A stretch of DNA of 64,000 nucleotides from an uncultured virus (IMG/VR IMGVR_UViG_2061766007_000116) (Duplodnaviria; Heunggongvirae; Uroviricota; Caudoviricetes). Under the pieces are notes generated by a model, which saw only the letters and a list, made by a program, of their open reading frames with translations, did no database searches and had not been told where the DNA came from. The position numbers were made by a program, and so were the translations under genes. The stretch's first letter is position 1. The number at the start of each line of letters is the position of its first letter. Of this stretch, positions 1-64,000 are shown one piece after another. The DNA lies in the IMG/VR virus record IMGVR_UViG_2061766007_000116. One strand, written 5' to 3'.

Positions 1-197
1 CAGGCTACCGGGGCGCGGCGCGGCGCGCCGTTTCCCTCTTTCCCGACACCGACGTGCGGCTTCTCGCGGATTTTTTACAGCAGGAGCGGTTTTAGCGGAA
101 TACCCGCTCACAGATGAGAAAAGAGACGCCCCGGGAGAAGCGCTTCGTAAAGAAGCTTCGAGCCGATAGAAGAGAAAAAAGTTGGGAGGATAGAACG

Positions 198-1120
198 ATG
201 CTTTTCAGGCAGATTAAGAAGCAAAAAAGCATAAACACGAGTGAAATTGTTGATGAGATTGAAAACAGCGTTTACTCCCATTTGAAACCGTATGGCTTTC
301 GAAAATTTGGGCGAACACTCCATCGGTTCGTGTCCGAAGATATCTCACAGGTAATCAACTTTCAAAGTGCTCTTCCAACAAAAGGAATGAGCGGTTTACT
401 GTGTGTAAATTTGGGCATCCGTGTGCCGGAATGCGCGGAAAGATGTTTTCGTATACACAGTGAAAAGAAAAAATACTACCATGAATACGACTGCAATATT
501 CGCTCAAGACTGGGAACGGTGTCTGGAAATAAAGAGACGTGGTATGATCTGCGGAATAATACGAAAAAAATAATAGAAAGTATCCAGAAGGAAATAGACG
601 GAGTCGTTCTTCCTGTGTTTGGAGTGCTGAACAGAAGAGATGCTATCTTATCTCACCGTAGAGAATACCCACTGTTTGATGAGCTGAACTCTCATTTGAT
701 CTTATTGGAAGAGAGCATGATCTACGGGCATCTCGGCGATACGGAAAAGGCGAAAGAACTGTTTGAAGCCTATTATNNNNNNNNNNCAGAGATGCTATCT
801 TATCTCACCGTAGAGAATACCCACTGTTTGATGCGCTGAACTCTCATTTGATCTTATTGGAAGAGAGCATGATCTACTGGCATCTCGGCGATACGGAAAA
901 GGCGAAAGAACTGTTTGAAGCCTATTATCAATCCGCTGTAAGCGAATACGAAGATCAATTGAAAAACGGTAGACAGCAATATCTGAAAAAGGGAGAACGA
1001 GTCATTTTCATGGGACAGGATATTACCGCGAAAAAGGACGGCTGGGTCACACTTTACGGGGCAAGTCATAAGCACATCGAATATCTTGACCAATTGGCAA
1101 ATGATCTTAACCTGAGATAA
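198..1120 (+). CDS. DUF4304-like protein (host), split and partly duplicated at an N gap
   Basis: GGAGG RBS before ATG at 198, LKPYGFRKFGRT...QVINFQS motif. Sequence 787-926 repeats 635-776 across the gap. Confidence 0.65.
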
Positions 1121-1198
1121 GTACAGCGACAATTAGATTAGCTGTCCACACTAATAGCGAGCATCGGATTTTGATCCCAAAATCCGGAACAGTGCGAC

Positions 1199-1234
1199 AA
1201 AAGAGGCGTGACCGTTGCGGTCACGCCTCTTTCA
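1199..1234 (+). terminator. Intrinsic terminator (second copy at ~1353-1388 is an assembly duplicate)
   Basis: AAAGAGGCGTGACCG-TTG-CGGTCACGCCTCTTT hairpin downstream of the ORF. Confidence 0.7.
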
Positions 1235-1487
1235 TATCCTTTTTNNNNNNNNNNCTGATCTTAACCTGAGATAAGTACAGCGACAATTAGATTAGCTGTC
1301 CTCACTAATAGCGAGCATCGGATTTTGATCCCAAAATCCGGAACAGTACGACAAAAGAGGCGTGACCGTTGCGGTCACGCCTCTTTCATATCCTTTTTAG
1401 CTAGTAATGGCCATCTCAAAACAACTTCCTTGCGGAGGGTGCCCCGGAGGCGTCTCTTTTTCTCGGTGCGGTCTGTACACGTTGCGG

Positions 1488-2025
1488 TCATAACGGGAGC
1501 AGCATATAGATCAGCTCCTGAAATCCGCTGATACGGGAGTTAAAGCCTTTGGGATTTCTGCCAAATTCTTCAAACCCCAGATCCCGGTACAGCGCTATGG
1601 CGCGTTCGTTTTCAGCCACCACGTTCAGTTCCAACTGGGCATATCCGGCTTCTCTGGCGCATTGGATGCAGGCGCGTGTCATCGCCCTGCCCAATCCGAG
1701 CCCCCAGTATTTTTTGAGAATACTGATCCCGAATTCCGCCCGGTGTTTTATCTTGTCTTTCGTTCCCACCGCCTCGATCCCGGCGCTNNNNNNNNNNNNN
1801 AAGGGCGATGATCTCGATCTCGTTGGGGCTCTTCGTCTTCTCTTCCAGAAACTGCCCCTCCTGCGCGGGATCGTAACTGTTCTCATCGGGGTAGCTCAGC
1901 AAATAATCCGTCTCGCCGTGGGCGGCGTTGAACGCCTCGTACACAGCGGCCCCGTCTGACGCGCCGCCGTTTACAAGCCGCGCCTTCCGTCCGTCTTTAA
2001 GGGTGATCGTTTCATCAAACAGCAT
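1488..2025 (-). CDS. GNAT family N-acetyltransferase (host; frame broken by N gap)
   Basis: Acetyl-CoA motif YWGLGLGRAM and LNVVAENERAIALYRDLGF. Confidence 0.85.
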
Positions 2026-2234
2026 GGTATCTCCTCGCAAATATCGGTTTTCTTCGCCTTTGCCGTCCGGTATCCGGCAGGGCGGACGNNNNNNNNNNNN
2101 NNNNNNNNNNNNNNNNNNNATAGCACAAGGAACCGCGAACGGCAACCCTGCTGATCGCGCCCCGGCGTTTGGAATTCGTTTCGACTCCCTCCGCTGAACG
2201 TTCCGTCAAAAAGAAGACCCGCGCCATAAGCGCG

Positions 2235-2835
2235 GGTCTTCTTTNNNNNNNNNNGTCGTGCAATTATTTCTGCAAAGCGCCATCAATCGCTTTTCGCCCG
2301 GATGTGTTTGCTTGTTCAATGCGAAAATCACATCAAAATACGATTCCAAAAAGGCGGCTGTTCTGTGAACAACGCTTACCCTGTCGTTTCTGACGTTAGC
2401 CTTTTTCACTTGAAGAGAGTATGCGGGCATAGCGCCGTATAAAAGAGCTGTGTTTCTTTTGATGATGTTTTTTCGAAGTTCTTCGGGATAAGGAACAGAA
2501 AAGCGCTCTTTGGCGTTTTGAAGCCTTCCGTGCTTATCGCAGACAATTTTACAGGTCAAAAGGTTATGCCACATACAGGTGGTATATCCGTTGTTTGCCT
2601 CAAATCCTTCGACAACTCTCGCAACACCGTCACAAAATTCGTCCAAATTGCGGTAAAGGATGTCAATGTCGATTCCATTGTTCAGAACGCAGTTATCCTC
2701 GTATTCCCAGTAATGGTTTCCAATCTCCATATATTGGCAGTAATCAGCCAATAATGCGCGTCTGCTTTCTTCTCCGATTGGCGCAGTGATGTAAACATAC
2801 ACATCATAATCGGATTTTTCATCATAGTTTTCTCC
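2235..2835 (-). other. Near-identical second copy or allele of the DUF4037 nucleotidyltransferase, probably an assembly duplicate
   Basis: Flanked by N gaps and nearly identical to 3084-3644. Confidence 0.7.
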
Positions 2836-2948
2836 NNNNNNNNNNCCTCGTCCGAATACTGTGGAGTAGTGAACTTCTGTAAGAACTGCTTACTCCGCAA
2901 AACCGCATTGATTGTTTTGATTAATTTATCAGAATTGTATGGATAATA

Positions 2949-3719
2949 TCATAAACATTCCCGTAGCAACACTGCTTTAAGCTCTGAAATAATCGTATTC
3001 AAATCTTCGGTCAGATTATCGCTTTGTGTCAGCATATCGTCAAAAAGTCGGTTTAGGTTTTCTTCAAAGTGCTCAGGAAGAATCGTGCAATTATTTCTGC
3101 AAAGCGCCATCAATCGCTTTTCGCCCGGATGTNNNNNNNNNNNNNNNNNNNNNNNNNNNNNNNNNNNNNNNNNNNNNNNNNNNNNNNNNNNNNNNNNNNN
3201 NNNNNNNNNNNNNNNNNNNNNNNNNNNNNNNNNNNNNNNNNNNNNNNNNNNNNNNNNNNNNNNNNNNTTGATGATGTTGTTTCGAAGTTCTTCGGGATAA
3301 GGAACGGAAAAGCGTTCTTTTGCGTTTTGAAGCCTTCCGTGCTTATCGCAGACAATTTTGCAGGTCAAAAGGTTATGCCACATACAGGTGGTATATCCGT
3401 TGCACGCCTCAAAACCTTCGACTACTCTCGCAACACCGTCACAGAATTCGTCCAAATTGCGGTAAAGGATGTCGATGTCGATTCCATTGTTCAGAACACA
3501 GTTATCCTCGTATTCCCAGTAATGGTTTCCAATCTCCATATATTGACAGTAATCAGCCAATAATGCGTGTCTGCTTTCTTCTCCGATTGGCGCTGTGATG
3601 TAAACATACACATCATAATCGGATTTTTCATCATAGTTTTCTCCCGAACGGGAACCGCCGAGTGCTATCGCCTCTACCTGAGCATATTCGGATAGTTTTT
3701 CAAATAGTTGATTTATCAT
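2949..3719 (-). CDS. Nucleotidyltransferase with DUF4037 domain (host)
   Basis: Pol-beta NTase motif LGGSRS...SDYDVYV and C-terminal HPGEKRL. Confidence 0.8.
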   Translation of the reverse strand: MINQLFEKLSEYAQVEAIALGGSRSGENYDEKSDYDVYVYITAPIGEESRHALLADYCQYMEIGNHYWEYEDNCVLNNGIDIDILYRNLDEFCDGVARVVEGFEACNGYTTCMWHNLLTCKIVCDKHGRLQNAKERFSVPYPEELRNNIIXXXXXXXXXXXXXXXXXXXXXXXXXXXXXXXXXXXXXXXXXXXXXXHPGEKRLMALCRNNCTILPEHFEENLNRLFDDMLTQSDNLTEDLNTIISELKAVLLRECL

Positions 3720-4032
3720 TTTTTCATCACCTATCAATTTCGATTTTTCGTAGAAATATCATATCATATTCAAATCAACTTGTCCAATACATTTTGTAAG
3801 GACACAACAGGCGGATAGATAGTAAATGACGACATGCTCTGCAAGTGGACGTCGGAATGATGGAGAAACTTTTCGCCTCTGCCGGTGAAGGCTGCGTATG
3901 ATTTGCTTTGATATGATGATTTCCTTTTTCTCTTTTGATAAGTATTGATAAAGCTTGACAATGCGTGCGGCAAAATATTAGGATTTTTCTAACAAAGGAC
4001 TGTTATATGCCATAACTACATTTTCTCCTATT

Positions 4033-4138
4033 TAATGAATAAAGAATAGTGAATAACGAATAACGAATAATCCACTGGAAACGCCGCAAAGGGTCATCTG
4101 TTATAAACTATTCACTATTCATTATTCACTATTCATTG
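4033..4138. repeat. Inverted arrays of 7-mer repeats (GAATAAC/GAATAGT versus CTATTCA/TTATTCA)
   Basis: Directly visible heptamer tandem repeats in two inverted arms around a ~40-bp core. Confidence 0.7.
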
Positions 4139-4198
4139 AACCATGCGTCAGCATGGCGTTTCTGGAAAAGGTATCGCGTTTTGATAGAAAAACGCTTA

Positions 4199-4305
4199 GG
4201 GGGGTGCACCGCCTGTTCAGAGGGGTGCATTTCGTATTAGGGGGGTGCAAACGGCAAAGGGGGTGCAAATGGAAAAGGGGGTGCAAAGTGAACGATAGGG
4301 GTACA
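4199..4305. repeat. Six GGGGT(G/A)CA direct repeats with 18-21 bp period near the presumed prophage end
   Basis: Copies end at 4208, 4229, 4249, 4267, 4285 and 4305. Confidence 0.85.
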
Positions 4306-4319
4306 CTGACAAACTGGAT

Positions 4320-4808
4320 TTATTTCAGTATTAATGTGAATATCCACGAAATCAAAGCTGCAAACAACGGGTAAGCTATAACAGTACCAATGATTTTTAC
4401 AAGCCAAGTTTTCTTATGGATATAAGGCAAAAGATCCTCTGTTCCGGGTATTAACCATGCTTTTGTATGTCCCACCCAATACCAATCTATAAACACACGG
4501 TCAAAAAGTCCGCATAGTAGATACATTACAGTCAGTTGGATAAACCCGTCAAAAAATGTTTCTGCACCATTTACAAAGAAGACCATTAGTGGAGCTACTA
4601 TAACAAGTGCCAGCATTAAAATAAGTCCAGAAACAGTATTGTTTCGTTTGATCTCCTTTTCTGTAATAAGTCCCAACTCTACAACACGGTCTTTGACTGG
4701 CTGCTCATAGTAATGGACGCCGCCGACTGCACCGTTTCGGATGTTCACTACACATACAAGCAGTAAAACAAAATTTAGTACAAAGCTTTCGATGACAGAT
4801 AAAATCAT
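4320..4808 (-). CDS. Membrane protein (about 4 TM segments), unknown function
   Basis: Hydrophobic segments, AGGTGA RBS. Confidence 0.75.
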   Translation of the reverse strand: MILSVIESFVLNFVLLLVCVVNIRNGAVGGVHYYEQPVKDRVVELGLITEKEIKRNNTVSGLILMLALVIVAPLMVFFVNGAETFFDGFIQLTVMYLLCGLFDRVFIDWYWVGHTKAWLIPGTEDLLPYIHKKTWLVKIIGTVIAYPLFAALISWIFTLILK

Positions 4809-4844
4809 AATAACTCACCTTTAAATCTCGATTTAGCCAACTGT

Positions 4845-5042
4845 TTACCAATCATCATCCAACAGCGCAGACAGGCCCTCGGCCTCGTCCACCCATGATG
4901 GATCATACTTTGCCTTCTTCATGGGAGCCCCGCAGGATGGACAGACCTTGTATGGCTTATTGCAGGATGCTCCACAAGCGGAGCAGATATACTCATCAGG
5001 GCGTAGCAGGTGCGTCCGCTGGGTCCAGTGCGCTGATTTCAT
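4845..5042 (-). CDS. Small zinc-ribbon protein
   Basis: CSACG...CPSCG, start overlaps the upstream stop. Confidence 0.7.
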   Translation of the reverse strand: MKSAHWTQRTHLLRPDEYICSACGASCNKPYKVCPSCGAPMKKAKYDPSWVDEAEGLSALLDDDW

Positions 5043-5380
5043 TCGAGAGTACCCATCCTGTCTTTGAGCTCCTGCACCCGCTTGTTGTATTCTTCTTGAG
5101 AGATTGCGCCGTTCTCCAAAAACATATCCAGAGCGCCTTTCCGCTCGTCAAACAGGTACTGCTGCTTTTCCTCCGGGGTAAACTTGTCAAAGCGATGGGA
5201 TTCAACTTTTTTGAGAATTCCGGGGAGCAGGTTCAGAAAGTGCTGGCCGATCTGTTGGGCATCATAATGATAAGACTCGCAGATGAAACGGAGGGTATCC
5301 GCCGACAGCAATCGCCCGTCCCGTTTTGCTTCTTTCAATGCAACGTACTCGTCATATTCCTTGTTTGACAGTTGCTTCAT
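5039..5380 (-). CDS. Hypothetical protein with SHOCT-like C-terminus
   Basis: LDMFLENGAISQEEY, 4-bp overlaps with both neighbours. Confidence 0.7.
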   Translation of the reverse strand: MKQLSNKEYDEYVALKEAKRDGRLLSADTLRFICESYHYDAQQIGQHFLNLLPGILKKVESHRFDKFTPEEKQQYLFDERKGALDMFLENGAISQEEYNKRVQELKDRMGTLE

Positions 5381-5559
5381 TGATCTTCACCCATTTTCTC
5401 AATCAGATCATGCAGGCTCTTGTCGTGTTGCGCCTGCGAGATCGCACCATGTTCCAGAAAGCCATCGAGCAGGGCCTTTTGCCGCAGGAATAGTTGATGG
5501 TTTTTCTCTGCATATGAAAGAGTGTCCCATTCCTTGCTTTCAATTTCCATGTAAATCAC
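5377..5559 (-). CDS. Small SHOCT-like protein, paralogous to the C-terminal half of 5039-5380
   Basis: LDGFLEHGAISQAQH, preceded by a TTGTTA-N17-TATAAT promoter. Confidence 0.65.
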   Translation of the reverse strand: MIYMEIESKEWDTLSYAEKNHQLFLRQKALLDGFLEHGAISQAQHDKSLHDLIEKMGEDQ

Positions 5560-5602
5560 CGCGCACGATTATACCATCTCTCCGGCCCAATAACAAGATG
5601 AA

Positions 5603-5630
5603 AGCCCACAAGCTGCAATGCCTGTGGGCT
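5603..5630 (-). terminator. CCCACA-type hairpin terminator (family member 1 of 3)
   Basis: AGCCCACAAGC-N6-GCCTGTGGGCT. Confidence 0.7.
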
Positions 5631-5652
5631 GTTGAGTGTTTATGAGGGGGGG

Positions 5653-6234
5653 TTACTCAGATACCTTTGAGAAGTAAATCGTGTTGCGGACGTCGTACTG
5701 CGTAGGAACATGATCATCATACGTTACTTCCAGCGTGATGCTGGAAGCGTCGCTGTTCGGCACGTATTGGAAAATCACGATGCTTTCGGTAGCCTTCTTT
5801 TCCTTTTCCGCACTGATAGTCCGCGTAAAGATCACCACATTCGGGTCTCCGCTATCAACCTGAGTAGCAATACCATCAGAGAGCTCAATCCGGCAGTTTT
5901 GGGCTCCGGTAAACCGATAGGTAACGGTGATGTCGGTACCGACGCCCTTGTTTTTCTCGGTAATCACGGTGCTGCTGATGCGTACATAGCAGGCTTCATT
6001 CTGAGGAAACTCCTTCCGCTGATTACCATAGGACCAATTGCTATCGCTGCCAGAGGAATAGGATACATTGGTGTTCGCCTTATAGAACGTGTCAATTTTT
6101 TCTTCCTTTTCTTCAGCAGGCGGCTTTTCTGTTGCAGCTTCATCTTTTTTACCGAAAGGAGAACTGCACCCACAGAGGGAGAGCACCATAATAGCACACA
6201 GGAACAAAGACACGATTCTCTTGATTTTGTTCAT
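5653..6234 (-). CDS. Lipoprotein of unknown function
   Basis: Signal peptide with lipobox LSLCGC, beta-rich body. Confidence 0.8.
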   Translation of the reverse strand: MNKIKRIVSLFLCAIMVLSLCGCSSPFGKKDEAATEKPPAEEKEEKIDTFYKANTNVSYSSGSDSNWSYGNQRKEFPQNEACYVRISSTVITEKNKGVGTDITVTYRFTGAQNCRIELSDGIATQVDSGDPNVVIFTRTISAEKEKKATESIVIFQYVPNSDASSITLEVTYDDHVPTQYDVRNTIYFSKVSE

Positions 6235-6254
6235 TTTCGTTTCTCCTTTCGCCC

Positions 6255-7625
6255 TTAAAGGTTACTGAAAAGCTGTTCAAACAGCTCTGTGCCAATCGAG
6301 TACGCTACTTCAAAAGCGCTGGGTCTAAATGATGAGCCAGAATAGACAAGCTCAATTGTACCGCTTACGTGCTGACCATTTTTGATTGCTTCGGCCCACA
6401 AATCTTCCATCGCTTTGTACGCACCCTTGTTCAATTCGCCGTTCATGGCAACAATGTTAGCAAGGGTATTATTGCCGTCAAACTGGTCCGCTATCAGGTG
6501 GCCGCGATCATCTCCAGCTCTCTGGAAACCACGGCCTATTTCCTGCAAAGTGTTTAGAATGGGCAATCGGCCCGTCCTGTTCTTTAATGCGAGGTCCTCG
6601 AAAGTAACCTTTACAATTCTGCCAAGAGCATCGGTCTGGTATGTGTACCGTCCAAGCTGGTATGTGATGTTTGGCAGGAGCTGCCCGTTCACTTGGAAAA
6701 CAGTTCCTGCGGCGTCAGTCATAACAGTTTGAGCAGATTCCTCAAGACCAAGCTGGAATACCGTGTTTGCCGGGAGACGGCCTTTGGCCATATCCGCCAG
6801 CAAAGTGAGGCTTATGTCTGCAAGCTGCTTACCGCCCGTACTGAACAGATATGGGATGTCGCCTGTAGCAGTCTTAATAAAGATGCCTTTTGCGCTGTAG
6901 TAGGCGTTTCCGATTACCTCGCCTGCAGTGGTCACAACAGAGCCATCAAGTTTGATTTTTGCCTTTGTACCATCAAGAAACTTGAGGGTCGTGGGCAGCT
7001 TGAGATTCTTTAGGAGCGTTCTCCCGACGGAACAAATGGCTCCCCACATAAAGCCATCTGCGAATCCCTCAATGAGATACTTTTTCAGAGCGGCTTTCGG
7101 AAGCTCACCATCTTTGCAGTTTCGTACTGTATTCAGGGCTGCAAACATAGCGCCACCGACGAAGGCGTCTTTGGTGACCTTCGCGGGAGAAGCAAAGAAA
7201 TAATAGGTGGCTCCCTTTGTATAGTGGTGAACGATACCGACCGTAATGATAATAGCTGTTCCAACCGCAAACTTACCGATTACGGCAGGGNNNNNNNNNN
7301 NNNNNNNNNNNNNNNNNNNNNNNNNNNNNAAATCCTCAACCGTGTTGGTCCCAACAACGACCTCGATAATGTAGGCTTCGCAGAAGAAACTCTCGTCGAT
7401 GGTGAGCTCATACGTGTTTTCTTCATACTTGAGGTTTTCAAGGACAAGCTGCTCTGTGATGTTTTCTTCGGTTATCGCAACAGAGTCAACGAATGATTCG
7501 TTTATTACCTGTTCCGGGATGTATGTGAACTGAGATTCTGACTTCTTTTTGCTGCTACACCCTGCCAGACACTGCGTGCACAGGATGATCGCCAATAATA
7601 TTGCAATGACTTTCCTGACCCGCAT
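6255..7625 (-). CDS. Lipoprotein with internal hydrophobic helices and a C-terminal DNA/RNA non-specific (His-Me finger) endonuclease domain
   Basis: Lipobox LAGC. DDRGHLIADQFDG...NIVAMNGELNKGAYKAME catalytic motif. Confidence 0.8.
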   Translation of the reverse strand: MRVRKVIAILLAIILCTQCLAGCSSKKKSESQFTYIPEQVINESFVDSVAITEENITEQLVLENLKYEENTYELTIDESFFCEAYIIEVVVGTNTVEDXXXXXXXXXXXXXXPAVIGKFAVGTAIIITVGIVHHYTKGATYYFFASPAKVTKDAFVGGAMFAALNTVRNCKDGELPKAALKKYLIEGFADGFMWGAICSVGRTLLKNLKLPTTLKFLDGTKAKIKLDGSVVTTAGEVIGNAYYSAKGIFIKTATGDIPYLFSTGGKQLADISLTLLADMAKGRLPANTVFQLGLEESAQTVMTDAAGTVFQVNGQLLPNITYQLGRYTYQTDALGRIVKVTFEDLALKNRTGRLPILNTLQEIGRGFQRAGDDRGHLIADQFDGNNTLANIVAMNGELNKGAYKAMEDLWAEAIKNGQHVSGTIELVYSGSSFRPSAFEVAYSIGTELFEQLFSNL

Positions 7626-7639
7626 ATCATCACCGCTTT

Positions 7640-8005
7640 TTATTCAATCACGAGATCGATGGCTTCTCCGTTGTCCCGGTTATATACGTGCTTTCCAATA
7701 ATGGATCTTAATTGCCGTATGGCCTCGACCCGCTCCCCACAAAACTCGATATGGCAGGTTTGAGATTCCGAATTGTTAAGCTCGTTGTAAAAGTCCGAAA
7801 CATAAACGCTGAATTGGTCCAAAACATCCTCAAGGGGATACTGGGAGAGATCAGCGGCTGAAACGCCTTCTTCCAGTTCTGGCTCCTGCTCAAAACAAAG
7901 GCTTGTTACAAAGCCTGCGTCGCATTTGTAGATATCCGGCTCAACCTCAGCATACAAGGGAGAGCCATATTTTTCTGCTTTATAGCTTCTAATGTTTTTC
8001 ATCAT
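7640..8005 (-). CDS. Acidic hypothetical protein
   Basis: GGAGG RBS and TTGTAA-N17-TATAAT promoter at ~8042-8070. Confidence 0.75.
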   Translation of the reverse strand: MMKNIRSYKAEKYGSPLYAEVEPDIYKCDAGFVTSLCFEQEPELEEGVSAADLSQYPLEDVLDQFSVYVSDFYNELNNSESQTCHIEFCGERVEAIRQLRSIIGKHVYNRDNGEAIDLVIE

Positions 8006-8110
8006 GGCCTCCTATTTGTAGCTGTTCAAATTGAACGATTTATTATACACCAGATGAAGGCTTTTTACAATGTTACATTTGCGACTATGAGACAGATTTC
8101 AACAGAAAAC

Positions 8111-8136
8111 GCCCACAAGCCGTAAAGCCTGTGGGC
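8111..8136 (-). terminator. CCCACA-type hairpin terminator (member 2 of 3)
   Basis: GCCCACAAGC-N6-GCCTGTGGGC followed by a T-rich tract on the minus strand. Confidence 0.75.
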
Positions 8137-8152
8137 ATTGATTTATCAGGGC

Positions 8153-8275
8153 TTACACTCGGATCTCGGTGCCTTTCTGGAGCTTGAAGGTCAGGTCCCC
8201 ATCCCGGTTTACGGTGACGCAGTCAATTACGTCCAGCCAGAGCCGCTCGTCGAAGTGTTCCAGTGGCTGGTCCAA
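8153..8275 (-). pseudogene. Remnant 3' end (40 codons plus stop) of a serine recombinase gene
   Basis: Translates to LDQPLEHFDERLWLDVIDCVTVNRDGDLTFKLQKGTEIRV*, 31/40 identical to the C-terminus of 12467-14053. Confidence 0.9.
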
Positions 8276-9035
8276 TGTTATCACTAAGGAGCTTTGCAAT
8301 AAAACCCGCGTATTCTTCCCGAAGCGGAAGCTCCGTGTCCACCTTTAGTGCGCGGCGCTCAGCGGTTTCGGTTTTTCCCGTGATGGGATTGAAGCCCTCC
8401 TTGACATAGGAATCCCAATAGACACCCATGCCACGTTTTTGCCAGCTCGGGAGCTTATCAAAGTTTATGCCGTTCTGGAACAGAAGCTCATTCTTGAAAG
8501 CGATGGATTGGCCTTCAAGCATTTTCGTGGCTTCTGCCACACTCTTGCCCTGTTTGCGGAGCATCCAATAGCAATGGGCGTTAAGGGAGTTGCGATGCGC
8601 ATCCTCCTGCCGCCATAGGAAGTAATCCTGAACACGCTCCACAGTGGGCAGAGGCACCATTCGGCAATCAAAGATCGCCTGCTGGCCAAGCTGCATGGAG
8701 AATGCCGCACTGGCAACACCAGCGAGGAGGGAGTTAAACTTCCTCACTTTACGCCCAAACGTATCCTCGTCAGGGTGGAACAGCAAAGAAATCTCATCGC
8801 TTTCGGTAAAACCGTAGATAACCCTGAATCCGTAATTCATAAGGGCCTTCACGGTTTCAATCATCATATCACGGAAATGCTCATCGAAAGGGGCCTCAAA
8901 ATGACAGACTTCCTTGGTCAAGCGGGTGAAGCGGTTGCCGTCGAGACGTGCGACGAGGTACAGCTCCGGCAAAAGCACCTGATCTAAGGACTGCTCATAA
9001 ACACGCATTTTCGCGTCAAGATCATCAAAGTTCAC
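8223..9035 (-). CDS. thg1: tRNA(His) guanylyltransferase Thg1-like protein (3'-5' polymerase)
   Basis: RLDGNRF and ESDEISL catalytic carboxylates, FDCR, WRQEDAHRNSLN, KNELLFQNGINF. Confidence 0.92.
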   Translation of the reverse strand: MNFDDLDAKMRVYEQSLDQVLLPELYLVARLDGNRFTRLTKEVCHFEAPFDEHFRDMMIETVKALMNYGFRVIYGFTESDEISLLFHPDEDTFGRKVRKFNSLLAGVASAAFSMQLGQQAIFDCRMVPLPTVERVQDYFLWRQEDAHRNSLNAHCYWMLRKQGKSVAEATKMLEGQSIAFKNELLFQNGINFDKLPSWQKRGMGVYWDSYVKEGFNPITGKTETAERRALKVDTELPLREEYAGFIAKLLSDNIGPATGTLRRAALAGRN

Positions 9036-9477
9036 TGTCTTCCCTCCATTCGGAAATGGTCATGTTTTGCCCATCATTTCCCACAAAGTACAGTTCATCA
9101 AATCCTTCACTGCGGCTTGGAAGCTCCAGCCGATTTGAAGTCATCGCAATTGCCTTAGCCGGGATTCTTTCTTTCCCATCCCTTGAATTATTACGGGCAA
9201 TGCACTCCTGAAGCCGGGATTGCATGAAGTACCCCACAATGTGGTAACCCTCAGCTTTTGCGGGAAGAATGTACCGGGCACGGTCTTCGCGGGTTGGGTT
9301 GGTGTTATCTACTACATAGCTTTCGCTATTATTGTGGCATTCTGCGATCAGCCGCTTTTCGTTATTCCGGGTTTTCAGCGTGTCAAGGTTGACGCGCCTG
9401 ACCTCCGGGAGAAACTGGCGGCAGAATACTGATTTGCCGCTACCCTGAATGCCAATCATTATGTACGCTGTTTTCAT
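9025..9477 (-). CDS. P-loop kinase, AAA_33 / polynucleotide kinase-like
   Basis: Walker A GIQGSGKS, VVDNTN motif typical of PNK kinase domains, lid motif CIARN. Confidence 0.85.
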   Translation of the reverse strand: MKTAYIMIGIQGSGKSVFCRQFLPEVRRVNLDTLKTRNNEKRLIAECHNNSESYVVDNTNPTREDRARYILPAKAEGYHIVGYFMQSRLQECIARNNSRDGKERIPAKAIAMTSNRLELPSRSEGFDELYFVGNDGQNMTISEWREDSEL

Positions 9478-10451
9478 TGTTTTTCATTCTTTGCATCAAA
9501 GCAGGTATACGCAAAACGCTTGCTGAGAGCTTTGATTTCATCATATTTCGCTAAAGATTCCGTCCAGTTCACGGGTATAGTATTTGCGCCATACCACATG
9601 CCTGCCAGAGCTCCTGCAACGGCAGCGGTAGTATCTGTATCCCGGCCGAGGTTGACCGCCTTGATTACGCAGTCAGCATAGCTCTCCGTGGTAAGGACAC
9701 ACCATACCGCAGCCTGCAAGGTATCAATCACATAGCCGCCACTCTTGATATCGTCCTCAGTCCACGACTGGATGTTAAGCATAGGCTCAAATTCACCATA
9801 CAAGTCCTTATAGTCCGGGTGGTCACGGTAATAGAACAAAGCTGGAATCAATCCACCCATGACGGCATTTGGCAAATAGCCACCCGAGCACATCTGGAAA
9901 ATAATGCTGCAATAGATCCCGCAAGCCATCTCGCAGCGCCTGTTCGCATGGGTACAGTCTGATGCCTTATGGATGATTTCTGCAGTGCGTTTGTCCAGTT
10001 GCCAGTTTCCATACTTACCTTCAAGGTAAAAAGCAAGCGGCATGATGCGCATCAACGAGCCATTCCCGCATGCGTTATCAGAATCGTCACCGCATTCAAG
10101 CGCAGGCTTACCGCGCAGGTGTTTGCTAATCGCACGGTGGGTTGCCCCTCCGATATCGAATACATCCCCACGGGCTGTGTAGTTACCGTTTTCCATCCAG
10201 TCAGCAAAACGGGCCATTTGATCTTCATAGTCAATGCCTTTCTCGATGAGAGAATGGATCATGCACAAGGTCATGCTGGTGTCATCAGACCATGTTCCTG
10301 CAGGCTGGCCGTGANNNNNNNNNNNNNNNNNNNNNNNNNNNNGGCTGGTGAACTCGACAGGGACACCCAAGGCATCGGCGGTTGCGAAGCCGAGTATCGC
10401 GCCTTCTATAAATTTGAAAAAATACTTAGGATCACCGTACATATCAATCAC
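9474..10451 (-). CDS. ADP-ribosylglycohydrolase (DraG/ARH family)
   Basis: DALGVPVEF, WSDDT, GNGSLMR, DTDT metal-binding motifs. Confidence 0.93.
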   Translation of the reverse strand: MIDMYGDPKYFFKFIEGAILGFATADALGVPVEFTSXXXXXXXXXXHGQPAGTWSDDTSMTLCMIHSLIEKGIDYEDQMARFADWMENGNYTARGDVFDIGGATHRAISKHLRGKPALECGDDSDNACGNGSLMRIMPLAFYLEGKYGNWQLDKRTAEIIHKASDCTHANRRCEMACGIYCSIIFQMCSGGYLPNAVMGGLIPALFYYRDHPDYKDLYGEFEPMLNIQSWTEDDIKSGGYVIDTLQAAVWCVLTTESYADCVIKAVNLGRDTDTTAAVAGALAGMWYGANTIPVNWTESLAKYDEIKALSKRFAYTCFDAKNEKQ

Positions 10452-10472
10452 CGCTATAGTTTTATTCCGTCG

Positions 10473-11705
10473 TTACGGACCCATAAAGGAGATGAGGTCA
10501 TAATCCGGGGTGCTTTCCATCATGGCCCGGATTCTCCGGACAAAACGCCTGTAGAAATCAGTGGCAACATGGATGTTATTACGGATCGTGGCTTCTGCTT
10601 CTTTATCAGAAGGACGCTTGCTCCAATTGTCACCTTCCGGGTCAAAGTAGTACCACTTGTAGCGTTCCTTTACCCCATCAAGGTAAGGATCATCGAAATC
10701 ATGCTCCAGCAGGTCTATGCACTCCTCAATATCCTGCAGCATTATCCGCATGGTCTCATAGGAATACACGTTATACTCGAGATTCCACTCAAACCGATTC
10801 CCGCAGTAATCGGGCCTGATTTCCTCATAGGGAAAAGTGTCGTCGAAGTATTTGTTGAGGAAGTAGTACAGGAAGGTAAAAACATCGTCCTCTTCGATGG
10901 ATATTTCTTCTTTCCGGTATTCCTCCATGCCGAAACGTTCCTCTTTGGACGGCTTCACAGGCATAATCCAGAAATAGCTGCTGCTGTCATGCCCCTCGAC
11001 AATCATGATCTGGCGTGTGTTCTGAGCAACTGATTTCACCAGCGAAAATGGCACTGTCGCAGTTTTGTTGCCGAGCTCCATGAAATGGTTTTGCAGCGTG
11101 ACTCCGAACTTGAACCAGCCCTCCCAGCGCTGCCAAACGAAGAAACCGAAGTCTCCTGATCCCCGGTCACACTTCAGCCAGAACTGATAAGTGATGTTAT
11201 TGCGGGTCTCCGGATGTGATGACGATTTGCCCATGCTGGTTGTATTGCGCTTGATCGTCTGTATCCTGTCGATGCGGCGACCGTGGAGGCAACTGAAAAA
11301 CTTATCCGAATCAAAGTTGTGATAATTCGTGCCATCAAGCGTTTCAGGGGAGATCTGATTTACGGACATCAGCAGCCCCTGTGCGTTTTTGGGCATGAAT
11401 TCAAAGGTCGTTCCATCTGTGAAGACTATTACGACAGGATCACAGATTTCGACTTCATGCGGGACCAAAGCTGTATCGACCGGATATTTCCCGCTGTCAA
11501 TGTCCTCGTAGGGTACACCAGCCTCTGCAAGGATGCTCCGCATGTTGTGAAAAGCGCTTCCCGGACTCATATTATCAGCAATGCCGATTACATGAACCGC
11601 AGCGATCTCTTTTCCCTTTACCCCAAAAGAATCAAGCGCAGCGTCCATTTCTTCCGGGGTTTTATAAAAACCGGGATTCCAATTGTGCCAATCAAAATAA
11701 TCCAT
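10473..11705 (-). CDS. Hypothetical protein, first gene of the ARH-kinase-Thg1 operon
   Basis: 410-aa ORF with GGAGG RBS and TTGAGA-N17-TATAAT promoter at ~11763-11791. Confidence 0.75.
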   Translation of the reverse strand: MDYFDWHNWNPGFYKTPEEMDAALDSFGVKGKEIAAVHVIGIADNMSPGSAFHNMRSILAEAGVPYEDIDSGKYPVDTALVPHEVEICDPVVIVFTDGTTFEFMPKNAQGLLMSVNQISPETLDGTNYHNFDSDKFFSCLHGRRIDRIQTIKRNTTSMGKSSSHPETRNNITYQFWLKCDRGSGDFGFFVWQRWEGWFKFGVTLQNHFMELGNKTATVPFSLVKSVAQNTRQIMIVEGHDSSSYFWIMPVKPSKEERFGMEEYRKEEISIEEDDVFTFLYYFLNKYFDDTFPYEEIRPDYCGNRFEWNLEYNVYSYETMRIMLQDIEECIDLLEHDFDDPYLDGVKERYKWYYFDPEGDNWSKRPSDKEAEATIRNNIHVATDFYRRFVRRIRAMMESTPDYDLISFMGP

Positions 11706-11797
11706 GACCTGCGCCTCCTCCCATCAATGAAAAGCGTTGGAAAACCTGAAGTTTAGTATTGTATTATAGCATTTCCGCTATGCCTTCTCAAGAAAAA

Positions 11798-11822
11798 ACC
11801 CACAAGCAAAACGCTTGTGGGT
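11798..11822 (-). terminator. CCCACA-type hairpin terminator (member 3 of 3)
   Basis: ACCCACAAGC-N5-GCTTGTGGGT followed by a T tract on the minus strand. Confidence 0.75.
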
Positions 11823-11914
11823 CGCATTTGTGTAGGTGTAATGAAGCCCATATCCAGCGCCTTGAATGGAGGATAACCAGAATCAAGGCGAAAGGGCCGT
11901 ATCAAAGTTGACGA

Positions 11915-12079
11915 TCAACCGATGATAGCCTTATCCTCCGAAAGGCGCTCGATGATCTCATAGACCTCACCTGTAGTGCAATTCTGGAACACATTATGGT
12001 CATCGTCCCATACAAGACGGGTGCCGTTTTCCATCAGCCAAAATGCTCCGGCACGTGTTGCTTCATAACGTTCTTTCAT
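11915..12079 (-). CDS. Small hypothetical protein (54 aa, not in the ORF track)
   Basis: AGGAG RBS then MKERYEATRAGAFWLMENG...KAIIG*. Confidence 0.55.
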   Translation of the reverse strand: MKERYEATRAGAFWLMENGTRLVWDDDHNVFQNCTTGEVYEIIERLSEDKAIIG

Positions 12080-12081
12080 AG

Positions 12082-12405
12082 TCACAGCTCCTTTTTATCA
12101 AGCCACATAAAAAAATCTGATTCACCGATCTTTTCAGTTCGCGCCTCAATGAAATCAGGGCGTTTTTCCATTCTCATGTAGAAATAAGCAATTTCCTCCG
12201 GTGTGGCATCATTTGGCTCTCCTTCGCCATAAACGAAGGTCTCGATGCAGACCGTGATTTGCTCGTTTTCTTCCAAATCTTCTGTAAAAGACCGGAAAGC
12301 GGTCCATCCGTTAAGATCTGCCTGAGACTGAGGGACCCCGCCAACAAGGAAAATGCTGGCTTTGTTTCTGGTCATTGCATTTACGCGGGAAAAACGAAGG
12401 CTCAT
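12082..12405 (-). CDS. Hypothetical protein
   Basis: GAGG RBS and upstream TATAAT. Confidence 0.65.
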   Translation of the reverse strand: MSLRFSRVNAMTRNKASIFLVGGVPQSQADLNGWTAFRSFTEDLEENEQITVCIETFVYGEGEPNDATPEEIAYFYMRMEKRPDFIEARTEKIGESDFFMWLDKKEL

Positions 12406-12466
12406 AAAAACACCTCTTTCGTATTATAACTCAGGATGCCCAAATTGTACACCCTTGAAATGCGCT

Positions 12467-14053
12467 TCAAACCTGTACTTCCTTGCCATTCTGGAACTTG
12501 AAGGTCAGGCTCCCGTCCCGGTGGACCGTCACGCGGTCGATCACATCCAGCCAGAGCCTGTCATCGAAATGCTCCAGCGGCTGGTCAAGCTCCCGCAGCC
12601 TGAACATGAATCCCCCGATAGCGTCAGCTTTTGCCATGCGCTCGGACCGTTTCTTCTCCAGCTCGGCAATCCGGCGCTGCGCCCGGTCGTACCGTTCCAC
12701 CAGCCCGTTGTACCGGGCATTGTATTCATCTTGATCCTGCGCCGTGGTGCTGTTTTCATCGACGCACAGTTTGATCAGCCCGGCCACCACTTCCAGCTCT
12801 TGGAGCAGTTCCTGCGTCTCCCGGTCGATCTCGGAGCAATCGGTGAACAGTGCCTGCATCAGCCTGCAATCTTCGATCAGGCGTTCCCGATCAGGGAGGA
12901 GATGGTTAAAGGCTTCGAGGAAGCTGTCCTTGATGGTTTCTTCCGAAAGGTGCGGGGTGCCGCATTTGCATTCGCCCTTGAACTTGTTATTGCACTGCCA
13001 GATCACCCGGCGATACTTGCTGGTGCTGTTCCAGACCTTTGAGCCAAGGTAGTGGCCGCAATCCCCGCAGACCAGCCGGGAGGAGAATATGCTTTTCCCG
13101 CTGTAGCTCCGGCCCAGCGCTTTTCTCCGGGCCATCTCTTCCTGTACCCGCTGGAAAAGGAGCGGGTCAATGATTGCCGGATGGCTGTTTTCCACATAGT
13201 ATTGCGGGACTTCGCCCTCGTTGACCTTCATTTTCTTCTTCAGGAAATCTACGGTGAACTTCTTTTGCAACCGGGCGTCTCCCTTATATTTCTCGTTGGT
13301 CAGGATACTCTCAACAGTCCTGTCGCCCCATAGGGTTTTCCCAGCAGGCGTTGGGATGCCTTCTGCAGTGAGCTGTTTGGCGATGGCCGTCGTGGTCTTG
13401 CCGCTCATGAATAGATCGTAGATGTAGCGGACCGTTTCTGCCTGCTCCGGCACGATCTGCGGGAGGCCGTCCGGTCCTTTTTCATAACCGAGGAAGTGTT
13501 TATACGGCATGGATACCTTGCCGTCTGCAAAGCGTTTCCGCTGGCCCCACGTGACGTTTTCCGAAATGCTGCGGCTCTCTTCCTGCGCCAGTGAGCTCAT
13601 GATGGTGAGCAGGAGCTCACCCTTTCCATCGAAGGTCCAGATGTTTTCCTTCTCGAAATAGACCTCGCAGCCGACGTCCTTGAGTTTGCGGATGGTGGTC
13701 AGGCTGTCCACGGTGTTCCGGGCGAAGCGGCTGACCGACTTCGTGACAATCAGGTCAATCTTCCCGGCAAGAGCGTCCTCGACCATCTCGTTAAAGCTGC
13801 TGCGCTTTTTGGTGCTCAAGCCGGAGATCCCATCGTCGGGATAGACCTTTACGAACTCCCAATCAGCGTGGGCCTTGATGTATTGCGTGTAGTAATCGAT
13901 CTGCGCATCATAGCTGGTGGCCTGCTCTTCACTATCCGTCGATACCCGCGCATACGCTGCAACCCGGCGCTTCTTCTCGGAAACAAGCGACTGCCGCGTC
14001 AGCGGATTGATCGTCGGCGGGATCATGGTCACCGACCGTACTGCTGTTGCCAT
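12467..14053 (-). CDS. Large serine recombinase (resolvase, recombinase and zinc-ribbon domains)
   Basis: AYARVST catalytic Ser, TKSVSRFARN, CGDCG...CNNK zinc ribbon. Confidence 0.95.
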   Translation of the reverse strand: MATAVRSVTMIPPTINPLTRQSLVSEKKRRVAAYARVSTDSEEQATSYDAQIDYYTQYIKAHADWEFVKVYPDDGISGLSTKKRSSFNEMVEDALAGKIDLIVTKSVSRFARNTVDSLTTIRKLKDVGCEVYFEKENIWTFDGKGELLLTIMSSLAQEESRSISENVTWGQRKRFADGKVSMPYKHFLGYEKGPDGLPQIVPEQAETVRYIYDLFMSGKTTTAIAKQLTAEGIPTPAGKTLWGDRTVESILTNEKYKGDARLQKKFTVDFLKKKMKVNEGEVPQYYVENSHPAIIDPLLFQRVQEEMARRKALGRSYSGKSIFSSRLVCGDCGHYLGSKVWNSTSKYRRVIWQCNNKFKGECKCGTPHLSEETIKDSFLEAFNHLLPDRERLIEDCRLMQALFTDCSEIDRETQELLQELEVVAGLIKLCVDENSTTAQDQDEYNARYNGLVERYDRAQRRIAELEKKRSERMAKADAIGGFMFRLRELDQPLEHFDDRLWLDVIDRVTVHRDGSLTFKFQNGKEVQV

Positions 14054-15363
14054 TATGATTTCCTCCTCTGCTTTCTCGCTCGTTCCGCTGCTGCTGCCTT
14101 CATTTCAGGCGTCCAGCTCCGGGAACGCGATACCGCTTTCCATTCTATTTCGGTGCTGTGCCCGTCCCGGAAACGGAAGCTCAGGACATGGTCCGGTCTG
14201 GACACCACCGAAAGGAGGCGGTTGCGGAAAACACACTCGTCAAAACCGTCAATCCCCAAAGCATCAGCCGCCGCCTTTTTTAGGACATCTTCCCGGATTT
14301 GAAGGCCGGGGCAGGCTGCTTTTCCTTCCGTCAGGCAGGTAGTGCAATTCCATGCGGGGCGGCTATGGTTTTTAATCCGTTTATACGTCCGACCGCATTG
14401 GGAGCAAACGATGATCCCGGTAAAGGCGCTGCGGGTAGGCTGTGACCGCTTGGCGGTAATAGCAGCGATTTCTTCAAGCCGTGCTTTTGCCGTTGCGAAA
14501 GTCTCTGCGTCAATAATCGCGGGATGCGTCCCTTCTGCGTAGAACATGGGGAGCTCCCCGCGATTTACCGTTTTCTTCTTTTCGATATGGTTGTTGTTGA
14601 AGTGCTTCCAGAGCAGCGCGTTTCCTGTGTACTTCTCGTTTGAAAGAATGCAGCGCACTTGCTGCGGCCTCCATTTCCCATTGAACACACCCGTGATGCC
14701 AGCGGCGTTCAGATGGGAGGCGATGGAATTCATGCTCTCCCCGCCGAGGAAGCGCCTGAAAATGTCCCTAACAATCTCAGCTTCCTCCGGATTAACTGTG
14801 ATTCCGGTTTTGTCAATGCTGTATCCCAGCATAAACCGCCAGTTGAGGAGCTCGCCCTGTTCAAAGCCCTTCCTGACCCGCCATTTCTGGTTCTCACTGG
14901 CCGAGCGGCTTTCTTCCTGCGCGTAGGAAGAGAGGATCGAAAGCATTAGCTCGCCGTCCACGCTCATGGTGTGTATGTTCTGCTCCTCGAAGAAAACGTC
15001 CACACCCAGCTCTTTTAGCTCACGGACCGACTCCAGCAGCGTTACCGTGTTCCGGGCAAAGCGGGAGATGCTCTTGGTAATAACCATGTCGATTTCCCCA
15101 CGGCGGCAGGCTTCGAGCATTTGCTGGAATCTGTCCCGGTTGCCCTTCGTGCCTGTCAGCGCCTCGTCCGCGTAAACCCCGCAGTATAGCCAGCCGGGGT
15201 GCTTCTGGATCAGGCTGCTGTAATAGCTTACCTGAGCTGAGAGCGAGTGGAGCATGGCGTCTTTGCCCGTGGACACTCTGGCATAGGCCGCGACCCGCTT
15301 TACATCAATGCGCCGGGGTGCCAGAAAATCAACCTTTTTAACCGTCCGTTCCATGCGTTCCAC
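14053..15363 (-). CDS. Second large serine recombinase
   Basis: AYARVST, TKSISRFARN, CSQCG zinc ribbon. Confidence 0.95.
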   Translation of the reverse strand: MERMERTVKKVDFLAPRRIDVKRVAAYARVSTGKDAMLHSLSAQVSYYSSLIQKHPGWLYCGVYADEALTGTKGNRDRFQQMLEACRRGEIDMVITKSISRFARNTVTLLESVRELKELGVDVFFEEQNIHTMSVDGELMLSILSSYAQEESRSASENQKWRVRKGFEQGELLNWRFMLGYSIDKTGITVNPEEAEIVRDIFRRFLGGESMNSIASHLNAAGITGVFNGKWRPQQVRCILSNEKYTGNALLWKHFNNNHIEKKKTVNRGELPMFYAEGTHPAIIDAETFATAKARLEEIAAITAKRSQPTRSAFTGIIVCSQCGRTYKRIKNHSRPAWNCTTCLTEGKAACPGLQIREDVLKKAAADALGIDGFDECVFRNRLLSVVSRPDHVLSFRFRDGHSTEIEWKAVSRSRSWTPEMKAAAAERARKQRRKS

Positions 15364-15577
15364 CTCCTTCGGTGTGTCGCATATTACCTCTAAAACCCGC
15401 TTCTATCAACGGTTTTCGGCACCATATACTACCCAAAGATAAGCCGTATTTATTGGCGATTATTCTATCAATTTTACCGTAGTCTTTTGCCGTGATAATG
15501 CCGTCAGCCAGCATACCCTCGGCAAGCGACATCGCCGTCCTATAAGAGACAAGGTGGTCCATGAAGTCAGCATCCAT
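15338..15577 (-). CDS. Small SHOCT-like recombinase-associated protein
   Basis: MDADFMDHLVSY...MLADGIITAKDY, overlaps both neighbours. Confidence 0.7.
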   Translation of the reverse strand: MDADFMDHLVSYRTAMSLAEGMLADGIITAKDYGKIDRIIANKYGLSLGSIWCRKPLIEAGFRGNMRHTEGGGTHGTDG

Positions 15578-15974
15578 CAGCAGCACCGCCTTTCCGTCTG
15601 GCACTGGCGGCACACTCGCGGGAGCAGTATTTGCGATTGGGGTTGCCGCAGCTCTGGAATTCCCGGCCACAATACGGACAGGTAAAGCTGTATATAGCGC
15701 GATGCCTGATTTCATCCCGGTGGCTGTTCCAAAACCGCATGCGGCACCCGTCTGAACAGAACTGGCGCGGCTTCGCCATCGGAATCCGCTTGATGGGCTT
15801 GCCGCAGCCCCGGCAGAAAGCCTGCGGTTCCTCCGGGACAACAGCATCCACCTTGTGCCTCCTGCAGTATGCTTTCACCGTATTAAGGGGCAGGCCCGTC
15901 ACGGCGGATATTTTCTTATACCCCAGCCCGTTGGCCTGCAAGTCATTTACAATTCTGAGTTCATCCGCAGTCAT
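15567..15974 (-). CDS. HTH plus zinc-finger protein heading the recombinase operon
   Basis: GLGYKKISAVTGLPLNTVKAYCRR HTH, CRGCG/FCSDGC/CPYCG/YCSREC. Confidence 0.8.
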   Translation of the reverse strand: MTADELRIVNDLQANGLGYKKISAVTGLPLNTVKAYCRRHKVDAVVPEEPQAFCRGCGKPIKRIPMAKPRQFCSDGCRMRFWNSHRDEIRHRAIYSFTCPYCGREFQSCGNPNRKYCSRECAASARRKGGAADGC

Positions 15975-16005
15975 GAATCACACCTCAAAAGCTGTTTTTT
16001 CATGA

Positions 16006-16037
16006 TACGGAGAAAAATTGGCCGTCTTGACCACCCT
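16006..16037 (-). promoter_or_regulatory. Putative phage-sigma promoter for the recombinase operon
   Basis: 27/32 identical to 58715-58746. Confidence 0.6.
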
Positions 16038-16117
16038 GACAAACCCACTTCCTGCATTTTAGGTAAAAAAATATGCCCTCCGAGAACGAATCCCGGAGGG
16101 CAGTAATGCAAACAGTA

Positions 16118-17072
16118 TCAGATTACGGTTGCGTAGTCGAGGCTGATCCAGCCAGCCCCGGATTTCAGACGGCCCCAGCCAGCCGTGGAGCCTTCGCCGT
16201 TCTGTACGGCCACGATGGTGAATACGCCTTTCCCGGTGAAGCGCCCGGTGCAGCCGTAGTTGGTGCCGGGACCTTTGCGGATATTCAGGTCGGTTACCTT
16301 TACCCATACCCGGAAAGGAACAGCCGGGGCCTCCGGCTTCTGCTCTGTCGGGTAGACCACATTGCCATCAGCATCAAAAACGAAATAACCCGGATTGGCA
16401 TCTGCTTTGATCTTGGCATTGGCCAGCACCTTATAGGCCCCGATCTGAGATTTGGCATCGGCCCAAGACTTGCGGACCCGGTAGATCTGAGCTTTCGGCT
16501 GCTCCGGNNNNNNNNNNNNNNNNNNNNNNNNNNNCCAAAGCGGTAGTGACCTTTGCAGCCAGATCACCGAGCCGGGAATACAGCCATTCGCCGGGGCAGG
16601 ACTTGTTGGCAAACCATCGATGGACCGTGATGACCATCTCATCAGCGGCAGGGGTGTACGCGAGGGTCTTGTCCTTATCCCCAAACCACAGGAGCTTTGT
16701 CTTTCCATTCCTGCGGCAGATGTCCGTGCAGAGCTTAATGAGCGTAGCATAGACCTCGCTGTTCATCGTATAGGGCTCTTTGGTATCGCTGGCGCACTCG
16801 ATGGTAACGGCCCTCTGGTCATTGGCATTGGAGGAGGTGCACCACGAACGGTTTTTCTCCTCCACATACAGGCCCACGCGCCCGTTGCGGTCAATGCCAT
16901 AGTTGGAAGAAGCCTGCGTGGAGGACTTGGCAAACCAGTCGCCAAGCCCCTCCGCAGTACACTGGCCCACGACACAATGGGGCGAGATGCGGTCGATGGC
17001 GTGGGTGCGCTGGCCGGAGTGATTCGGGCTCAGGCGCGTGTAATCGACCATGCCGCTGTTCGTGAAAGCCAT
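16118..17072 (-). CDS. Endolysin: N-acetylmuramoyl-L-alanine amidase with SH3-like cell-wall-binding domain (frame broken by N gap)
   Basis: ISPHCVVG, HRWFANKSCPG, LNIRKGPGTNY...GWISL. Confidence 0.9.
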
Positions 17073-17488
17073 TACTCGCCGCCTTCTTTCTCAGAACGGT
17101 CGTGGAGCTGTTCGAGCACAGCTTTCAGCTTCGCGGGAATGGGCAGGCCGAGGTGCGCGGCGTTTTCCACAAGGGACACGCCCTCATTGGACAGATAGAA
17201 GAAGATGACGGCAGTACGCAACACTCCAGCCGCGCCGAGGATCTGCAGGTCCATCAGGTGGCCGATACCGACCAGCACAAAAATCAGGACCTTTTTGAAG
17301 ATACCCTTGAAGCCGATCTCCGAGGACAGCTTCTTGTCCACAATGGCGCACATGATCCCTGTGAGGTAGTCCAGAACTACGAAGGCCAGCAGCGTATACA
17401 GCAGGCCGTCGCAGCCGCCAAGGAAGTAGCCGAGCCAGCCGCCCACGGCAGTGAAGATGAGCTGGATGGTGTTCCAAAATTCTTTCAT
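17072..17488 (-). CDS. Holin (toxin secretion/phage lysis family)
   Basis: DYLTG...LSSEIGFKGIFKK...NEGVSLVENA, adjacent to the endolysin. Confidence 0.9.
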   Translation of the reverse strand: MKEFWNTIQLIFTAVGGWLGYFLGGCDGLLYTLLAFVVLDYLTGIMCAIVDKKLSSEIGFKGIFKKVLIFVLVGIGHLMDLQILGAAGVLRTAVIFFYLSNEGVSLVENAAHLGLPIPAKLKAVLEQLHDRSEKEGGE

Positions 17489-17539
17489 GATGTTTTTCCT
17501 CCTCATAAAAATAGAGCCGCAGCAGCGACTCTTTCAGAT

Positions 17540-18087
17540 TTATTCATTCCCACGGATCAGATCCTTGAGGCAGAATACATAGGTTTTCAGGTTTGCAGTT
17601 CCGGCGTTATCCTTCGAGATTGTGATGAAGCCGTCAGCATCCGGGGTGAATGTGACGGAGGCATACTGTGATGGGTTGTTGGCGTTGAGAATGTTTCTGC
17701 CAGTGACCCGCTCCTCTGCTACAGACGTATCCTCAGAAGAGAACATGGATCTGAAACGCGATCCAACCACACCTCCCAGAGAAATGAGATACGTCTCACG
17801 GGCAATTACCCGGTAAACATCGGAATAGCAGACCGTGTCACTGCCAACTACCCAAGCGCCGCTTGCAACGTACCCGCCTGAGAGGTCAAAGAAATGCGGC
17901 AAAAGCAGTCCGGCATGGATATCGGCGGTGACCCCCGAGAAGCCGTCAGCCCNNNNNNNNNNNNNNNNNNNNNNTCCGTTATGGTTATTGGCTTGAAAAT
18001 AGGTACAGGCCCATCCCTCGGCGTAACTGAGAGCTTGCAGATCAGGCTGTGGTTTACGATGAGCAGCCCCGTGAGCTTCCCGTCCAT
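17540..18087 (-). CDS. Putative tail-associated protein (frame broken by N gap)
   Basis: ORF halves on either side of the gap, position in the tail module. Confidence 0.55.
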
Positions 18088-18428
18088 CAGTCCACCTCCT
18101 CGGTCACGGTGAACTTTGCCCGGTCGATGAAAGTGCAGACCGTACCATCCTCCATCGTGATCTGGACATCATAGACATAGGAAGGGCCTCCAGCCCGGAG
18201 CTGCTTCGTTTCATCCGATTCCAGCCGCAGATTCATCCGGTCATGCGGTATTTCTTTGCTGATCAGCGGCTCGGCGTCCGTGTATCTCTGTTTGAGGGCG
18301 AAGCGGATAACGTCTCCTTCGCGGACCGTATACGGGGTTCCATCGGGATAGAGGATCTCGATAGTAATGTCCAGCGTGTCCCCGTGTGTGACAGAAATGC
18401 TTGTCCCATCTATGGTTACCATAGCCAT
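18087..18428 (-). CDS. BppU-like baseplate/tail protein
   Basis: VTHGDT...YVYDVQI...FTVTEEV pattern. Confidence 0.6.
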   Translation of the reverse strand: MAMVTIDGTSISVTHGDTLDITIEILYPDGTPYTVREGDVIRFALKQRYTDAEPLISKEIPHDRMNLRLESDETKQLRAGGPSYVYDVQITMEDGTVCTFIDRAKFTVTEEVD

Positions 18429-18435
18429 AACCTCC

Positions 18436-18846
18436 TTAGAACAAGCCGCTGATCGTCATCGGGATGCGGGAAGAATCAAATGTGTCGACCCAATCAGGGC
18501 GTTCGGGCGGGGTCATGGTTTCCGTTACCTTAAGCCATGCGATATACCACGACCGCAGCTCCCGCCACTGAGAGAGTGTCAGGGTCGAATACCAAATCCA
18601 GCCCCGGTTGACGACGGAGAAGCATTCCTTTTCCCGGCGCTCACGGAGAGAAGCACGGTCCTGCTCCAGACGATCAGAATCCTCTTTCTCCGTGTCATGC
18701 ACCAGCTTCCCGCCAGCGGCTTTGAAGCAAAAACAATTGTCCAGAAACGCATCAAAATCTTCCGGGGGATCAAATTCCTCACCGCCATTATCACCGACCA
18801 TGCACCAGCCGTTGACATAGCCGTTTTCATCAAAAGTTACTTTCAT
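18436..18846 (-). CDS. Putative tail fibre assembly/chaperone protein
   Basis: Follows the tail fibre gene, C-terminal WLKVT...PERPDW. Confidence 0.55.
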   Translation of the reverse strand: MKVTFDENGYVNGWCMVGDNGGEEFDPPEDFDAFLDNCFCFKAAGGKLVHDTEKEDSDRLEQDRASLRERREKECFSVVNRGWIWYSTLTLSQWRELRSWYIAWLKVTETMTPPERPDWVDTFDSSRIPMTISGLF

Positions 18847-18856
18847 ATGGGTCTCC

Positions 18857-21118
18857 TCAGTTAATGCCATAGACGGCGATAATCTGCCCTGAACTGTTCC
18901 GGGCCTTGTACGCCATATAGACCGTGCTGCCGGAGTAGTACAGGTTGAAGGAATAGTAGTAGGATTCGTCGGTGATCTGATACGCCACGGAGCTTGTGGT
19001 CAGTGCCGTCTTCGGGACAATAATCGGTGTTCTGGAGCCGGAAGATGACGGCTGGCCGATGATCACATAAAAGTTGTAGCTACCGTAGGCAAACGTGGCG
19101 CTGCCAGTGGTCATTGTCCCGCTGTAAAGAAGCGTGACCCCGATGCCGAGATTGGACCGCGCCCCAGCAGCGGATGTTGCCCCGGTCCCGCCANNNNNNN
19201 NNNNNNNNNNNNNNNNNNNNAGCGAGATGCTGTCCCACGAATTCCGGTCATAGGCCAGTTTGACGGCGTTTGCCGTTGCCGCGAGAGTGGTGCTTGTGGA
19301 GGCGGTGCTGTTGCTCAGTTTGGTCACGCCGTAATACCCGGTCGTGGCATAGCTCAGCGAAAAACCGACATAGTATGTCCCGTCAAAGATGAACAGGACC
19401 GTCTGCAGGGGCTTCCACGCATAGTTCGGCGGCGTATAGTTGTTGTATGTGACGATATACTTTGCCCCGGTCCCATTGATATTGAGCCTCGGCTGGGACG
19501 CGCTGTTGGAGTTGGTGAATTTCACAGCAACGACTGTTCCCGTAGTCAGTGTGAAAGACCCGCTTGCAGTGGCGACTTTATCCTGTTCATCAACGGCTGA
19601 GTCACAGGATGCGTAGACAAGGCCCCCGGCAGGCTTTGACCGGAGGAACGCCTCCAGCAGCATGCCATAGACTTTTACATCCCAATTCTCGGAAACCTCA
19701 AAGCAGTTATCTGTCTCAGACACCTTGCCCACGGCCAGCCCGGTCCCGCCTGCCTTGAAATCCATCAGGACGGAGGCGGTGGACAGGCTGTCGATGACCG
19801 TGACAGTACCGAAAGCATCGGTCAGCGTGAAGCGGATATCGTAGGAATAATCCACACTGAGGTTGCCGCCGCCGAAGATGAACTGCGTCCCGCTGGTAAA
19901 GGTGACTCCCGCGCTTGTGTAGGAAGTGTCCGTGGATTTCTTATAGGCCACGGCTGTCGTGAGGGTGTTTTTTCCGCTGCAGGACCAATAGCTGAAAGAA
20001 ATAGTGCTCTTGGCATAAGTGCCGTTTGCCGAGGAGGTGCCTGCGCTGGTACACCGCTGTGTGGTATAGCTGTTGAAACGAGGACTGGAGTAAGCCACGA
20101 CGGTGATCGTCACGGTGACCTCATCAGACCAACGGCCCCGGCTGTCGCATACTTTGCCTGTGAAAGTGATTGAGCCAGAAGTGTTCAAAAAGCCTGTAGT
20201 GACGGAGGATTGCGTAGAGGAAACGCCTCCGCCCGTAATGCTGTATGCGGTGATCGTCGATCCGCTGGCCCCGGCTGCTCCATTGAGCGTCAGGGTCGCT
20301 TTTGATTTGTACTGCACATAGATGCCCCAGCTTGACGGGACTGTCCCATCCACCCTCGTTGCCGTGATTGAGGTCAGGGTAGGCTTGATGGATGCCGGGA
20401 CATACAGCGTGACCGTTGCTGTAGATGTGCCGATCAGCGTATTCCCGTTGTATGTGGAACAGGTCAGGGTGCATGTGCCGCTGGTGCTGTTGGGGACCTG
20501 CGCGGCCAGCGAGGTCGGCGGCGTCCATGAAACGGAGGTCGACGAGGTCTTGGTGGCGATGGTCCCGGTCGCGCTACCAAAGGCATAGGTCAATGTATGC
20601 GTGAACGAGGAGGATGCGCGGGTAATGGTAATCGTCCCCGCAGACCCCATCGTGGTCGCAGGCATGGACACAGAAGATTTCCGGGGGATCGTATGCAGCG
20701 TGACCGTCTGGCTGCTGTTGACGCTCCACCCNNNNNNNNNNNNNNNNNNNNNGTTGGCAGCAATCGAAACAGACTTTGTGCCGTCTGCGTTTCCCGAAAT
20801 AGAGCCGGAGGACCACGGCGCGGCGGGATAACTCGACCCCGATGCCGGGATAATGGGATACCCGGTGTTCTGTGATCCAATCGTGCAGTTGTGCGTACCG
20901 AGCGAAGAGTTGAAGGTAACGACTGTGCTCCCGTTGATGGAGAGCGTTCCGCTGGGGTAATAAGTGAATCCGTACCAGTTGTAGGAAACAAGCTGGCAGG
21001 AAGTGATGCTCACCACATGGGTGTTTGCCGATTCGTTATAGGTTTCGGACCAGTTGATGATGACCGCGAAGTTTTGGGTACCCGACAGTGTAAAGCTGCC
21101 GCTATTTCCAGTTGCCAT
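18857..21118 (-). CDS. Siphovirus tail fibre / receptor-binding protein (DUF859-like)
   Basis: Ser/Thr-rich, TIPRKS motif, fibre repeats GVTKLSNST..S.TLAATANAVK and GGTGATSAAGAR. Confidence 0.8.
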   Translation of the reverse strand: MATGNSGSFTLSGTQNFAVIINWSETYNESANTHVVSITSCQLVSYNWYGFTYYPSGTLSINGSTVVTFNSSLGTHNCTIGSQNTGYPIIPASGSSYPAAPWSSGSISGNADGTKSVSIAANXXXXXXXGWSVNSSQTVTLHTIPRKSSVSMPATTMGSAGTITITRASSSFTHTLTYAFGSATGTIATKTSSTSVSWTPPTSLAAQVPNSTSGTCTLTCSTYNGNTLIGTSTATVTLYVPASIKPTLTSITATRVDGTVPSSWGIYVQYKSKATLTLNGAAGASGSTITAYSITGGGVSSTQSSVTTGFLNTSGSITFTGKVCDSRGRWSDEVTVTITVVAYSSPRFNSYTTQRCTSAGTSSANGTYAKSTISFSYWSCSGKNTLTTAVAYKKSTDTSYTSAGVTFTSGTQFIFGGGNLSVDYSYDIRFTLTDAFGTVTVIDSLSTASVLMDFKAGGTGLAVGKVSETDNCFEVSENWDVKVYGMLLEAFLRSKPAGGLVYASCDSAVDEQDKVATASGSFTLTTGTVVAVKFTNSNSASQPRLNINGTGAKYIVTYNNYTPPNYAWKPLQTVLFIFDGTYYVGFSLSYATTGYYGVTKLSNSTASTSTTLAATANAVKLAYDRNSWDSISXXXXXXXXXXGGTGATSAAGARSNLGIGVTLLYSGTMTTGSATFAYGSYNFYVIIGQPSSSGSRTPIIVPKTALTTSSVAYQITDESYYYSFNLYYSGSTVYMAYKARNSSGQIIAVYGIN

Positions 21119-21131
21119 TGGGCTTCACTCC

Positions 21132-21797
21132 TTACTGCGTGGGATCGCGCCATTGGATTGAGAGGTTGCCCGTAGCGCGGGGGATAAAATCAAACCAGCC
21201 CCTTGCCGCCGTACCGAGGGAGAGCCTGTTGCGGATCTCNNNNNNNNNNNNNNNNNNNNNNNNNNNNNNNNNNNNNNNNNNNNNNNNNNNNNNNNNNNNN
21301 NNNNNNNNNNNNNNNNNNNNNNNNNNNNNNNNNNNNNNNNNNNNNNNNNNNNNNNNNNNNNNNNNNNNNNNNNNAAGGGCCTGATTTGAAATGTATGCGA
21401 TTTCCTGACCGTTTTCTTTGAAGGACAGGCTTTCATTGGAGAGCTCTGCTGTGAAGGCGTTTCCGACCTTACCCAGCTCGATCAGCGCACCACGGAAGCG
21501 GATGTACTCTTCGATCAGGGCAAAGTTGGAGGACATGTTCTCCGTGATCTCATTGGTGATGCTGGTGAAATCCATGCGGATTTCCGAGGATGACTGCGTG
21601 ATGGCCGTCTGGAAATCCTGCTGGATAGCGGACAGTTCGTTCTTGCTGACATAGCTTTCCCGGACGGCGCTTTGAATCTGCTCTGAGGTTTTGGTGATCT
21701 CGGAATAGCACTCCCTGATCTCCACCCGCAGCGCCTCAACGTCCTCCACTTCGGGCAGACTCTGGAATGTGCTCTGGCATGAAGTTACGAGGGGCAT
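21132..21797 (-). CDS. Minor tail protein
   Basis: Coiled coil followed by YIRFRGALIELGK, tail module position. Confidence 0.7.
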   Translation of the reverse strand: MPLVTSCQSTFQSLPEVEDVEALRVEIRECYSEITKTSEQIQSAVRESYVSKNELSAIQQDFQTAITQSSSEIRMDFTSITNEITENMSSNFALIEEYIRFRGALIELGKVGNAFTAELSNESLSFKENGQEIAYISNQALXXXXXXXXXXXXXXXXXXXXXXXXXXXXXXXXXXXXXXXXXXXXXEIRNRLSLGTAARGWFDFIPRATGNLSIQWRDPTQ

Positions 21798-21808
21798 GGC
21801 GCACCTCC

Positions 21809-23614
21809 TCAGTTGGACACGTCACACTGCAGGGTCAGGATGCTGTCGATATCCCCGGCATCGACATAGATGACCTTCCCGGTCTTGTTGAACGTGATGG
21901 GGTTGCCATCCTTGTCCTGCGCGTACCAAGTGTAGGTCATGGCCTGCGTTTCCGTGGCTGCTGCCCATGCCGTGCCGTTGTACTTCATCAGGGTTACGGT
22001 CTTGCCAGTGTGGTCGATCTGATACCAAAAATCCCCGCTGGCTGGGCTGGCCGGGGCAACCTCGCTGATGCTGCCGAGGAGTGGGTCAACCTCTTGCCGG
22101 TTGGTGCGGACGATCACATACGGGACAAGACCGCCCATGCTGTTCTTTACCGTGAAACCGCCGATGGAGAGCATTTCTGACACATACGGGTCAGACTTGT
22201 CCTCCACGGTGATCACGTCCACATAGGATTTGCTGTTGTATGTCATGGTGCAGCGGTAGGACTGGATGTTCACGATTTCCGCGCCAGAGACCGTCAGAGT
22301 CGAAGCTGTCGCGCCGGAAATGTTGACCCATTCGCCTCCGGTGTACTTTGCCCACTGATAGGTCGCACTTGTAATAGCGGTTGACCCGGAGTAAGCAGAG
22401 GTGGCCAGAAGCAGCGATCCGCTCTGATTCTGCACAACTGTGCCGTTGGGGGCGTAAATGGAAAAGACGACAGCGGCAGCTCCGGCGCTGCCTGCCTTGC
22501 CCTTTGTCCATGAGAAGTTCTTTGTGATGCTGATCCCATCCACGGTAAAGGTGAGCGGGACAGTACCCGTCAGCACAGAAGTGCCACCGAGGGTGGAGTC
22601 TTTTGCGAACTTAAGCACGACTGATCCTGCGGTGGTCGCGGTGGCGGGAGTGTTACTCTGGACCGTGATGCCCGTTGCCACAGTGCCGACCACGCATGTG
22701 CAGGCAACCTGCTCAATACCGCTATAGGCGGTGAAGGGAATCGTCACGGTAGTATTTGCGGATACAGCGCCGCCAGAGGTACAGGCAATGACCTGCGCCT
22801 CATTCCCCAGCACGACGGAATAGCCGCCCGGACCTGCTGTGCCGGGATCACCCTTTGAGCCGTCGTAGAGTTTGGAAATGGAAACGGTGTCAAAGACATC
22901 CACGTCGCTGGTCAGGAGCTTGATCTGCGCTACATTGTTCACGAACACAGCATGGCTGGGTTTGACCACAAGGGTGCCGCTGGTGATGCTGGCATTGTCC
23001 GCAGTGGTCGGATAATCCGTCCACACGCCGGAGCTGTTTTTATACTGCCACTTGCTGATCGTGACTCCCTGCACCTGCGCGGTGAGGGTTGCCTGATCCG
23101 CGCCAACGAGAGTGGAGTTGGTATCGTACTTGAACACATAGGTGTCCGCAGTGATATAGGCCAGCTTCGCGTTTTCCGCATTCCGCACCAGCGTATAAGT
23201 GAGGTCCGAAACAATGTTGACTGTGTTATGGGTCTCACTGTCGTAGTAGGAGATGTAGCAGATATAGGTGATCATCCCGGAGGAGGAAGCGGCGAGTTTG
23301 TTCTGATTGACTGTCAGGATGCCGCCCGATGCAGTTTCCCCGGTGGTGAGCGCCGTCTCCGCGCTTGTGCCATCCTTCCGTTTCCAAGTGATCGTCAGGC
23401 CAGTGGAGCCCAGCGGGATGCTGGTCTGATCCAGAAAGACCACGGGCGTCAGGACAAGGTTGGTCGTTGCCCAGCTCGGCGCGTAGGTGTGCGGCAGGAC
23501 ATTCGGGTCCTCACTCTGCGTTTTGGGAAGATTGGATGTGATATAAGCCGAGAGCTTCCGCTGATCAGTAATGTCAACGAAAGTCTGCTGGCTGGATGTT
23601 AGAACGGTGGGCAT
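21809..23614 (-). CDS. Minor tail / baseplate protein with Ig-like repeats
   Basis: TITWKR, SKWQYK, TYQWAK, YTWY motifs. Confidence 0.7.
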   Translation of the reverse strand: MPTVLTSSQQTFVDITDQRKLSAYITSNLPKTQSEDPNVLPHTYAPSWATTNLVLTPVVFLDQTSIPLGSTGLTITWKRKDGTSAETALTTGETASGGILTVNQNKLAASSSGMITYICYISYYDSETHNTVNIVSDLTYTLVRNAENAKLAYITADTYVFKYDTNSTLVGADQATLTAQVQGVTISKWQYKNSSGVWTDYPTTADNASITSGTLVVKPSHAVFVNNVAQIKLLTSDVDVFDTVSISKLYDGSKGDPGTAGPGGYSVVLGNEAQVIACTSGGAVSANTTVTIPFTAYSGIEQVACTCVVGTVATGITVQSNTPATATTAGSVVLKFAKDSTLGGTSVLTGTVPLTFTVDGISITKNFSWTKGKAGSAGAAAVVFSIYAPNGTVVQNQSGSLLLATSAYSGSTAITSATYQWAKYTGGEWVNISGATASTLTVSGAEIVNIQSYRCTMTYNSKSYVDVITVEDKSDPYVSEMLSIGGFTVKNSMGGLVPYVIVRTNRQEVDPLLGSISEVAPASPASGDFWYQIDHTGKTVTLMKYNGTAWAAATETQAMTYTWYAQDKDGNPITFNKTGKVIYVDAGDIDSILTLQCDVSN

Positions 23615-23624
23615 GGCTTCCTCC

Positions 23625-25082
23625 TTAAACTGTAACTTCACAGTAGAACGACGCGTTGTCAGTGACGTCCTCCGTGGTGATGGTGACTTGTTTCATGCCT
23701 GTATGGGCGGCGTCCCACTCGGCATCTGCTGTGAGATTATATGACTGCCGATGCCATGCGAAAGCAGAGGCATCAAGGGTTGCTGTGATATCCTCGTCCC
23801 ATGAGAACACCTTGCAGCGCATGGTGCTCCGCTGGCCTTTGTCCCGGAAAATGCTGACCCCTTCGGTAATGATCTCCACCCGGTACATCTTGGACGCTTC
23901 GATATCGTCCACCTTCCCGGAAATGACTTCGATTTTGGAGTTTTGGCCCAAGAGGTCCTCCTCCAGATCAGAGACAGCATTGGTCTGCTTGGCAGCAAGC
24001 GAAGTCAGTGTTACGCTGGTGGCCCCGATGGTGATTGTGTTGCCAGCAGGGTTGAGGTAATCCCGCGTCCGGGCAACACACAGGTATCTGCCCTCGATCC
24101 CGTGGGGCGGCGAGGTGCAGTCAACATACTGCCGAGCATGGATGTCCCCGATATCGGCCCCGGTGTCAGACTCATCCACAATGGTGAGCTCCATGCTGGT
24201 GACGCCTTCAACCAGCTCCGCAAGACGGGCCTGCGCTTTCCGCAGAAGGTTATATGGAATGGTCACATTCTCCCAAACCTCTGTGCGCCAGACCCAGCCA
24301 ATTTCAGCCACGGCATCAGGATCGTAGATATAATTCACACCGCCGTTGACTGAGGAAATGTCCACACGCCTGTCCGTTTCGATCTCTTGGCCTTCGGCAT
24401 CCGTCTCCTTGATAGTGGCCCCCTGCGGCAGCAGCGCAGAAATACGCTGCATATGGTCACGGGTGATCTTCACATCCAGTAGGTTTTTCCCATATTCGAC
24501 CGTCTGCACAGACGCAGTGGTGAAGTCCTCCAGATAATCCAGATACTTGGTATCCCCGGAATAGCGGACGGCAAGGTAGCCGCCGTGTGTTTTGATGAGC
24601 TTATCCCGGATCGCATCCAGCGTGACAGAGTATGCGCTGTTGCTGTATGCGACATAGTCGTTGTCGTCGGTGACCGTGACATTGCCGAGAACAAACTGTT
24701 TCTTGGCCTCCACGGTCGCGTTGTGGTTGGTGAGGAACAGCTCCAGCAGGCCCCGGAGCGTCCCCTGATAGGAGTAGGGCGGCTGGACAGTGTCCTTCAG
24801 GTACGCAAGGCAGGACTCGCAGTTCCATGTATGGGTGTTATAGAAATCGCTGCCGTCGTCCAGCGCCCTGCCCTCGAAAACCACCTCATTTCCTTTTTTG
24901 CAAACGATAGTGGAAGCGATGGGCTTAATGGCATGAAGATAGGGGTGGCTGAACGGCGCGGAAAGCGTCAGGCAATCGATGTTCTCAGCATCCTCCTGCA
25001 CCTGCGCCTGCGTGATAGCCAGTTTCGACATCTGCGGATGATAGAACAGAGCGCCGTCCACATAGATGCGAAACAGCTTCAT
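23625..25082 (-). CDS. Tail spike / Tal (prophage tail endopeptidase family)
   Basis: CESCLAYLKD, VEYGKNLLD, follows Dit. Confidence 0.8.
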   Translation of the reverse strand: MKLFRIYVDGALFYHPQMSKLAITQAQVQEDAENIDCLTLSAPFSHPYLHAIKPIASTIVCKKGNEVVFEGRALDDGSDFYNTHTWNCESCLAYLKDTVQPPYSYQGTLRGLLELFLTNHNATVEAKKQFVLGNVTVTDDNDYVAYSNSAYSVTLDAIRDKLIKTHGGYLAVRYSGDTKYLDYLEDFTTASVQTVEYGKNLLDVKITRDHMQRISALLPQGATIKETDAEGQEIETDRRVDISSVNGGVNYIYDPDAVAEIGWVWRTEVWENVTIPYNLLRKAQARLAELVEGVTSMELTIVDESDTGADIGDIHARQYVDCTSPPHGIEGRYLCVARTRDYLNPAGNTITIGATSVTLTSLAAKQTNAVSDLEEDLLGQNSKIEVISGKVDDIEASKMYRVEIITEGVSIFRDKGQRSTMRCKVFSWDEDITATLDASAFAWHRQSYNLTADAEWDAAHTGMKQVTITTEDVTDNASFYCEVTV

Positions 25083-25729
25083 AATCTGCCCTCCCGATAA
25101 GTGAAGGTAGTGGTCCCGCTCCCGGTGATGGAGATCGAGTTATTTCCGGGGGCCAGCTCCAGCTCCGGGAACTCCCATGTTCCGGCGCTGACCGATTTGC
25201 GGAAAGTATCACTCCCGACCGTCCAAGCGAAAGCCGTCTCAGCCGTGGTCGTGATGACCGGGACCACAGGCATATAGTCGTTGGTGAGGATCACAGTCCC
25301 GCTCCCGGTAATGGACACGACCGTTTCCTCCACGTAATAGCGATAGGCATCGGCATCTGTGCTGGAAAGCACGAGCGTGCCTTTCCCGGTGAGCGGCGCA
25401 TAGCTGGGCGCTGCTTCGACGGTCCCGACATAATACAGGGAGGGGTCCTCTGTGCATATGACCTGCACGAGCTTCCCGGCGAATCGGTTGACCGCTTCAC
25501 TGGCCATCAGGTCAAAAGCGGCGCGGGAGCCGAGCATGGTAAATGTAAGGTCAAAGGTGCGGGGCTTATATGAGACGCGGCCCAGCGCCTCGGTGTACCG
25601 GATCGGGGAATTCCTCCCCGGCACCACGAGGACTTCGGACTGTGACTGCGGAGCGGAGAAATCCACCGACTCCCGCAGCCAGCCCAATGAAAGCATGGAA
25701 ATGCCGTTGATCTTGATATCAGGTTTCAT
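25079..25729 (-). CDS. Distal tail protein (Dit)
   Basis: VPGRNS motif and ELAPGNNSISITG, follows the tape measure gene. Confidence 0.8.
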   Translation of the reverse strand: MKPDIKINGISMLSLGWLRESVDFSAPQSQSEVLVVPGRNSPIRYTEALGRVSYKPRTFDLTFTMLGSRAAFDLMASEAVNRFAGKLVQVICTEDPSLYYVGTVEAAPSYAPLTGKGTLVLSSTDADAYRYYVEETVVSITGSGTVILTNDYMPVVPVITTTAETAFAWTVGSDTFRKSVSAGTWEFPELELAPGNNSISITGSGTTTFTYREGRL

Positions 25730-28147
25730 AGGCTCAACCTCTCATTCAGCTTCTGGCTCTGGCCGAGCCTGTTGTCGATGACCGGAAGCAGATGCCCGAC
25801 CAGCGTACCGTCATCGAGGTAAATGCCTTTGCCGCTGTTGGCAGCGATGATGGAGAGGTACTTTTCCATGCTGCCCATATTCAGCTTTTCAGAGAGCATC
25901 GCTTCGAGCTGCTTATAGAATCCGCTCAAAGGCAGGATCGCCTCGGCCCCGGACTCCCCGCCAGCCATCAGCGCACTGCCGTTCAAGCCGAAAATCGTCG
26001 GCTTGGTCATGATGCCGCCCTGTTTGTACCACTCGATGGAGAGGTGCGGGACGCTGGGCGGTGAGATGGACAGGGTGCCGGAAACTTTGAAATGCGGCAG
26101 CTTGATATGTGGGAGCTGCAGCGTCAGGTTGGAGAAAAAGCCCTTGATCGCGTCGATCACGGAACGGACCTTGTCCCGCGCCGCCTCGATTGGCGTGATG
26201 ATCGCGGATTTGATCCCGTTCCAGACACTTGTGGCCGTGCTCTTGATCCCGTTAAACACGCTGGTGACGGTGCTTTTCACTGAATTGAACACGGTGCTGA
26301 CTGTATTTCTGATCCCGTCCACGACGGTAGAGATTGCAGTCTTTATACCGTTCCAGATCGTGGTGGCTGTGGTCTGGATCGCCGTGAAAACCGTTGTCAC
26401 GACTGTTTTTACGGCATTGATCTGCGTGGTCACGGTCGAGACGATTGCATTCCATATGCCGGAGAAAAATGCCGTGATGCCGTTCCAGATGGTTTCAAAG
26501 AACGACTTTACGCTGGTCCATACCTCTTGCCAGCTTGTGCCAAACCAGCCGAGCACGGTATCCGCGAGGGAAACGATCAAATTCAGGAAGTTGTCGAACA
26601 GGGCTGTGATGCCTTCCCATATGCCGGAAAAAACCTCTTTGACCCCTTCCCACATTTGGGACCAGTTCCCGGTGAACAGGCCAATGAAAATATCCAGCAG
26701 CCCGGTGATCACATCCAGCACTGTTCCCAGCACCGTGGAGATCACATTGAAAGCCGCCTCAAAGATCGGGGCGAGGAACTGGCAGAAGCCGTCCCATATG
26801 GCTTTCAGGACGTCCACGATGGAGCCGAAGTCAAATCCCAGCGTGTTGAGGCGGTCCACGATCCCTTGGCAGAAGGCTTGGATCTTGGCGACAATACCTT
26901 CCCAAATGGCGGTGATCGCAGCGCGGAACTCCTCATTGGTGTCCCATAGATGCTTGAAGGCTGCGATCAGGACGGCGATGATCGCCACAATAGCAATGAC
27001 GGGAGCAGAGATGCCGCCGAGGGCAGCACCGAGCTTCCCAAATACACCTGTGCCTGCCTTGACAGCCACGCCCAGCTTTTTCACGCCGGACGCCAGCTTG
27101 ACAAAGCCCTGCATGGCCACACCCACTTTGGATATGACCGTGCCGATAATAACCAGCAGAGGGCCAAGCGCGGCAACCATCAGGCCGATGGTCAGGATCG
27201 CCTTGCGCTGGCCCTCGCTCATGTTGTTGAGCTTATCTATAAATGCCTGAATCCTCGTGACGATTGCGCGGATCGCAGGCATGAGCATTTCACCGAAGGA
27301 GATCGCCAGCTCCTGAAGCTGGGATTTCAGGATGGTGAGCTGGCCAGCAAGGTTGTCCTGCATTGTCTCAGCCATCTGCGCGGCGGTCCCGTCACAGTTG
27401 GCGATAGCGGTGGAGAGTTTTTCAATATCCCCCTCGCCAGCATTCATCAGGGCAAGGAAGCCGGACATGGCATTCTTGCCCACGAGGGCCTCGGCTGCAG
27501 CGGCCTGCTCGGATTCCGAGAGCTGGCTGAAAGCGCCACGGCAATCCGCAAGGATATCCGAGAGGTCGCGCATGGACCCGTCCGCATTGGTAGTCGCAAT
27601 CGTGACCTCGCCCAGCGCGGAGCCGGAGAGCTTGATGTCCCCGGTCAGGTTGTTCATGATGGTGCGGAGGGCAGTACCAGCCTGAGAGCCCTTGATGCCA
27701 GCGTTGGCCATGAGGCCGATGGCTTGGGCTGTGTCCTCCGCGCTGAATCCCAGCGCACCAGCGATAGGCGCACAGTATTTGAAGGTTTCACCCATCATGC
27801 TAACGTTGGTGTTCGCGTTAGAGCTCGCGGCGGCAAGAATATCCGCAAAGTGGCCGGAGTCCTCTGCCGAGAGCCCGAAGGCCGTCAGCGCGTCAGTAAC
27901 GATGTCCGATGTGGTGGCAAGGTCCTCGCCGGAGGCGGCAGCGAGATTCATAATGCCCTCGATGCCTTCCAGCATATCCTCGGTCTTCCAGCCTGCCATT
28001 GCCATGTAGGTCATGGCATCAGCGGCTTCAGAAGCGGAGAACTTGGTCTTGGCCCCCATCTCACGGGCCTTATCCCGCAGGGCATCCAGATCATCCCCGG
28101 TAGCGCCGGAAATGGCGGCAACCTTGCTCATGGAGGAGTCAAAGTCA
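25726..28147 (-). CDS. Tape measure protein, main part (TP901 family)
   Basis: FDSSMSKVAAISGA...AREMGAKTKFSA, Trp-periodic repeats, AGGESGAEAILPL. Confidence 0.93.
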
Positions 28148-28157
28148 NNNNNNNNNN

Positions 28158-28435
28158 CTTTCGCTCTCGATCCAGACTTCTGTTTTGTCATAAAAAATGC
28201 CGCGCCCATCCAGCACGGCTTCGATATGCTGTTCCAGCTCCGGGTCCTTCAGGTCGGTGTACAGCTCGATATGGACCATAGTGGCTTTGAAGAACACCCG
28301 GCCATCGGCGGCAAAGTTGTCGCTGCCGGGGAGCATGAAACAGATAAAGGGAGGCTCCGGCGATTCACCTTCCGCAAAGTGGTCGTAGGCAAAAGGAAGC
28401 CGGATGGCCTCCATGATCTCGGTAATGTTATCCAT
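28158..28435 (-). CDS. Tail terminator/completion protein (misplaced fragment; C-terminus at 30578-30623)
   Basis: FAYDHF...IELYTD...WIESE, continued by LYEVLYSFEMEVSQ* next to the major tail protein gene. Confidence 0.75.
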
Positions 28436-28811
28436 TTCGGACGCTCCTCTCGATCTCCCGCTCCAGCTCCTCAATGCCCTCTGCCTCCGCTGCGGCAATA
28501 TGGGGCCTCGCTGAGACCCTGCCGCCGCCGCGCTTGGCATGGCCGTGCTCCAGCAGATGCGCCAGTTGGTAGCGGTTGCGGGAATGGACTGTGATCTCAA
28601 GAGCATGGGAGTTTTCGCCTGTGGTCTTTGTGGCCCAGCTCTTTGCATACTTTCCGGTACGCACGGGAGCCCCGGCTTCGATGCCTTCCTTCACCGTCTT
28701 GGCGGCTTTGCGGACGGCGTTTTTCACACCGTCGGTGGTCGTATCGGCATAATCCTCCAGCTCTTTCATTACGGCTGCGGCGAGCTGGTCTGCCGTGATC
28801 CGCGTTCCCAT
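28428..28811 (-). CDS. HK97 gp10 family tail component
   Basis: APVRTGKYAKSW...LAHLLEHGH. Confidence 0.88.
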   Translation of the reverse strand: MGTRITADQLAAAVMKELEDYADTTTDGVKNAVRKAAKTVKEGIEAGAPVRTGKYAKSWATKTTGENSHALEITVHSRNRYQLAHLLEHGHAKRGGGRVSARPHIAAAEAEGIEELEREIERSVRNG

Positions 28812-28959
28812 CAGCGCCTCGCTTTCTTGCACAGGAGCTTGATGCCCTTGTTCTTATAGTTCATGTGGTTCACGCCGAGGATATCGTAGATCTCGCCGCC
28901 CATCAGGACCCGGTACCCGGTAGAGCTGATTGCGGCAGCGGCAATGCAGTAGCGGATGG
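28811..28959 (-). CDS. Head-tail adaptor, C-terminal fragment
   Basis: IRYC...GYRVLMGGEIYDILGVNHMNYK. Confidence 0.7.
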
Positions 28960-28969
28960 NNNNNNNNNN

Positions 28970-29425
28970 AGATGCAGGCATGATTGCTTTCCCGGCGCTG
29001 GTAACAGAATCACCGAAAGCCTCAACCTTTTTGCCTGCCTCGTCGATCTTGGCAAGCGCTGTGCTGGTGGTCGCGGCTTCCTGCTGCAGGCGGCGCAGCT
29101 CCTCTTCGGTCTCGATGATCTCACGCTGCAGGGCATCGTATTTGTCCTGACCGAGATCGCCGTTTTCGAGCTGCTGCTTTGCCTGCGCCTGCGCATCCTT
29201 CAGGGCGTCCAGCTTCTCCTTCGTGGCACCGATGGCATCTTTCAGGAGCCGCTGTTTCTGTGAAAGAAGCTCTGTATTGGAGGGGTCCAGTTTCAGAAGG
29301 CGGTTGACGTCTTTGAGCGCAGACTGTGTGTTTTTGATTGAGCTGTTGACAGACTTGAGCGCCTTTTCCAGCCCTGTGGTATCACCGCCGATCTCGACGG
29401 TAATGCCCTTGATGCGTCCAGCCAA
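28970..29425 (-). CDS. Tape measure protein, N-terminal fragment
   Basis: MAGRIKGITVEIGGDTTGL...LLKLDPSNTELL. Confidence 0.88.
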
Positions 29426-29443
29426 AACGGTCGCCTCCCCTCA

Positions 29444-29994
29444 TCAGAATTTGTCGAAGTCCTCCTGCTCCGCCAGCCGGGTATCCGGGCCATCGCCGTC
29501 TTCAAGGCCGTCGTTGCCTTTTTCCGTCCAGATGTCCAGCACCATCCCGATAGTCAGGAGGTCAAGGTCATACAGGGACAGGCCGATTTCCAGACAGCGG
29601 AGCAGGAACAGCGGCGTGGTTATCTCACGGGCGCTGGGCTTCCGTTTTTTTTAGATTCGATGTCCGTCACAAGGTTGGTACCCCACAGCTCCAGAATCTC
29701 CGGGAGGATTTCATAGATGGAGAACATCTCGAATTCATCCAGCCAGTCATCAATGGTGCCGGGGATGCTGTGGTCGGCATGGTAGGCCATGATATAGGCC
29801 ACGTTCTCGAAGATCTCCAGATCCTCGATCTGAATCTCGGTACCGTCCTCGTTCTTGCCTTTGTAAGAGGACTCCAGCTTGGACAGGTCCTTGAAAATGT
29901 CCCGCTTGAACTTAATCCGGTACAGGCGCGGGATCGCGGCAGAGGCACGGAAGCGTACCTCTTTGCCGCTGACCATGACAGTTTTCTCAAGCAT
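29444..29994 (-). CDS. Tail assembly chaperone G (stop at 29620) and -1 frameshifted G-T extension (stop at 29444)
   Basis: Slippery A AAA AAC at 29644-29650. The -1 frame reads REITTPLFLLRCLEIGL...QEDFDKF*. Confidence 0.8.
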
Positions 29995-30581
29995 CAGTCG
30001 GTTGCCTCCTCCGCAGCCTGCGGGATGTACACAGCGCCATACCATCCGTCATAGACGGCAGCGTCGGTAGTATCACCCGTGCGGCACTTAACCAGCCCGT
30101 CCTCGCGGGGATCGGCGGTGAGGGACAGGGTTTCCGTACCCGGCTCGATGCTTGCCTCTTTGGTCTTGGACTCGATAGAGGGACGGGACGCCGTGCAGTT
30201 ATACAGCACATGGCGGATCGCGTTGACGTCACCGTCGAACTCGAACAGCAGGGCAAACTTTACGTTTTCCGTATTGTCGGCATGCTCAACGAGGACGCCG
30301 TTGCTGTCCAGATGGTCCTTGAGGATTTCCGTGCGGAACCACTCAGGGATCAGGGCGATCTCCAGATCGCCGGAATAGCCGTTGTTGGCAAAGGTGCGGA
30401 AGTACACAATGCCATCGGCGTAGAACGGAGAGCTCTCGCCCTGCGCGTCCAGCTTCAGGCTGACAGCGCCGGGGATGGCTTTCGGAGTACCATAGCTGTA
30501 CTCGGTCACGCCCTCCACAACCGATTCCGTCAGCACGGCGGCATGGACGTTTTTCAGGTTGTACTTGACTTTATTGCTCAT
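29994..30581 (-). CDS. Major tail protein (phi13 family)
   Basis: NKVKYNLKNVH, FYADG, NNGYSGDLEIA. Confidence 0.92.
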   Translation of the reverse strand: MSNKVKYNLKNVHAAVLTESVVEGVTEYSYGTPKAIPGAVSLKLDAQGESSPFYADGIVYFRTFANNGYSGDLEIALIPEWFRTEILKDHLDSNGVLVEHADNTENVKFALLFEFDGDVNAIRHVLYNCTASRPSIESKTKEASIEPGTETLSLTADPREDGLVKCRTGDTTDAAVYDGWYGAVYIPQAAEEATD

Positions 30582-30633
30582 TGGGAAACCTCCATTTCAA
30601 ATGAGTAAAGGACCTCATAGAGCNNNNNNNNNN

Positions 30634-30773
30634 TCCTGCTTCGGCGTCTCACCGCCGACTGTGGCATAGCAGGACAAGTACGGCTCCCATGCATTAACGT
30701 GGTTGCCGTACCTGTCATTTGACACGCTGTTTTTCTGGATGGTGATGCGGACATTCATCAGGGCAATGTTCAT
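30634..30773 (-). CDS. Head-tail adaptor, N-terminal fragment
   Basis: MNIALMNVRITIQKN...DRYGNHVNAW. Confidence 0.7.
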
Positions 30774-31051
30774 CAGAAAGCCGCCTCCCGGATGCCAAAG
30801 AGAAGTGAGCGGAGGGTCAGTGCCAGCTCATGATGGTCTGCTTCCTCCCGGTGCTCATAGAGATAGGCCACAGCATACAGGATGCCGATCCGCAGTTGAT
30901 TGGCACTGGCGGCAGCGGCCTCGCCGTCCGGCAGACGGGCGACCGCCATGCACAGCTCCTGTGCTGATGCCAGAAGCTGCTCCAGCAGCAGGTCGTCATC
31001 ATCAAAGCTGATGCGCAGATACTGTTTTATTTCGGAAAGGGATACCAGCAT
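30773..31051 (-). CDS. Head-tail connector (gp6-like)
   Basis: EIKQYLRI...AYLYEHRE. Confidence 0.9.
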   Translation of the reverse strand: MLVSLSEIKQYLRISFDDDDLLLEQLLASAQELCMAVARLPDGEAAAASANQLRIGILYAVAYLYEHREEADHHELALTLRSLLFGIREAAF

Positions 31052-31087
31052 GGCGGTCACCTCCTGACGTTACGGTATCTGCGGGAA

Positions 31088-32308
31088 TCAGGTGCCGGAC
31101 TGAGCGGTGCCCTTCTGCTGCAGGACCTTGATGGCCTCCGGCAGGATGAGCTTGCCGTCCAGACGCTTGGTGGCGAGGAAGCCAACCTGCGCGGTGTCGG
31201 CATAACGCTCGTTGAGGCGCTTGAAGGTGATGCCCTGACGGTCACCGATCCAGTAGAAGGAGAAGTCACCGAAGGCCACGGTCTTTGCGCCGGACGCGAT
31301 CTCAGGCATGAAGGGAGAGGTGTAGATGCGCTTGCCCAGCAGGGTCTCGAAGGTCCCCTCATGGAGGGCGGGTTGCCAAAGGTACTGGCCATTGCTGTCC
31401 TTCAGCTTGCGGATCACACGGACGGTGGAATCGTTCAGGACCCAAATGGCGTTCTTACGGTACGGGGCCTCCAGAGAGTAGAAGAGGTCGATGATCTCAT
31501 CAGCCGTGATCGCGGTCGCGCCAGCGGTGGTCACGCCGACCTGTGCGCCGCCAGTCTCCGCAAGGATGCCGAGAGGCTTGCCGCTGCCATCGCCATTGAA
31601 GAAGGCATCCTCCTCCTTGTTGCCGATGCGACGGGCAAACTCGGTGGTGAAGTAGTCCTCCAGATCGAAGGCGGAGTCGTTCAGGAGCTCCTCGGAAACC
31701 TTGATCAGGGTGCCGACCTTGTGAGCGCCGATGAGCTGCTGGCCGAAAGCGTCATCGCCTTCGGGAATAGCGCCTTCCTCATCGACCCACGAAGCGGTCC
31801 CCTTGGAAGTGACCACGGGGATCTTGTGGTTGCCGGAAGAAGTAGTGAAGACGTGCGCATGCTCACGCACGATGTTCTCCTGCTCCAGCGCCTGCACGAG
31901 AGTGTGCTCGAACTCGTCGGGGACGAGGTAGCCGCCCTCGGAATCCACACCGACCTGCAGGGCGTTTTTCAGCTCAGGGGTCATGGTATCCTTGCTCCGG
32001 GCCTGATTCCAGAAAGCCTTTTTATAGGCATCGGAAGCGCGGCCAGTCTTGGCATCAGCCTTGGGCGCAGCGGTGGGCTTTTCGGTGATGGGGGTGTTCA
32101 CGGGCTTGGACAGCTCGGCGTCCAGCGTCTCAAGGCGCTCCATCCGGGCGATCTCGTTGCCGAGGTTGGTGATCTCAGCCTCCAGCTTGGAATAGGTAGC
32201 GTCATCCTCCACAGAGAGGAAGCCGTCCGCGTTGCGGTTGGACTCCAGAAAAGCCTTGGCAGCAGCCAGCTTCTGAGCACGCTTGTTGCGAAGTTCGATA
32301 ATGGTCAT
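31088..32308 (-). CDS. Major capsid protein (HK97 fold)
   Basis: EGGYLVPDEF, N-terminal delta coiled coil, GDGSGKPLGI. Confidence 0.95.
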   Translation of the reverse strand: MTIIELRNKRAQKLAAAKAFLESNRNADGFLSVEDDATYSKLEAEITNLGNEIARMERLETLDAELSKPVNTPITEKPTAAPKADAKTGRASDAYKKAFWNQARSKDTMTPELKNALQVGVDSEGGYLVPDEFEHTLVQALEQENIVREHAHVFTTSSGNHKIPVVTSKGTASWVDEEGAIPEGDDAFGQQLIGAHKVGTLIKVSEELLNDSAFDLEDYFTTEFARRIGNKEEDAFFNGDGSGKPLGILAETGGAQVGVTTAGATAITADEIIDLFYSLEAPYRKNAIWVLNDSTVRVIRKLKDSNGQYLWQPALHEGTFETLLGKRIYTSPFMPEIASGAKTVAFGDFSFYWIGDRQGITFKRLNERYADTAQVGFLATKRLDGKLILPEAIKVLQQKGTAQSGT

Positions 32309-32323
32309 GTTTTTATCCTCCTG

Positions 32324-33058
32324 TCAGTTGTTCAAAAGATTGAGCCGCTCCATCAGCACATCGACGGAACGGCCCTGTTTGACTTTGGGCTCCTTCTTGG
32401 GAGCGGTTTTCTGTTTTGCGGTCAGCTTGTTCATGAGAGCGTTCTGGACGGCGCGGCCCGAAAAAGCATAGGCCGGGATGTCCGGGGAACGCTTCTCATC
32501 CGTAAGGAGGTCATCGGCAAAGCCGAGCTCGATGGCCTTTTTGGCATTCATCCACGTGGTGTCGTCCATCATGTGTGAAAGCTGCGCGTGGGAGAGGTTG
32601 GTCTTGATCTCGTAGGCGTTGATGATGCTCTCCTTGACCTCCTCCAGCATTTCGATGGCCTTCTGCATGTCCGTGTGGTCACCGAAAGCGCCAGTGGCGG
32701 GGTTGTGGATCATCATGAGCGCGGTGGGGGCCATAAGAACTTTGGTGCCTGCCATCGTGATAACCGACGCGGCGGAGGCCGCGATACCGTCGATCTTGAC
32801 GGTCACCTCGTCCTTATAGTCCATAAGCATGGAGTAAATCTGGCTGGCAGCGATACAGTCGCCGCCCGGTGAGTTGATCCAGATGGTAACCGGGCCTGTG
32901 CCTGCGAACAGCTCATCCCGGAACATCTGCGGAGTGATATCATCATCAAACCAGCTCTCGGCGGCGATGGTGCCATAGAGCTCAAGGACCCGCTCTGCGG
33001 CCCCGCCGCTGTCCGCCTGATTCGTCCACTTCCAGAACTTCTTGGCCTGTGAATTCAT
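32324..33058 (-). CDS. ClpP-type prohead protease
   Basis: INSPGG, AASAAS, MIHNP. Confidence 0.92.
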   Translation of the reverse strand: MNSQAKKFWKWTNQADSGGAAERVLELYGTIAAESWFDDDITPQMFRDELFAGTGPVTIWINSPGGDCIAASQIYSMLMDYKDEVTVKIDGIAASAASVITMAGTKVLMAPTALMMIHNPATGAFGDHTDMQKAIEMLEEVKESIINAYEIKTNLSHAQLSHMMDDTTWMNAKKAIELGFADDLLTDEKRSPDIPAYAFSGRAVQNALMNKLTAKQKTAPKKEPKVKQGRSVDVLMERLNLLNN

Positions 33059-34319
33059 CAGAGTCTGTATCCTCCTTTTCCGTAGTGTTGATATTTGCAA
33101 AAGCCCCCGCGTTCTGGAGTGGGAGCATATTGCCGTTGATAAGGTATAGGTCGCCGCCCAGCTCTGCCGGGATGCGGTCGAGGTTTTCCAGCTCACGGAT
33201 GTCGTTTGCGGACATCCAGCCATTCTGCCGTGCGGTTGCATAGCCGTTCATGCGGCTGGCATAATCGCCGCGCAGAAGGCCCTCAACATTGAATTTCACA
33301 AAGTACGTTTTCTTCTCGTCAGCGGTGAAGAGCGTCCTCTGAATAGACTGCTCCCAGCGCACCACCCACGGGTCCAGCGTGTACTTCACAAACTCCAGCG
33401 ACTGCTGCTCTATATTGGAAAAGCTCGACTTTTCCAGATCCCCGATCATGTGAGGGGGGATGCGGAAAATCCGGGCTATCTCATTGATCTGGAATTTCCG
33501 GGTCTCAAGGAACTGCGCCTGCTCCGGGGAAATGGAAATGGGCGTGTACTTCATGCCCTCCTCCAGCACGGCCACCTTGCCGCTGTTGGAGCTGCCCCCA
33601 AACTGCGACTGCCATGCCTCGCGCACACGGGACGGGTCCTTGATCGTGCCGGGGTGCTCCAGCACACCAGACGGCGCGGCACCATTGGCAAAAAACTTAG
33701 CCCCGTACTCCTCGGTGGCAATGGCCAGCCCGATTGCGTTCTTCGCCATAGCGATGGGGCTGTAACCGACCAGCCCGTCAAAGCCCAAGCCGGGGACGTG
33801 AAGCACGTCCGATGGCGGCAAGGTGACAACCGAGCCCTCCATCGTCGGCGCGTCTTCGCTGGACCGATGGTAGGTATAGTAGAGCTGGCCGCTTTTGTCC
33901 CGGTCGACGGACATTTTGTTTGGCATGAGCGGATACAGGGCGACGACTTCGCCTTTGCCGTTGCGGATGACCTGCGCATAGGCGTTTCCGAAGAGGAGCA
34001 GGTGCGTCATCAGGGTCTCGCGGAAAACGAAGGAGCTCATCTCCGGGTTTGGCTCATCATGCAGGAGCAGGTACAGCGGATGGTCCGTTGCTTTCTCTTT
34101 GCCGCCTTCCTCGGTGTATCGGTAGAGGTGGAGCGGGAGCCCCGCAATGGCTTCGGCCAGAATGCGGACGCAGGAGTAAACAGCGGTCATCTGCATGGCG
34201 GAGCGTTCCGTCACGCTCTTGCCGGAGCTGGACCCGCCCATCAGGAAGGTGTATGCGCTCCCGGATGTCCTGTTTTGGGGCTTGTCTCTGGAGCGGAAAA
34301 GGCCGCCGAAAATGCTCAT
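32982..34319 (-). CDS. Portal protein (HK97 family)
   Basis: VYSCVRILAE, GNAYA, FANGAAPSG, EIARIFRIPP. Confidence 0.95.
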   Translation of the reverse strand: MSIFGGLFRSRDKPQNRTSGSAYTFLMGGSSSGKSVTERSAMQMTAVYSCVRILAEAIAGLPLHLYRYTEEGGKEKATDHPLYLLLHDEPNPEMSSFVFRETLMTHLLLFGNAYAQVIRNGKGEVVALYPLMPNKMSVDRDKSGQLYYTYHRSSEDAPTMEGSVVTLPPSDVLHVPGLGFDGLVGYSPIAMAKNAIGLAIATEEYGAKFFANGAAPSGVLEHPGTIKDPSRVREAWQSQFGGSSNSGKVAVLEEGMKYTPISISPEQAQFLETRKFQINEIARIFRIPPHMIGDLEKSSFSNIEQQSLEFVKYTLDPWVVRWEQSIQRTLFTADEKKTYFVKFNVEGLLRGDYASRMNGYATARQNGWMSANDIRELENLDRIPAELGGDLYLINGNMLPLQNAGAFANINTTEKEDTDSDEFTGQEVLEVDESGGQRRGRRAGP

Positions 34320-34402
34320 GGGAATCAACTCCTTTATTGATCAGAAGAAATGTGCTATATTATGCCGTAGAAAATAATTTTTGATTTTTTTCAAAATAGG
34401 GC

Positions 34403-34434
34403 TTGACGGGGACAATCTCCCCAAGGTGTAAGCT
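34403..34434 (+). promoter_or_regulatory. MerR-type promoter with 20-bp spacer and dyad operator
   Basis: TTGACG-N20-TAAGCT containing GGGGA-N5-TCCCC. Confidence 0.65.
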
Positions 34435-34464
34435 GCACCTGAAATCAATTAGGAGGTGCTGCAA

Positions 34465-35160
34465 ATGCAAGCAAAAGAAGTGCTGGAGCTCCTGAATATC
34501 GACCGGGAGCGGCTGAAGTACTACAAGAAGAAGGGCGTTTTCTCGCCGGAGCTGGGTGCCCCCCGTGGGAACAACACCGAGTACACTGAACGCGACCTTC
34601 ACAATCTGAAGCGGCTGGAAGTTCTGACGAAGTCCGGCCTGACCTGTGATGACATCAAAGAGATCCAAGTCGGAGCCCTGACGCTTGGGGAAGCGTTTGA
34701 AAAGCGCCGCCAGATCATCATTGAAGACCTGCGGCGCAAGGAAAACGCTTTGAAGTTGTCAGAGACGCTTTTGGATGCGGGTGTTGATTACGAGACCATT
34801 CCTGCTGAATCCCTGTGGGATGCTGTGCGCCGCAAAGAAGATGCTGGCGAGGTGTTCATGGAAGTCGACTATGGGTATGTGGCCGTACCGCTTACCCGGA
34901 GCATCAAATGCCCCTGCTGCGGTGCTGTTCATGAGGTCGATCTGGAGGAGTTCCTTTATGATGAGACCTCAAACCCCAGCACCAGCGATAACGACATGGG
35001 GCCGGACATTGTTTACAGCTTCGATACGGAAGACAACCTGATCTGCGAACAGTGCGGCAAGGGCATCCGTGTCGAGGGCTGGATACGGGAGTATCCTGTA
35101 GGTGCATATGATTCGGAGCACATCAACATTGAAAGCGTAAATGAGGAGGAGCAAGAATGA
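34465..35160 (+). CDS. MerR family regulator with C-terminal zinc ribbon
   Basis: RLKYYKKKGV...YTERDL HTH, CPCCG...CEQCG. Confidence 0.8.
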   Translation: MQAKEVLELLNIDRERLKYYKKKGVFSPELGAPRGNNTEYTERDLHNLKRLEVLTKSGLTCDDIKEIQVGALTLGEAFEKRRQIIIEDLRRKENALKLSETLLDAGVDYETIPAESLWDAVRRKEDAGEVFMEVDYGYVAVPLTRSIKCPCCGAVHEVDLEEFLYDETSNPSTSDNDMGPDIVYSFDTEDNLICEQCGKGIRVEGWIREYPVGAYDSEHINIESVNEEEQE

Positions 35161-35441
35161 ACAGAAACGTAAATAGATTTTTCACTCAGGTCGGCAACAG
35201 CATCCGCGAGTCGTGGCCGGAGATCCAGCAGCGCCTGCGTGACGAACGTGAAGCAATAATTCAGGAAGCCTGCTTTGAGGAGCGGGAAAACAACATCGCC
35301 AAGGCAGCTCTTGCCCTCCTTGAAGTAGGGGCAGACGATGATACCGTTGTTCGGAAGCTGCAGGAGCATTGGGATCTCAGGCGGAGCGAGACCCGCCCCT
35401 TCCTGCAGTGGGCGCATCGGCAGATGGAAGCCTCGGCCTAA
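35157..35441 (+). CDS. Hypothetical protein
   Basis: GGAG RBS, ATGA overlap with the MerR gene. Confidence 0.65.
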   Translation: MNRNVNRFFTQVGNSIRESWPEIQQRLRDEREAIIQEACFEERENNIAKAALALLEVGADDDTVVRKLQEHWDLRRSETRPFLQWAHRQMEASA

Positions 35442-35495
35442 GCGGAAGCAGATCCCGACTGTCATTTATTCTTCAGATAAGGGAGCGTGAGAACA

Positions 35496-35966
35496 ATGGA
35501 CCCCCTTACAAAAGAACAGCGCCATAAGAACATGTCGCATATCCGCTCCAAGGACACGTCCATTGAAGTGGCGCTCAGAAAAGCCTTGTGGCATAAGGGC
35601 TATAGATACCGGAAGAACTACTCAGTTCTTCCGGGCAAGCCGGACATTGCCCTGACAAAGTACAAGGTCGCCGTGTTCTGCGACAGCGAATTCTTCCACG
35701 GCAAAGACTGGTTTACGGTCCTGCGGCCCCGCGTCCTCCGGGGGAATAATAGCGAGTATTGGGAAAAGAAAATCACCCGGAACATGGAGCGGGACCGCGA
35801 GGTAAACCTTGCACTCGCGGCGATGGATTGGACCGTCATCCGGTTTTGGGGCAAGGAAATCGAAAAGAAGCTGGACGATTGCGTGAAAGTCGTTGAAGAA
35901 GTGATCTTCGACAAACTTATCGGGGAGGAAGAGACCGAGCCGCTGGATTTCGACCAATTAAATTAA
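35496..35966 (+). CDS. vsr: Very short patch repair endonuclease
   Basis: RHKNMSHIRSKDT, LPGKPDI, FCDSEFFHG, KITRNMERD. Confidence 0.92.
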   Translation: MDPLTKEQRHKNMSHIRSKDTSIEVALRKALWHKGYRYRKNYSVLPGKPDIALTKYKVAVFCDSEFFHGKDWFTVLRPRVLRGNNSEYWEKKITRNMERDREVNLALAAMDWTVIRFWGKEIEKKLDDCVKVVEEVIFDKLIGEEETEPLDFDQLN

Positions 35967-36241
35967 ATGAACAGCAGCCCACGGCTGTCATAGACTGACT
36001 CGCTGGTGTCGTTGCCGCAGCGTATAGCCCGGTCAAGGGCCATGACTGCGGCCACGGCACCATCGATTTTCTCCGTGGACTTTTCCTTGTCGGGTTTAAT
36101 ATTCCCGGCAGGGTCGGTGCGGATATAGATGTTATCCATCATCCAGCGGAGGACCGGGTGGCCTGCGTGGGCGATCCGCTGTTCCAGCACGAGCTTCATC
36201 AGCTCTTTGGTCGGAGGGCTCATATCCTTGAAGCCCTGCCC
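35963..36241 (-). CDS. terL: Terminase large subunit, C-terminal fragment
   Basis: QGFKDMSPPTK...KIDGAVA. Confidence 0.88.
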   Translation of the reverse strand, partial: GQGFKDMSPPTKELMKLVLEQRIAHAGHPVLRWMMDNIYIRTDPAGNIKPDKEKSTEKIDGAVAAVMALDRAIRCGNDTSESVYDSRGLLFI

Positions 36242-36678
36242 NNNNNNNNNNNNNNNNNNNNNNNNNNNNNNNNNNNNNNNNNNNNNNNNNNNNNNNNNNN
36301 NNNNNNNNNNNNNNNNNNNNNNNNNNNNNNNNNNNNNNNNNNNNNNNNNNNNNNNNNNNNNNNNNNNNNNNNNNNNNNNNNNNNNNNNNNNNNNNNNNNN
36401 NNNNNNNNNNNNNNNNNNNNNNNNNNNNNNNNNNNNNNNNNNNNNNNNNNNNNNNNNNNNNNNNNNNNNNNNNNNNNNNNNNNNNNNNNNNNNNNNNNNN
36501 NNNNNNNNNNNNNNNNNNNNNNNNNNNNNNNNNNNNNNNNNNNNNNNNNNNNNNNNNNNNNNNNNNNNNNNNNNNNNNNNNNNNNNNNNNNNNNNNNNNN
36601 NNNNNNNNNNNNNNNNNNNNNNNNNNNNNNNNNNNNNNNNNNNNNNNNNNNNNNNNNNNNNNNNNNNNNNNNNNNNNN

Positions 36679-37078
36679 GAAGTCCTCGCGGGTGATCGCG
36701 GTGTTGTAATCCTCAAGGAAGAAGTGGTTTCTCAGGGTGTAGGCGTTCATCATGGTGGTAACCTCCGTTTGTTTTTGTAGTGTATTAATCACTCTAAACG
36801 GAGGATATAGCAAGTTATTTCTGCTGGATTTGGCGGCATAATACGTACAAATAATTCAGGGGGAAATGGTGTATATTATGAGGAAAAGCCCCAGCCGGGG
36901 CCTCCCTCGCGGAGCGGAATCAAAGCTCGATTGTCTCGCCTGTGATCACATCCACCACCGTGGCGCAGGGACCGAAGGCGGCTCGCATCTCGGCCAGCTC
37001 CTCGGCGCTGCGGGTGCGTTTGGCTGCGCGGTATTCTGCCAGCTCCTGCTCCACCTCGGCCTCCCGTGCGGCGGCTGT
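36679..37078 (-). other. Misplaced scaffold fragment that belongs in the 39627-39977 gap
   Basis: Left part duplicates 39499-39626. Right part encodes a plausible C-terminus (…VVDVITGETIEL*) for the ORF starting at 40131. Confidence 0.75.
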
Positions 37079-37088
37079 NNNNNNNNNN

Positions 37089-38417
37089 GGGAACAACTGT
37101 GAAACCTATGCTCTCCAGATTCTGCGCCATCTGTACCGCGCCCCAGCGGTCGAAAGCAATCTCCCGGATGTTGAAGCGTTCTCCGAGCCGCTCGATGAAC
37201 TTCTCGATAAAACCGTAGTGGACAACATTTCCCTCAGTGGTCTGCAGGAAGCCCTGCCGCTCCCAAATGTCATAAGGTACATGGTCACGCCGGACGCGCA
37301 GGTCCATATTCTCCTCTGGAATCCAGAAGTACGGGAGGATCACATACTTATCCTCCTCGTCCAGCGGGGGGAATACCAGCACAAAGGCCGTGATGTCCGT
37401 CGTGGACGAGAGGTCGAGACCGCCGTAACACACGCGGCCCTCCAGATCGTCTTCGGATACGGCAAAGGCGCAGCGGTCCCATTTGTCCATCGGCATCCAG
37501 CGCACAGCCTGCTTCACCCATTGATTCAGGCGGAGCTGCCGGAAGCTGTTTTCTTCAGCGGGATTCTGCTTTGCCGACTCACATGCGGCTTTTACCTTAT
37601 CGATCCCGACTGTGATGCCGAGAGAGGGGTTGGCCTTTTTCCATACCTTCGGGTCCGTCCAGTCATCGCCTTCATCCGCACCGTAGATAACGGGATAGAA
37701 GGTCGGGTCGATCTTACGGCCCTCCAGAATATCCTTCGCCTTTTGGTGTGTCTCGTAGCAGATGCTCTTGGTATCGGTCCCTGCAGTGGTGATCAGGAAG
37801 TAAAGCGGCTGCATACGGGCATCGCCGGAGCCCTTTGTCATAACATCAAAGAGCTTCCGGTTGGGCTGGGTGTGCAGCTCATCGAACACGACACCGTGGA
37901 TGTTGAAGCCATGCTTGGAGTACGCCTCTGCCGACAGTACCTGATAGAAGGAGTTGGTCGGTGTATATACGATGCGCTTTGTGGCCGTCAGTATCTTGAC
38001 CCTCCGGTTGAGCGCCGGACACATGCGGACCATGTCGGCGGCAACGTCAAACACGATCCCGGCCTGCTGGCGGTCTGCCGCGCAGCCATACACTTCGGCC
38101 CGTTCCTCACCGTCCCCGCAACAAAGGAGCAGGGCCACGGCTGCGGCCAGCTCCGACTTGCCCATTTTCTTGGGGATTTCGATATAGGCGGTGTTGAACT
38201 GCCTGTACCCGTTGGGTTTAATCGTTCCGAAAATATCCCTGATGATCTGCTCCTGCCAATCGATCAGCTCGAAGGGCTTTCCAGCCCATGTGCCTTTTGT
38301 ATGGCAGAGGCATTGAATAAAGCCGACTGCATAATCCGCAGCGGCTTTGTCGTAGTGGGAGTCCTTCACCATGAAAGGTGTGGGCTTGTACTTCTTCAGT
38401 TTGCGGATGATGCTCAC
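37089..38417 (-). CDS. terL: Terminase large subunit, main part
   Basis: Walker A PKKMGKS, Walker B VVFDELH, ITTAG, GGLDLS. Confidence 0.95.
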
Positions 38418-38516
38418 CTCCAGAGGGCATGAAAAAAGGCCGCATCCCTGCGACCGTGATCATTCTGTGTAAGAGGAACAGAGCCCTCCGGCTCCGTCCT
38501 CAGTTATGTCGGTGTG

Positions 38517-38699
38517 TTAAAGCAATTCCCAGCAGGCCCAATAATCGTATTCTTCGCCGTGGACCGTGATCGTGTTGCCTTCGTCAAAGAAATCCCGGAG
38601 CCATTCGTCGTAGGACTCAGGATCGCCGCACTCGTCGGCTTTGCGCTCCAGCCAGTACCGAAGGTCGGAAACATGGGAAAACTGATACTCAATGCTCAT
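38517..38699 (-). CDS. Small acidic hypothetical protein
   Basis: GAGGAGG RBS, followed by a hairpin at ~38473-38501. Confidence 0.65.
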   Translation of the reverse strand: MSIEYQFSHVSDLRYWLERKADECGDPESYDEWLRDFFDEGNTITVHGEEYDYWACWELL

Positions 38700-38712
38700 C
38701 CCGGCCACCTCC

Positions 38713-38901
38713 TCACTTGCTGGCCTTGCCGAGCTCGTAAGCGGCCTGCAGGATCGCTGCAATGCTGCCCACCGAAACCTCGATGAAATCCTCGCTGTCG
38801 CAGTTGCGGTATTCCAAGTCGCCGCGCTGCTCAACCGCGTACATATACTCTTTGGCGATATTCAGGAGCTGGGCTTCCGTCTTCTTATTGAGCTTCTTCA
38901 T
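38713..38901 (-). CDS. Small protein, DUF6900-like
   Basis: LEYRNCDSEDFIEVSV...AAYELG, directly after a repeat promoter. Confidence 0.65.
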   Translation of the reverse strand: MKKLNKKTEAQLLNIAKEYMYAVEQRGDLEYRNCDSEDFIEVSVGSIAAILQAAYELGKASK

Positions 38902-38936
38902 TTTCTTGTCCTCCGTTTTCGGTGTTTTCCCTTTCG

Positions 38937-39035
38937 GTAGTGTATTAATCACTCTAAAACGGAGAAATAGCAAGACAATTCGACGCCATAAAGTACACAA
39001 ACATCCGCTTCTGGCCTTGTGTATTTTATGGCGTC
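38937..39035 (-). promoter_or_regulatory. Repeated promoter/palindrome unit
   Basis: Core TGTATTAATCACTCTAAA, -35-like TTGCTA, 19-bp inverted repeat around a 16-bp spacer. Confidence 0.85.
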
Positions 39036-39038
39036 ATT

Positions 39039-39248
39039 TCAGAAAACCAGTCTATCCAAAACCGTCTCGATTCCCGTACTCCAATCATGGGCAGTCAGGA
39101 TAATCCGGCTGTAGAGCTCCGCGCTGTCCGGCTCGTCGAACATGCGCAGGACGGATCTGGCTGTGGCCCCGTCCGTGTACTGCTGGATGCTGTCGATCCC
39201 GCCACGCAAGTCATGGAAAGTGATCTCGTAGGTGGTTTCAGGCAGCAT
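39039..39248 (-). CDS. Small hypothetical protein
   Basis: GGAGG RBS. Confidence 0.6.
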   Translation of the reverse strand: MLPETTYEITFHDLRGGIDSIQQYTDGATARSVLRMFDEPDSAELYSRIILTAHDWSTGIETVLDRLVF

Positions 39249-39249
39249 C

Positions 39250-39573
39250 TCAGGCCCTCCTGACATCAACCAGCCAACTGGCCTCCGGGTGGGCGGTGCC
39301 TGTGGTCTTTTCGATCTTCATGCAATCCTCCATGATGTAGTGCAGGTGTTTGCCAACCTTGATGAAGCGGATACCCTCGTAGCCGGGAACGTCGGTGCGG
39401 TAGACGCTGGCTGTGCGGCTCTCGCCGTCGTAGCTTTTGCCGTCCCAGCCGTTGAAGGTGAAGGTGACCTTTTCCTTCGTCTTTGTGAAATGTGCCTCAA
39501 AGTCCTCGCGGGTGATTGCGGTGTTGTAATCCTCAAGGAAGAAGTGGTTTCTCAGGGTGTAGGCGTTTGTCAT
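39250..39573 (-). CDS. Hypothetical protein
   Basis: AACGGAGG RBS after a repeat promoter. Confidence 0.7.
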   Translation of the reverse strand: MTNAYTLRNHFFLEDYNTAITREDFEAHFTKTKEKVTFTFNGWDGKSYDGESRTASVYRTDVPGYEGIRFIKVGKHLHYIMEDCMKIEKTTGTAHPEASWLVDVRRA

Positions 39574-39596
39574 GTCGGTAACCTCCGTTTGTTTTT

Positions 39597-39626
39597 GTAG
39601 TGTATTAATCACTCTAAACGGAGGAT
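39597..39626 (-). promoter_or_regulatory. Repeated promoter unit (truncated by gap; full allele at 36777-36880)
   Basis: Same 18-bp core. Confidence 0.8.
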
Positions 39627-39977
39627 NNNNNNNNNNNNNNNNNNNNNNNNNNNNNNNNNNNNNNNNNNNNNNNNNNNNNNNNNNNNNNNNNNNNNNNNNN
39701 NNNNNNNNNNNNNNNNNNNNNNNNNNNNNNNNNNNNNNNNNNNNNNNNNNNNNNNNNNNNNNNNNNNNNNNNNNNNNNNNNNNNNNNNNNNNNNNNNNNN
39801 NNNNNNNNNNNNNNNNNNNNNNNNNNNNNNNNNNNNNNNNNNNNNNNNNNNNNNNNNNNNNNNNNNNNNNNNNNNNNNNNNNNNNNNNNNNNNNNNNNNN
39901 NNNNNNNNNNNNNNNNNNNNNNNNNNNNNNNNNNNNNNNNNNNNNNNNNNNNNNNNNNNNNNNNNNNNNNNNNNNNN

Positions 39978-40131
39978 GGACCCGCCCGATGCAGTTCCGG
40001 GCAATGCCGTCCGCGTCGATGGTGATCTGGCCGTTTTCAAGATCGGCCTTGACCTTCGCCAGTTCCTTTTTGGCTTCCTTCTGCCAGAAGGGGCCGAGGC
40101 TTCCGCTAAGCTCTCTCTGGAATCTCGTCAT
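39978..40131 (-). CDS. Hypothetical protein, N-terminal part
   Basis: GGGAGG RBS, MTRFQRELSG..., runs into a gap. Confidence 0.65.
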
Positions 40132-40146
40132 CGCCGCGCCCTCCCG

Positions 40147-40332
40147 TCAATCGCTGACCCGGATCGTCAGGTATCCGGTGCCGTCCTGCCAGAAGCGGAA
40201 CTCGGTCCCGCCGCTCTTCTCGTGCATCCGCTTGGCGGAGGCGGTGAGGTTTGCAACCGTCTTCTTCCCGAAATACCACTCGGTCAGGCTCTTGGTGGTC
40301 TGTGCGTGGTTGGTTTTGTAGGTGATGGTCAT
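40147..40332 (-). CDS. Small basic hypothetical protein
   Basis: First gene after a repeat promoter. Confidence 0.65.
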   Translation of the reverse strand: MTITYKTNHAQTTKSLTEWYFGKKTVANLTASAKRMHEKSGGTEFRFWQDGTGYLTIRVSD

Positions 40333-40354
40333 TTTTGTTTCCCCCTTCGTTTTA

Positions 40355-40458
40355 CTACTGTATTAATCACTCTAAAGGGGAAATATAGCAAGACAATTCT
40401 GCATCATGATCGGCCATAATCTGCACAATCATTCAGGCCGTAGATTGTGTACATTATG
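40355..40458 (-). promoter_or_regulatory. Repeated promoter/palindrome unit
   Basis: Same core, CATAATCTGCACAA-N16-TTGTGTACATTATG. Confidence 0.85.
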
Positions 40459-40510
40459 AACGACCAGCAGAGCCTTCCGGCTCCGTGGTGGCTGGGCTTT
40501 CCAGCGGTAT

Positions 40511-40987
40511 TCAGTTCAGAGTGAATCGGATGCCCATGATCTCGGTGGGCTCTTCCTCGCCCCAGCGGGTCTCCTGCCGGGTGATGGTGCAAAGGCCAGC
40601 CATCGTGCAGCCCTGCGCGGCAAAGGCGTGGAGGTTTTCCATCACTGCCGTGCTCTGGTTGGTGTACACGAAGGTTGTGATCCCGGCACTGCGGAGGGTG
40701 CCCACAAAGTCCGCAACTTCCTTATCCCAAAGGAAGTCGTCCATCTCCAGCTCGTCCTCCTTCCGGCTGATGCTGGATGCCCAAGCGCGGTAGGCTTTGC
40801 AGGCTCCCTGCTCAAAGGGAAACTTGGCAGCGGCGTCTTCCTCGTACCACGCCTTGAGCTCCGGGCTGTCCCAGCCGAGGGTGTCGATGATCTGCTGTTT
40901 GCGCTGCTGGCGCTCCGCACGGGCCGCTTCATACTCGTGCCCGATGCGCTTCAGGGTCTCGAAGTAGGTGTTGTTCTTGCTCAGCAT
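40511..40987 (-). CDS. Conserved phage hypothetical protein
   Basis: AGGAGG RBS, LRSAGITTFVYTNQSTAVMENL. Confidence 0.75.
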   Translation of the reverse strand: MLSKNNTYFETLKRIGHEYEAARAERQQRKQQIIDTLGWDSPELKAWYEEDAAAKFPFEQGACKAYRAWASSISRKEDELEMDDFLWDKEVADFVGTLRSAGITTFVYTNQSTAVMENLHAFAAQGCTMAGLCTITRQETRWGEEEPTEIMGIRFTLN

Positions 40988-41000
40988 GATTCCAGCCTCC

Positions 41001-41282
41001 TTACTGCTGCATCGCCCAAGCGATGGCGTGTCCGTCATCCTCGAACTCGACCGCGCTGACCGCTCTCAGGCCGACCGTGCCCTCGCAGGTGTGGTCGTCA
41101 TCGAGGAACTCGTAGGTGGCTGCGAAGTAGCTGGGCTGGTTTTTGCCGTTGTAGTAGTACCCTGCGAGGAGGATTTTGTCTCCGAAGGTCAGGATTTTTC
41201 CATCCATCCCGGAGAAACGCATCTCCAGATCTTCCGGGGTGCTGGGGTTGGGCAGTCTGTAGGTCTTGGCTCTGTTCATCAT
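41001..41282 (-). CDS. Hypothetical protein
   Basis: AACGGAGG RBS after a repeat promoter. Confidence 0.7.
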   Translation of the reverse strand: MMNRAKTYRLPNPSTPEDLEMRFSGMDGKILTFGDKILLAGYYYNGKNQPSYFAATYEFLDDDHTCEGTVGLRAVSAVEFEDDGHAIAWAMQQ

Positions 41283-41316
41283 GGTGGTTTACCTCCGTTT
41301 GTTGTTTTCCCTTTCG

Positions 41317-41408
41317 GTAGTGTATTAATCACTCTAAACCGGAGATAATGCAAGATAATTCGGAGCCATATACTACACAAATATACGGCCCCGGAATTGT
41401 GTGTTTTA
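41317..41408 (-). promoter_or_regulatory. Repeated promoter/palindrome unit
   Basis: Same core, TACACAA-N16-TTGTGTG. Confidence 0.85.
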
Positions 41409-41615
41409 GACGCCTCTGCCGCTGTGGCGGTGGATCGTCTCAAGGATGGAATCCTGCTCCTCAACGCTGATGCCCATGCCGTCCAGTGCCTCCCGGATGC
41501 CGCAGTCCGGGCAGATCAGCGTGGAGTTGTCCACGCGGGAGAGTGCCGGATATCCGTGATAGGCTTTGCCGCATTTGGGGCAGACCGCAATATGCTCGAT
41601 GTTGCTTTCTTTCAT
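41406..41615 (-). CDS. Small zinc-finger protein
   Basis: CPKCG...PALSR...CPDCG. Confidence 0.75.
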   Translation of the reverse strand: MKESNIEHIAVCPKCGKAYHGYPALSRVDNSTLICPDCGIREALDGMGISVEEQDSILETIHRHSGRGV

Positions 41616-42076
41616 TTTGCCGCCTCCATGCTGTAGTTCAGTGCTTCGGTCAGGAAACTGGTATCGAAACCGAAGTCATGATATCCTTCCGCGCAGGTTT
41701 CAACGTAGGCGCGGGTAGGAATTCCAATGGGTCGGTCCTCATGCATGATGTACACAAATACCTTGCGCTTGCGGACCTTCCCGGTCTTGATCCCGGTGAA
41801 AGCGACTGTCATTTCCTTTTTGTAGTAGAAGTGTGGGTATCCCTCGTAGTGGTCAAGAGCCAGCTCATCACGCGGGGAAACTTCCCACACCGCCACAGGG
41901 ACACGCCACTCGGCAAAAGGCTCGATTGTGAGGTAGGACCCGGTCTTGGACCCTTTGAACAGGAGCCGCCATCCGGCCAGCTCGGCTGTGCCGATGATCC
42001 GGGCGGACGGGCAGCGCCAGCGCATCTGCTGGACATTCAGGTTGCTGCCGTAGGCAATGTAATAGCGTTTTTGCAT
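41612..42076 (-). CDS. Gamma-glutamylcyclotransferase family protein
   Basis: YIAYGSNL...LDHYEGYP. Confidence 0.9.
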   Translation of the reverse strand: MQKRYYIAYGSNLNVQQMRWRCPSARIIGTAELAGWRLLFKGSKTGSYLTIEPFAEWRVPVAVWEVSPRDELALDHYEGYPHFYYKKEMTVAFTGIKTGKVRKRKVFVYIMHEDRPIGIPTRAYVETCAEGYHDFGFDTSFLTEALNYSMEAAK

Positions 42077-42157
42077 ATGAAAAAACTCCTTTCCGATTTT
42101 GCCTTCTACCACCGAAAACCCGCATCAGCGGGTCCGGGGGCCTCTTGGCTGCGACCT

Positions 42158-43094
42158 TCAAGCGGCTGCTCTGCCGTTGCGGAAGGCTGCATCCCCGTCA
42201 AGGCGTCGGGTAAGGAGCTCTCTTGCTGTTTTGAATTCGTCGCCAATGAAGCCGAGGCGGAGGAGCCAAGTCCTCATGGCGTATTTGGGATTCTCGTTCT
42301 GCTGGGGTTTGGGGCTGGCGGTCTTGACCGTCTTGGCCATCTGGCTCAGTGCGAGGCAAAGCTGGATGTAGCTCTTGAGCTGTCCGGCGTGGAGGCCGTT
42401 CTGCTTGCCATCGGAAGGCTCGTCGAACTGGAAAAGCCTGAACTCGATGGTGCCTTTGGTGAAGGTGGCATGGAGGTTGAGCATGTGGTAGCGGCTGTGG
42501 TTGTAGTGCCAGCTCCTGTCGTAATCCTCGCCTTGGCTCTCGTACCAAATGTCGGCAAGCTGGCTCATCGTCCGGGGCTTGCGGCGGTTGAGGACCCGGA
42601 GGAACCGCGGGTCAACCGTCTGGCAGTAGCTGTCGATGCGGCGGCGGCTGATCGCCAGCGCGTCNNNNNNNNNNNNNCATGATGTTGGCGAGGTTGCGAA
42701 GGGTCTGCGCCGTGTGGCCGCTGGCCCCGATGTGGATGTGGACCCCGCAGCCCCGGCTGGCGTCGCTCTTGGCCCCAGCCTTGCGGAGCCTGCGGATCAG
42801 GCCCTGCAGGAGTTCCATGTCCTCGTAGCGGAGGATCGGGGTGACCAGCTCACATTTCTCATCGTCGGGGCCGAGGATGCTGCTGTCGCGCTGGAATTTC
42901 CACTCACGGTCCTGCGCGTCCCATGCGCTCCAGCTATGGTAGCCGTTGCGGCGGGNNNNNNNNNNNNNNNNNNNNNNNNNNNNNNNGGCGGTGAGCTTTG
43001 CGGCTCTCTGGCGGGTGATGCTGTTCATCTCAACCTCAACCCCGATGGTCTGCTCCTTCATTCCGGCGATCTGGCTCATTGTTTTGTCGTTCAT
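42158..43094 (-). CDS. Putative amidoligase (COOH-NH2 ligase type 2); frame broken by N gaps
   Basis: IGVEVE, DSSI, ELVTP, CGVHIH, RYHMLN, TIEFRLF. Confidence 0.88.
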
Positions 43095-43127
43095 TTTCGT
43101 AGCCTCCGTTTGTCGTTTTCCCTTTCG

Positions 43128-43222
43128 GTAGTGTATTAATCACTCTAAAACGGAGATATAGCAAGTTAATTCTGAGCCATAAAGTACACAAGAATGAGGG
43201 CTGGAAACTGTGTATTTTACGG
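43128..43222 (-). promoter_or_regulatory. Repeated promoter/palindrome unit
   Basis: Same core, CATAAAGTACACAA-N16-CTGTGTATTTTACG. Confidence 0.85.
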
Positions 43223-43227
43223 GCTAT

Positions 43228-43452
43228 TTACCCATCGATCCTTCGGCAGCGGTCAGCGCCCCACGCAACCGAAAGGCCGCAGCCGTTATCCCAATGGACC
43301 ATGATGCTGCCGATATCATCCACACCGATTACTGTGCCACGGGTCCCGATGGGCGGGGCCTGCGGGTCGTCCATTTCAATCAGCTCCACGCGGGAGCCTT
43401 TGGGATAGGCATCCCGCAGGCGCTGGAGCTGTTCAGGCCGGATCATTCGCAT
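43228..43452 (-). CDS. DUF4314 family protein
   Basis: YPKGSRVELIEMDD...GTVIGVDDIGSIMVHWDNG. Confidence 0.85.
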   Translation of the reverse strand: MRMIRPEQLQRLRDAYPKGSRVELIEMDDPQAPPIGTRGTVIGVDDIGSIMVHWDNGCGLSVAWGADRCRRIDG

Positions 43453-44247
43453 TCCTGCACCTCCCCGCCATCGGCTGCAAGCTCANNNNNNNNNNNNNNN
43501 NNNNCAGCTTCCCGCTTGGCCTTCTGTGCCGCGCTGAACTTCCGGGCGTCATCCGCATTCCTGAAGGCAGAGCTGCCGGAGAGCTTCTGGAGCAGGAGCT
43601 TCCGCTGGGCCTTGCTCTCGGCCCCGATGAAGCCCAGCCGGAGGAGGAAGCAGCGGAATGCGTACTTCTCGCTTTCGGCATCCGGCTCCTTGGCGGTGAC
43701 CCGTTTGGCTTCCTTTGCCATCGCGCACAGGGCAGCAATGAAGGCCACATAAGCCTGTGCCTCTTCGGGCTCCGGCATGCGGTCCCACCAAGGGAAGCTG
43801 ACCCGGTCATCGGCGGGNNNNNNNNNNNNNNNNNNGCGCTTTCTGGATCAGGGAGCCTTTGGCCTCCAGCAGCTTCCGCAGGTTGTCCAGCGCCAGTTCG
43901 GTGAAGCCGTCCATCGGCAGGCTGACCGTCAGGCCATCCGTGGCCGGAGCCTCGATGGGCTCCTCGGCGGGGGTGTCGGTCTCGTCGGTGTCCTCGCAGG
44001 CGAGGTTGCTGACCTGTGAAACGAAACCCTGCTGGGCGAGCACCTCGATGAGCCCTTCGGCCTGATCGCGCTCGGCAAAGGAAACCACGCCGTTGCGGTC
44101 GATGTGAAAGCCGCCCACTTCGTAGGCAAAGCCCGGTGCGCCGCAGTATTTTGCGGGGGTCATGGTGTAGCTGCTGATTGCCCCGACAAGGCGCTTGCGC
44201 TCGTCCCCGGTCACGTTGAAGTCGCAGTAGAAAGTGTTGTTTGTCAT
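43443..44247 (-). CDS. Phage 'virulence-related' protein (frame broken by N gaps)
   Basis: RKRLVGAIS...YCGAPGFAYEVG, EKYAFRCFLLRLGFIG. Confidence 0.8.
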
Positions 44248-44269
44248 GGTGAAAACCTCCTTGTTTTTG

Positions 44270-44360
44270 GTAGTGTATTAATCACTCTAAAGGCCAGAAA
44301 TAGCAAGGTTTTTCACCACCATATACTGCACAAAGATGTGGGCTGGAAACCTGTTCATAT
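44270..44360 (-). promoter_or_regulatory. Repeated promoter unit (allelic copy at 44423-44491)
   Basis: Same core, one palindrome half degenerate. Confidence 0.8.
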
Positions 44361-44498
44361 CCGACAATCAGAACTGCGGAATGACGCTGGGGTCCAGCTC
44401 ATCAAAGCTGTANNNNNNNNNNAGCCAGAAATAGCAAGGGTTTTCACCGTCATAAACTGCACAATTATGTGGGCTGGAAACCTGTTCATATCCGACAA

Positions 44499-45743
44499 TC
44501 AGAACTGCGGGATCACAGCCGGGTCCAGCTCCTCGAAACGGTAAGTCAGGCCATCGCGCTGGCAGGTAACGTGCTCGTCAGATCCAACCTGCTCAATGTA
44601 ACGCTTGACGATCACATCGCAGAACTTGGGGTCCAGCTCGATGGTGTAGCAGGAGCGGTCAGTTTGCTCACAGGCGATCAGGGTGCTGCCGCTGCCACCG
44701 AAGGGATCGACGATGAGCGTGTTGCTCATGGAGCTGTTCATTATCGGATAGGCCAGAAGCTGGATCGGCTTCATCGTGGGATGGTCAGCATTCTTCTTGG
44801 GCTTATCATATTCCCAAATCGTGGTCTCCTTGCGGCCAGCGTACCACTGGTGCTTGCCACCTTTTTTCCAACCGAAGAGCACAGGCTCATGCTGCCACTG
44901 ATATGGGGACCTGCCGAGGACCAGTGACTGTTTCTTCCAGATGCAGCAGCCGGACAAATAAAAACCCGCATCGGCAAAAGCCCTGCGGAAGTTAAGTCCT
45001 TCTGTATCTGCATGGAAAACATAGATGGATGCGTCATCGGCCATGATCGCGGCGGTGTTTTTGAAGGCCGCGAGGAGGAATTCATAGAACGCCTCATTCG
45101 CCATGTTGTCATTTTTGATCTTTCCAGCGCTGCCCTCATAGTTTACATTGTAGGGCGGGTCTGTGACGACAAGGTTGGCCTTTGTCCCGGCCATCAGGAG
45201 GCTGAAGGTCTCAGCCTTTGTGCTGTCGCCGCAGACAAGGCGGTGACGGCCCAGCGTCCACACATCGCCCAGCTTGGTGATCGGCGGCTCTTTCAGCTCG
45301 GCGTCCACGTCGAAGTTGTCGTCCTTGACTCCGTCTTTGAGTGTGTCTTTGAAGAGGTCGTCGATCTCGGTGGCATCGAAGCCCGTCAGGGAGACATCAA
45401 AAGCCGTGCCCTGCAGATCCGCAATGAGCACGGCCAGCTTGTCTTTGTCCCAATCGCCGGAGATTTTGTTCAGGGCGATGTTCAGCGCCTTTTCCTTATC
45501 CTCCGGCAGCTCCACGACCACGCACTCGACCTCGGTGATCCCCATGTCAATCAGGACCTTTAGTCGCTGGTGACCGCCGACGACGCGCCCGGTGGTCTTG
45601 TTCCAGATCACGGGTTCAACATAGCCAAATTGCTCCAGAGAGCGTTTCAGCTTTTCATACTCCGGGTCGCCGGGTTTGAGGTCCTTGCGGGGGTTGTAAT
45701 CGGCAGGGATCAGGTCGGCAGTGTTCTTTTTCTCAATGACCAT
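44499..45743 (-). CDS. ParB-domain-fused N6A/N4C DNA methyltransferase
   Basis: PADYNPR/VGGHQR ParB-like domain, TDPPYNV, HPTMKP, DPFGGSGS. Confidence 0.92.
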   Translation of the reverse strand: MVIEKKNTADLIPADYNPRKDLKPGDPEYEKLKRSLEQFGYVEPVIWNKTTGRVVGGHQRLKVLIDMGITEVECVVVELPEDKEKALNIALNKISGDWDKDKLAVLIADLQGTAFDVSLTGFDATEIDDLFKDTLKDGVKDDNFDVDAELKEPPITKLGDVWTLGRHRLVCGDSTKAETFSLLMAGTKANLVVTDPPYNVNYEGSAGKIKNDNMANEAFYEFLLAAFKNTAAIMADDASIYVFHADTEGLNFRRAFADAGFYLSGCCIWKKQSLVLGRSPYQWQHEPVLFGWKKGGKHQWYAGRKETTIWEYDKPKKNADHPTMKPIQLLAYPIMNSSMSNTLIVDPFGGSGSTLIACEQTDRSCYTIELDPKFCDVIVKRYIEQVGSDEHVTCQRDGLTYRFEELDPAVIPQF

Positions 45744-46528
45744 CACACCAGCCCCCATTCCGCAAACCTCTCGAAGCCGCCGATGTCCTTGATGAAGTTC
45801 CGGCTGATTTCGACAATATCCGCATAAGGGACGCCGCCAACGGAATCGTCACCGATGGCGCAGCAAAGCTCCACCGTTTTTCCCGTGCGCTGGGCCTCCA
45901 GCCAAGCATAGATGTTTACGCTGATGTCGGCCTTGGAGAGATCCTTCCCGTGAAGACCGCCACCCGTCACGCTGTCGGCCATGTCGGAGCCGAGCTTGCG
46001 GTTGGTAGCGCCGGAGTCCACATCCGTGCCGCCTGTCCAGTCACCGAGCGGGTTGATGATGGCATGTGGATAATCGATGCGGATTTCATCAGCCTTGGCG
46101 TTGCTCTGGCAGATGATCAGCTTTGTGCCGTCAAGAATGTACTTACCGTCGCAGCCGTATTCCTCATACAGATCACGAGCAATCTCCGATAACGCGAACT
46201 GCTCGTCAGTCACGGGGACGCCTTTGAAGATGCCGTTGTCACCGCATCGGACGGAATGGGCCTGATTCGCCGCGAGATGTGCATCCTGCGGGACTTCGAC
46301 ATAATTCGACAAAACACGCTCTCCCGCGATCCGCTGTACCGTTTTTTCGACAAAATTCGACGGGATGTGCACGGACGTTTCAGCGATGATGTTGCAGACG
46401 CCATGCCCGATGAGCACCTCCACCGCGATGCGGGGATTCTCTTCCTGCGTGTACGCATAGTCGACGAGAGCGCCTGCAATGCGGTCTGCCACCTTGTCCG
46501 GGTGGCCCGGATTCACTTTTTCGTACAT
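45743..46528 (-). CDS. metK: Compact phage S-adenosylmethionine synthetase
   Basis: EKVNPGHPDK, GDNG, DGK, GATNRKL, GGGLHGKDLSKAD. Confidence 0.88.
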   Translation of the reverse strand: MYEKVNPGHPDKVADRIAGALVDYAYTQEENPRIAVEVLIGHGVCNIIAETSVHIPSNFVEKTVQRIAGERVLSNYVEVPQDAHLAANQAHSVRCGDNGIFKGVPVTDEQFALSEIARDLYEEYGCDGKYILDGTKLIICQSNAKADEIRIDYPHAIINPLGDWTGGTDVDSGATNRKLGSDMADSVTGGGLHGKDLSKADISVNIYAWLEAQRTGKTVELCCAIGDDSVGGVPYADIVEISRNFIKDIGGFERFAEWGLV

Positions 46529-46542
46529 AGTCTCCTCCAGAT

Positions 46543-47082
46543 TTATTGTTTTCCCTTCCGGGCAGAAAGCAGGCGCTCCATCAGGTCGTCCTGTGGGCTG
46601 GCCCCATACGAGATGCTGCAGTTATCCCGGACGATCTGATAAATCTGATACCAGCACTGATTTACCTGCTTCATATAGTCGCGGCTCATGGAAACGTAAG
46701 GCGAGGCGATGGCATTGCCCGTTGTTGGGTGCCGCGCCAGATAGCCCGTTTCCGAAATGAAGAGTTCGACGCTGATCCATCTGGCCACGCTCATGGCATA
46801 CTGCTGGATGAGCTGGGGATTGACGAGATGGGCGCAGCCACAGCTCTTAAGCCAGTTCCAAGTGTCCACATAGACTTCCTCCGCACAGAAGTCTTCGCCG
46901 CCTTTTTGCGCGGCTTTCATAAAATCCTTGACCGGGGGCATGTCGCTGCCCTCCAGCTCTGCGGACACCTGCAGCACCGCCGCGCCGTCAGCCGTGCCGT
47001 TGGCAATTTTGTCCGTCAGGGCTTTGCGTTTCGGACCGCTGCCGGGGCGTGCTCCGCCGCGCATGGTGCCGTCTTTGGCCAT
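46543..47082 (-). CDS. terS: Terminase small subunit (P27 family)
   Basis: RGGARPGSGPK, HPTTGNAIASPYV, DDLMERLL. Confidence 0.88.
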   Translation of the reverse strand: MAKDGTMRGGARPGSGPKRKALTDKIANGTADGAAVLQVSAELEGSDMPPVKDFMKAAQKGGEDFCAEEVYVDTWNWLKSCGCAHLVNPQLIQQYAMSVARWISVELFISETGYLARHPTTGNAIASPYVSMSRDYMKQVNQCWYQIYQIVRDNCSISYGASPQDDLMERLLSARKGKQ

Positions 47083-47094
47083 TGCTTCACCTCC

Positions 47095-47192
47095 GAGGGG
47101 TTAATACCCCGTTTGAATACGGTTTTTTGCGTAAAAGACCCCGCGCCGTTGCCCGGAAACCGGGGCCGTAGAGATTATGACCGCCCTACCCG
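47095..47192. other. Probable cos/packaging-site region
   Basis: Non-coding stretch between HNH and terS with the dyad GGGGTTAATACCCC. Position is typical of cos phages, but the exact cut site cannot be determined. Confidence 0.4.
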
Positions 47193-47221
47193 TTGCACTT
47201 CTGGGACCCCCGTGGTATAAT
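47193..47221 (+). promoter_or_regulatory. Sigma-A promoter with extended -10
   Basis: TTGCAC-N17-TATAAT with TG upstream of the -10. Confidence 0.8.
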
Positions 47222-47226
47222 CGGAT

Positions 47227-47325
47227 CACCATAAAGAGTGCGCGAGAGACAAGCTCGATGACCGCACGACAACCTACCGCATGGCGGCAAGGTGCCAAGG
47301 CTTGAACGATGGGTCGATACCGATG
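47227..47325 (+). ncRNA. SAM-I clan riboswitch aptamer lacking P4 (SAM-I or SAM-I/IV type)
   Basis: P1 CCAU/AUGG, AAGAG junction, P2 GUGCG/CGCAC, GAGAGACAAGCUCGAUGA kink-turn arm, P3 CAACC/AAGGUGC, pseudoknot CAAGC/GCUUG. Confidence 0.82.
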
Positions 47326-47329
47326 CTTG

Positions 47330-47360
47330 AAGACCCGTCAGACGATGGGTCTTTTCTTTA
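47330..47360 (+). terminator. Riboswitch expression-platform terminator
   Basis: AAGACCCGTC-AGAC-GATGGGTCTT 10-bp stem followed by TTCTTT. Confidence 0.85.
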
Positions 47361-47387
47361 TGGAATAAGGCTTGGAGGTTTTATCCT

Positions 47388-47726
47388 ATGGAAGAAAAGA
47401 CCCTGCGTATCGGCGGCGGGAAAACAGAAGCGTTCCTCGTGTGCGATAAGTCTCTGGAAAAATGTGATGCCCCGTTCTTCAAATGGCTGCGTAATGAGGG
47501 CTTCACCTTTGGCGGCTATCATGGAAACTACGGTTGCTGGTGGGCGCACATTAATATCACGCGCAAGCAGTATGCATATGGAATGCCGGGAGTCGGCCTT
47601 GCCCAGCCGATTGGAAACCACGCCATAACCATCGATGAATTTCAAACCATATACGCCATCTACAAAAAGTACGATGGGAAAGGGCTGTTCGTTTTCAACA
47701 ATGAACGTTTCGACTACGATGCCTAA
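47388..47726 (+). CDS. Hypothetical protein downstream of the SAM riboswitch
   Basis: GGAGG RBS, 112 aa, aromatic/Gly-rich, no family recognised. Confidence 0.75.
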   Translation: MEEKTLRIGGGKTEAFLVCDKSLEKCDAPFFKWLRNEGFTFGGYHGNYGCWWAHINITRKQYAYGMPGVGLAQPIGNHAITIDEFQTIYAIYKKYDGKGLFVFNNERFDYDA

Positions 47727-48079
47727 TGCGTGTGGCGGTCTCCCATCTCCAGATGGATCTTGTTGTGGCAGGAACGGCAGAGGGACATGAGGTTTGCCCG
47801 GTCGTGCGTCCCACCACGAGACACGGGGATGATGTGGTGGACCTCTTCCATCAGGGTCACACGTCCTTCCTCCAGACACTTCTCGCAGAGCGGGTGCTCC
47901 GCAGCATAACGGTCGCGGATGCGTTTCCATGCACGGCCATACTTCTTGTTGACTTCCGGGCTGCGTTCGTACCTGTCGTACTGCTGCCGTGCAGCTTTCT
48001 CATGCTCCGGGCAGTACTGTTTATCTGTCAGATTTGGGCATCCGGGGTACGCGCACGGGTGCTTCGGTTTTCTTGGCAT
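47723..48079 (-). CDS. Terminase-associated HNH endonuclease
   Basis: CEKC...EVHHI...GGTH...NLMSLCRSCH. Confidence 0.92.
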   Translation of the reverse strand: MPRKPKHPCAYPGCPNLTDKQYCPEHEKAARQQYDRYERSPEVNKKYGRAWKRIRDRYAAEHPLCEKCLEEGRVTLMEEVHHIIPVSRGGTHDRANLMSLCRSCHNKIHLEMGDRHTH

Positions 48080-48167
48080 TGGGATAGTCCTTCCTGATCT
48101 TCTCAAGGAGCCAGAAACGGAGGATGTACCAGCACTGCTCAAGGTAAGTGACTTTGCGGTAGCTCAT
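48021..48167 (-). CDS. Small hypothetical protein (48 aa, not in the ORF track)
   Basis: GGAGGTG RBS then MSYRKVTYLEQCWYILRFWLL... Confidence 0.5.
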   Translation of the reverse strand: MSYRKVTYLEQCWYILRFWLLEKIRKDYPNAKKTEAPVRVPRMPKSDR

Positions 48168-48272
48168 TTGGCCACCTCCGATCCGGGTATGAAAAAGTTG
48201 ATCTTTTTCAAATTGAATTATTTTTGCCGCTGCCTTATGATGTTTTCAGAGACCAACGAGGAGGACAGTGAC

Positions 48273-48710
48273 ATGAAAGACACATTCAGCATTGACGATA
48301 TGGCTCTGATTACCGGGCTCTCGACCCGTACCATTCGCAGCTATATTGCGGACGGTTTTCTGGAAGGCGACAAAAGCAGCGGGGCATGGCAGTTCACATC
48401 TGAACAAGTGGACGCCTTTATGCAAAACAAAGCTGTCCAGCCGACCCTGCGCTCCAAGAAGAACACTATTGTTTATGATTTTTTAGGAGCGCCGCACAAA
48501 GAACAGGATATGATGTGTGTGGTGCTGGACCTGCCGTCTGATCAGGCGAGCCGCGCATCCACGCTCCTCTGCAAGTACATGTGCGAGATTGAAGCGAAGG
48601 CAGAGCTGCGCTTTGCCTCAGACCGTCTTGGCAAGACGGTCCGGGTCATACTGAGCGGGAGCGATTCGGATGTTATGGACCTGCTGGCCCGTTACTACAA
48701 AGAAAGATAA
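48273..48710 (+). CDS. HTH (MerR/excisionase-like) DNA-binding protein
   Basis: FSIDDMALITGLSTRTIRSYIADGFL, GAGGAGG RBS. Confidence 0.75.
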   Translation: MKDTFSIDDMALITGLSTRTIRSYIADGFLEGDKSSGAWQFTSEQVDAFMQNKAVQPTLRSKKNTIVYDFLGAPHKEQDMMCVVLDLPSDQASRASTLLCKYMCEIEAKAELRFASDRLGKTVRVILSGSDSDVMDLLARYYKER

Positions 48711-48724
48711 AACCGTCAGAAGCA

Positions 48725-48772
48725 GAACGGCCCTCACAGGATTTCCCCGTGAAGGCCGTTCGATATTTTTTT
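48725..48772 (+). terminator. Intrinsic terminator
   Basis: GAACGGCCCTCAC...GTGAAGGCCGTTC followed by a T tract. Confidence 0.65.
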
Positions 48773-48857
48773 CGCAGTTTAATACTATCAGATTGCAACA
48801 GGCACAAATAGTGTCTTTTAGTGGCTTCTTTCAGATTTCCCGGAAAGACATGCCTCC

Positions 48858-48886
48858 TTGACAACATGGCCCTTTTCAACTATAGT
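48858..48886 (+). promoter_or_regulatory. Sigma-A promoter
   Basis: TTGACA-N17-TATAGT. Confidence 0.7.
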
Positions 48887-48919
48887 GCCAATGAACATGC
48901 GGCAAAGGAGGATTGCAAA

Positions 48920-49150
48920 ATGGAAAAGTTCATACCGTATGAGAAGCTCTCGAAAAAGAAGAAGCGGGAGCTGGACGCAGGCAAGCGCAACGTCTGGACC
49001 ATCAGCCCGGTGACCCGCAAGCCTGTGAATCCGAAAGCGTATAACAGAAAGAAAGCACAGAAATGGATGGATGATTCCAGTTCTGTGCTTTCACTATTAT
49101 TGGATTACTGCGTCCGGGGGATGACGCAGGCGTCCAGAGCCTGCCTGTGA
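48920..49150 (+). CDS. Small basic hypothetical protein
   Basis: AGGAGG RBS, MEKFIPYEKLSKKKKRELD...KAYNRKK. Confidence 0.65.
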   Translation: MEKFIPYEKLSKKKKRELDAGKRNVWTISPVTRKPVNPKAYNRKKAQKWMDDSSSVLSLLLDYCVRGMTQASRACL

Positions 49151-49518
49151 AGCCTGTGCAGATACCGCAAGTTGTATCCCAGCGATACAGCGATCTGTTC
49201 CCACGGTTTCCAGTTGAGGTAGCGTTCCTCCAGAATGAGCCGCAGGTCCGTTTCAGACACGGCGTCAATCACAGTGCGGATCTCCGCTTTCAGGTCCACA
49301 AGCTCATCAATGTCCCGGTTGATCTCATTCTGCAGATCGATGATGCGGTCCACAGTGTTTGCCATCGTCTGCGATCCCTTATTCGGGCTATGGGGCATCC
49401 CTGTATATGTCGCGGTGGCTTTGAGCGCCAGCTCGTTAAGGGTGCGGAGCTGTTCGATCTTGCTGTTGATACGCTGATCCAGACGGTACGCCTGATTAAA
49501 GTATTCTTGTGCGGTCAT
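49105..49518 (-). CDS. DUF1492/RinA-like late transcription activator
   Basis: MTAQEYFNQAY...ERYLNWKPWEQIA...LHRQAL sigma-4-like HTH. Confidence 0.8.
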   Translation of the reverse strand: MTAQEYFNQAYRLDQRINSKIEQLRTLNELALKATATYTGMPHSPNKGSQTMANTVDRIIDLQNEINRDIDELVDLKAEIRTVIDAVSETDLRLILEERYLNWKPWEQIAVSLGYNLRYLHRLHRQALDACVIPRTQ

Positions 49519-49751
49519 GCCGACACCTCCATTCTGACCATGCTGCGGACCCTGCTCATCAGGGACGGGCCGTCCAGCTCACTGAGGGCCTGAAACCACT
49601 CGGAGGTGAAGAAGCGTTCCAGCTCCGCCACGTCCTGCTGGTATTCTTTCCGCTGGGGCCGCAGGAAATAGTATTTGAGCGCCTTGCGGTAATCCTTCAC
49701 CGCCTGCATGATGATGGCGTTTGCCAGTTCGTGATATGGGTCCATGTTCAC
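49515..49751 (-). CDS. Conserved phage hypothetical protein
   Basis: LANAIIMQAVKDYR...ERFFTSEWF. Confidence 0.75.
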   Translation of the reverse strand: MNMDPYHELANAIIMQAVKDYRKALKYYFLRPQRKEYQQDVAELERFFTSEWFQALSELDGPSLMSRVRSMVRMEVSA

Positions 49752-51109
49752 ACCTCCAGTGTTGCTCTGACCGCATCCATGAGCGCGGCCTGTGTTTTAT
49801 CCTTCTGGCGGAGGGCCAGCATGATCCGTTCGTCAATTGTGCCTTCCGCGAGTATGTGGTGGATGACCACTGTGCTCTTTTGGCCCTGCCGCCAGAGACG
49901 GGCGTTGGTCTGCTGATACAGCTCAAGCGACCATGTCAGGCCGTACCAAATCAGGGTGCAGCCGCCGCTCTGGAGATTGAGGCCGTGTCCGGCAGAAGCC
50001 GGGTGGATCAGCATCACGGGAAGCTCACCGCGATTCCACCGCTCGATGCTGTCAGATTTATCAGCACGGGCAAAGGGCATATGGAGCTTGTGCAGCCGCT
50101 CTGTGATGCGGTCGAGGTCATGCTTAAACCAGTAGGCCACGAGGACGGGCTTGCCGTTTGCCGCTTCGATCAGGTCCTCCAGCACATCCAGCTTCCGGTC
50201 ATGGAGCGGGATCACTTTCTTGTCATCGGCATACACCGCGCCGTTAGCCATCTGGCTGAGCTTGTTGGCCAGAGATGCCGCGTTGACAGCGTCGATCTCC
50301 TCGCCGCCAAGGGAAACGACCAGTTCTTTCTTCAGGGTGCTATAGGTTTCCCATTCATCATCCGACAGCTTTGCCCGGACCTCGTTCATGACCAGCTCCG
50401 GCATCTTCAGGTGGTCCGGGGCTTTCATGCTGATCGTGATATCCGAGATGGCGTCGTAGATCTGCTCCTCCGCGCCGGGGAGCGGCTTGTAGGAGTACAC
50501 GATGGTGCCGTTACGCTTGTCCGGGGCAAAATAGCGGTTTCGGTAGTGGGTGATGAAGCGGCCCAGCCTCTGGCCGAGGTCGAGGAGCCTGTATTCTGCC
50601 CATAGATCCATCAGGCCGTTGCTGCTGGGGGTCCCTGTCAGCCCGACGATGCGCCGGACGCCGGGTCTCACTTTCAGCAGCGCCCGGAAGCGTTTTGCCT
50701 GATAGCTCTTAAAGCTGGAGAGCTCATCGATGACCACCATGTCGTAGTCGAAAGGCAGGCCGCTCTGCTCCACCAGCCACTGCACGTTCTCGCGGTTGAT
50801 GATGAACACCGAGGCGTCCTGCATCAGCGCGGCTTTCCGCTCCGGCTCCGTGCCGACCGCCACCGAGAAGGTCAGGCCCCGCAGGTGGTCCCATTTGCGT
50901 ATCTCCGATGGCCATGTGTCCCGCGCCACACGAAGCGGTGCGATGACCAGCACTTTGCGGATCAGGAAGCTGTCGAGGCACAGGTCGAAGATGGCAGTCA
51001 GCGTGATCACGCTCTTGCCAAGACCCATATCCAGCAGCACCGCAGAAACGGGGTGCGTCAGGATGAAATTGGTTGCATAGGTCTGGTAGTCATGAGGACT
51101 GTATTTCAC
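49748..51109 (-). CDS. SNF2-family helicase
   Basis: DMGLGKS, VIDELS, LTGTP, GHGLNLQ, QTNARLWRQGQ. Confidence 0.92.
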   Translation of the reverse strand: MKYSPHDYQTYATNFILTHPVSAVLLDMGLGKSVITLTAIFDLCLDSFLIRKVLVIAPLRVARDTWPSEIRKWDHLRGLTFSVAVGTEPERKAALMQDASVFIINRENVQWLVEQSGLPFDYDMVVIDELSSFKSYQAKRFRALLKVRPGVRRIVGLTGTPSSNGLMDLWAEYRLLDLGQRLGRFITHYRNRYFAPDKRNGTIVYSYKPLPGAEEQIYDAISDITISMKAPDHLKMPELVMNEVRAKLSDDEWETYSTLKKELVVSLGGEEIDAVNAASLANKLSQMANGAVYADDKKVIPLHDRKLDVLEDLIEAANGKPVLVAYWFKHDLDRITERLHKLHMPFARADKSDSIERWNRGELPVMLIHPASAGHGLNLQSGGCTLIWYGLTWSLELYQQTNARLWRQGQKSTVVIHHILAEGTIDERIMLALRQKDKTQAALMDAVRATLEV

Positions 51110-51444
51110 CGAGGACACCTCCGATCTGCTCCGTGCTGCTCACGCAGTACACCGAAAAGCCAAGTGCTTCTAACTGCCTTTTTCGCCTTACCTGCAGCGG
51201 ACGCAGCGCCTTCCCATCAGCCTTAAGTTCAACGAAGGCCAGCTTTGCGCCCGGAAGCAGGACNNNNNNNNNNGAGCTTCTTTCCATCAGCCTTAAGTTC
51301 AACGAAGGCCAGCTTTGCGCCCGGAAGCAGGACGATTCTGTCGGGAACGCCATCGAGTCCGGGGCTGACAAACTTTGGAGCCAGACCGCCCATCAGCTTT
51401 ACAGCCCGGACCAGCTTTTGTTCGATTGTTTTTTCTGCTGCCAT
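51090..51444 (-). CDS. VRR-NUC domain nuclease (local duplication at gap)
   Basis: GVPDRIVL...FVELKA...LRPLQ. Confidence 0.85.
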
Positions 51445-51465
51445 AATTCCTCCATAATTCTGGAC

Positions 51466-51564
51466 GGTGACGGTCGTGACGGTTATTTTCATAAACTCTC
51501 TATAGGAAAGTGATTTTTATGTTCCTATAGAGAACTCTTGGATTTGACCGTCACGACCGTCACC
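51466..51564. repeat. Nested inverted repeats, probable phage replication origin
   Basis: Perfect 18-bp outer (GGTGACGGTCGTGACGGT) and 12-bp inner (TCTCTATAGGAA) inverted repeats directly downstream of the primase gene. Confidence 0.7.
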
Positions 51565-51571
51565 CGCCCTC

Positions 51572-53845
51572 TCAGCTCAGGAAATCGTCGAACTCACGCG
51601 CCTTGAGCCGGAGGCCGTAAAGGAGCGAGCCCTTCTTGGTATGCTTGCGGTCAATGCCTGCAGTCTCCAGCGCGGCATAGAACTCAGCCGTGCTGCGGAA
51701 GAAGTCGCCCGTCTCGTTGCAATAGGTGCGGTACGCCTGATATACCTCGCCGGACCGCGCCGAATACGCGGGATCTGCCTCGCAGCACTCCATCAGGAAA
51801 TGGTTGAGCCAGTCGTTTTCCTCCCGGTACTTGGCGGTGGCCTCCTCAACGACGCGGGGGAGCCTGATCTTGAAATCCAAATCGATCACGCGCTTGGCCC
51901 CTTCGATGATCCACGCGAGGACAGCCTCACCAGCGTTCTGGAAGAGGTAATCCGCGTAGTTTTTGATATCGCTCTTTCCAACGATCCGGGCGTTGAACGG
52001 CACCACGATCAGACGCCGCCATGTGCCTGCGTCAATCGCTCCGACCTTCGGGAGATGGTTGGTGTAGAGCACGAGGGTATGGCTGGGGATGAAGCTAAAG
52101 GGGTCCTTGTACTTCTTTTCGGCATACACCTCGTCTGTTGAGGAGAGCTGCTTCACCGTTGCCGTGTTCAGGCGGGTGCCTTCCTCCAGCTCTGCGGCGA
52201 TGACCAGCCGCTTGCCCTTCAGCTCCGCCATCTCAGGCTTGATGTTCCTGCGGGTACCGACCGTCAGGGCATCTGCGCTCATGTTGCCGCTATAGGTGCC
52301 GAGCACACGGGCCAGCGTGTTCCAGAAGGTGGATTTGCCGTTGGCCCCGCAGCCGTAGGCGATAATCATCTGCTCGATGAACACCATGCCCACGCAGGCG
52401 GTCCCGGCGACGAGCTGGACATAGTCGATCAGCTCCTGATCGCCGCAGAACAGCAGGTCGAGCTGCTTGGCCCAAAGGCCAGCGCCTTTGCTGCTGGGAG
52501 AGACGGCGGTTACCTTCGTCATATAGTCTTCCGGGCGGTGGTCCCTGCGTCCGGCCATGCCTTTCCGCAGGTCATAGGTCCCGTCCGGGGTGCAGAGCAG
52601 ATAAGGGTCAGCATCCAGTTCCCTCGGCGTGATCGCAAGCATGGGACGGGCCTCCTTGAGCGTGTTCGTGATGTTTTTGGAGCTGCGGCGGTCAAGGGCA
52701 AACGCCTTATACTCTGCCGCCTTGCTGAACTGCGTATAGGCGACTGCCTGCTCCTTCGAGAACTTGGCCTCGGCCTTTTTCTTGGAAGGGGCGGTGGACA
52801 GCACTTCCGCTGCGCCGTTACTGGAAAGGGTGCCCCACGCCTTGTCTGCTGCGGCGGTGGCCTCCTCAAGCTGACGGGCGGTCAGCTTCTGCGCCACGGC
52901 CTGTGCGCCGTGCTTGGACTCCTCCCAAACCACGCCGTTGAAGACGATATAGTCCGTGGCCGGAGAGTATCTGAGCTCCGCTCCAGACACACGGGAGAGC
53001 ACCTGAGCCTGTCCGACGTCCGTGAAATCGTCAGGGCGGCATTGGAATTCCGTGTTGTAGTGCTCCGGGGCGACATACCCGTCTTGCTGCTGCACCTTCC
53101 GGTAAAACTGCAAGGCGCTGCGCCAGATGGTTTTCAGCTCGTGCTCCTCCAGCGGGGGATCGCATTTTGCTGCCTCTTTCTGGAAAGCCTCATATGCCTC
53201 GTCGGAGTTCCCGTAACGCTTGAGCACACGGCCTGCAAAATGGGACAGGGTCGAATTCCTGCTCCCTTCGGGGATGGTGCCGTCCGCATCAGGCATCTCC
53301 ATCGACTCGAAGGCATAATCCGCCAGATAGTCCGCGATAGACAGATTCCCGCCGAAGAACTCGACCTCCGGCTTGGAGGTGCCGAAGAAAAACCGGGCGG
53401 CATCCAGAGCATTAGGATCGAAGAAGGTGAAGATCGCCTGCACCTGCCGTTTCATGGCGCTGTACGCTGCCGGGTCCCGCTGCTCCGGGATCGGGAAGAA
53501 GCAGTGGAACTTGGGCCGCGCCGCCTTGCCGTTTTTCTCCTTGTTGTGGTTGCGGCTGTAATGGACGGCAAAGGCCACACCCGGCATGGCCTCCTGAAGC
53601 TGCGCCGGGGAGATCCACTCTGCCGGGTCCTCGCTGTGGTCGTTGTCGCAGTCCAGCACAAGGCAGGTGGTCTTGATGAAGTTGGCATTGTTGCGGTAGC
53701 CGTTTTTATATTCCACGGCCACATAGTCATGGCTGACGGCAGCGGCGAGGGATTCCGCATCCGTGACCTCCACTGCATGGGGGTAGGAGCAGTTGGATGC
53801 CCTGCCAATGCTGTCGGAGTGGTAAAGGGTGAATGTCTGGCTCAT
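51572..53845 (-). CDS. P4-family primase/helicase (PriCT plus D5-like ATPase)
   Basis: LDCDND, KFHCFF, EGSRNSTL, YGCGANGKST. Confidence 0.92.
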   Translation of the reverse strand: MSQTFTLYHSDSIGRASNCSYPHAVEVTDAESLAAAVSHDYVAVEYKNGYRNNANFIKTTCLVLDCDNDHSEDPAEWISPAQLQEAMPGVAFAVHYSRNHNKEKNGKAARPKFHCFFPIPEQRDPAAYSAMKRQVQAIFTFFDPNALDAARFFFGTSKPEVEFFGGNLSIADYLADYAFESMEMPDADGTIPEGSRNSTLSHFAGRVLKRYGNSDEAYEAFQKEAAKCDPPLEEHELKTIWRSALQFYRKVQQQDGYVAPEHYNTEFQCRPDDFTDVGQAQVLSRVSGAELRYSPATDYIVFNGVVWEESKHGAQAVAQKLTARQLEEATAAADKAWGTLSSNGAAEVLSTAPSKKKAEAKFSKEQAVAYTQFSKAAEYKAFALDRRSSKNITNTLKEARPMLAITPRELDADPYLLCTPDGTYDLRKGMAGRRDHRPEDYMTKVTAVSPSSKGAGLWAKQLDLLFCGDQELIDYVQLVAGTACVGMVFIEQMIIAYGCGANGKSTFWNTLARVLGTYSGNMSADALTVGTRRNIKPEMAELKGKRLVIAAELEEGTRLNTATVKQLSSTDEVYAEKKYKDPFSFIPSHTLVLYTNHLPKVGAIDAGTWRRLIVVPFNARIVGKSDIKNYADYLFQNAGEAVLAWIIEGAKRVIDLDFKIRLPRVVEEATAKYREENDWLNHFLMECCEADPAYSARSGEVYQAYRTYCNETGDFFRSTAEFYAALETAGIDRKHTKKGSLLYGLRLKAREFDDFLS

Positions 53846-54273
53846 CGGGATACCTCCTTGCATGCCGCCGTGAAAAAGCGGATAGGCTTGTCCTTCCGTT
53901 TAGCCTTCTCAATCTCAATGCCCATGCCTTTTGATACCTTGTCCCCAAACACCCACAGCTCTGCGCATTTGGTGAGCAGGATAATATCCATGAACAGGGC
54001 GAGGTTGCGCTCCTGCCCGTCAGCGTCATCCATGAACTGCGGGAAGAACAGGTGCGGTGCAATGGGGACGTACCCGGAGTCGACCGCAAAGCGGCAGTAA
54101 CGACGGGCCGCTTCCTGATTGGCTTCTATGTCACCCGACAGAGGGGAGCAGATGTAAACGACAGGCCGGAAGGAGCAGGTCTTCTTTGCCTCCCGCTCGA
54201 TATTCAGCAGGGCCTCGTAGGCAGTCGGGTCCGCATAGCCTTCCGTGTTGTAATAGTTGGGATTCATATCCAT
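53842..54273 (-). CDS. DUF4406-like / nucleoside deoxyribosyltransferase-fold protein
   Basis: VYICSPLSG...PIAPHL...CAELWVFG...SKGMGIE. Confidence 0.75.
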   Translation of the reverse strand: MDMNPNYYNTEGYADPTAYEALLNIEREAKKTCSFRPVVYICSPLSGDIEANQEAARRYCRFAVDSGYVPIAPHLFFPQFMDDADGQERNLALFMDIILLTKCAELWVFGDKVSKGMGIEIEKAKRKDKPIRFFTAACKEVSR

Positions 54274-54276
54274 ACC

Positions 54277-56204
54277 TCAGTCTTTCTTGTAGAAGTCGCA
54301 GACATAACCGTCTGCCCGGAGAAGAAGGCCGTCTGCCCAGCGGGGCTGCTGGCCCATCGTCATGCAGATGTCCGTTAAATCCGTCTCGGCGGGAGCCTCG
54401 ATCACGGCCTCGTCATGGACGTGCATCACAATGCGGTAGCCTTTGGCATCGAGCNNNNNNNNNNATATCCCGTGAGGTGGCCTGCACGATGTTCTCGACC
54501 AGCTTCGGGCCGTAGGTTTCCAGCCGGAGCCATTTCTTTTGGGTGCCGACACCTTCATAGGTAACTGCCTCGCCGCCGAATCGGTTTTCACCGAGCTTTG
54601 GCTTTACATAGGCCAGCTTCCTGCCGGACGGGAGCGTGACAAACATCATGCCGCTCTTGAACTCGAAGGTGATCCCGTGACAATCCGTCACGGTTTTATT
54701 CGCCACGCAGGTCTTGGCAGCAGCATCCACATCCCACCACAGCCGGACAATCATGGGGTTGGCCTGACGCCAAGCATCCACCAGCGGCTGCAGCTCCTGC
54801 TCGGCTACTCCATAGTTGAGNNNNNNNNNNNNNNNNNNNNNNNNNNNNNNNNNNNNNNNNNNNNNNNNNNNNNNNNNNNNNNNNNNNNNNNNNNAGATGG
54901 GCGTTCTGGCCGTGCTTCTCCACGGGTACGTGGAACATGGCGCTTGCTGACGCGCAGTAGATGTCGCCGCCGCTGGCAAAAACCTCCTGCCGCCATTGCT
55001 CCCCGGCGATCCACGCGATGACCCTTGCCTCGATAGCCGCGAAGTCGGCCACGAAGAATCGGCATCCGGGCTCCGGCACAAAAGCTGTGCGGATCAGCTC
55101 CGATAGGACCAGCGGGACGGAGTCATACAGCATCTCCAGCGCGGAGAACTGCCCGTCCCGTACAAGCGACCGGGCCGTCTCAAGGTCAGGCAAGTGGTTT
55201 TGCGGCAGATTCTGCACTTGGATCAGGCGTCCGGCATAGCGGCCCGTCCTGTTGGCCCCGTAAAACTGGATCAGCCCTCTGGCGCGGCTGTCAGCGCCGA
55301 CCACTGTCTGCATGGCCGTGTATTTCTTTACGCTCGACTTGGCCAGCTCTTGTCTCAGAGAGAGTGCGAGTTCTACCTCGCCGCTGGCCGATTCCAGCAG
55401 GTCGAGGACGGCGGCTTTGGAGAGAGAATCTGCCTCCACGCCTTTCTCGGCCAGCCACGCCTTGAGCTGCGCCGGGGAATTGGGGTTGTCCAGCCCGGTG
55501 ACGGCCTTTGCCATCTCCATGTGGGCCTGTTTGAACTGCTCATCACAGGCAATGGCCTGCTGTACCAGCTTGAGGTCCAGCCGGACGCCCCGGTCGTTGA
55601 TCCGCTGGTCCAGCACATAGTTCCGCCACTCTGAATCCGTCACGGGGAACTTAGCGAGGCGGTCTTGGATGGCCATTTCCGTCTCCACGTCACGGAGGTT
55701 ATACGCTTTGAAGAGAGCCCATTTCTCCGGGGCGTCTGTCGGATAATGCCGGAACGTATCGCCATCGCGTGTTTTGGCAGGGGTGCAGAAGTACCGGATC
55801 AGGTCCTTGCCCTCTTTGAGCTTCTGCTTCTCCAGACCCAGCACAGCTCCGACGCCTTCCAGCGAGAGCGGCAGGCCGAGGGTTGCCGCCCATACCATCG
55901 TGCAATGCCACGAGGAAGGGTCCAGATAAGTACCTGTCGGATACCCTAAGTAGCGGGAGAGACACACGCGCTCAAACTGAGCGTTGAAGGCAGTCTTGAG
56001 CACGGCAGGGTCTGTCAGGGCAGAAAGCACCTCGGCGGGGAGCTGCTCCCCGGCTGCGAGGTCAACAACATGAACGGGACCGCCGTCTGCGGAATAGCCG
56101 AAAAGGAGGATCTCAAAATCTGAATCCTCGCTGTACTTGTAGACCCCGGCCTTGGCAAGGTTGGTGGCGGAGTACGTTTCAATATCGATTGATAGGGTTT
56201 TCAT
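54277..56204 (-). CDS. Phage family A DNA polymerase (frames broken by N gaps)
   Basis: SIDIETYS exonuclease I, RTGRYAG, ADFAAIEARV, MHVHDE. Confidence 0.92.
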
Positions 56205-56285
56205 GGTCACCATCCTTATGGGAAGGCGGCGGCAAAGCGGAGGGCCCTGCCGCCGNNNNNNNNNNNNNNNNNNNNNNNNNNNNNN

Positions 56286-56462
56286 CTGCTGGTGGTATTC
56301 CAGATCCCGTGCAGCCTGTTCACGCTCACGCTTCTCGCGCTTGCGGTCATAGATGGCATTCTGGACAGCGGCGATCAGCGCCACGACACTGAAGCAGAGC
56401 CAGATGAGGACAATGGCCGTGAGGAGGACCGTCTGAAGAGTCGTAATAGTCATGTTGGTCAC
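56286..56462 (-). CDS. Small membrane protein (runs into gap)
   Basis: Single TM segment followed by a basic coiled coil. Confidence 0.55.
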
Positions 56463-56472
56463 CTAACCTTTC

Positions 56473-57021
56473 TCAAGACAGGAAGTCGTCGTCCAGATCG
56501 GTGGCGAAGTCATCCGCAGCAGAGGTCTTGCCGCCGAGGGGCTCGCCATCACGGACCTTCTGGATGTTGCCGAGTCCGCAGGCCACGCCCTTGTTGCCGT
56601 TGGAGTTGAATGCGTAGAAATTGATGGACACACGGGCATAGCAGCCGGAGTAGACCTCGGAGCGGTCAAGGATGGGCTGGACGGAGCGGTCCACGATCTG
56701 CGGGGCGGTGGTGCTGTTGGCGTTGACGAAGTAGGCGTTACGGTATGCCTCGTCATCGCGCTCGGTGTCGCCGTCACGGAGCGGGAGCTTCAGGGCACCC
56801 TTGGGCGGGATCTTGCCGCCGAACTTGGCAGCGCCTTCCTTGATGGCGTTCTCCACAGCCTGATTGATGGCGGCAATGGTCTTGGCGTCATCCTTCGGGA
56901 TGATGAGGGAAACGCTGTACTTAGGGGTGCCGCCGTTGACGGAGGCAGGCTCCCAAACGTGCTCATAGGACAGCCGGACGACCCCGGTGACCACTTTGGT
57001 GTTGTTAGTCTTGTTAGCCAT
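56473..57021 (-). CDS. DUF2815 single-stranded DNA-binding protein
   Basis: RLSYEHVWEP, KYSVSLII, LRDGD, VYSGCY, acidic tail. Confidence 0.9.
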   Translation of the reverse strand: MANKTNNTKVVTGVVRLSYEHVWEPASVNGGTPKYSVSLIIPKDDAKTIAAINQAVENAIKEGAAKFGGKIPPKGALKLPLRDGDTERDDEAYRNAYFVNANSTTAPQIVDRSVQPILDRSEVYSGCYARVSINFYAFNSNGNKGVACGLGNIQKVRDGEPLGGKTSAADDFATDLDDDFLS

Positions 57022-57026
57022 GATTT

Positions 57027-58169
57027 TTAATCTCCTTCATATTCGTTAAAGTCGTGATTGGCACCCACGGTTGTGATGGCCGGACGCTTATCGGATGCCG
57101 GGACCAGCGTCGGCTTTCCGGCAGGCTTGATGACCAAGCCGCCGAGGACTTCCTTGAAGGTCTGCTTGCCCATGAGCTTCTCCATCTCGGTGATGGGGAT
57201 GAGAGTCTTGCGGTAGATGTCGTGGTAACCCGCTGCGGCTGCGGCATGGGCGACCGCCTCCTCGTCGGTGTATTTGCGGTTGGTGCGGGATTCCACCAGC
57301 TTGAAGCCGGACCAATGTTTGCCGTGGTTGATGGCAGCGTCCTGTGCATAGGCCGTGATCTCGTTGGCCCATTTGGTAAGGTCGTCCAGCTTGCCGAGGA
57401 TTTCCTCGATCTCCGCGTCCGACAGAAGCGGAGGCTGGGCGAACTCAAACCGGGCCAGCTCCAGCTTGGCCTCTGCTCTGGCACGGCACTTGACCGCCGC
57501 CTTGCAGAACTGGCACCATGAGCCGGGGGCATATTCGCCTTCGCCCTTGTAGGCGAGATCGGCTTTTGGCTTGAGTGTGGTCTCGGCCCACTCCCGGAGT
57601 TCGTCCACGGAGATGGTCCATGTCGACACGTTCTCGCGCCGGGGCTGGTAGATCGTCATTGCCACTTCGGTAATGTCGTACAGGCAGTCGAAGATGCGGA
57701 GAGCGCCGAGGGCATACAGCATCATCTGCGGGTTTTGGTAGGCATCGACGAGGACGCCCAGCCCGTATTTGAAATCGATGACATGCAGCCGGGGGCTGGC
57801 CACGATCAGGCAGTCGCCTGTGCCGAAGCCGTCCGGTACGTAGCAGGAGAAGTCCAGCTTCTGCTCAATCAGGACCTGCGGGTCCGGGCAGTTGAGCTTG
57901 GCTTCGGCCAGCGCCTCCATGACGAACTCCACATACCCGGAGGTGTACTCGTCCATCTCGTCACAGTCGTACTGGCTGACGGGCTTGCGGGAGCGGAGCT
58001 TCAGGGCTTTGCGGAGCTTATGCTCGGCCAGAGCATGGGCCGCGCTGCCTTCCGCAGCCGCCTCGGTCTCACGGTCCTCGAACTCCTGCTCCAGCCGTGC
58101 GGAGGGGGTACAGCCCATCCAGCGGTGTGCGGAGCTGGCCGAGAGGAGCGCGTGCTGGTTACGTGGCAT
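57027..58169 (-). CDS. DUF2800 PD-(D/E)XK nuclease
   Basis: HALLSASSAHRW, FGTGDC, IDFKYG, WCQFC. Confidence 0.9.
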   Translation of the reverse strand: MPRNQHALLSASSAHRWMGCTPSARLEQEFEDRETEAAAEGSAAHALAEHKLRKALKLRSRKPVSQYDCDEMDEYTSGYVEFVMEALAEAKLNCPDPQVLIEQKLDFSCYVPDGFGTGDCLIVASPRLHVIDFKYGLGVLVDAYQNPQMMLYALGALRIFDCLYDITEVAMTIYQPRRENVSTWTISVDELREWAETTLKPKADLAYKGEGEYAPGSWCQFCKAAVKCRARAEAKLELARFEFAQPPLLSDAEIEEILGKLDDLTKWANEITAYAQDAAINHGKHWSGFKLVESRTNRKYTDEEAVAHAAAAAGYHDIYRKTLIPITEMEKLMGKQTFKEVLGGLVIKPAGKPTLVPASDKRPAITTVGANHDFNEYEGD

Positions 58170-58479
58170 TGACAAGCGCCTCCGCTTCTTTGAGCAGGGT
58201 CTCATACTCTTCCGGGGCCACCTTGCTCAAATGGGTAGCGCCGTGCTTCTGGATCAGGTCGTGGACTGCTGCGGTGTATCCCGCTCGGCTGATTTCGCCC
58301 AGCCGCGCCCGGAGCGTTTCCAGAGGGATCGCTGGCTTGGGGGGAGCAGGCTTTTCCGCTGCAGGTGCCGCCTCCGGCTCCGGCTCGTTCCCGGCCAGCG
58401 CCTCTGCGACCGCCTGAATGCTGTCCGCGAGGGATCGCATATCCTCGACCACGTCCAGCAGGAGCTTAATCCGGCTCAT
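58159..58479 (-). CDS. Conserved phage hypothetical protein
   Basis: MSRIKLLLDVVED...LIQKHGATHLS. Confidence 0.75.
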   Translation of the reverse strand: MSRIKLLLDVVEDMRSLADSIQAVAEALAGNEPEPEAAPAAEKPAPPKPAIPLETLRARLGEISRAGYTAAVHDLIQKHGATHLSKVAPEEYETLLKEAEALVNAT

Positions 58480-58669
58480 CGCCTTCACCTCCCTCCGGGA
58501 CCTCGCTGATGCGAAGCGCGTCCACGGTGATGTCCGGGATGATGACCCACATGCGCCGCATCTCACCGAAAAGCAGCTTCATCAGCCGCTCCCGGATTCC
58601 GATGCGCCTGCNNNNNNNNNNNNNNNNNNNNNCGGGTTTGGACACTGAGACCTCAATGCTGTGTCTCAT
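58466..58669 (-). CDS. Small hypothetical protein
   Basis: AGGAGG RBS, first gene of the replication operon. Confidence 0.65.
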   Translation of the reverse strand: MRHSIEVSVSKPXXXXXXXXRRIGIRERLMKLLFGEMRRMWVIIPDITVDALRISEVPEGGEGDEPD

Positions 58670-58714
58670 AGGGCTTTGCCCTCCTTTCTGAGAGCGGTGT
58701 TCCGCTCTTCGCCT

Positions 58715-58746
58715 TACGGAGAAAGGAGGGCCGTTTTGACCACCCT
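58715..58746 (-). promoter_or_regulatory. Putative phage-sigma promoter for the replication operon
   Basis: Minus strand AGGGTGGTCAAAACGGCC-N4-TTTCTCCGTA, matching 16006-16037. Confidence 0.6.
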
Positions 58747-59137
58747 AAATCAGAAAAATCTCCAGAAAATTTTTCCGGGCGGCGGCGATGGACTTCTGGA
58801 CCGCGTAGAGGGCGACACCCTCTGCGGCGGCGATTTCGCGCTCCGTCATGCCCTTGGAGAGCATCAGCAGCCGCCTGCGCTGCGGCTCTTTGAGCTGGGC
58901 GAGCGCGGCACGGACCCGCTGGGCGACTTCTTCCGAATCGTCCTCGCAGGGGTAGTCATCGCATCTGCCGTACTCCGCGCCTTCGTAGGTGATGGCGTCA
59001 AGGGAGTAATTGTGGTAGCGGTGGCGGCGGTCATCGTTGGCCTCTTTGCGCCGGGAGTCCATGATGAAGGCCCCGATCTCCTCGTCTACCTCGGAGGTGG
59101 AAGAGGTGCCGTCTGCGAATGTGTAGGTGATTTTCAT
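58745..59137 (-). CDS. Sigma-70 region-4 / ECF-like transcription factor
   Basis: LAQLKEPQRRRL...GMTEREIAAAEGVALYAVQKSI HTH. Confidence 0.75.
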   Translation of the reverse strand: MKITYTFADGTSSTSEVDEEIGAFIMDSRRKEANDDRRHRYHNYSLDAITYEGAEYGRCDDYPCEDDSEEVAQRVRAALAQLKEPQRRRLLMLSKGMTEREIAAAEGVALYAVQKSIAAARKNFLEIFLI

Positions 59138-59363
59138 GTTCTGTCCTTTCCGCGAGAGCGGGGCAGAACAAGAAAAAGAAAGGCGCGGAGGCCATCGGTC
59201 CCCGCACCTGACTACGCAAAAATGAGCGCACAAAGGTTAGGGTACCGATCCGCCTCTCCCCGCGAAAGGGGAGGAAGGCGATATGCAGTATCCTTGTCCT
59301 GCTGTACACTCAGGCTTGAATATTGATTTGTAAGGCTATCGTAGCACTGCTTTTTGAGCCGTG

Positions 59364-59382
59364 CCGGACACGCCATGTCCGG
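59364..59382. promoter_or_regulatory. Palindromic operator CCGGACA-N5-TGTCCGG
   Basis: Dyad; 18-bp reverse-complement copy at 59726-59743. Confidence 0.7.
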
Positions 59383-59401
59383 TGAAAAAGGGTAATAAAA
59401 C

Positions 59402-59456
59402 AAAAAAAGCCGGAGTTACCTGTGCTGACTTTTCAGTCATTACAGATAACTCCGGC
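59402..59456 (-). terminator. Intrinsic terminator/attenuator hairpin
   Basis: GCCGGAGTTA...TAACTCCGGC stem with a T tract on the minus strand. Confidence 0.65.
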
Positions 59457-59504
59457 TGTTAGCTCCTCGCTGGTTACGGGGCTGATTGCGGTAGTTTCCT
59501 TGCC

Positions 59505-59690
59505 TTATGGATTTGTATTGTTTTTCGCGGCCTCCACCTGATATACGACGTCCTTCCAAGGGATCGTCACAAACTTCTTCTTATCTACCTTAACCTCCAA
59601 GGCCACGCGCTCCCCGTCGACAATCACATCGAAAACACGGGGCGGTACAAGCTGGTCACTGTGGAGGTCACGAATCGGTTTCCTGATCAA
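59505..59690 (-). CDS. Small hypothetical protein
   Basis: AGGAGG RBS, TTG start, lies between the two operators. Confidence 0.6.
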   Translation of the reverse strand: MIRKPIRDLHSDQLVPPRVFDVIVDGERVALEVKVDKKKFVTIPWKDVVYQVEAAKNNTNP

Positions 59691-59725
59691 TTATCCGTTC
59701 CTCCTGCGCCTTTTGCCCGTTTTGA

Positions 59726-59743
59726 CCGGACATGGCGTGTCCG
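59726..59743. promoter_or_regulatory. Second copy of the palindromic operator
   Basis: CCGGACATGGCGTGTCCG. Confidence 0.7.
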
Positions 59744-59759
59744 TTTTTTCTCAAAAAAA

Positions 59760-61655
59760 TTATAAAGTCACATCATACTGCGCCAGATAATCGAGATTGT
59801 CCTCAATCGGCTTTGCCCATTGCGTGCTGAGTACCTCGCTGATCCAAGACTGCTTCAGGTCGGTGAGCTTCAGAGGACAATTTAATACCCTCAGAAAATT
59901 TGTGCTTATCGCTGGCGGGAGATTCAGGCCGAGGCAGATGAGCACGGCGGTTCCAAGTTTCGGATTTGTTGCGCTCTTGACCGTGCGGCTGATCGTCTTC
60001 GGGTCTCGTCCGATTATTGCGCCGAGCTCTGTGTAATCCATTTTGCGCCAGTCAAGCAGGAGCTTGATGCACTGTTCCGGGTCTTCGGTCATCTGCTTGA
60101 GAATCTTGATCTCTTCTTCGCGGTCAGCCTTCCGCATGGCAATTTGCCGTTCCTGCGGGGCATTCTCGAATCCCTCATGGTAGGTCAGCTCGAATGTGTA
60201 GGCTCCCGGCTCCCGGTTGAGGAAGCAGATCGTGTGGTATTCTTCCTTGACGGGGCCTTTGATGGCCATATCAAAGACGAGGCAGCACTCGTCCATGTGG
60301 GACCGGGCATAATCCGTGAGCTGGATATGACCGCCTGCATCCCGTTCCACATACAGCGGGGCGTTATAGACGAAGTGGTTTTCTACGAAAAGGTAGTCGC
60401 CATCGCCCGTCAGGGAACGGAGGGCCGGATTGACCATCCGCTGGATGGCCGCATCCTGATTGCTGATCGTGAAGGTCTGATTCCGCTTGATCGAGCCCTT
60501 CTTATAGCTGTGGGGCCGGACGTAGTGGCCGTCCACGCTGGTGAGGGTGCCGACCGCTGTTTCAAAGCCGAGCTCGACAAGCCGGATCTTCGCAGCCTGC
60601 TTGGAAACGTGATAGTCCACGACGAGCTGCCCGATCACCATCTCCATGACGTCGATCTCGTGCACGGCATGGGTTTCCCGCATGAACTTGGAAATCAGGT
60701 AGCTGGCCCTCGCTTTGAAGGAGGCCGCAGGCATCTGGATTCGGGGCGTCAGCCAGTTGGCCTGCTGCTCCATCTTCTCTGTGGCCTGCCGCGCCATCTC
60801 TGCTTTCGCGCCGCCGACAACCTCGCAGCTTATGCTGGAGGCAGAGGCATTATACAGCTTCTCCAGAAGAAAGACCTTGCGGTGCTTGTCCCAATGCACG
60901 CACTCGTGGATGATAGTATTGTTCAGCGCACCGAGGTTTCTCAGCAGGAATACCTCCGGGTCAGCCACTATAGTTTTCGCGTCAATGTGGACCGGGACCA
61001 TTTTCCTTTGCGAGGGATTAAACATCTCCGTATCCGTATCGGCAAAGAAGATCTGCCCGAAGATGGACGCGTCCTCCCGGATATGCCCGGTACGTACTGT
61101 GAGCTCCAGCCGCTTGGCAAGGGTCATAGGGTCCACAAAGACGGGCGGCTGTCCGGCACGGGGGATCTGCAGCGCCTCGCTGTAGTGTTCCTCCAGAAAA
61201 CGGTGGGCCACCTCTTCGAGCTGCTCATACCGGATGTCCGGGACGAGCGCGTCCGACATGGAGTTGAGGGGCATGTTGCTCCGCTTCTGATAAGGGCAGA
61301 TGTTTATGGCCTGCCATCCGTCCAGCCCGGTGGCCAGATCACCTTCACAGGAGATGCGGACCCACGGATACAGGACGTCGTCGTAGTCGTTGTGGTGGTC
61401 AGCGGCTTTTACGGATACCTCAAGCTCCAGCCCGACATCAAAGGCGATGCGGTCGCCGGGGCGGTCTGTCACATAGACCCTTTGGACAGTGGCATCGGTG
61501 ATCTCGGCGGTTTCAATGCGCGGTACCCGTCTGGACTCAAGGCCAAGCTCATCCCAATGGGCATCAAACCACCGCTCGGCCGCATCATAGAGGCCGTTAT
61601 AGCATTTGCCCTTTACATATTCAAATATGGATCTGGCTGCGGCCACTGCGTTCAC
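59760..61655 (-). CDS. ImmA/IrrE-type metallopeptidase fused to a C-terminal XRE HTH
   Basis: TIIHECVHW (HEXXH), MEQQAN, ELGAIIGRDPKTISR HTH. Confidence 0.82.
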   Translation of the reverse strand: MNAVAAARSIFEYVKGKCYNGLYDAAERWFDAHWDELGLESRRVPRIETAEITDATVQRVYVTDRPGDRIAFDVGLELEVSVKAADHHNDYDDVLYPWVRISCEGDLATGLDGWQAINICPYQKRSNMPLNSMSDALVPDIRYEQLEEVAHRFLEEHYSEALQIPRAGQPPVFVDPMTLAKRLELTVRTGHIREDASIFGQIFFADTDTEMFNPSQRKMVPVHIDAKTIVADPEVFLLRNLGALNNTIIHECVHWDKHRKVFLLEKLYNASASSISCEVVGGAKAEMARQATEKMEQQANWLTPRIQMPAASFKARASYLISKFMRETHAVHEIDVMEMVIGQLVVDYHVSKQAAKIRLVELGFETAVGTLTSVDGHYVRPHSYKKGSIKRNQTFTISNQDAAIQRMVNPALRSLTGDGDYLFVENHFVYNAPLYVERDAGGHIQLTDYARSHMDECCLVFDMAIKGPVKEEYHTICFLNREPGAYTFELTYHEGFENAPQERQIAMRKADREEEIKILKQMTEDPEQCIKLLLDWRKMDYTELGAIIGRDPKTISRTVKSATNPKLGTAVLICLGLNLPPAISTNFLRVLNCPLKLTDLKQSWISEVLSTQWAKPIEDNLDYLAQYDVTL

Positions 61656-61719
61656 CTCGATTAAAGAGTGCTTATATTATACCATTTTCCCGGGTTAATT
61701 GATAGTCCCTGAAATGCGC

Positions 61720-62964
61720 TCAAGAGTACATCAGACCGGGCATTTTCACCTTGTCGCGGCCATCTCCGGGCATCTTCAGATCACCGAGAAGAACAGCGTA
61801 TGTGATTGCACCCTTCCCGAAGCGGCTGCGGAGATTCTCGATAGTGTCCTCCAGCCTCTCACGGCGGTCGCGNNNNNNNNNNNNNNNNNNNNNNNNCGAC
61901 AACTGTTCTTCTTCGCTTTTCGGGACCAAGTCAATGGCCCGGATGCAGACGGCCCGGACATTCTGTGTCCAGTGATACCGCTCCTTGAAGAGCTTAAACC
62001 CGGCTGCGGCCAGTTCGCTGGGGAGCTGTGTGCGGAACGGCAGTTTGCACTGGCATTGTATCCCGGTCAGATCGTTTGCCCTGATCCAGAGCTGCACACC
62101 TCGTGCGGTCAGGCCGTGGACGCGGAGCCGATGGCCCACGTCTTGCGACAGTTCCAGCATCACCTTAAACACCTCCTCCTCATTTTCAAGATCTGCTGTG
62201 CAGGTGATTCCATGCCCGACGCTCTTCACGGGGGAGACGAAGTCCTTGTGCATGACCCGTGACTGGTCCGTCCCGTTGGCGTAGCGCCAGAGGGCAAGCC
62301 CATTCACTCCAAACCATGACCGGAGGAGCTCCGGGGGCGTTTCGGCCACCTGCCCAATGGTGTGGATTCCGTAGTTGGCGAGCTTTCTTTCCGTGGCTGG
62401 TCCCACGTAGATCATTTCAGACGCGGCCAGCGGCCACACCTTCTCCCGGAAGTTCTCCGGCGTGATCTCCGTGACGGCATCGGGCTTCTTAAGGTCCGAT
62501 CCCAGCTTCGCAAAAATCTTGTTGAAGGACACGCCGACGCTGACCGTCAGGCCCAGCTCCTCACGAGTGGCAGCTCGGATCTGTTCCGCGATCTCCATCC
62601 CGGTGCCGCATTGATAGCGGCTTGCCGTCACGTCCAGCCAGCACTCATCCATCCCAAAGGGCTCCACCATATCCGTGTAGCGAAAGTAAATCTCATGAGC
62701 CAAGCGCGAGTATTTGATGTACTCGTCATACTGCGGGGGGACGACTGTCAGATTGGGGCATCTCTGACGGGCCTCCCAGCAGACCATGCCTGTCTTGACC
62801 CCGGCGCGCTTGGCCAGATCGGATTTGGCGAGGACGATGCCGTGCCTGTCCTCAACAGAGCCGCATACGGCCACGGCCTTCCCGCGCAGGGAGGGGTCCA
62901 GCATCATCTCGACGCTGGCGTAAAAACTGTTCATGTCACTGTGCAGGATCGCACGCTGCTGCAT
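61720..62964 (-). CDS. dinB: Y-family DNA polymerase IV (DinB/UvrX-like)
   Basis: HSDMNSFYASVE, GMDECWLD, AKLGSDLKKPD. Confidence 0.93.
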   Translation of the reverse strand: MQQRAILHSDMNSFYASVEMMLDPSLRGKAVAVCGSVEDRHGIVLAKSDLAKRAGVKTGMVCWEARQRCPNLTVVPPQYDEYIKYSRLAHEIYFRYTDMVEPFGMDECWLDVTASRYQCGTGMEIAEQIRAATREELGLTVSVGVSFNKIFAKLGSDLKKPDAVTEITPENFREKVWPLAASEMIYVGPATERKLANYGIHTIGQVAETPPELLRSWFGVNGLALWRYANGTDQSRVMHKDFVSPVKSVGHGITCTADLENEEEVFKVMLELSQDVGHRLRVHGLTARGVQLWIRANDLTGIQCQCKLPFRTQLPSELAAAGFKLFKERYHWTQNVRAVCIRAIDLVPKSEEEQLSXXXXXXXXRDRRERLEDTIENLRSRFGKGAITYAVLLGDLKMPGDGRDKVKMPGLMYS

Positions 62965-63061
62965 ACGGCTTCACCTCCTGCGGCTTCCTGTGGCCATCAT
63001 AATAAATCTCTTTAAACGAGATTTCAAGGTCGCATTTGTAGAGGATTAAGAGATTTTACAC

Positions 63062-63090
63062 TTGACAAGGGTGTTTTCCCCTTATATAAT
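63062..63090 (+). promoter_or_regulatory. Consensus sigma-A promoter with a dyad operator in the spacer
   Basis: TTGACA-N17-TATAAT containing AAGGG-N7-CCCTT. Confidence 0.8.
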
Positions 63091-63120
63091 TTGGCCATAA
63101 CAAGAAAAGGACGGTGCGCT

Positions 63121-63930
63121 ATGAAAGCAAAAGTCATCCCTATCAGTGCCGCGCAGGCACAGGGCTATAACGCCGCAAAAGAAAAAGAACACAACATCAT
63201 CGGCGCACGGATTGCTGAAGCCCGGAAAAAGAGCGGTATGACCCTGACGGATCTGAGTGCCTGCCTTGAAGGGCTGGGAGTGAAGGCATCACGCGGTGCG
63301 GCCAGCAAGTGGGAAACGGGAGAAACCGTGCCGAATGCATACCAGCTTGTCGCTGTGTTTAATGCTCTTGGCATGGGAGACCGCCTTTCCTATTTCATGG
63401 AGAACTATGTCCCGCCTCTGAATGACGCTGGCCTCCGCAAGGTGGAGGAGTATAAGGCAGACCTGATAGCCAGCGGGAAATACAGACCCGCACCGAGGAT
63501 TGCCAGCGTCATCCGGTATATCGATATGCCAGTCAGCAATCTGGCGGTCTCTGCCGGACTGGGCGCGTTCCTCGATGAGGGGAACTTCGAGATGATCAGC
63601 TTCCCGGAGGACAAGGTCCCCGATGGAGCAGACTTCGGCATCCGGGTATCCGGTGATTCGATGGAGCCCGTGTATCATGACGGCCAGATCGTATGGGTGC
63701 AGGAGTGCGAACAGATCGGCATCGGGCAGGTCGGCGTTTTCGTTTATGATAACGAAGGCTTCCTCAAGATCTACTCCGAGCAGGAGCCGGATGAGGAGAT
63801 CGCGGAGGAGTTTACTGACAGCTATGGGGTTGTCCATCCCCAGCCTGTGCTGGAATCGTACAATCCGAAATACGCACCGAAAGTGCTCCAGCCCAGCGCG
63901 GTTTTTCAAATCGTCGGGCGGGTCCTGTAA
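63121..63930 (+). CDS. XRE HTH plus S24 peptidase (LexA/CI-like) repressor
   Basis: HTH ASKWETGETVP, Ala-Gly cleavage site VSAGLG, SGDSMEP Ser and LK Lys. Confidence 0.9.
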   Translation: MKAKVIPISAAQAQGYNAAKEKEHNIIGARIAEARKKSGMTLTDLSACLEGLGVKASRGAASKWETGETVPNAYQLVAVFNALGMGDRLSYFMENYVPPLNDAGLRKVEEYKADLIASGKYRPAPRIASVIRYIDMPVSNLAVSAGLGAFLDEGNFEMISFPEDKVPDGADFGIRVSGDSMEPVYHDGQIVWVQECEQIGIGQVGVFVYDNEGFLKIYSEQEPDEEIAEEFTDSYGVVHPQPVLESYNPKYAPKVLQPSAVFQIVGRVL

Positions 63931-63992
63931 TAGAGTCCATTTTTTGGGACACTATCAGGCTGGGTCCGTTTAGAGTCCGTTTTTTGGGACAC
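63931..63992. repeat. 22-bp direct repeat TAGAGTCC(A/G)TTTTTTGGGACAC with 40-bp period
   Basis: Copies at 63931-63952 and 63971-63992, 21/22 identical. Confidence 0.8.
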
Positions 63993-64000
63993 CATTGAGT

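What the first reader, a model, noticed from the sequence alone, without database searches (positions are those of the whole stretch)
47193..47726. Prophage-encoded SAM riboswitch controlling an orphan gene beside the phage SAM synthetase-methylase module
Seen: a consensus promoter (TTGCAC-N17-TATAAT, 47193-47221) precedes a sequence that folds like a SAM-I clan aptamer without P4. The elements are P1 CCAU/AUGG, AAGAG, P2 GUGCG/CGCAC, a kink-turn arm GAGAGACAAGCUCGAUGA, P3 CAACC/GGUGC and a pseudoknot CAAGC/GCUUG. The P1 3' strand GATGGGTC (47308-47315) recurs as the terminator 3' arm, so it can instead pair with the terminator 5' arm GACCCGTC. That forms a complete antiterminator/terminator OFF switch ahead of an unrecognised 112-aa ORF. 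Known: SAM-I riboswitches normally control sulfur/methionine genes, and some lytic phages (T3 SAM lyase) deplete SAM to disable restriction-modification and BREX. Inference: the ORF is expressed only when SAM falls. It may be a SAM-depletion-triggered defence or abortive effector, or it may couple the phage methylase/MetK module to SAM supply. The riboswitch points away from metK, so it does not control metK in the usual way. Two pairs flanking the binding pocket are mismatched (AUA for AUC, GACAACC for GGCAACC), so altered affinity or decay is possible.
Basis: partly seen in the sequence, partly recalled or inferred. Interest (0 to 1): 0.88.

Follow-up and report, generated by a model that had tools for sequence, protein, structure and literature searches.

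The report
SAM-gated gene cassette in a prophage
A gut-bacterial prophage carries a self-contained 540-base insert in which a genuine SAM-sensing RNA switch should shut off a small, widespread protein of unknown function when the methyl donor SAM is plentiful, which matters because phages were thought to use riboswitches only rarely.

Summary
Window 47226-47329 (+) is the window's only Rfam hit: SAM riboswitch RF00162, 49.6 bits against a gathering score of 44.4. P1 is CCAU/AUGG, and P2, P3 and the pseudoknot covary. The promoter, antiterminator and terminator are conserved, giving SAM-OFF logic.

The 112-aa ORF is not an orphan. It has 191 homologues with no Pfam, PHROG, NCBIfam or fold match. 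The riboswitch precedes it in 20 of 38 genome loci.

The cassette (47187-47726) is a 540-bp insertion relative to a phage whose TerS is 96% identical. It is absent from all 80 related viral contigs examined, so it is a moron.

The same P4-less riboswitch type precedes metK, which supports SAM as the ligand. It also precedes other unknown small proteins in phages, repeatedly beside DNA methyltransferase genes.

P4-less natural SAM-I variants are already in print (PMC12714719). The protein's function is unknown, and the defence idea is untested.

The parts
47187..47726 (+). Whole cassette: promoter, riboswitch, terminator, RBS and ORF. It is a 540-bp insertion relative to related phage L212.
   Evidence: blastn of the window against L212 (TerS 96% identical): 46000-47186 and 47727-48196 align at 84-87%. 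The 540 nt between them replace 14 nt of L212. The HNH-TerS gap is 115-242 nt in 73 of the 75 related viral contigs in which both genes were located, and 640 nt here.
47193..47221 (+). Sigma-70-type promoter: TTGCAC, 17 nt, TGgTATAAT (extended -10). The start site is predicted near A47228.
   Evidence: Read directly from the sequence. Not listed by the scan because the -35 matches only 3 of 6. A -10-like box stands at the same distance in 117 of 129 relatives. The start site is inferred, not mapped.
47229..47312 (+). SAM-I-class aptamer without P4. P1 47229-32/47309-12; J1/2 AAAGA 47233-37; P2a 47238-42/47263-67; kink-turn region 47243-45 and 47257-62; P2b 47246-48/47254-56; P3 47268-47296; pseudoknot 47250-53 with 47301-04.
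   Evidence: RF00162 at 49.6 bits. Structure counted on 130 aptamers: 94.7% of cells paired, 17 of 27 pairs changed on both sides, 0 of 500 shuffles as good.
47308..47339 (+). Antiterminator: GAUGGGUC (47308-15, which contains the P1 3' strand) pairs with GACCCGUC (47332-39).
   Evidence: Duplex of -15.4 kcal/mol, z -4.2. It is the minimum-energy fold of the nascent and of the full leader. In 23 family-A leaders 94.6% of cells are paired, against 25-50% when the partner is slid.
47329..47359 (+). Intrinsic terminator: stem 47329-39/47344-54, loop AGAC, tail UUUUCUUU.
   Evidence: Found by the terminator scan; -16.6 kcal/mol. 96.1% of cells paired in 23 leaders. A terminator was found in 121 of 133 related leaders.
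47355..47363 (+). Post-terminator box UCUUUAUGG. It is complementary to the 5' strand CCAUAAAGA (47229-37) and, together with the U-tract, to the start-codon region (47385-47397).
   Evidence: Duplex with the 5' strand -11.8 kcal/mol, z -3.2. A comparable box (E <= -8) occurs in 93 of 120 leaders, against 12 of 120 with the target reversed. 89.9% and 93.8% of cells are paired in the two alternative pairings. Its role is inferred.
47374..47378 (+). Shine-Dalgarno GGAGG, 9 nt before the ATG.
   Evidence: Read directly from the sequence.
47388..47726 (+). 112-aa protein of an uncharacterised family ('family A').
   Evidence: 191 homologues with E <= 1e-3. 13 invariant columns in 34 aligned sequences. 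No Pfam, PHROG, NCBIfam, PDB-sequence or fold match. AlphaFold2 mean pLDDT 80.5.
47723..48142 (-). HNH endonuclease, tail to tail with the ORF (4-nt overlap).
   Evidence: PF01844 at E 2.5e-15 and phrog_144 at 1.4e-35.
46543..47082 (-). Terminase small subunit, divergent from the cassette.
   Evidence: phrog_83 at E 6.6e-29 and PF05119.
45743..46528 (-). Short MetK-like protein (261 aa).
   Evidence: Only the PF00438 N-terminal domain is found, E 9.6e-13; phrog_1569 at 2.6e-66.
44499..45758 (-). ParB-N-domain plus N6/N4 DNA methyltransferase.
   Evidence: PF01555 at E 1.2e-26 and phrog_498 at 1.5e-188.

Best explanation
A 540-bp moron cassette (47187-47726) is inserted between the HNH and small-terminase genes of a prophage of a gut or rumen Clostridia bacterium. 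The taxon is inferred from relatives labelled Oscillospiraceae, Ruminococcaceae and similar. The cassette carries its own promoter, a SAM-I-class riboswitch of the natural P4-less subtype, an intrinsic terminator and a 112-aa gene.

Mechanism. Steps marked S are shown by sequence or comparison. Steps marked I are inferred.

1. Transcription starts about 1 nt before P1 (I).
2. When SAM is bound, the 4-bp P1 (CCAU/AUGG) and the core hold GAUGGGUC. The terminator 47329-47354 then forms and the transcript ends in the U-tract (S for the competing pairings, I for ligand dependence).
3. When SAM is scarce, GAUGGGUC pairs with GACCCGUC as an antiterminator, the polymerase reads on, and the protein is made (I).
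4. A conserved box after the terminator can pair either with the freed 5' strand or with the start-codon region. This may add a translational layer of control (I, weak).

The protein belongs to a widespread uncharacterised family. Its job is not known. My best guess, at roughly 1 in 5, is that it acts in the SAM and DNA-methylation economy, for example by protecting under-methylated DNA from restriction or by tuning methylation when SAM runs short. The basis is that, in phages, this kind of cassette sits again and again beside DNA methyltransferase genes.
For: RNA identity:
- RF00162 scores 49.6 bits against a gathering score of 44.4.
- Homologous hits above the gathering score occur in 16 genome loci, 3 viral loci and 8 further viral loci.
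- On 130 of 133 distinct aptamers, 94.7% of cells are paired against 85.4% when shuffled. 17 of 27 pairs change on both sides, including 3 of the 4 pseudoknot pairs. None of 500 shuffles matched this.
- The nucleotides I recall as SAM contacts are invariant or nearly so: A6, U7, G11, the A-A of GCAAC, the U-G of GGUGC, and A-U in the P1 3' strand.

Ligand:
- The same P4-less type precedes full-length metK (4 loci), a SAM hydroxide adenosyltransferase, and transporters.
- P4-less SAM aptamers are reported to function (PMC12714719, passages read).

OFF logic:
- A terminator was found in 121 of 133 leaders.
- The antiterminator duplex is <= -8 kcal/mol in 102 of those 121, and in 94 of them at most 5% of shuffles do as well.
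- In 23 family-A leaders the terminator is 96.1% paired and the antiterminator 94.6% paired. Each has 3 pairs changed on both sides.

Moron status:
- The cassette is an indel relative to L212.
- None of 80 TerS-related viral contigs holds the ORF. 73 of 75 have an HNH-TerS gap of 115-242 nt.

Prophage:
- PHROG hits run from a CI-like repressor at 63 kb to serine integrases at 12-15 kb.

Real gene:
- 191 homologues, and the riboswitch is upstream in 20 of 38 genome loci.

Link to methylation:
- A DNA methyltransferase lies next to the cassette in the window, in L012, L046, L048, L050 and L053, and in Ruminococcus phage NatCom_28274.
- Type I hsdR or hsdM, or an LlaJI-type restriction endonuclease, lies next to it in 4 of 40 metagenome loci. 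Two of those 4 are near-identical to each other.
Against: - Nothing here shows SAM binding, termination or expression. The RNA-library contigs laid on the locus were uninformative.
- P1 has only 4 pairs. The CM score is only 5 bits above threshold, and three clear homologues fall below it at 41.8-43.7 bits.
- PMC12714719 states that SAM affinity falls as P4 shortens.
- The window's A.C mismatch next to the binding pocket is the minority form, in 16 of 130.
- Most genome loci that hold the cassette are not in recognisable phage or methylase contexts. 18 of 38 family-A loci lack the riboswitch upstream.
- In the unconstrained fold of the full leader, the start codon is sequestered even when the antiterminator is formed. 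'Low SAM = protein made' may therefore be incomplete.
- The neighbourhood link to methylation and restriction is a minority pattern with no statistical test behind it.
Confidence: 0.8

Rival explanations
1. The protein is an ordinary member of the host SAM/methionine-starvation regulon, such as a small metabolic or regulatory protein of sulfur or one-carbon metabolism. The phage picked it up together with its leader as an auxiliary gene. Its position beside methylases is a coincidence of the moron hot spot.
For: Most riboswitch-plus-family-A loci in genomes lie among unrelated chromosomal genes. The same riboswitch type controls metK, transporters and a SAM_HAT gene.
Against: The protein matches no metabolic domain, fold or family. 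Its fused forms carry only TPR or Sel1 repeats or a second copy of the same domain. At least four unrelated small-protein families share the same leader. In none of the family-A loci annotated does a recognisable methionine or cysteine gene lie beside it.
Confidence: 0.25
2. One reading: the protein is a defence, superinfection-exclusion or abortive-infection effector. It is released when an invading phage (SAM lyase type) drains SAM.
For: The OFF logic fits. Some chromosomal copies lie near Schlafen-like, HEPN, ParE, Macro and ADP-ribosylglycohydrolase genes. A fixed leader with swappable small cargo resembles a hot spot of conflict genes.
Against: PADLOC gave only one sub-threshold row for this protein (E 0.0053) and nothing for 14 other cargo proteins. 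The fold shows no toxin-like features. Transcription-level induction is slow for a response to an infecting lytic phage. My literature searches found no precedent.
Confidence: 0.1
3. The main output is the read-through RNA, not the protein. At low SAM, transcription from the cassette runs convergently into the HNH gene and against the late operon that must cross the cassette to reach TerS, MetK-like and the methylase. In family-B phages it runs straight into the DNA methyltransferase gene. The effect would be antisense or collision control.
For: There is a tail-to-tail overlap and no strong terminator after the ORF. The only candidate is a weak 5-bp hairpin at 47743-47756. The cargo converges on, and overlaps, a DNA methyltransferase in L048, L050, L053 and L177. 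A SAM-I riboswitch that drives an antisense RNA is known in Clostridium acetobutylicum (PMC2258182, passage read).
Against: The proteins are strongly conserved. They keep the leader in chromosomal loci where the next gene is co-directional: 20 of the 35 metagenome loci with a called downstream neighbour. This reading can therefore be at most an added effect.
Confidence: 0.12
4. The aptamer is decayed, or it has changed ligand (for example to SAH or another adenosyl compound), so the element no longer reports SAM.
For: P4 is missing, P1 has 4 bp, an A.C mismatch sits beside the pocket, and the CM score is borderline.
Against: All these features except the A.C mismatch are shared by the whole class, including the leaders of metK. 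The A.C form recurs in 16 of 130 aptamers, in front of different genes. The pairs covary, which decay would not preserve.
Confidence: 0.05

Closest known systems
SAM-I (S-box) riboswitch, Rfam RF00162, transcriptional OFF switches of Firmicutes such as the metK, metI and yitJ leaders
   Same: It scores above the family threshold. P1, P2 with its kink-turn-type internal loop, P3 and the pseudoknot between the P2 loop and J3/4 are all present. Core nucleotides are conserved. The P1 3' strand is shared with an antiterminator that competes with a terminator.
   Different: It has no P4 and a 4-bp P1 that starts at the predicted transcript 5' end. It controls a protein of no known family inside a phage rather than a sulfur or methionine gene. 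It has an extra conserved box after the terminator.
Natural P4-less or short-P4 SAM-I variants noted in the Rfam alignment (PMC12714719; passages read)
   Same: P4 is deleted within an otherwise SAM-I core. The paper says such aptamers can function, with affinity falling as P4 shortens.
   Different: The paper points to a group of Actinomycetota. The sequences here come from gut and rumen Firmicutes and their phages.
SAM-IV and SAM-I/IV riboswitches (same clan, CL00012)
   Same: They share a SAM-I-like binding core and lack a P4 inside the junction (from my own knowledge of these classes and from PMC5473149, passage read).
   Different: By my recollection, those classes have a replacement hairpin 3' of P1 that pseudoknots with the P3 loop, and SAM-I/IV lacks the P2 kink-turn. 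Here the P2 internal loop and the SAM-I pseudoknot are kept. The stretch after P1 is not conserved apart from the antiterminator. cmscan kept RF00162 as the best clan member.
Riboswitches known in phages: c-di-GMP-I in C. difficile prophages and glutamine riboswitches in marine phages
   Same: These are metabolite-sensing leaders carried by a phage genome (PMC5473149, PMC7699646 and PMC9004378, passages read).
   Different: The ligand class differs. PMC5473149 concludes that phages rarely use riboswitches. Here one pattern scan found 11 viral contigs, and one named phage genome carries the element (PV036439.1).
Phage morons (PMC3594210; abstract in the search listing only)
   Same: It is an independent transcription unit with its own promoter, on the strand opposite to the phage genes. 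It is present in some related phages and absent from others.
   Different: No terminator of its own was found after the gene. Expression is gated by a metabolite-sensing RNA.
SAM-I riboswitch-driven antisense RNA of the Clostridium acetobutylicum ubiG-mccBA operon
   Same: A SAM-OFF riboswitch points against a convergent gene or operon (PMC2258182, passage read).
   Different: Here a conserved protein-coding gene follows the switch. Any antisense effect is only a possibility.

Membership tests
SAM-I riboswitch (RF00162) | Covariance-model score at or above the curated gathering score | tested here: met
   49.6 bits against 44.4, E 2.3e-8 over 64 kb. Relatives score 41.8-63.7 bits.
SAM-I riboswitch (RF00162) | Four-way junction with helices P1-P4 | tested here: not met
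   P4 is absent. Relatives' hits delete the 18 P4 model positions, and the alignment runs from J3/4 straight into the P1 3' strand. The P4 drawn by cmscan in the window (AACGAU/GUCGAU with a 2-nt loop) is not conserved. P4-less natural members are accepted in the literature (PMC12714719), so I file it as a P4-less subtype.
SAM-I riboswitch (RF00162) | Pseudoknot between the P2 loop and J3/4 | tested here: met
   Columns 27-30 with 81-84 are 99.4% paired. The pair types covary: AU:95/GC:34 at one position and GC:95/CG:32/UA:1 at the next.
SAM-I riboswitch (RF00162) | Kink-turn-type internal loop in P2 (tandem G.A) | tested here: inconclusive
   The GA and UGA motifs on the two sides of the loop are conserved in 130 sequences. 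Non-canonical pairs cannot be tested with these tools.
SAM-I riboswitch (RF00162) | Conserved ligand-contacting nucleotides | tested here: met
   A6, U7, G11, U68, G69, A84 and U85 (numbering from 47226) are invariant, and A46 and A47 are at least 90% conserved. Which positions contact SAM is recalled from the published SAM-I structure, not from any call.
SAM-I riboswitch (RF00162) | Binds SAM and discriminates against SAH | not testable with these tools
   Indirect only: the same subtype precedes metK.
Transcriptional OFF riboswitch | Mutually exclusive P1/antiterminator and antiterminator/terminator pairings followed by a U-tract | tested here: met
Phage moron | Own promoter; a discrete insertion between conserved phage genes; absent from close relatives | tested here: met
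   Promoter. It is a 540-bp indel relative to L212. It is absent from 80 of 80 TerS-related viral contigs.
Phage moron | Own terminator after the cargo gene | tested here: inconclusive
   The only candidate is a weak 5-bp hairpin at 47743-47756, inside the HNH gene.
Known anti-phage defence protein families (PADLOC) | Significant match to a defence-system profile | tested here: not met
   The only row for this protein is E 0.0053 over 30 residues. There was none for 14 other cargo proteins.

The most novel reading that the evidence does not exclude
Gut phages and their Firmicute hosts may share a family of 'methyl-donor checkpoint' cassettes. A compact promoter plus P4-less SAM riboswitch would release interchangeable small proteins (family A here, family B in Ruminococcus phage NatCom_28274, and others) only when SAM is too low for DNA methylation. 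These proteins would then protect under-methylated DNA from restriction or throttle the neighbouring methyltransferase. That would be a metabolite-gated class of anti-restriction or restriction-alleviation genes. It would also overturn the view that phages rarely use riboswitches.
Probability: 0.12. Interest if true: 0.85.

Novelty: new variant of a known kind. Interest (0 to 1): 0.62.

Why it matters
A survey of riboswitch distribution concluded that phages rarely use metabolite riboswitches (PMC5473149, passage read). Here one short DNA pattern found the same SAM-riboswitch leader in several places:

- 11 viral contigs;
- a named Ruminococcus phage, where its 5' part is mis-annotated as a 'hypothetical protein' CDS;
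- more than 120 metagenome contigs.

Half of the called downstream genes (69 of 139) belong to two small protein families with no known relatives. That count is biased, because the pattern was designed from family-A leaders.

The riboswitch supplies a ready hypothesis for these dark-matter proteins: they are wanted when SAM is scarce. It also supplies a simple handle for experiments. The repeated position beside phage DNA methyltransferases, and the short MetK-like gene here, point to phage management of the methyl donor, which is a live topic in restriction, BREX and counter-defence.

If the proteins turn out to be ordinary, the finding still adds a clean example of a metabolite-gated moron and a compact natural SAM sensor of about 85 nt.

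Tried and rejected
- **Whole genome.** None is held for this window, so host SAM riboswitches could not be compared.
- **Expression.** Only assembled contigs of RNA libraries were available. Most matched just the conserved aptamer core of other organisms. The one contig that bridges the terminator also contains promoter sequence. This says nothing about transcription, start or termination.
- **Protein function, all blank or chance-level.**
  - PDB sequence profile: best E 0.88.
  - Foldseek against PDB: best E 1.5.
  - VIA-align wide: best Z 2.9, an antitoxin chain, 62 residues aligned at rmsd 3.3, which is not meaningful.
  - tblastn against 50,697 phage records: no match.
  - ESM Atlas: only unnamed clusters at 0.81 or below.
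  - Pfam and NCBIfam on all 34 aligned members: scattered hits at E >= 0.005.
  - PADLOC: one sub-threshold row.
- **Relation of family A to family B.** hhalign gave 14% probability over 20 columns around the shared FL..A..EGFTFG motif. This is unresolved.
- **Fused forms.** Only TPR or Sel1 repeats, helical extensions or tandem copies were found. They give no enzymatic clue.
- **The cmscan P4 and P1 in the window.** Rejected in favour of the P4-less fold, because no relative keeps them.
- **Forced-antiterminator fold.** My constraint was one base out of register, so I do not use that energy. The unconstrained folds of the same call show the correct pairing.
- **Other clan models.** cmscan reports only the best clan member, so separate SAM-IV and SAM-I/IV scores were not seen.
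- **Literature.** Eight searches found no paper on a SAM riboswitch in a phage or on this protein family. Subscription journals are not covered. No supplementary files were opened.
- **Earlier notes of this scan**. One note describes the same kind of cassette in another genome. It is a lead, not independent evidence.
Full report
**1. The observation**

- Promoter: TTGCAC (47193-47198), a 17-nt spacer and TATAAT (47216-47221). The consensus scan missed it because the -35 matches only 3 of 6 positions. The -10 is perfect and is preceded by TGg, an extended -10.
- Rfam: cmscan of the whole window gives a single hit at gathering threshold. It is RF00162 (SAM riboswitch) at 47226-47329 on the + strand, 49.6 bits against 44.4, E 2.3e-8. 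A permissive scan of 47150-47420 gave nothing else of note.
- Terminator: the scan tool finds it at 47329-47354.
- Fold: the leader 47222-47362 folds better than all but 1 of 200 shuffles, z -3.16.

**2. Which fold is right**

In this one sequence cmscan drew a P4 (AACGAU/GUCGAU with a 2-nt loop) and took GAUGCUUG (47322-47329) as the P1 3' strand, with 3 of 8 P1 pairs non-canonical.

- Their RF00162 hits span about 87 nt, with the 18 P4 model positions deleted.
- I collected 133 distinct aptamers of this type and aligned 130 of them. I left out L030, L119 and L171 because of long P3 inserts.
- In that alignment J3/4 runs straight into GAUGG.

Counting a P4-less structure on the alignment gave the following:

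| Measure | Result |
|---|---|
| Cells forming a standard pair | 94.7% (85.4% when shuffled; 30-37% when the partner is slid) |
| Pairs changed on both sides | 17 of 27 |
| Shuffles as good | 0 of 500 |
| P2a | 98.8% paired; all 5 pairs covary |
| Pseudoknot (window 47250-53 with 47301-04) | 99.4% paired; 3 of 4 pairs covary |
| Four core P1 pairs | never unpaired; one sequence (L043) swaps to UUAU/AUAA with a 7-bp P1 |

One caveat applies. The sequences were gathered with a pattern that covers the 3' third of the aptamer, so conservation there is partly by selection. The covarying 5' partners were not selected.

**3. The two 'mismatches'**

- AUA in place of AUC at the inner end of P1 is present in all 130 aptamers.
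- The window's GACAACC...GGUGCC form has a G-C pair followed by A.C, where most sequences have A-U followed by G-C. It recurs in 16-17 of 130, in front of different genes.

Neither is a sign of decay.

**4. Expression platform**

- GAUGGGUC (47308-15) contains the P1 3' strand and is repeated as the terminator 3' arm (47344-51). Either copy can pair with GACCCGUC (47332-39).
- In the window the terminator is -16.6 kcal/mol and the antiterminator duplex -15.4 kcal/mol, z -4.2. The antiterminator is the minimum-energy fold of the nascent RNA up to 47341.
- Among 133 distinct leaders a terminator was found in 121. In 102 of those the antiterminator duplex is <= -8 kcal/mol, and in 94 at most 5% of shuffles do as well.
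- In an alignment of 23 of 25 family-A leaders (two near-duplicates dropped), the terminator is 96.1% paired and the antiterminator 94.6% paired. Slid controls give 22-59%. Each helix has 3 pairs changed on both sides.

This is the classic S-box OFF arrangement.

The promoter belongs to the unit. 117 of 129 leaders have a -10-like hexamer ending 3-12 nt before P1 (73 of them at 7 nt), and 68 carry the TG. The transcript should therefore begin about one base before P1. This is inferred; nothing here maps it.

**5. Is the ligand SAM?**

No tool here can show binding. The indirect evidence is as follows.

- The same P4-less leader stands in front of full-length metK (L060, L095, L119, L143), a SAM hydroxide adenosyltransferase, ECF and MFS transporters and an AI-2E transporter. 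The metK leaders L060, L095 and L119 score 46.9-52.9 bits.
- The positions I recall as SAM contacts are invariant or nearly so.
- PMC12714719 (passages read) states that some natural SAM-I sequences lack P4, that such aptamers can function, and that affinity falls as P4 shortens.

The P4-less architecture is therefore not new in itself.

**6. The gene**

- ORF 47388-47726 has a GGAGG 9 nt upstream.
- It has 191 homologues at E <= 1e-3, all unnamed or 'hypothetical', from Clostridia-type sources.
- 34 of them align with 13 invariant columns.
- There is no Pfam, PHROG, NCBIfam, PDB-sequence, Foldseek, VIA-align, Atlas or PADLOC match of any weight.
- The AlphaFold2 model is a small alpha/beta domain: mean pLDDT 80.5, pTM 0.71.
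- Longer relatives fuse the domain to TPR or Sel1 repeats, to helical extensions or to a second copy.

**7. Is the riboswitch link conserved?**

| Set of loci encoding a relative | Riboswitch upstream on the same strand |
|---|---|
| 38 genome loci: above gathering score | 16 |
| Just below, 41.8-43.7 bits, E <= 4.4e-6 | 3 |
| Recognisable by alignment only (L040) | 1 |
| **Total** | **20 of 38** |
| Viral contigs with upstream sequence | 3 of 3 |

The other 18 genome loci are 10 from Bacteroidales, 2 from Chloroflexi and 6 others. They include L025, where the riboswitch follows the gene and precedes the next one.

**8. Prophage and moron**

PHROG hits identify a prophage, with all genes on the minus strand:

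- CI-like repressor at 63091-63930;
- a replication module;
- HNH, TerS, TerL, portal, protease and major capsid protein;
- tape measure and tail genes;
- two serine integrases at 12467-15363.

The cassette is on the plus strand. A scan with TerS returned the best 80 of 166 related viral contigs.

- In the 75 where I located both HNH and TerS, the gap is 115-242 nt in 73 and 1155 nt in 2.
- None of the 80 holds the ORF.
- The closest, L212 (TerS 96%, HNH 93% identical), aligns with the window at 46000-47186 and 47727-48196. The 540 nt between these two blocks replace 14 nt of L212.

The cassette runs from just before the -35 box to the ORF's stop codon. It brings no clear terminator of its own, and its end overlaps the HNH stop by 4 nt.

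**9. The wider class**

- A pattern for the junction from P3 through J3/4 into P1 found 11 viral contigs, of which 3 were already known. All 8 new ones hold RF00162 above threshold.
- From 153 pattern hits I called 139 downstream ORFs with a simple SD-plus-start rule, so some short ones are probably miscalls.

The ORFs cluster as follows (names):

| Cluster | Members |
|---|---|
| Family A | 42 |
| 'Family B', about 100 aa (MRTxKEL...EGFTFGDG) | 27 |
| N-formylglutamate-amidohydrolase-family proteins | 8 |
| PriA | 5 |
| MetK | 4 |
| ADP-ribosylglycohydrolases | 3 |
| Many unknown singletons | remainder |

The pattern came from family-A leaders, so these proportions are biased.

In the curated phage collection, blastn found the leader in 2 of 50,697 records. 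In Ruminococcus phage NatCom_28274 (PV036439.1) it scores 59.9 bits and precedes a 98-aa family-B gene. A 'hypothetical protein' CDS is annotated over the 5' part of the riboswitch.

**10. Neighbourhood**

In phage-type loci the cassette keeps turning up beside DNA methyltransferases. Often an amidoligase (phrog_2443) and a gamma-glutamyl cyclotransferase (phrog_2520) are also present.

- Window: methylase 44499-45758, amidoligase pieces 43443-44247, GGCT 41612-42112.
- L012.
- L046, L048, L050, L053 and L177.

In L048, L050, L053 and L177 the cargo gene converges on, and overlaps, the methyltransferase gene.

Among 40 metagenome loci with a small cargo, 4 have a Type I hsdR or hsdM, or an LlaJI-type endonuclease, next door. 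L062 and L131 are near-identical, so these are 3 independent cases.

Most chromosomal loci show unrelated neighbours. Some have Macro, ADP-ribosylglycohydrolase, ParE, HEPN or Schlafen-like genes. I ran no enrichment test, so this is a lead only.

**11. A possible second layer of control**

After the terminator lies a conserved box, UCUUUAUGG at 47355-63.

- It is the reverse complement of the 5' strand CCAUAAAGA (47229-37): -11.8 kcal/mol, z -3.2. A comparable duplex (<= -8) exists in 93 of 120 leaders, against 12 of 120 with the target reversed.
- It follows the 5' strand when that changes: CCUAUAAAGAG with CUCUUUAUAGG in L049, and AUCUUAUAAAG with UUUUAUGAGAU in L043.
- Within family A it is simply conserved: 89.9% paired with no double changes.
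- The same box plus the U-tract can instead pair with the start-codon region and the first codons (AUGGAAGAAAAG): 93.8% paired, with one pair switching AU:17/GC:4.
- In the unconstrained fold of the full leader this second pairing wins.

A relay is conceivable. When SAM is absent, the free 5' strand would capture the box and free the start codon. This is inference only.

**12. Verdict**

The RNA is a real, P4-less member of the SAM-I class wired as an OFF switch. With its promoter and a conserved gene of unknown function it forms a mobile cassette that this prophage acquired as a moron.

- Known already: the riboswitch class, P4-less variants, and riboswitches in a few phages (PMC5473149, PMC7699646, PMC9004378; passages read).
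- Not found in print in my eight searches: a SAM riboswitch used by phages, its recurrent place beside phage methyltransferases, and the cargo families.

The protein's role remains open.

Noticed in passing
window 47355-47363 with 47229-47237 and 47385-47397: A conserved post-terminator box can pair either with the aptamer's 5' strand or, together with the U-tract, with the start-codon region. This may be a translational relay added to the transcriptional switch.
   Followed up: partly
L048, L049, L050, L053, L177 (PV036439.1 44219-44515) and about 20 metagenome loci: A second uncharacterised family of about 100 aa (MRTxKEL...EGFTFGDG, 'family B') follows the same riboswitch type. It shares only a short FL..A..EGFTFG motif with family A (hhalign probability 14%).
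   Followed up: partly
window 41612-45758; L048, L050, L053, L177: A recurrent phage accessory module of DNA methyltransferase, amidoligase (phrog_2443) and gamma-glutamyl cyclotransferase (phrog_2520) lies around the cassette. In the window it also includes a short MetK-like gene. Its chemistry is unknown.
   Followed up: no
window 48197-48723: A second insertion relative to phage L212 (527 nt). It holds a + strand gene with a weak excisionase/HTH regulator match (phrog_66) and a promoter-like site at 48213-48241. It is probably another moron.
   Followed up: partly
L177 = PV036439.1 44010-44114: The deposited annotation of Ruminococcus phage NatCom_28274 places a 34-aa 'hypothetical protein' CDS over the 5' part of the riboswitch.
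   Followed up: yes
L055 and L104: An IS1595/ISXO2-type transposase gene sits directly after the riboswitch and terminator, as if an IS had displaced or interrupted the cargo.
   Followed up: no
L024 1322-1399: A skipping-rope RNA (RF02924, 58.1 bits) lies about 190 nt upstream of the SAM riboswitch in an Erysipelotrichaceae contig.
   Followed up: no
window 8223-10451: Just beyond the serine integrases lie an ADP-ribosylglycohydrolase (phrog_6572) and a Thg1-like tRNA-His guanylyltransferase (phrog_4717). ADP-ribosylglycohydrolases are also direct cargo of this riboswitch type elsewhere (L082, L110, L157).
   Followed up: no
L025 4363-4449: Here a family-A gene has no riboswitch upstream, but one follows it and precedes a 139-aa SseB-like gene. 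An ADP-ribosylglycohydrolase-SseB fusion and a Macro-domain gene lie just upstream.
   Followed up: no
window about 42.7-43.8 kb and 51.2-51.4 kb: Several ORF translations contain runs of X, meaning stretches of the window read N (masked). The amidoligase-like gene appears in pieces partly for this reason.
   Followed up: no
L246 about 2097 (+): One of the 80 TerS-related viral contigs has a SAM-aptamer-like motif about 1 kb downstream of TerS rather than in the HNH-TerS gap.
   Followed up: no
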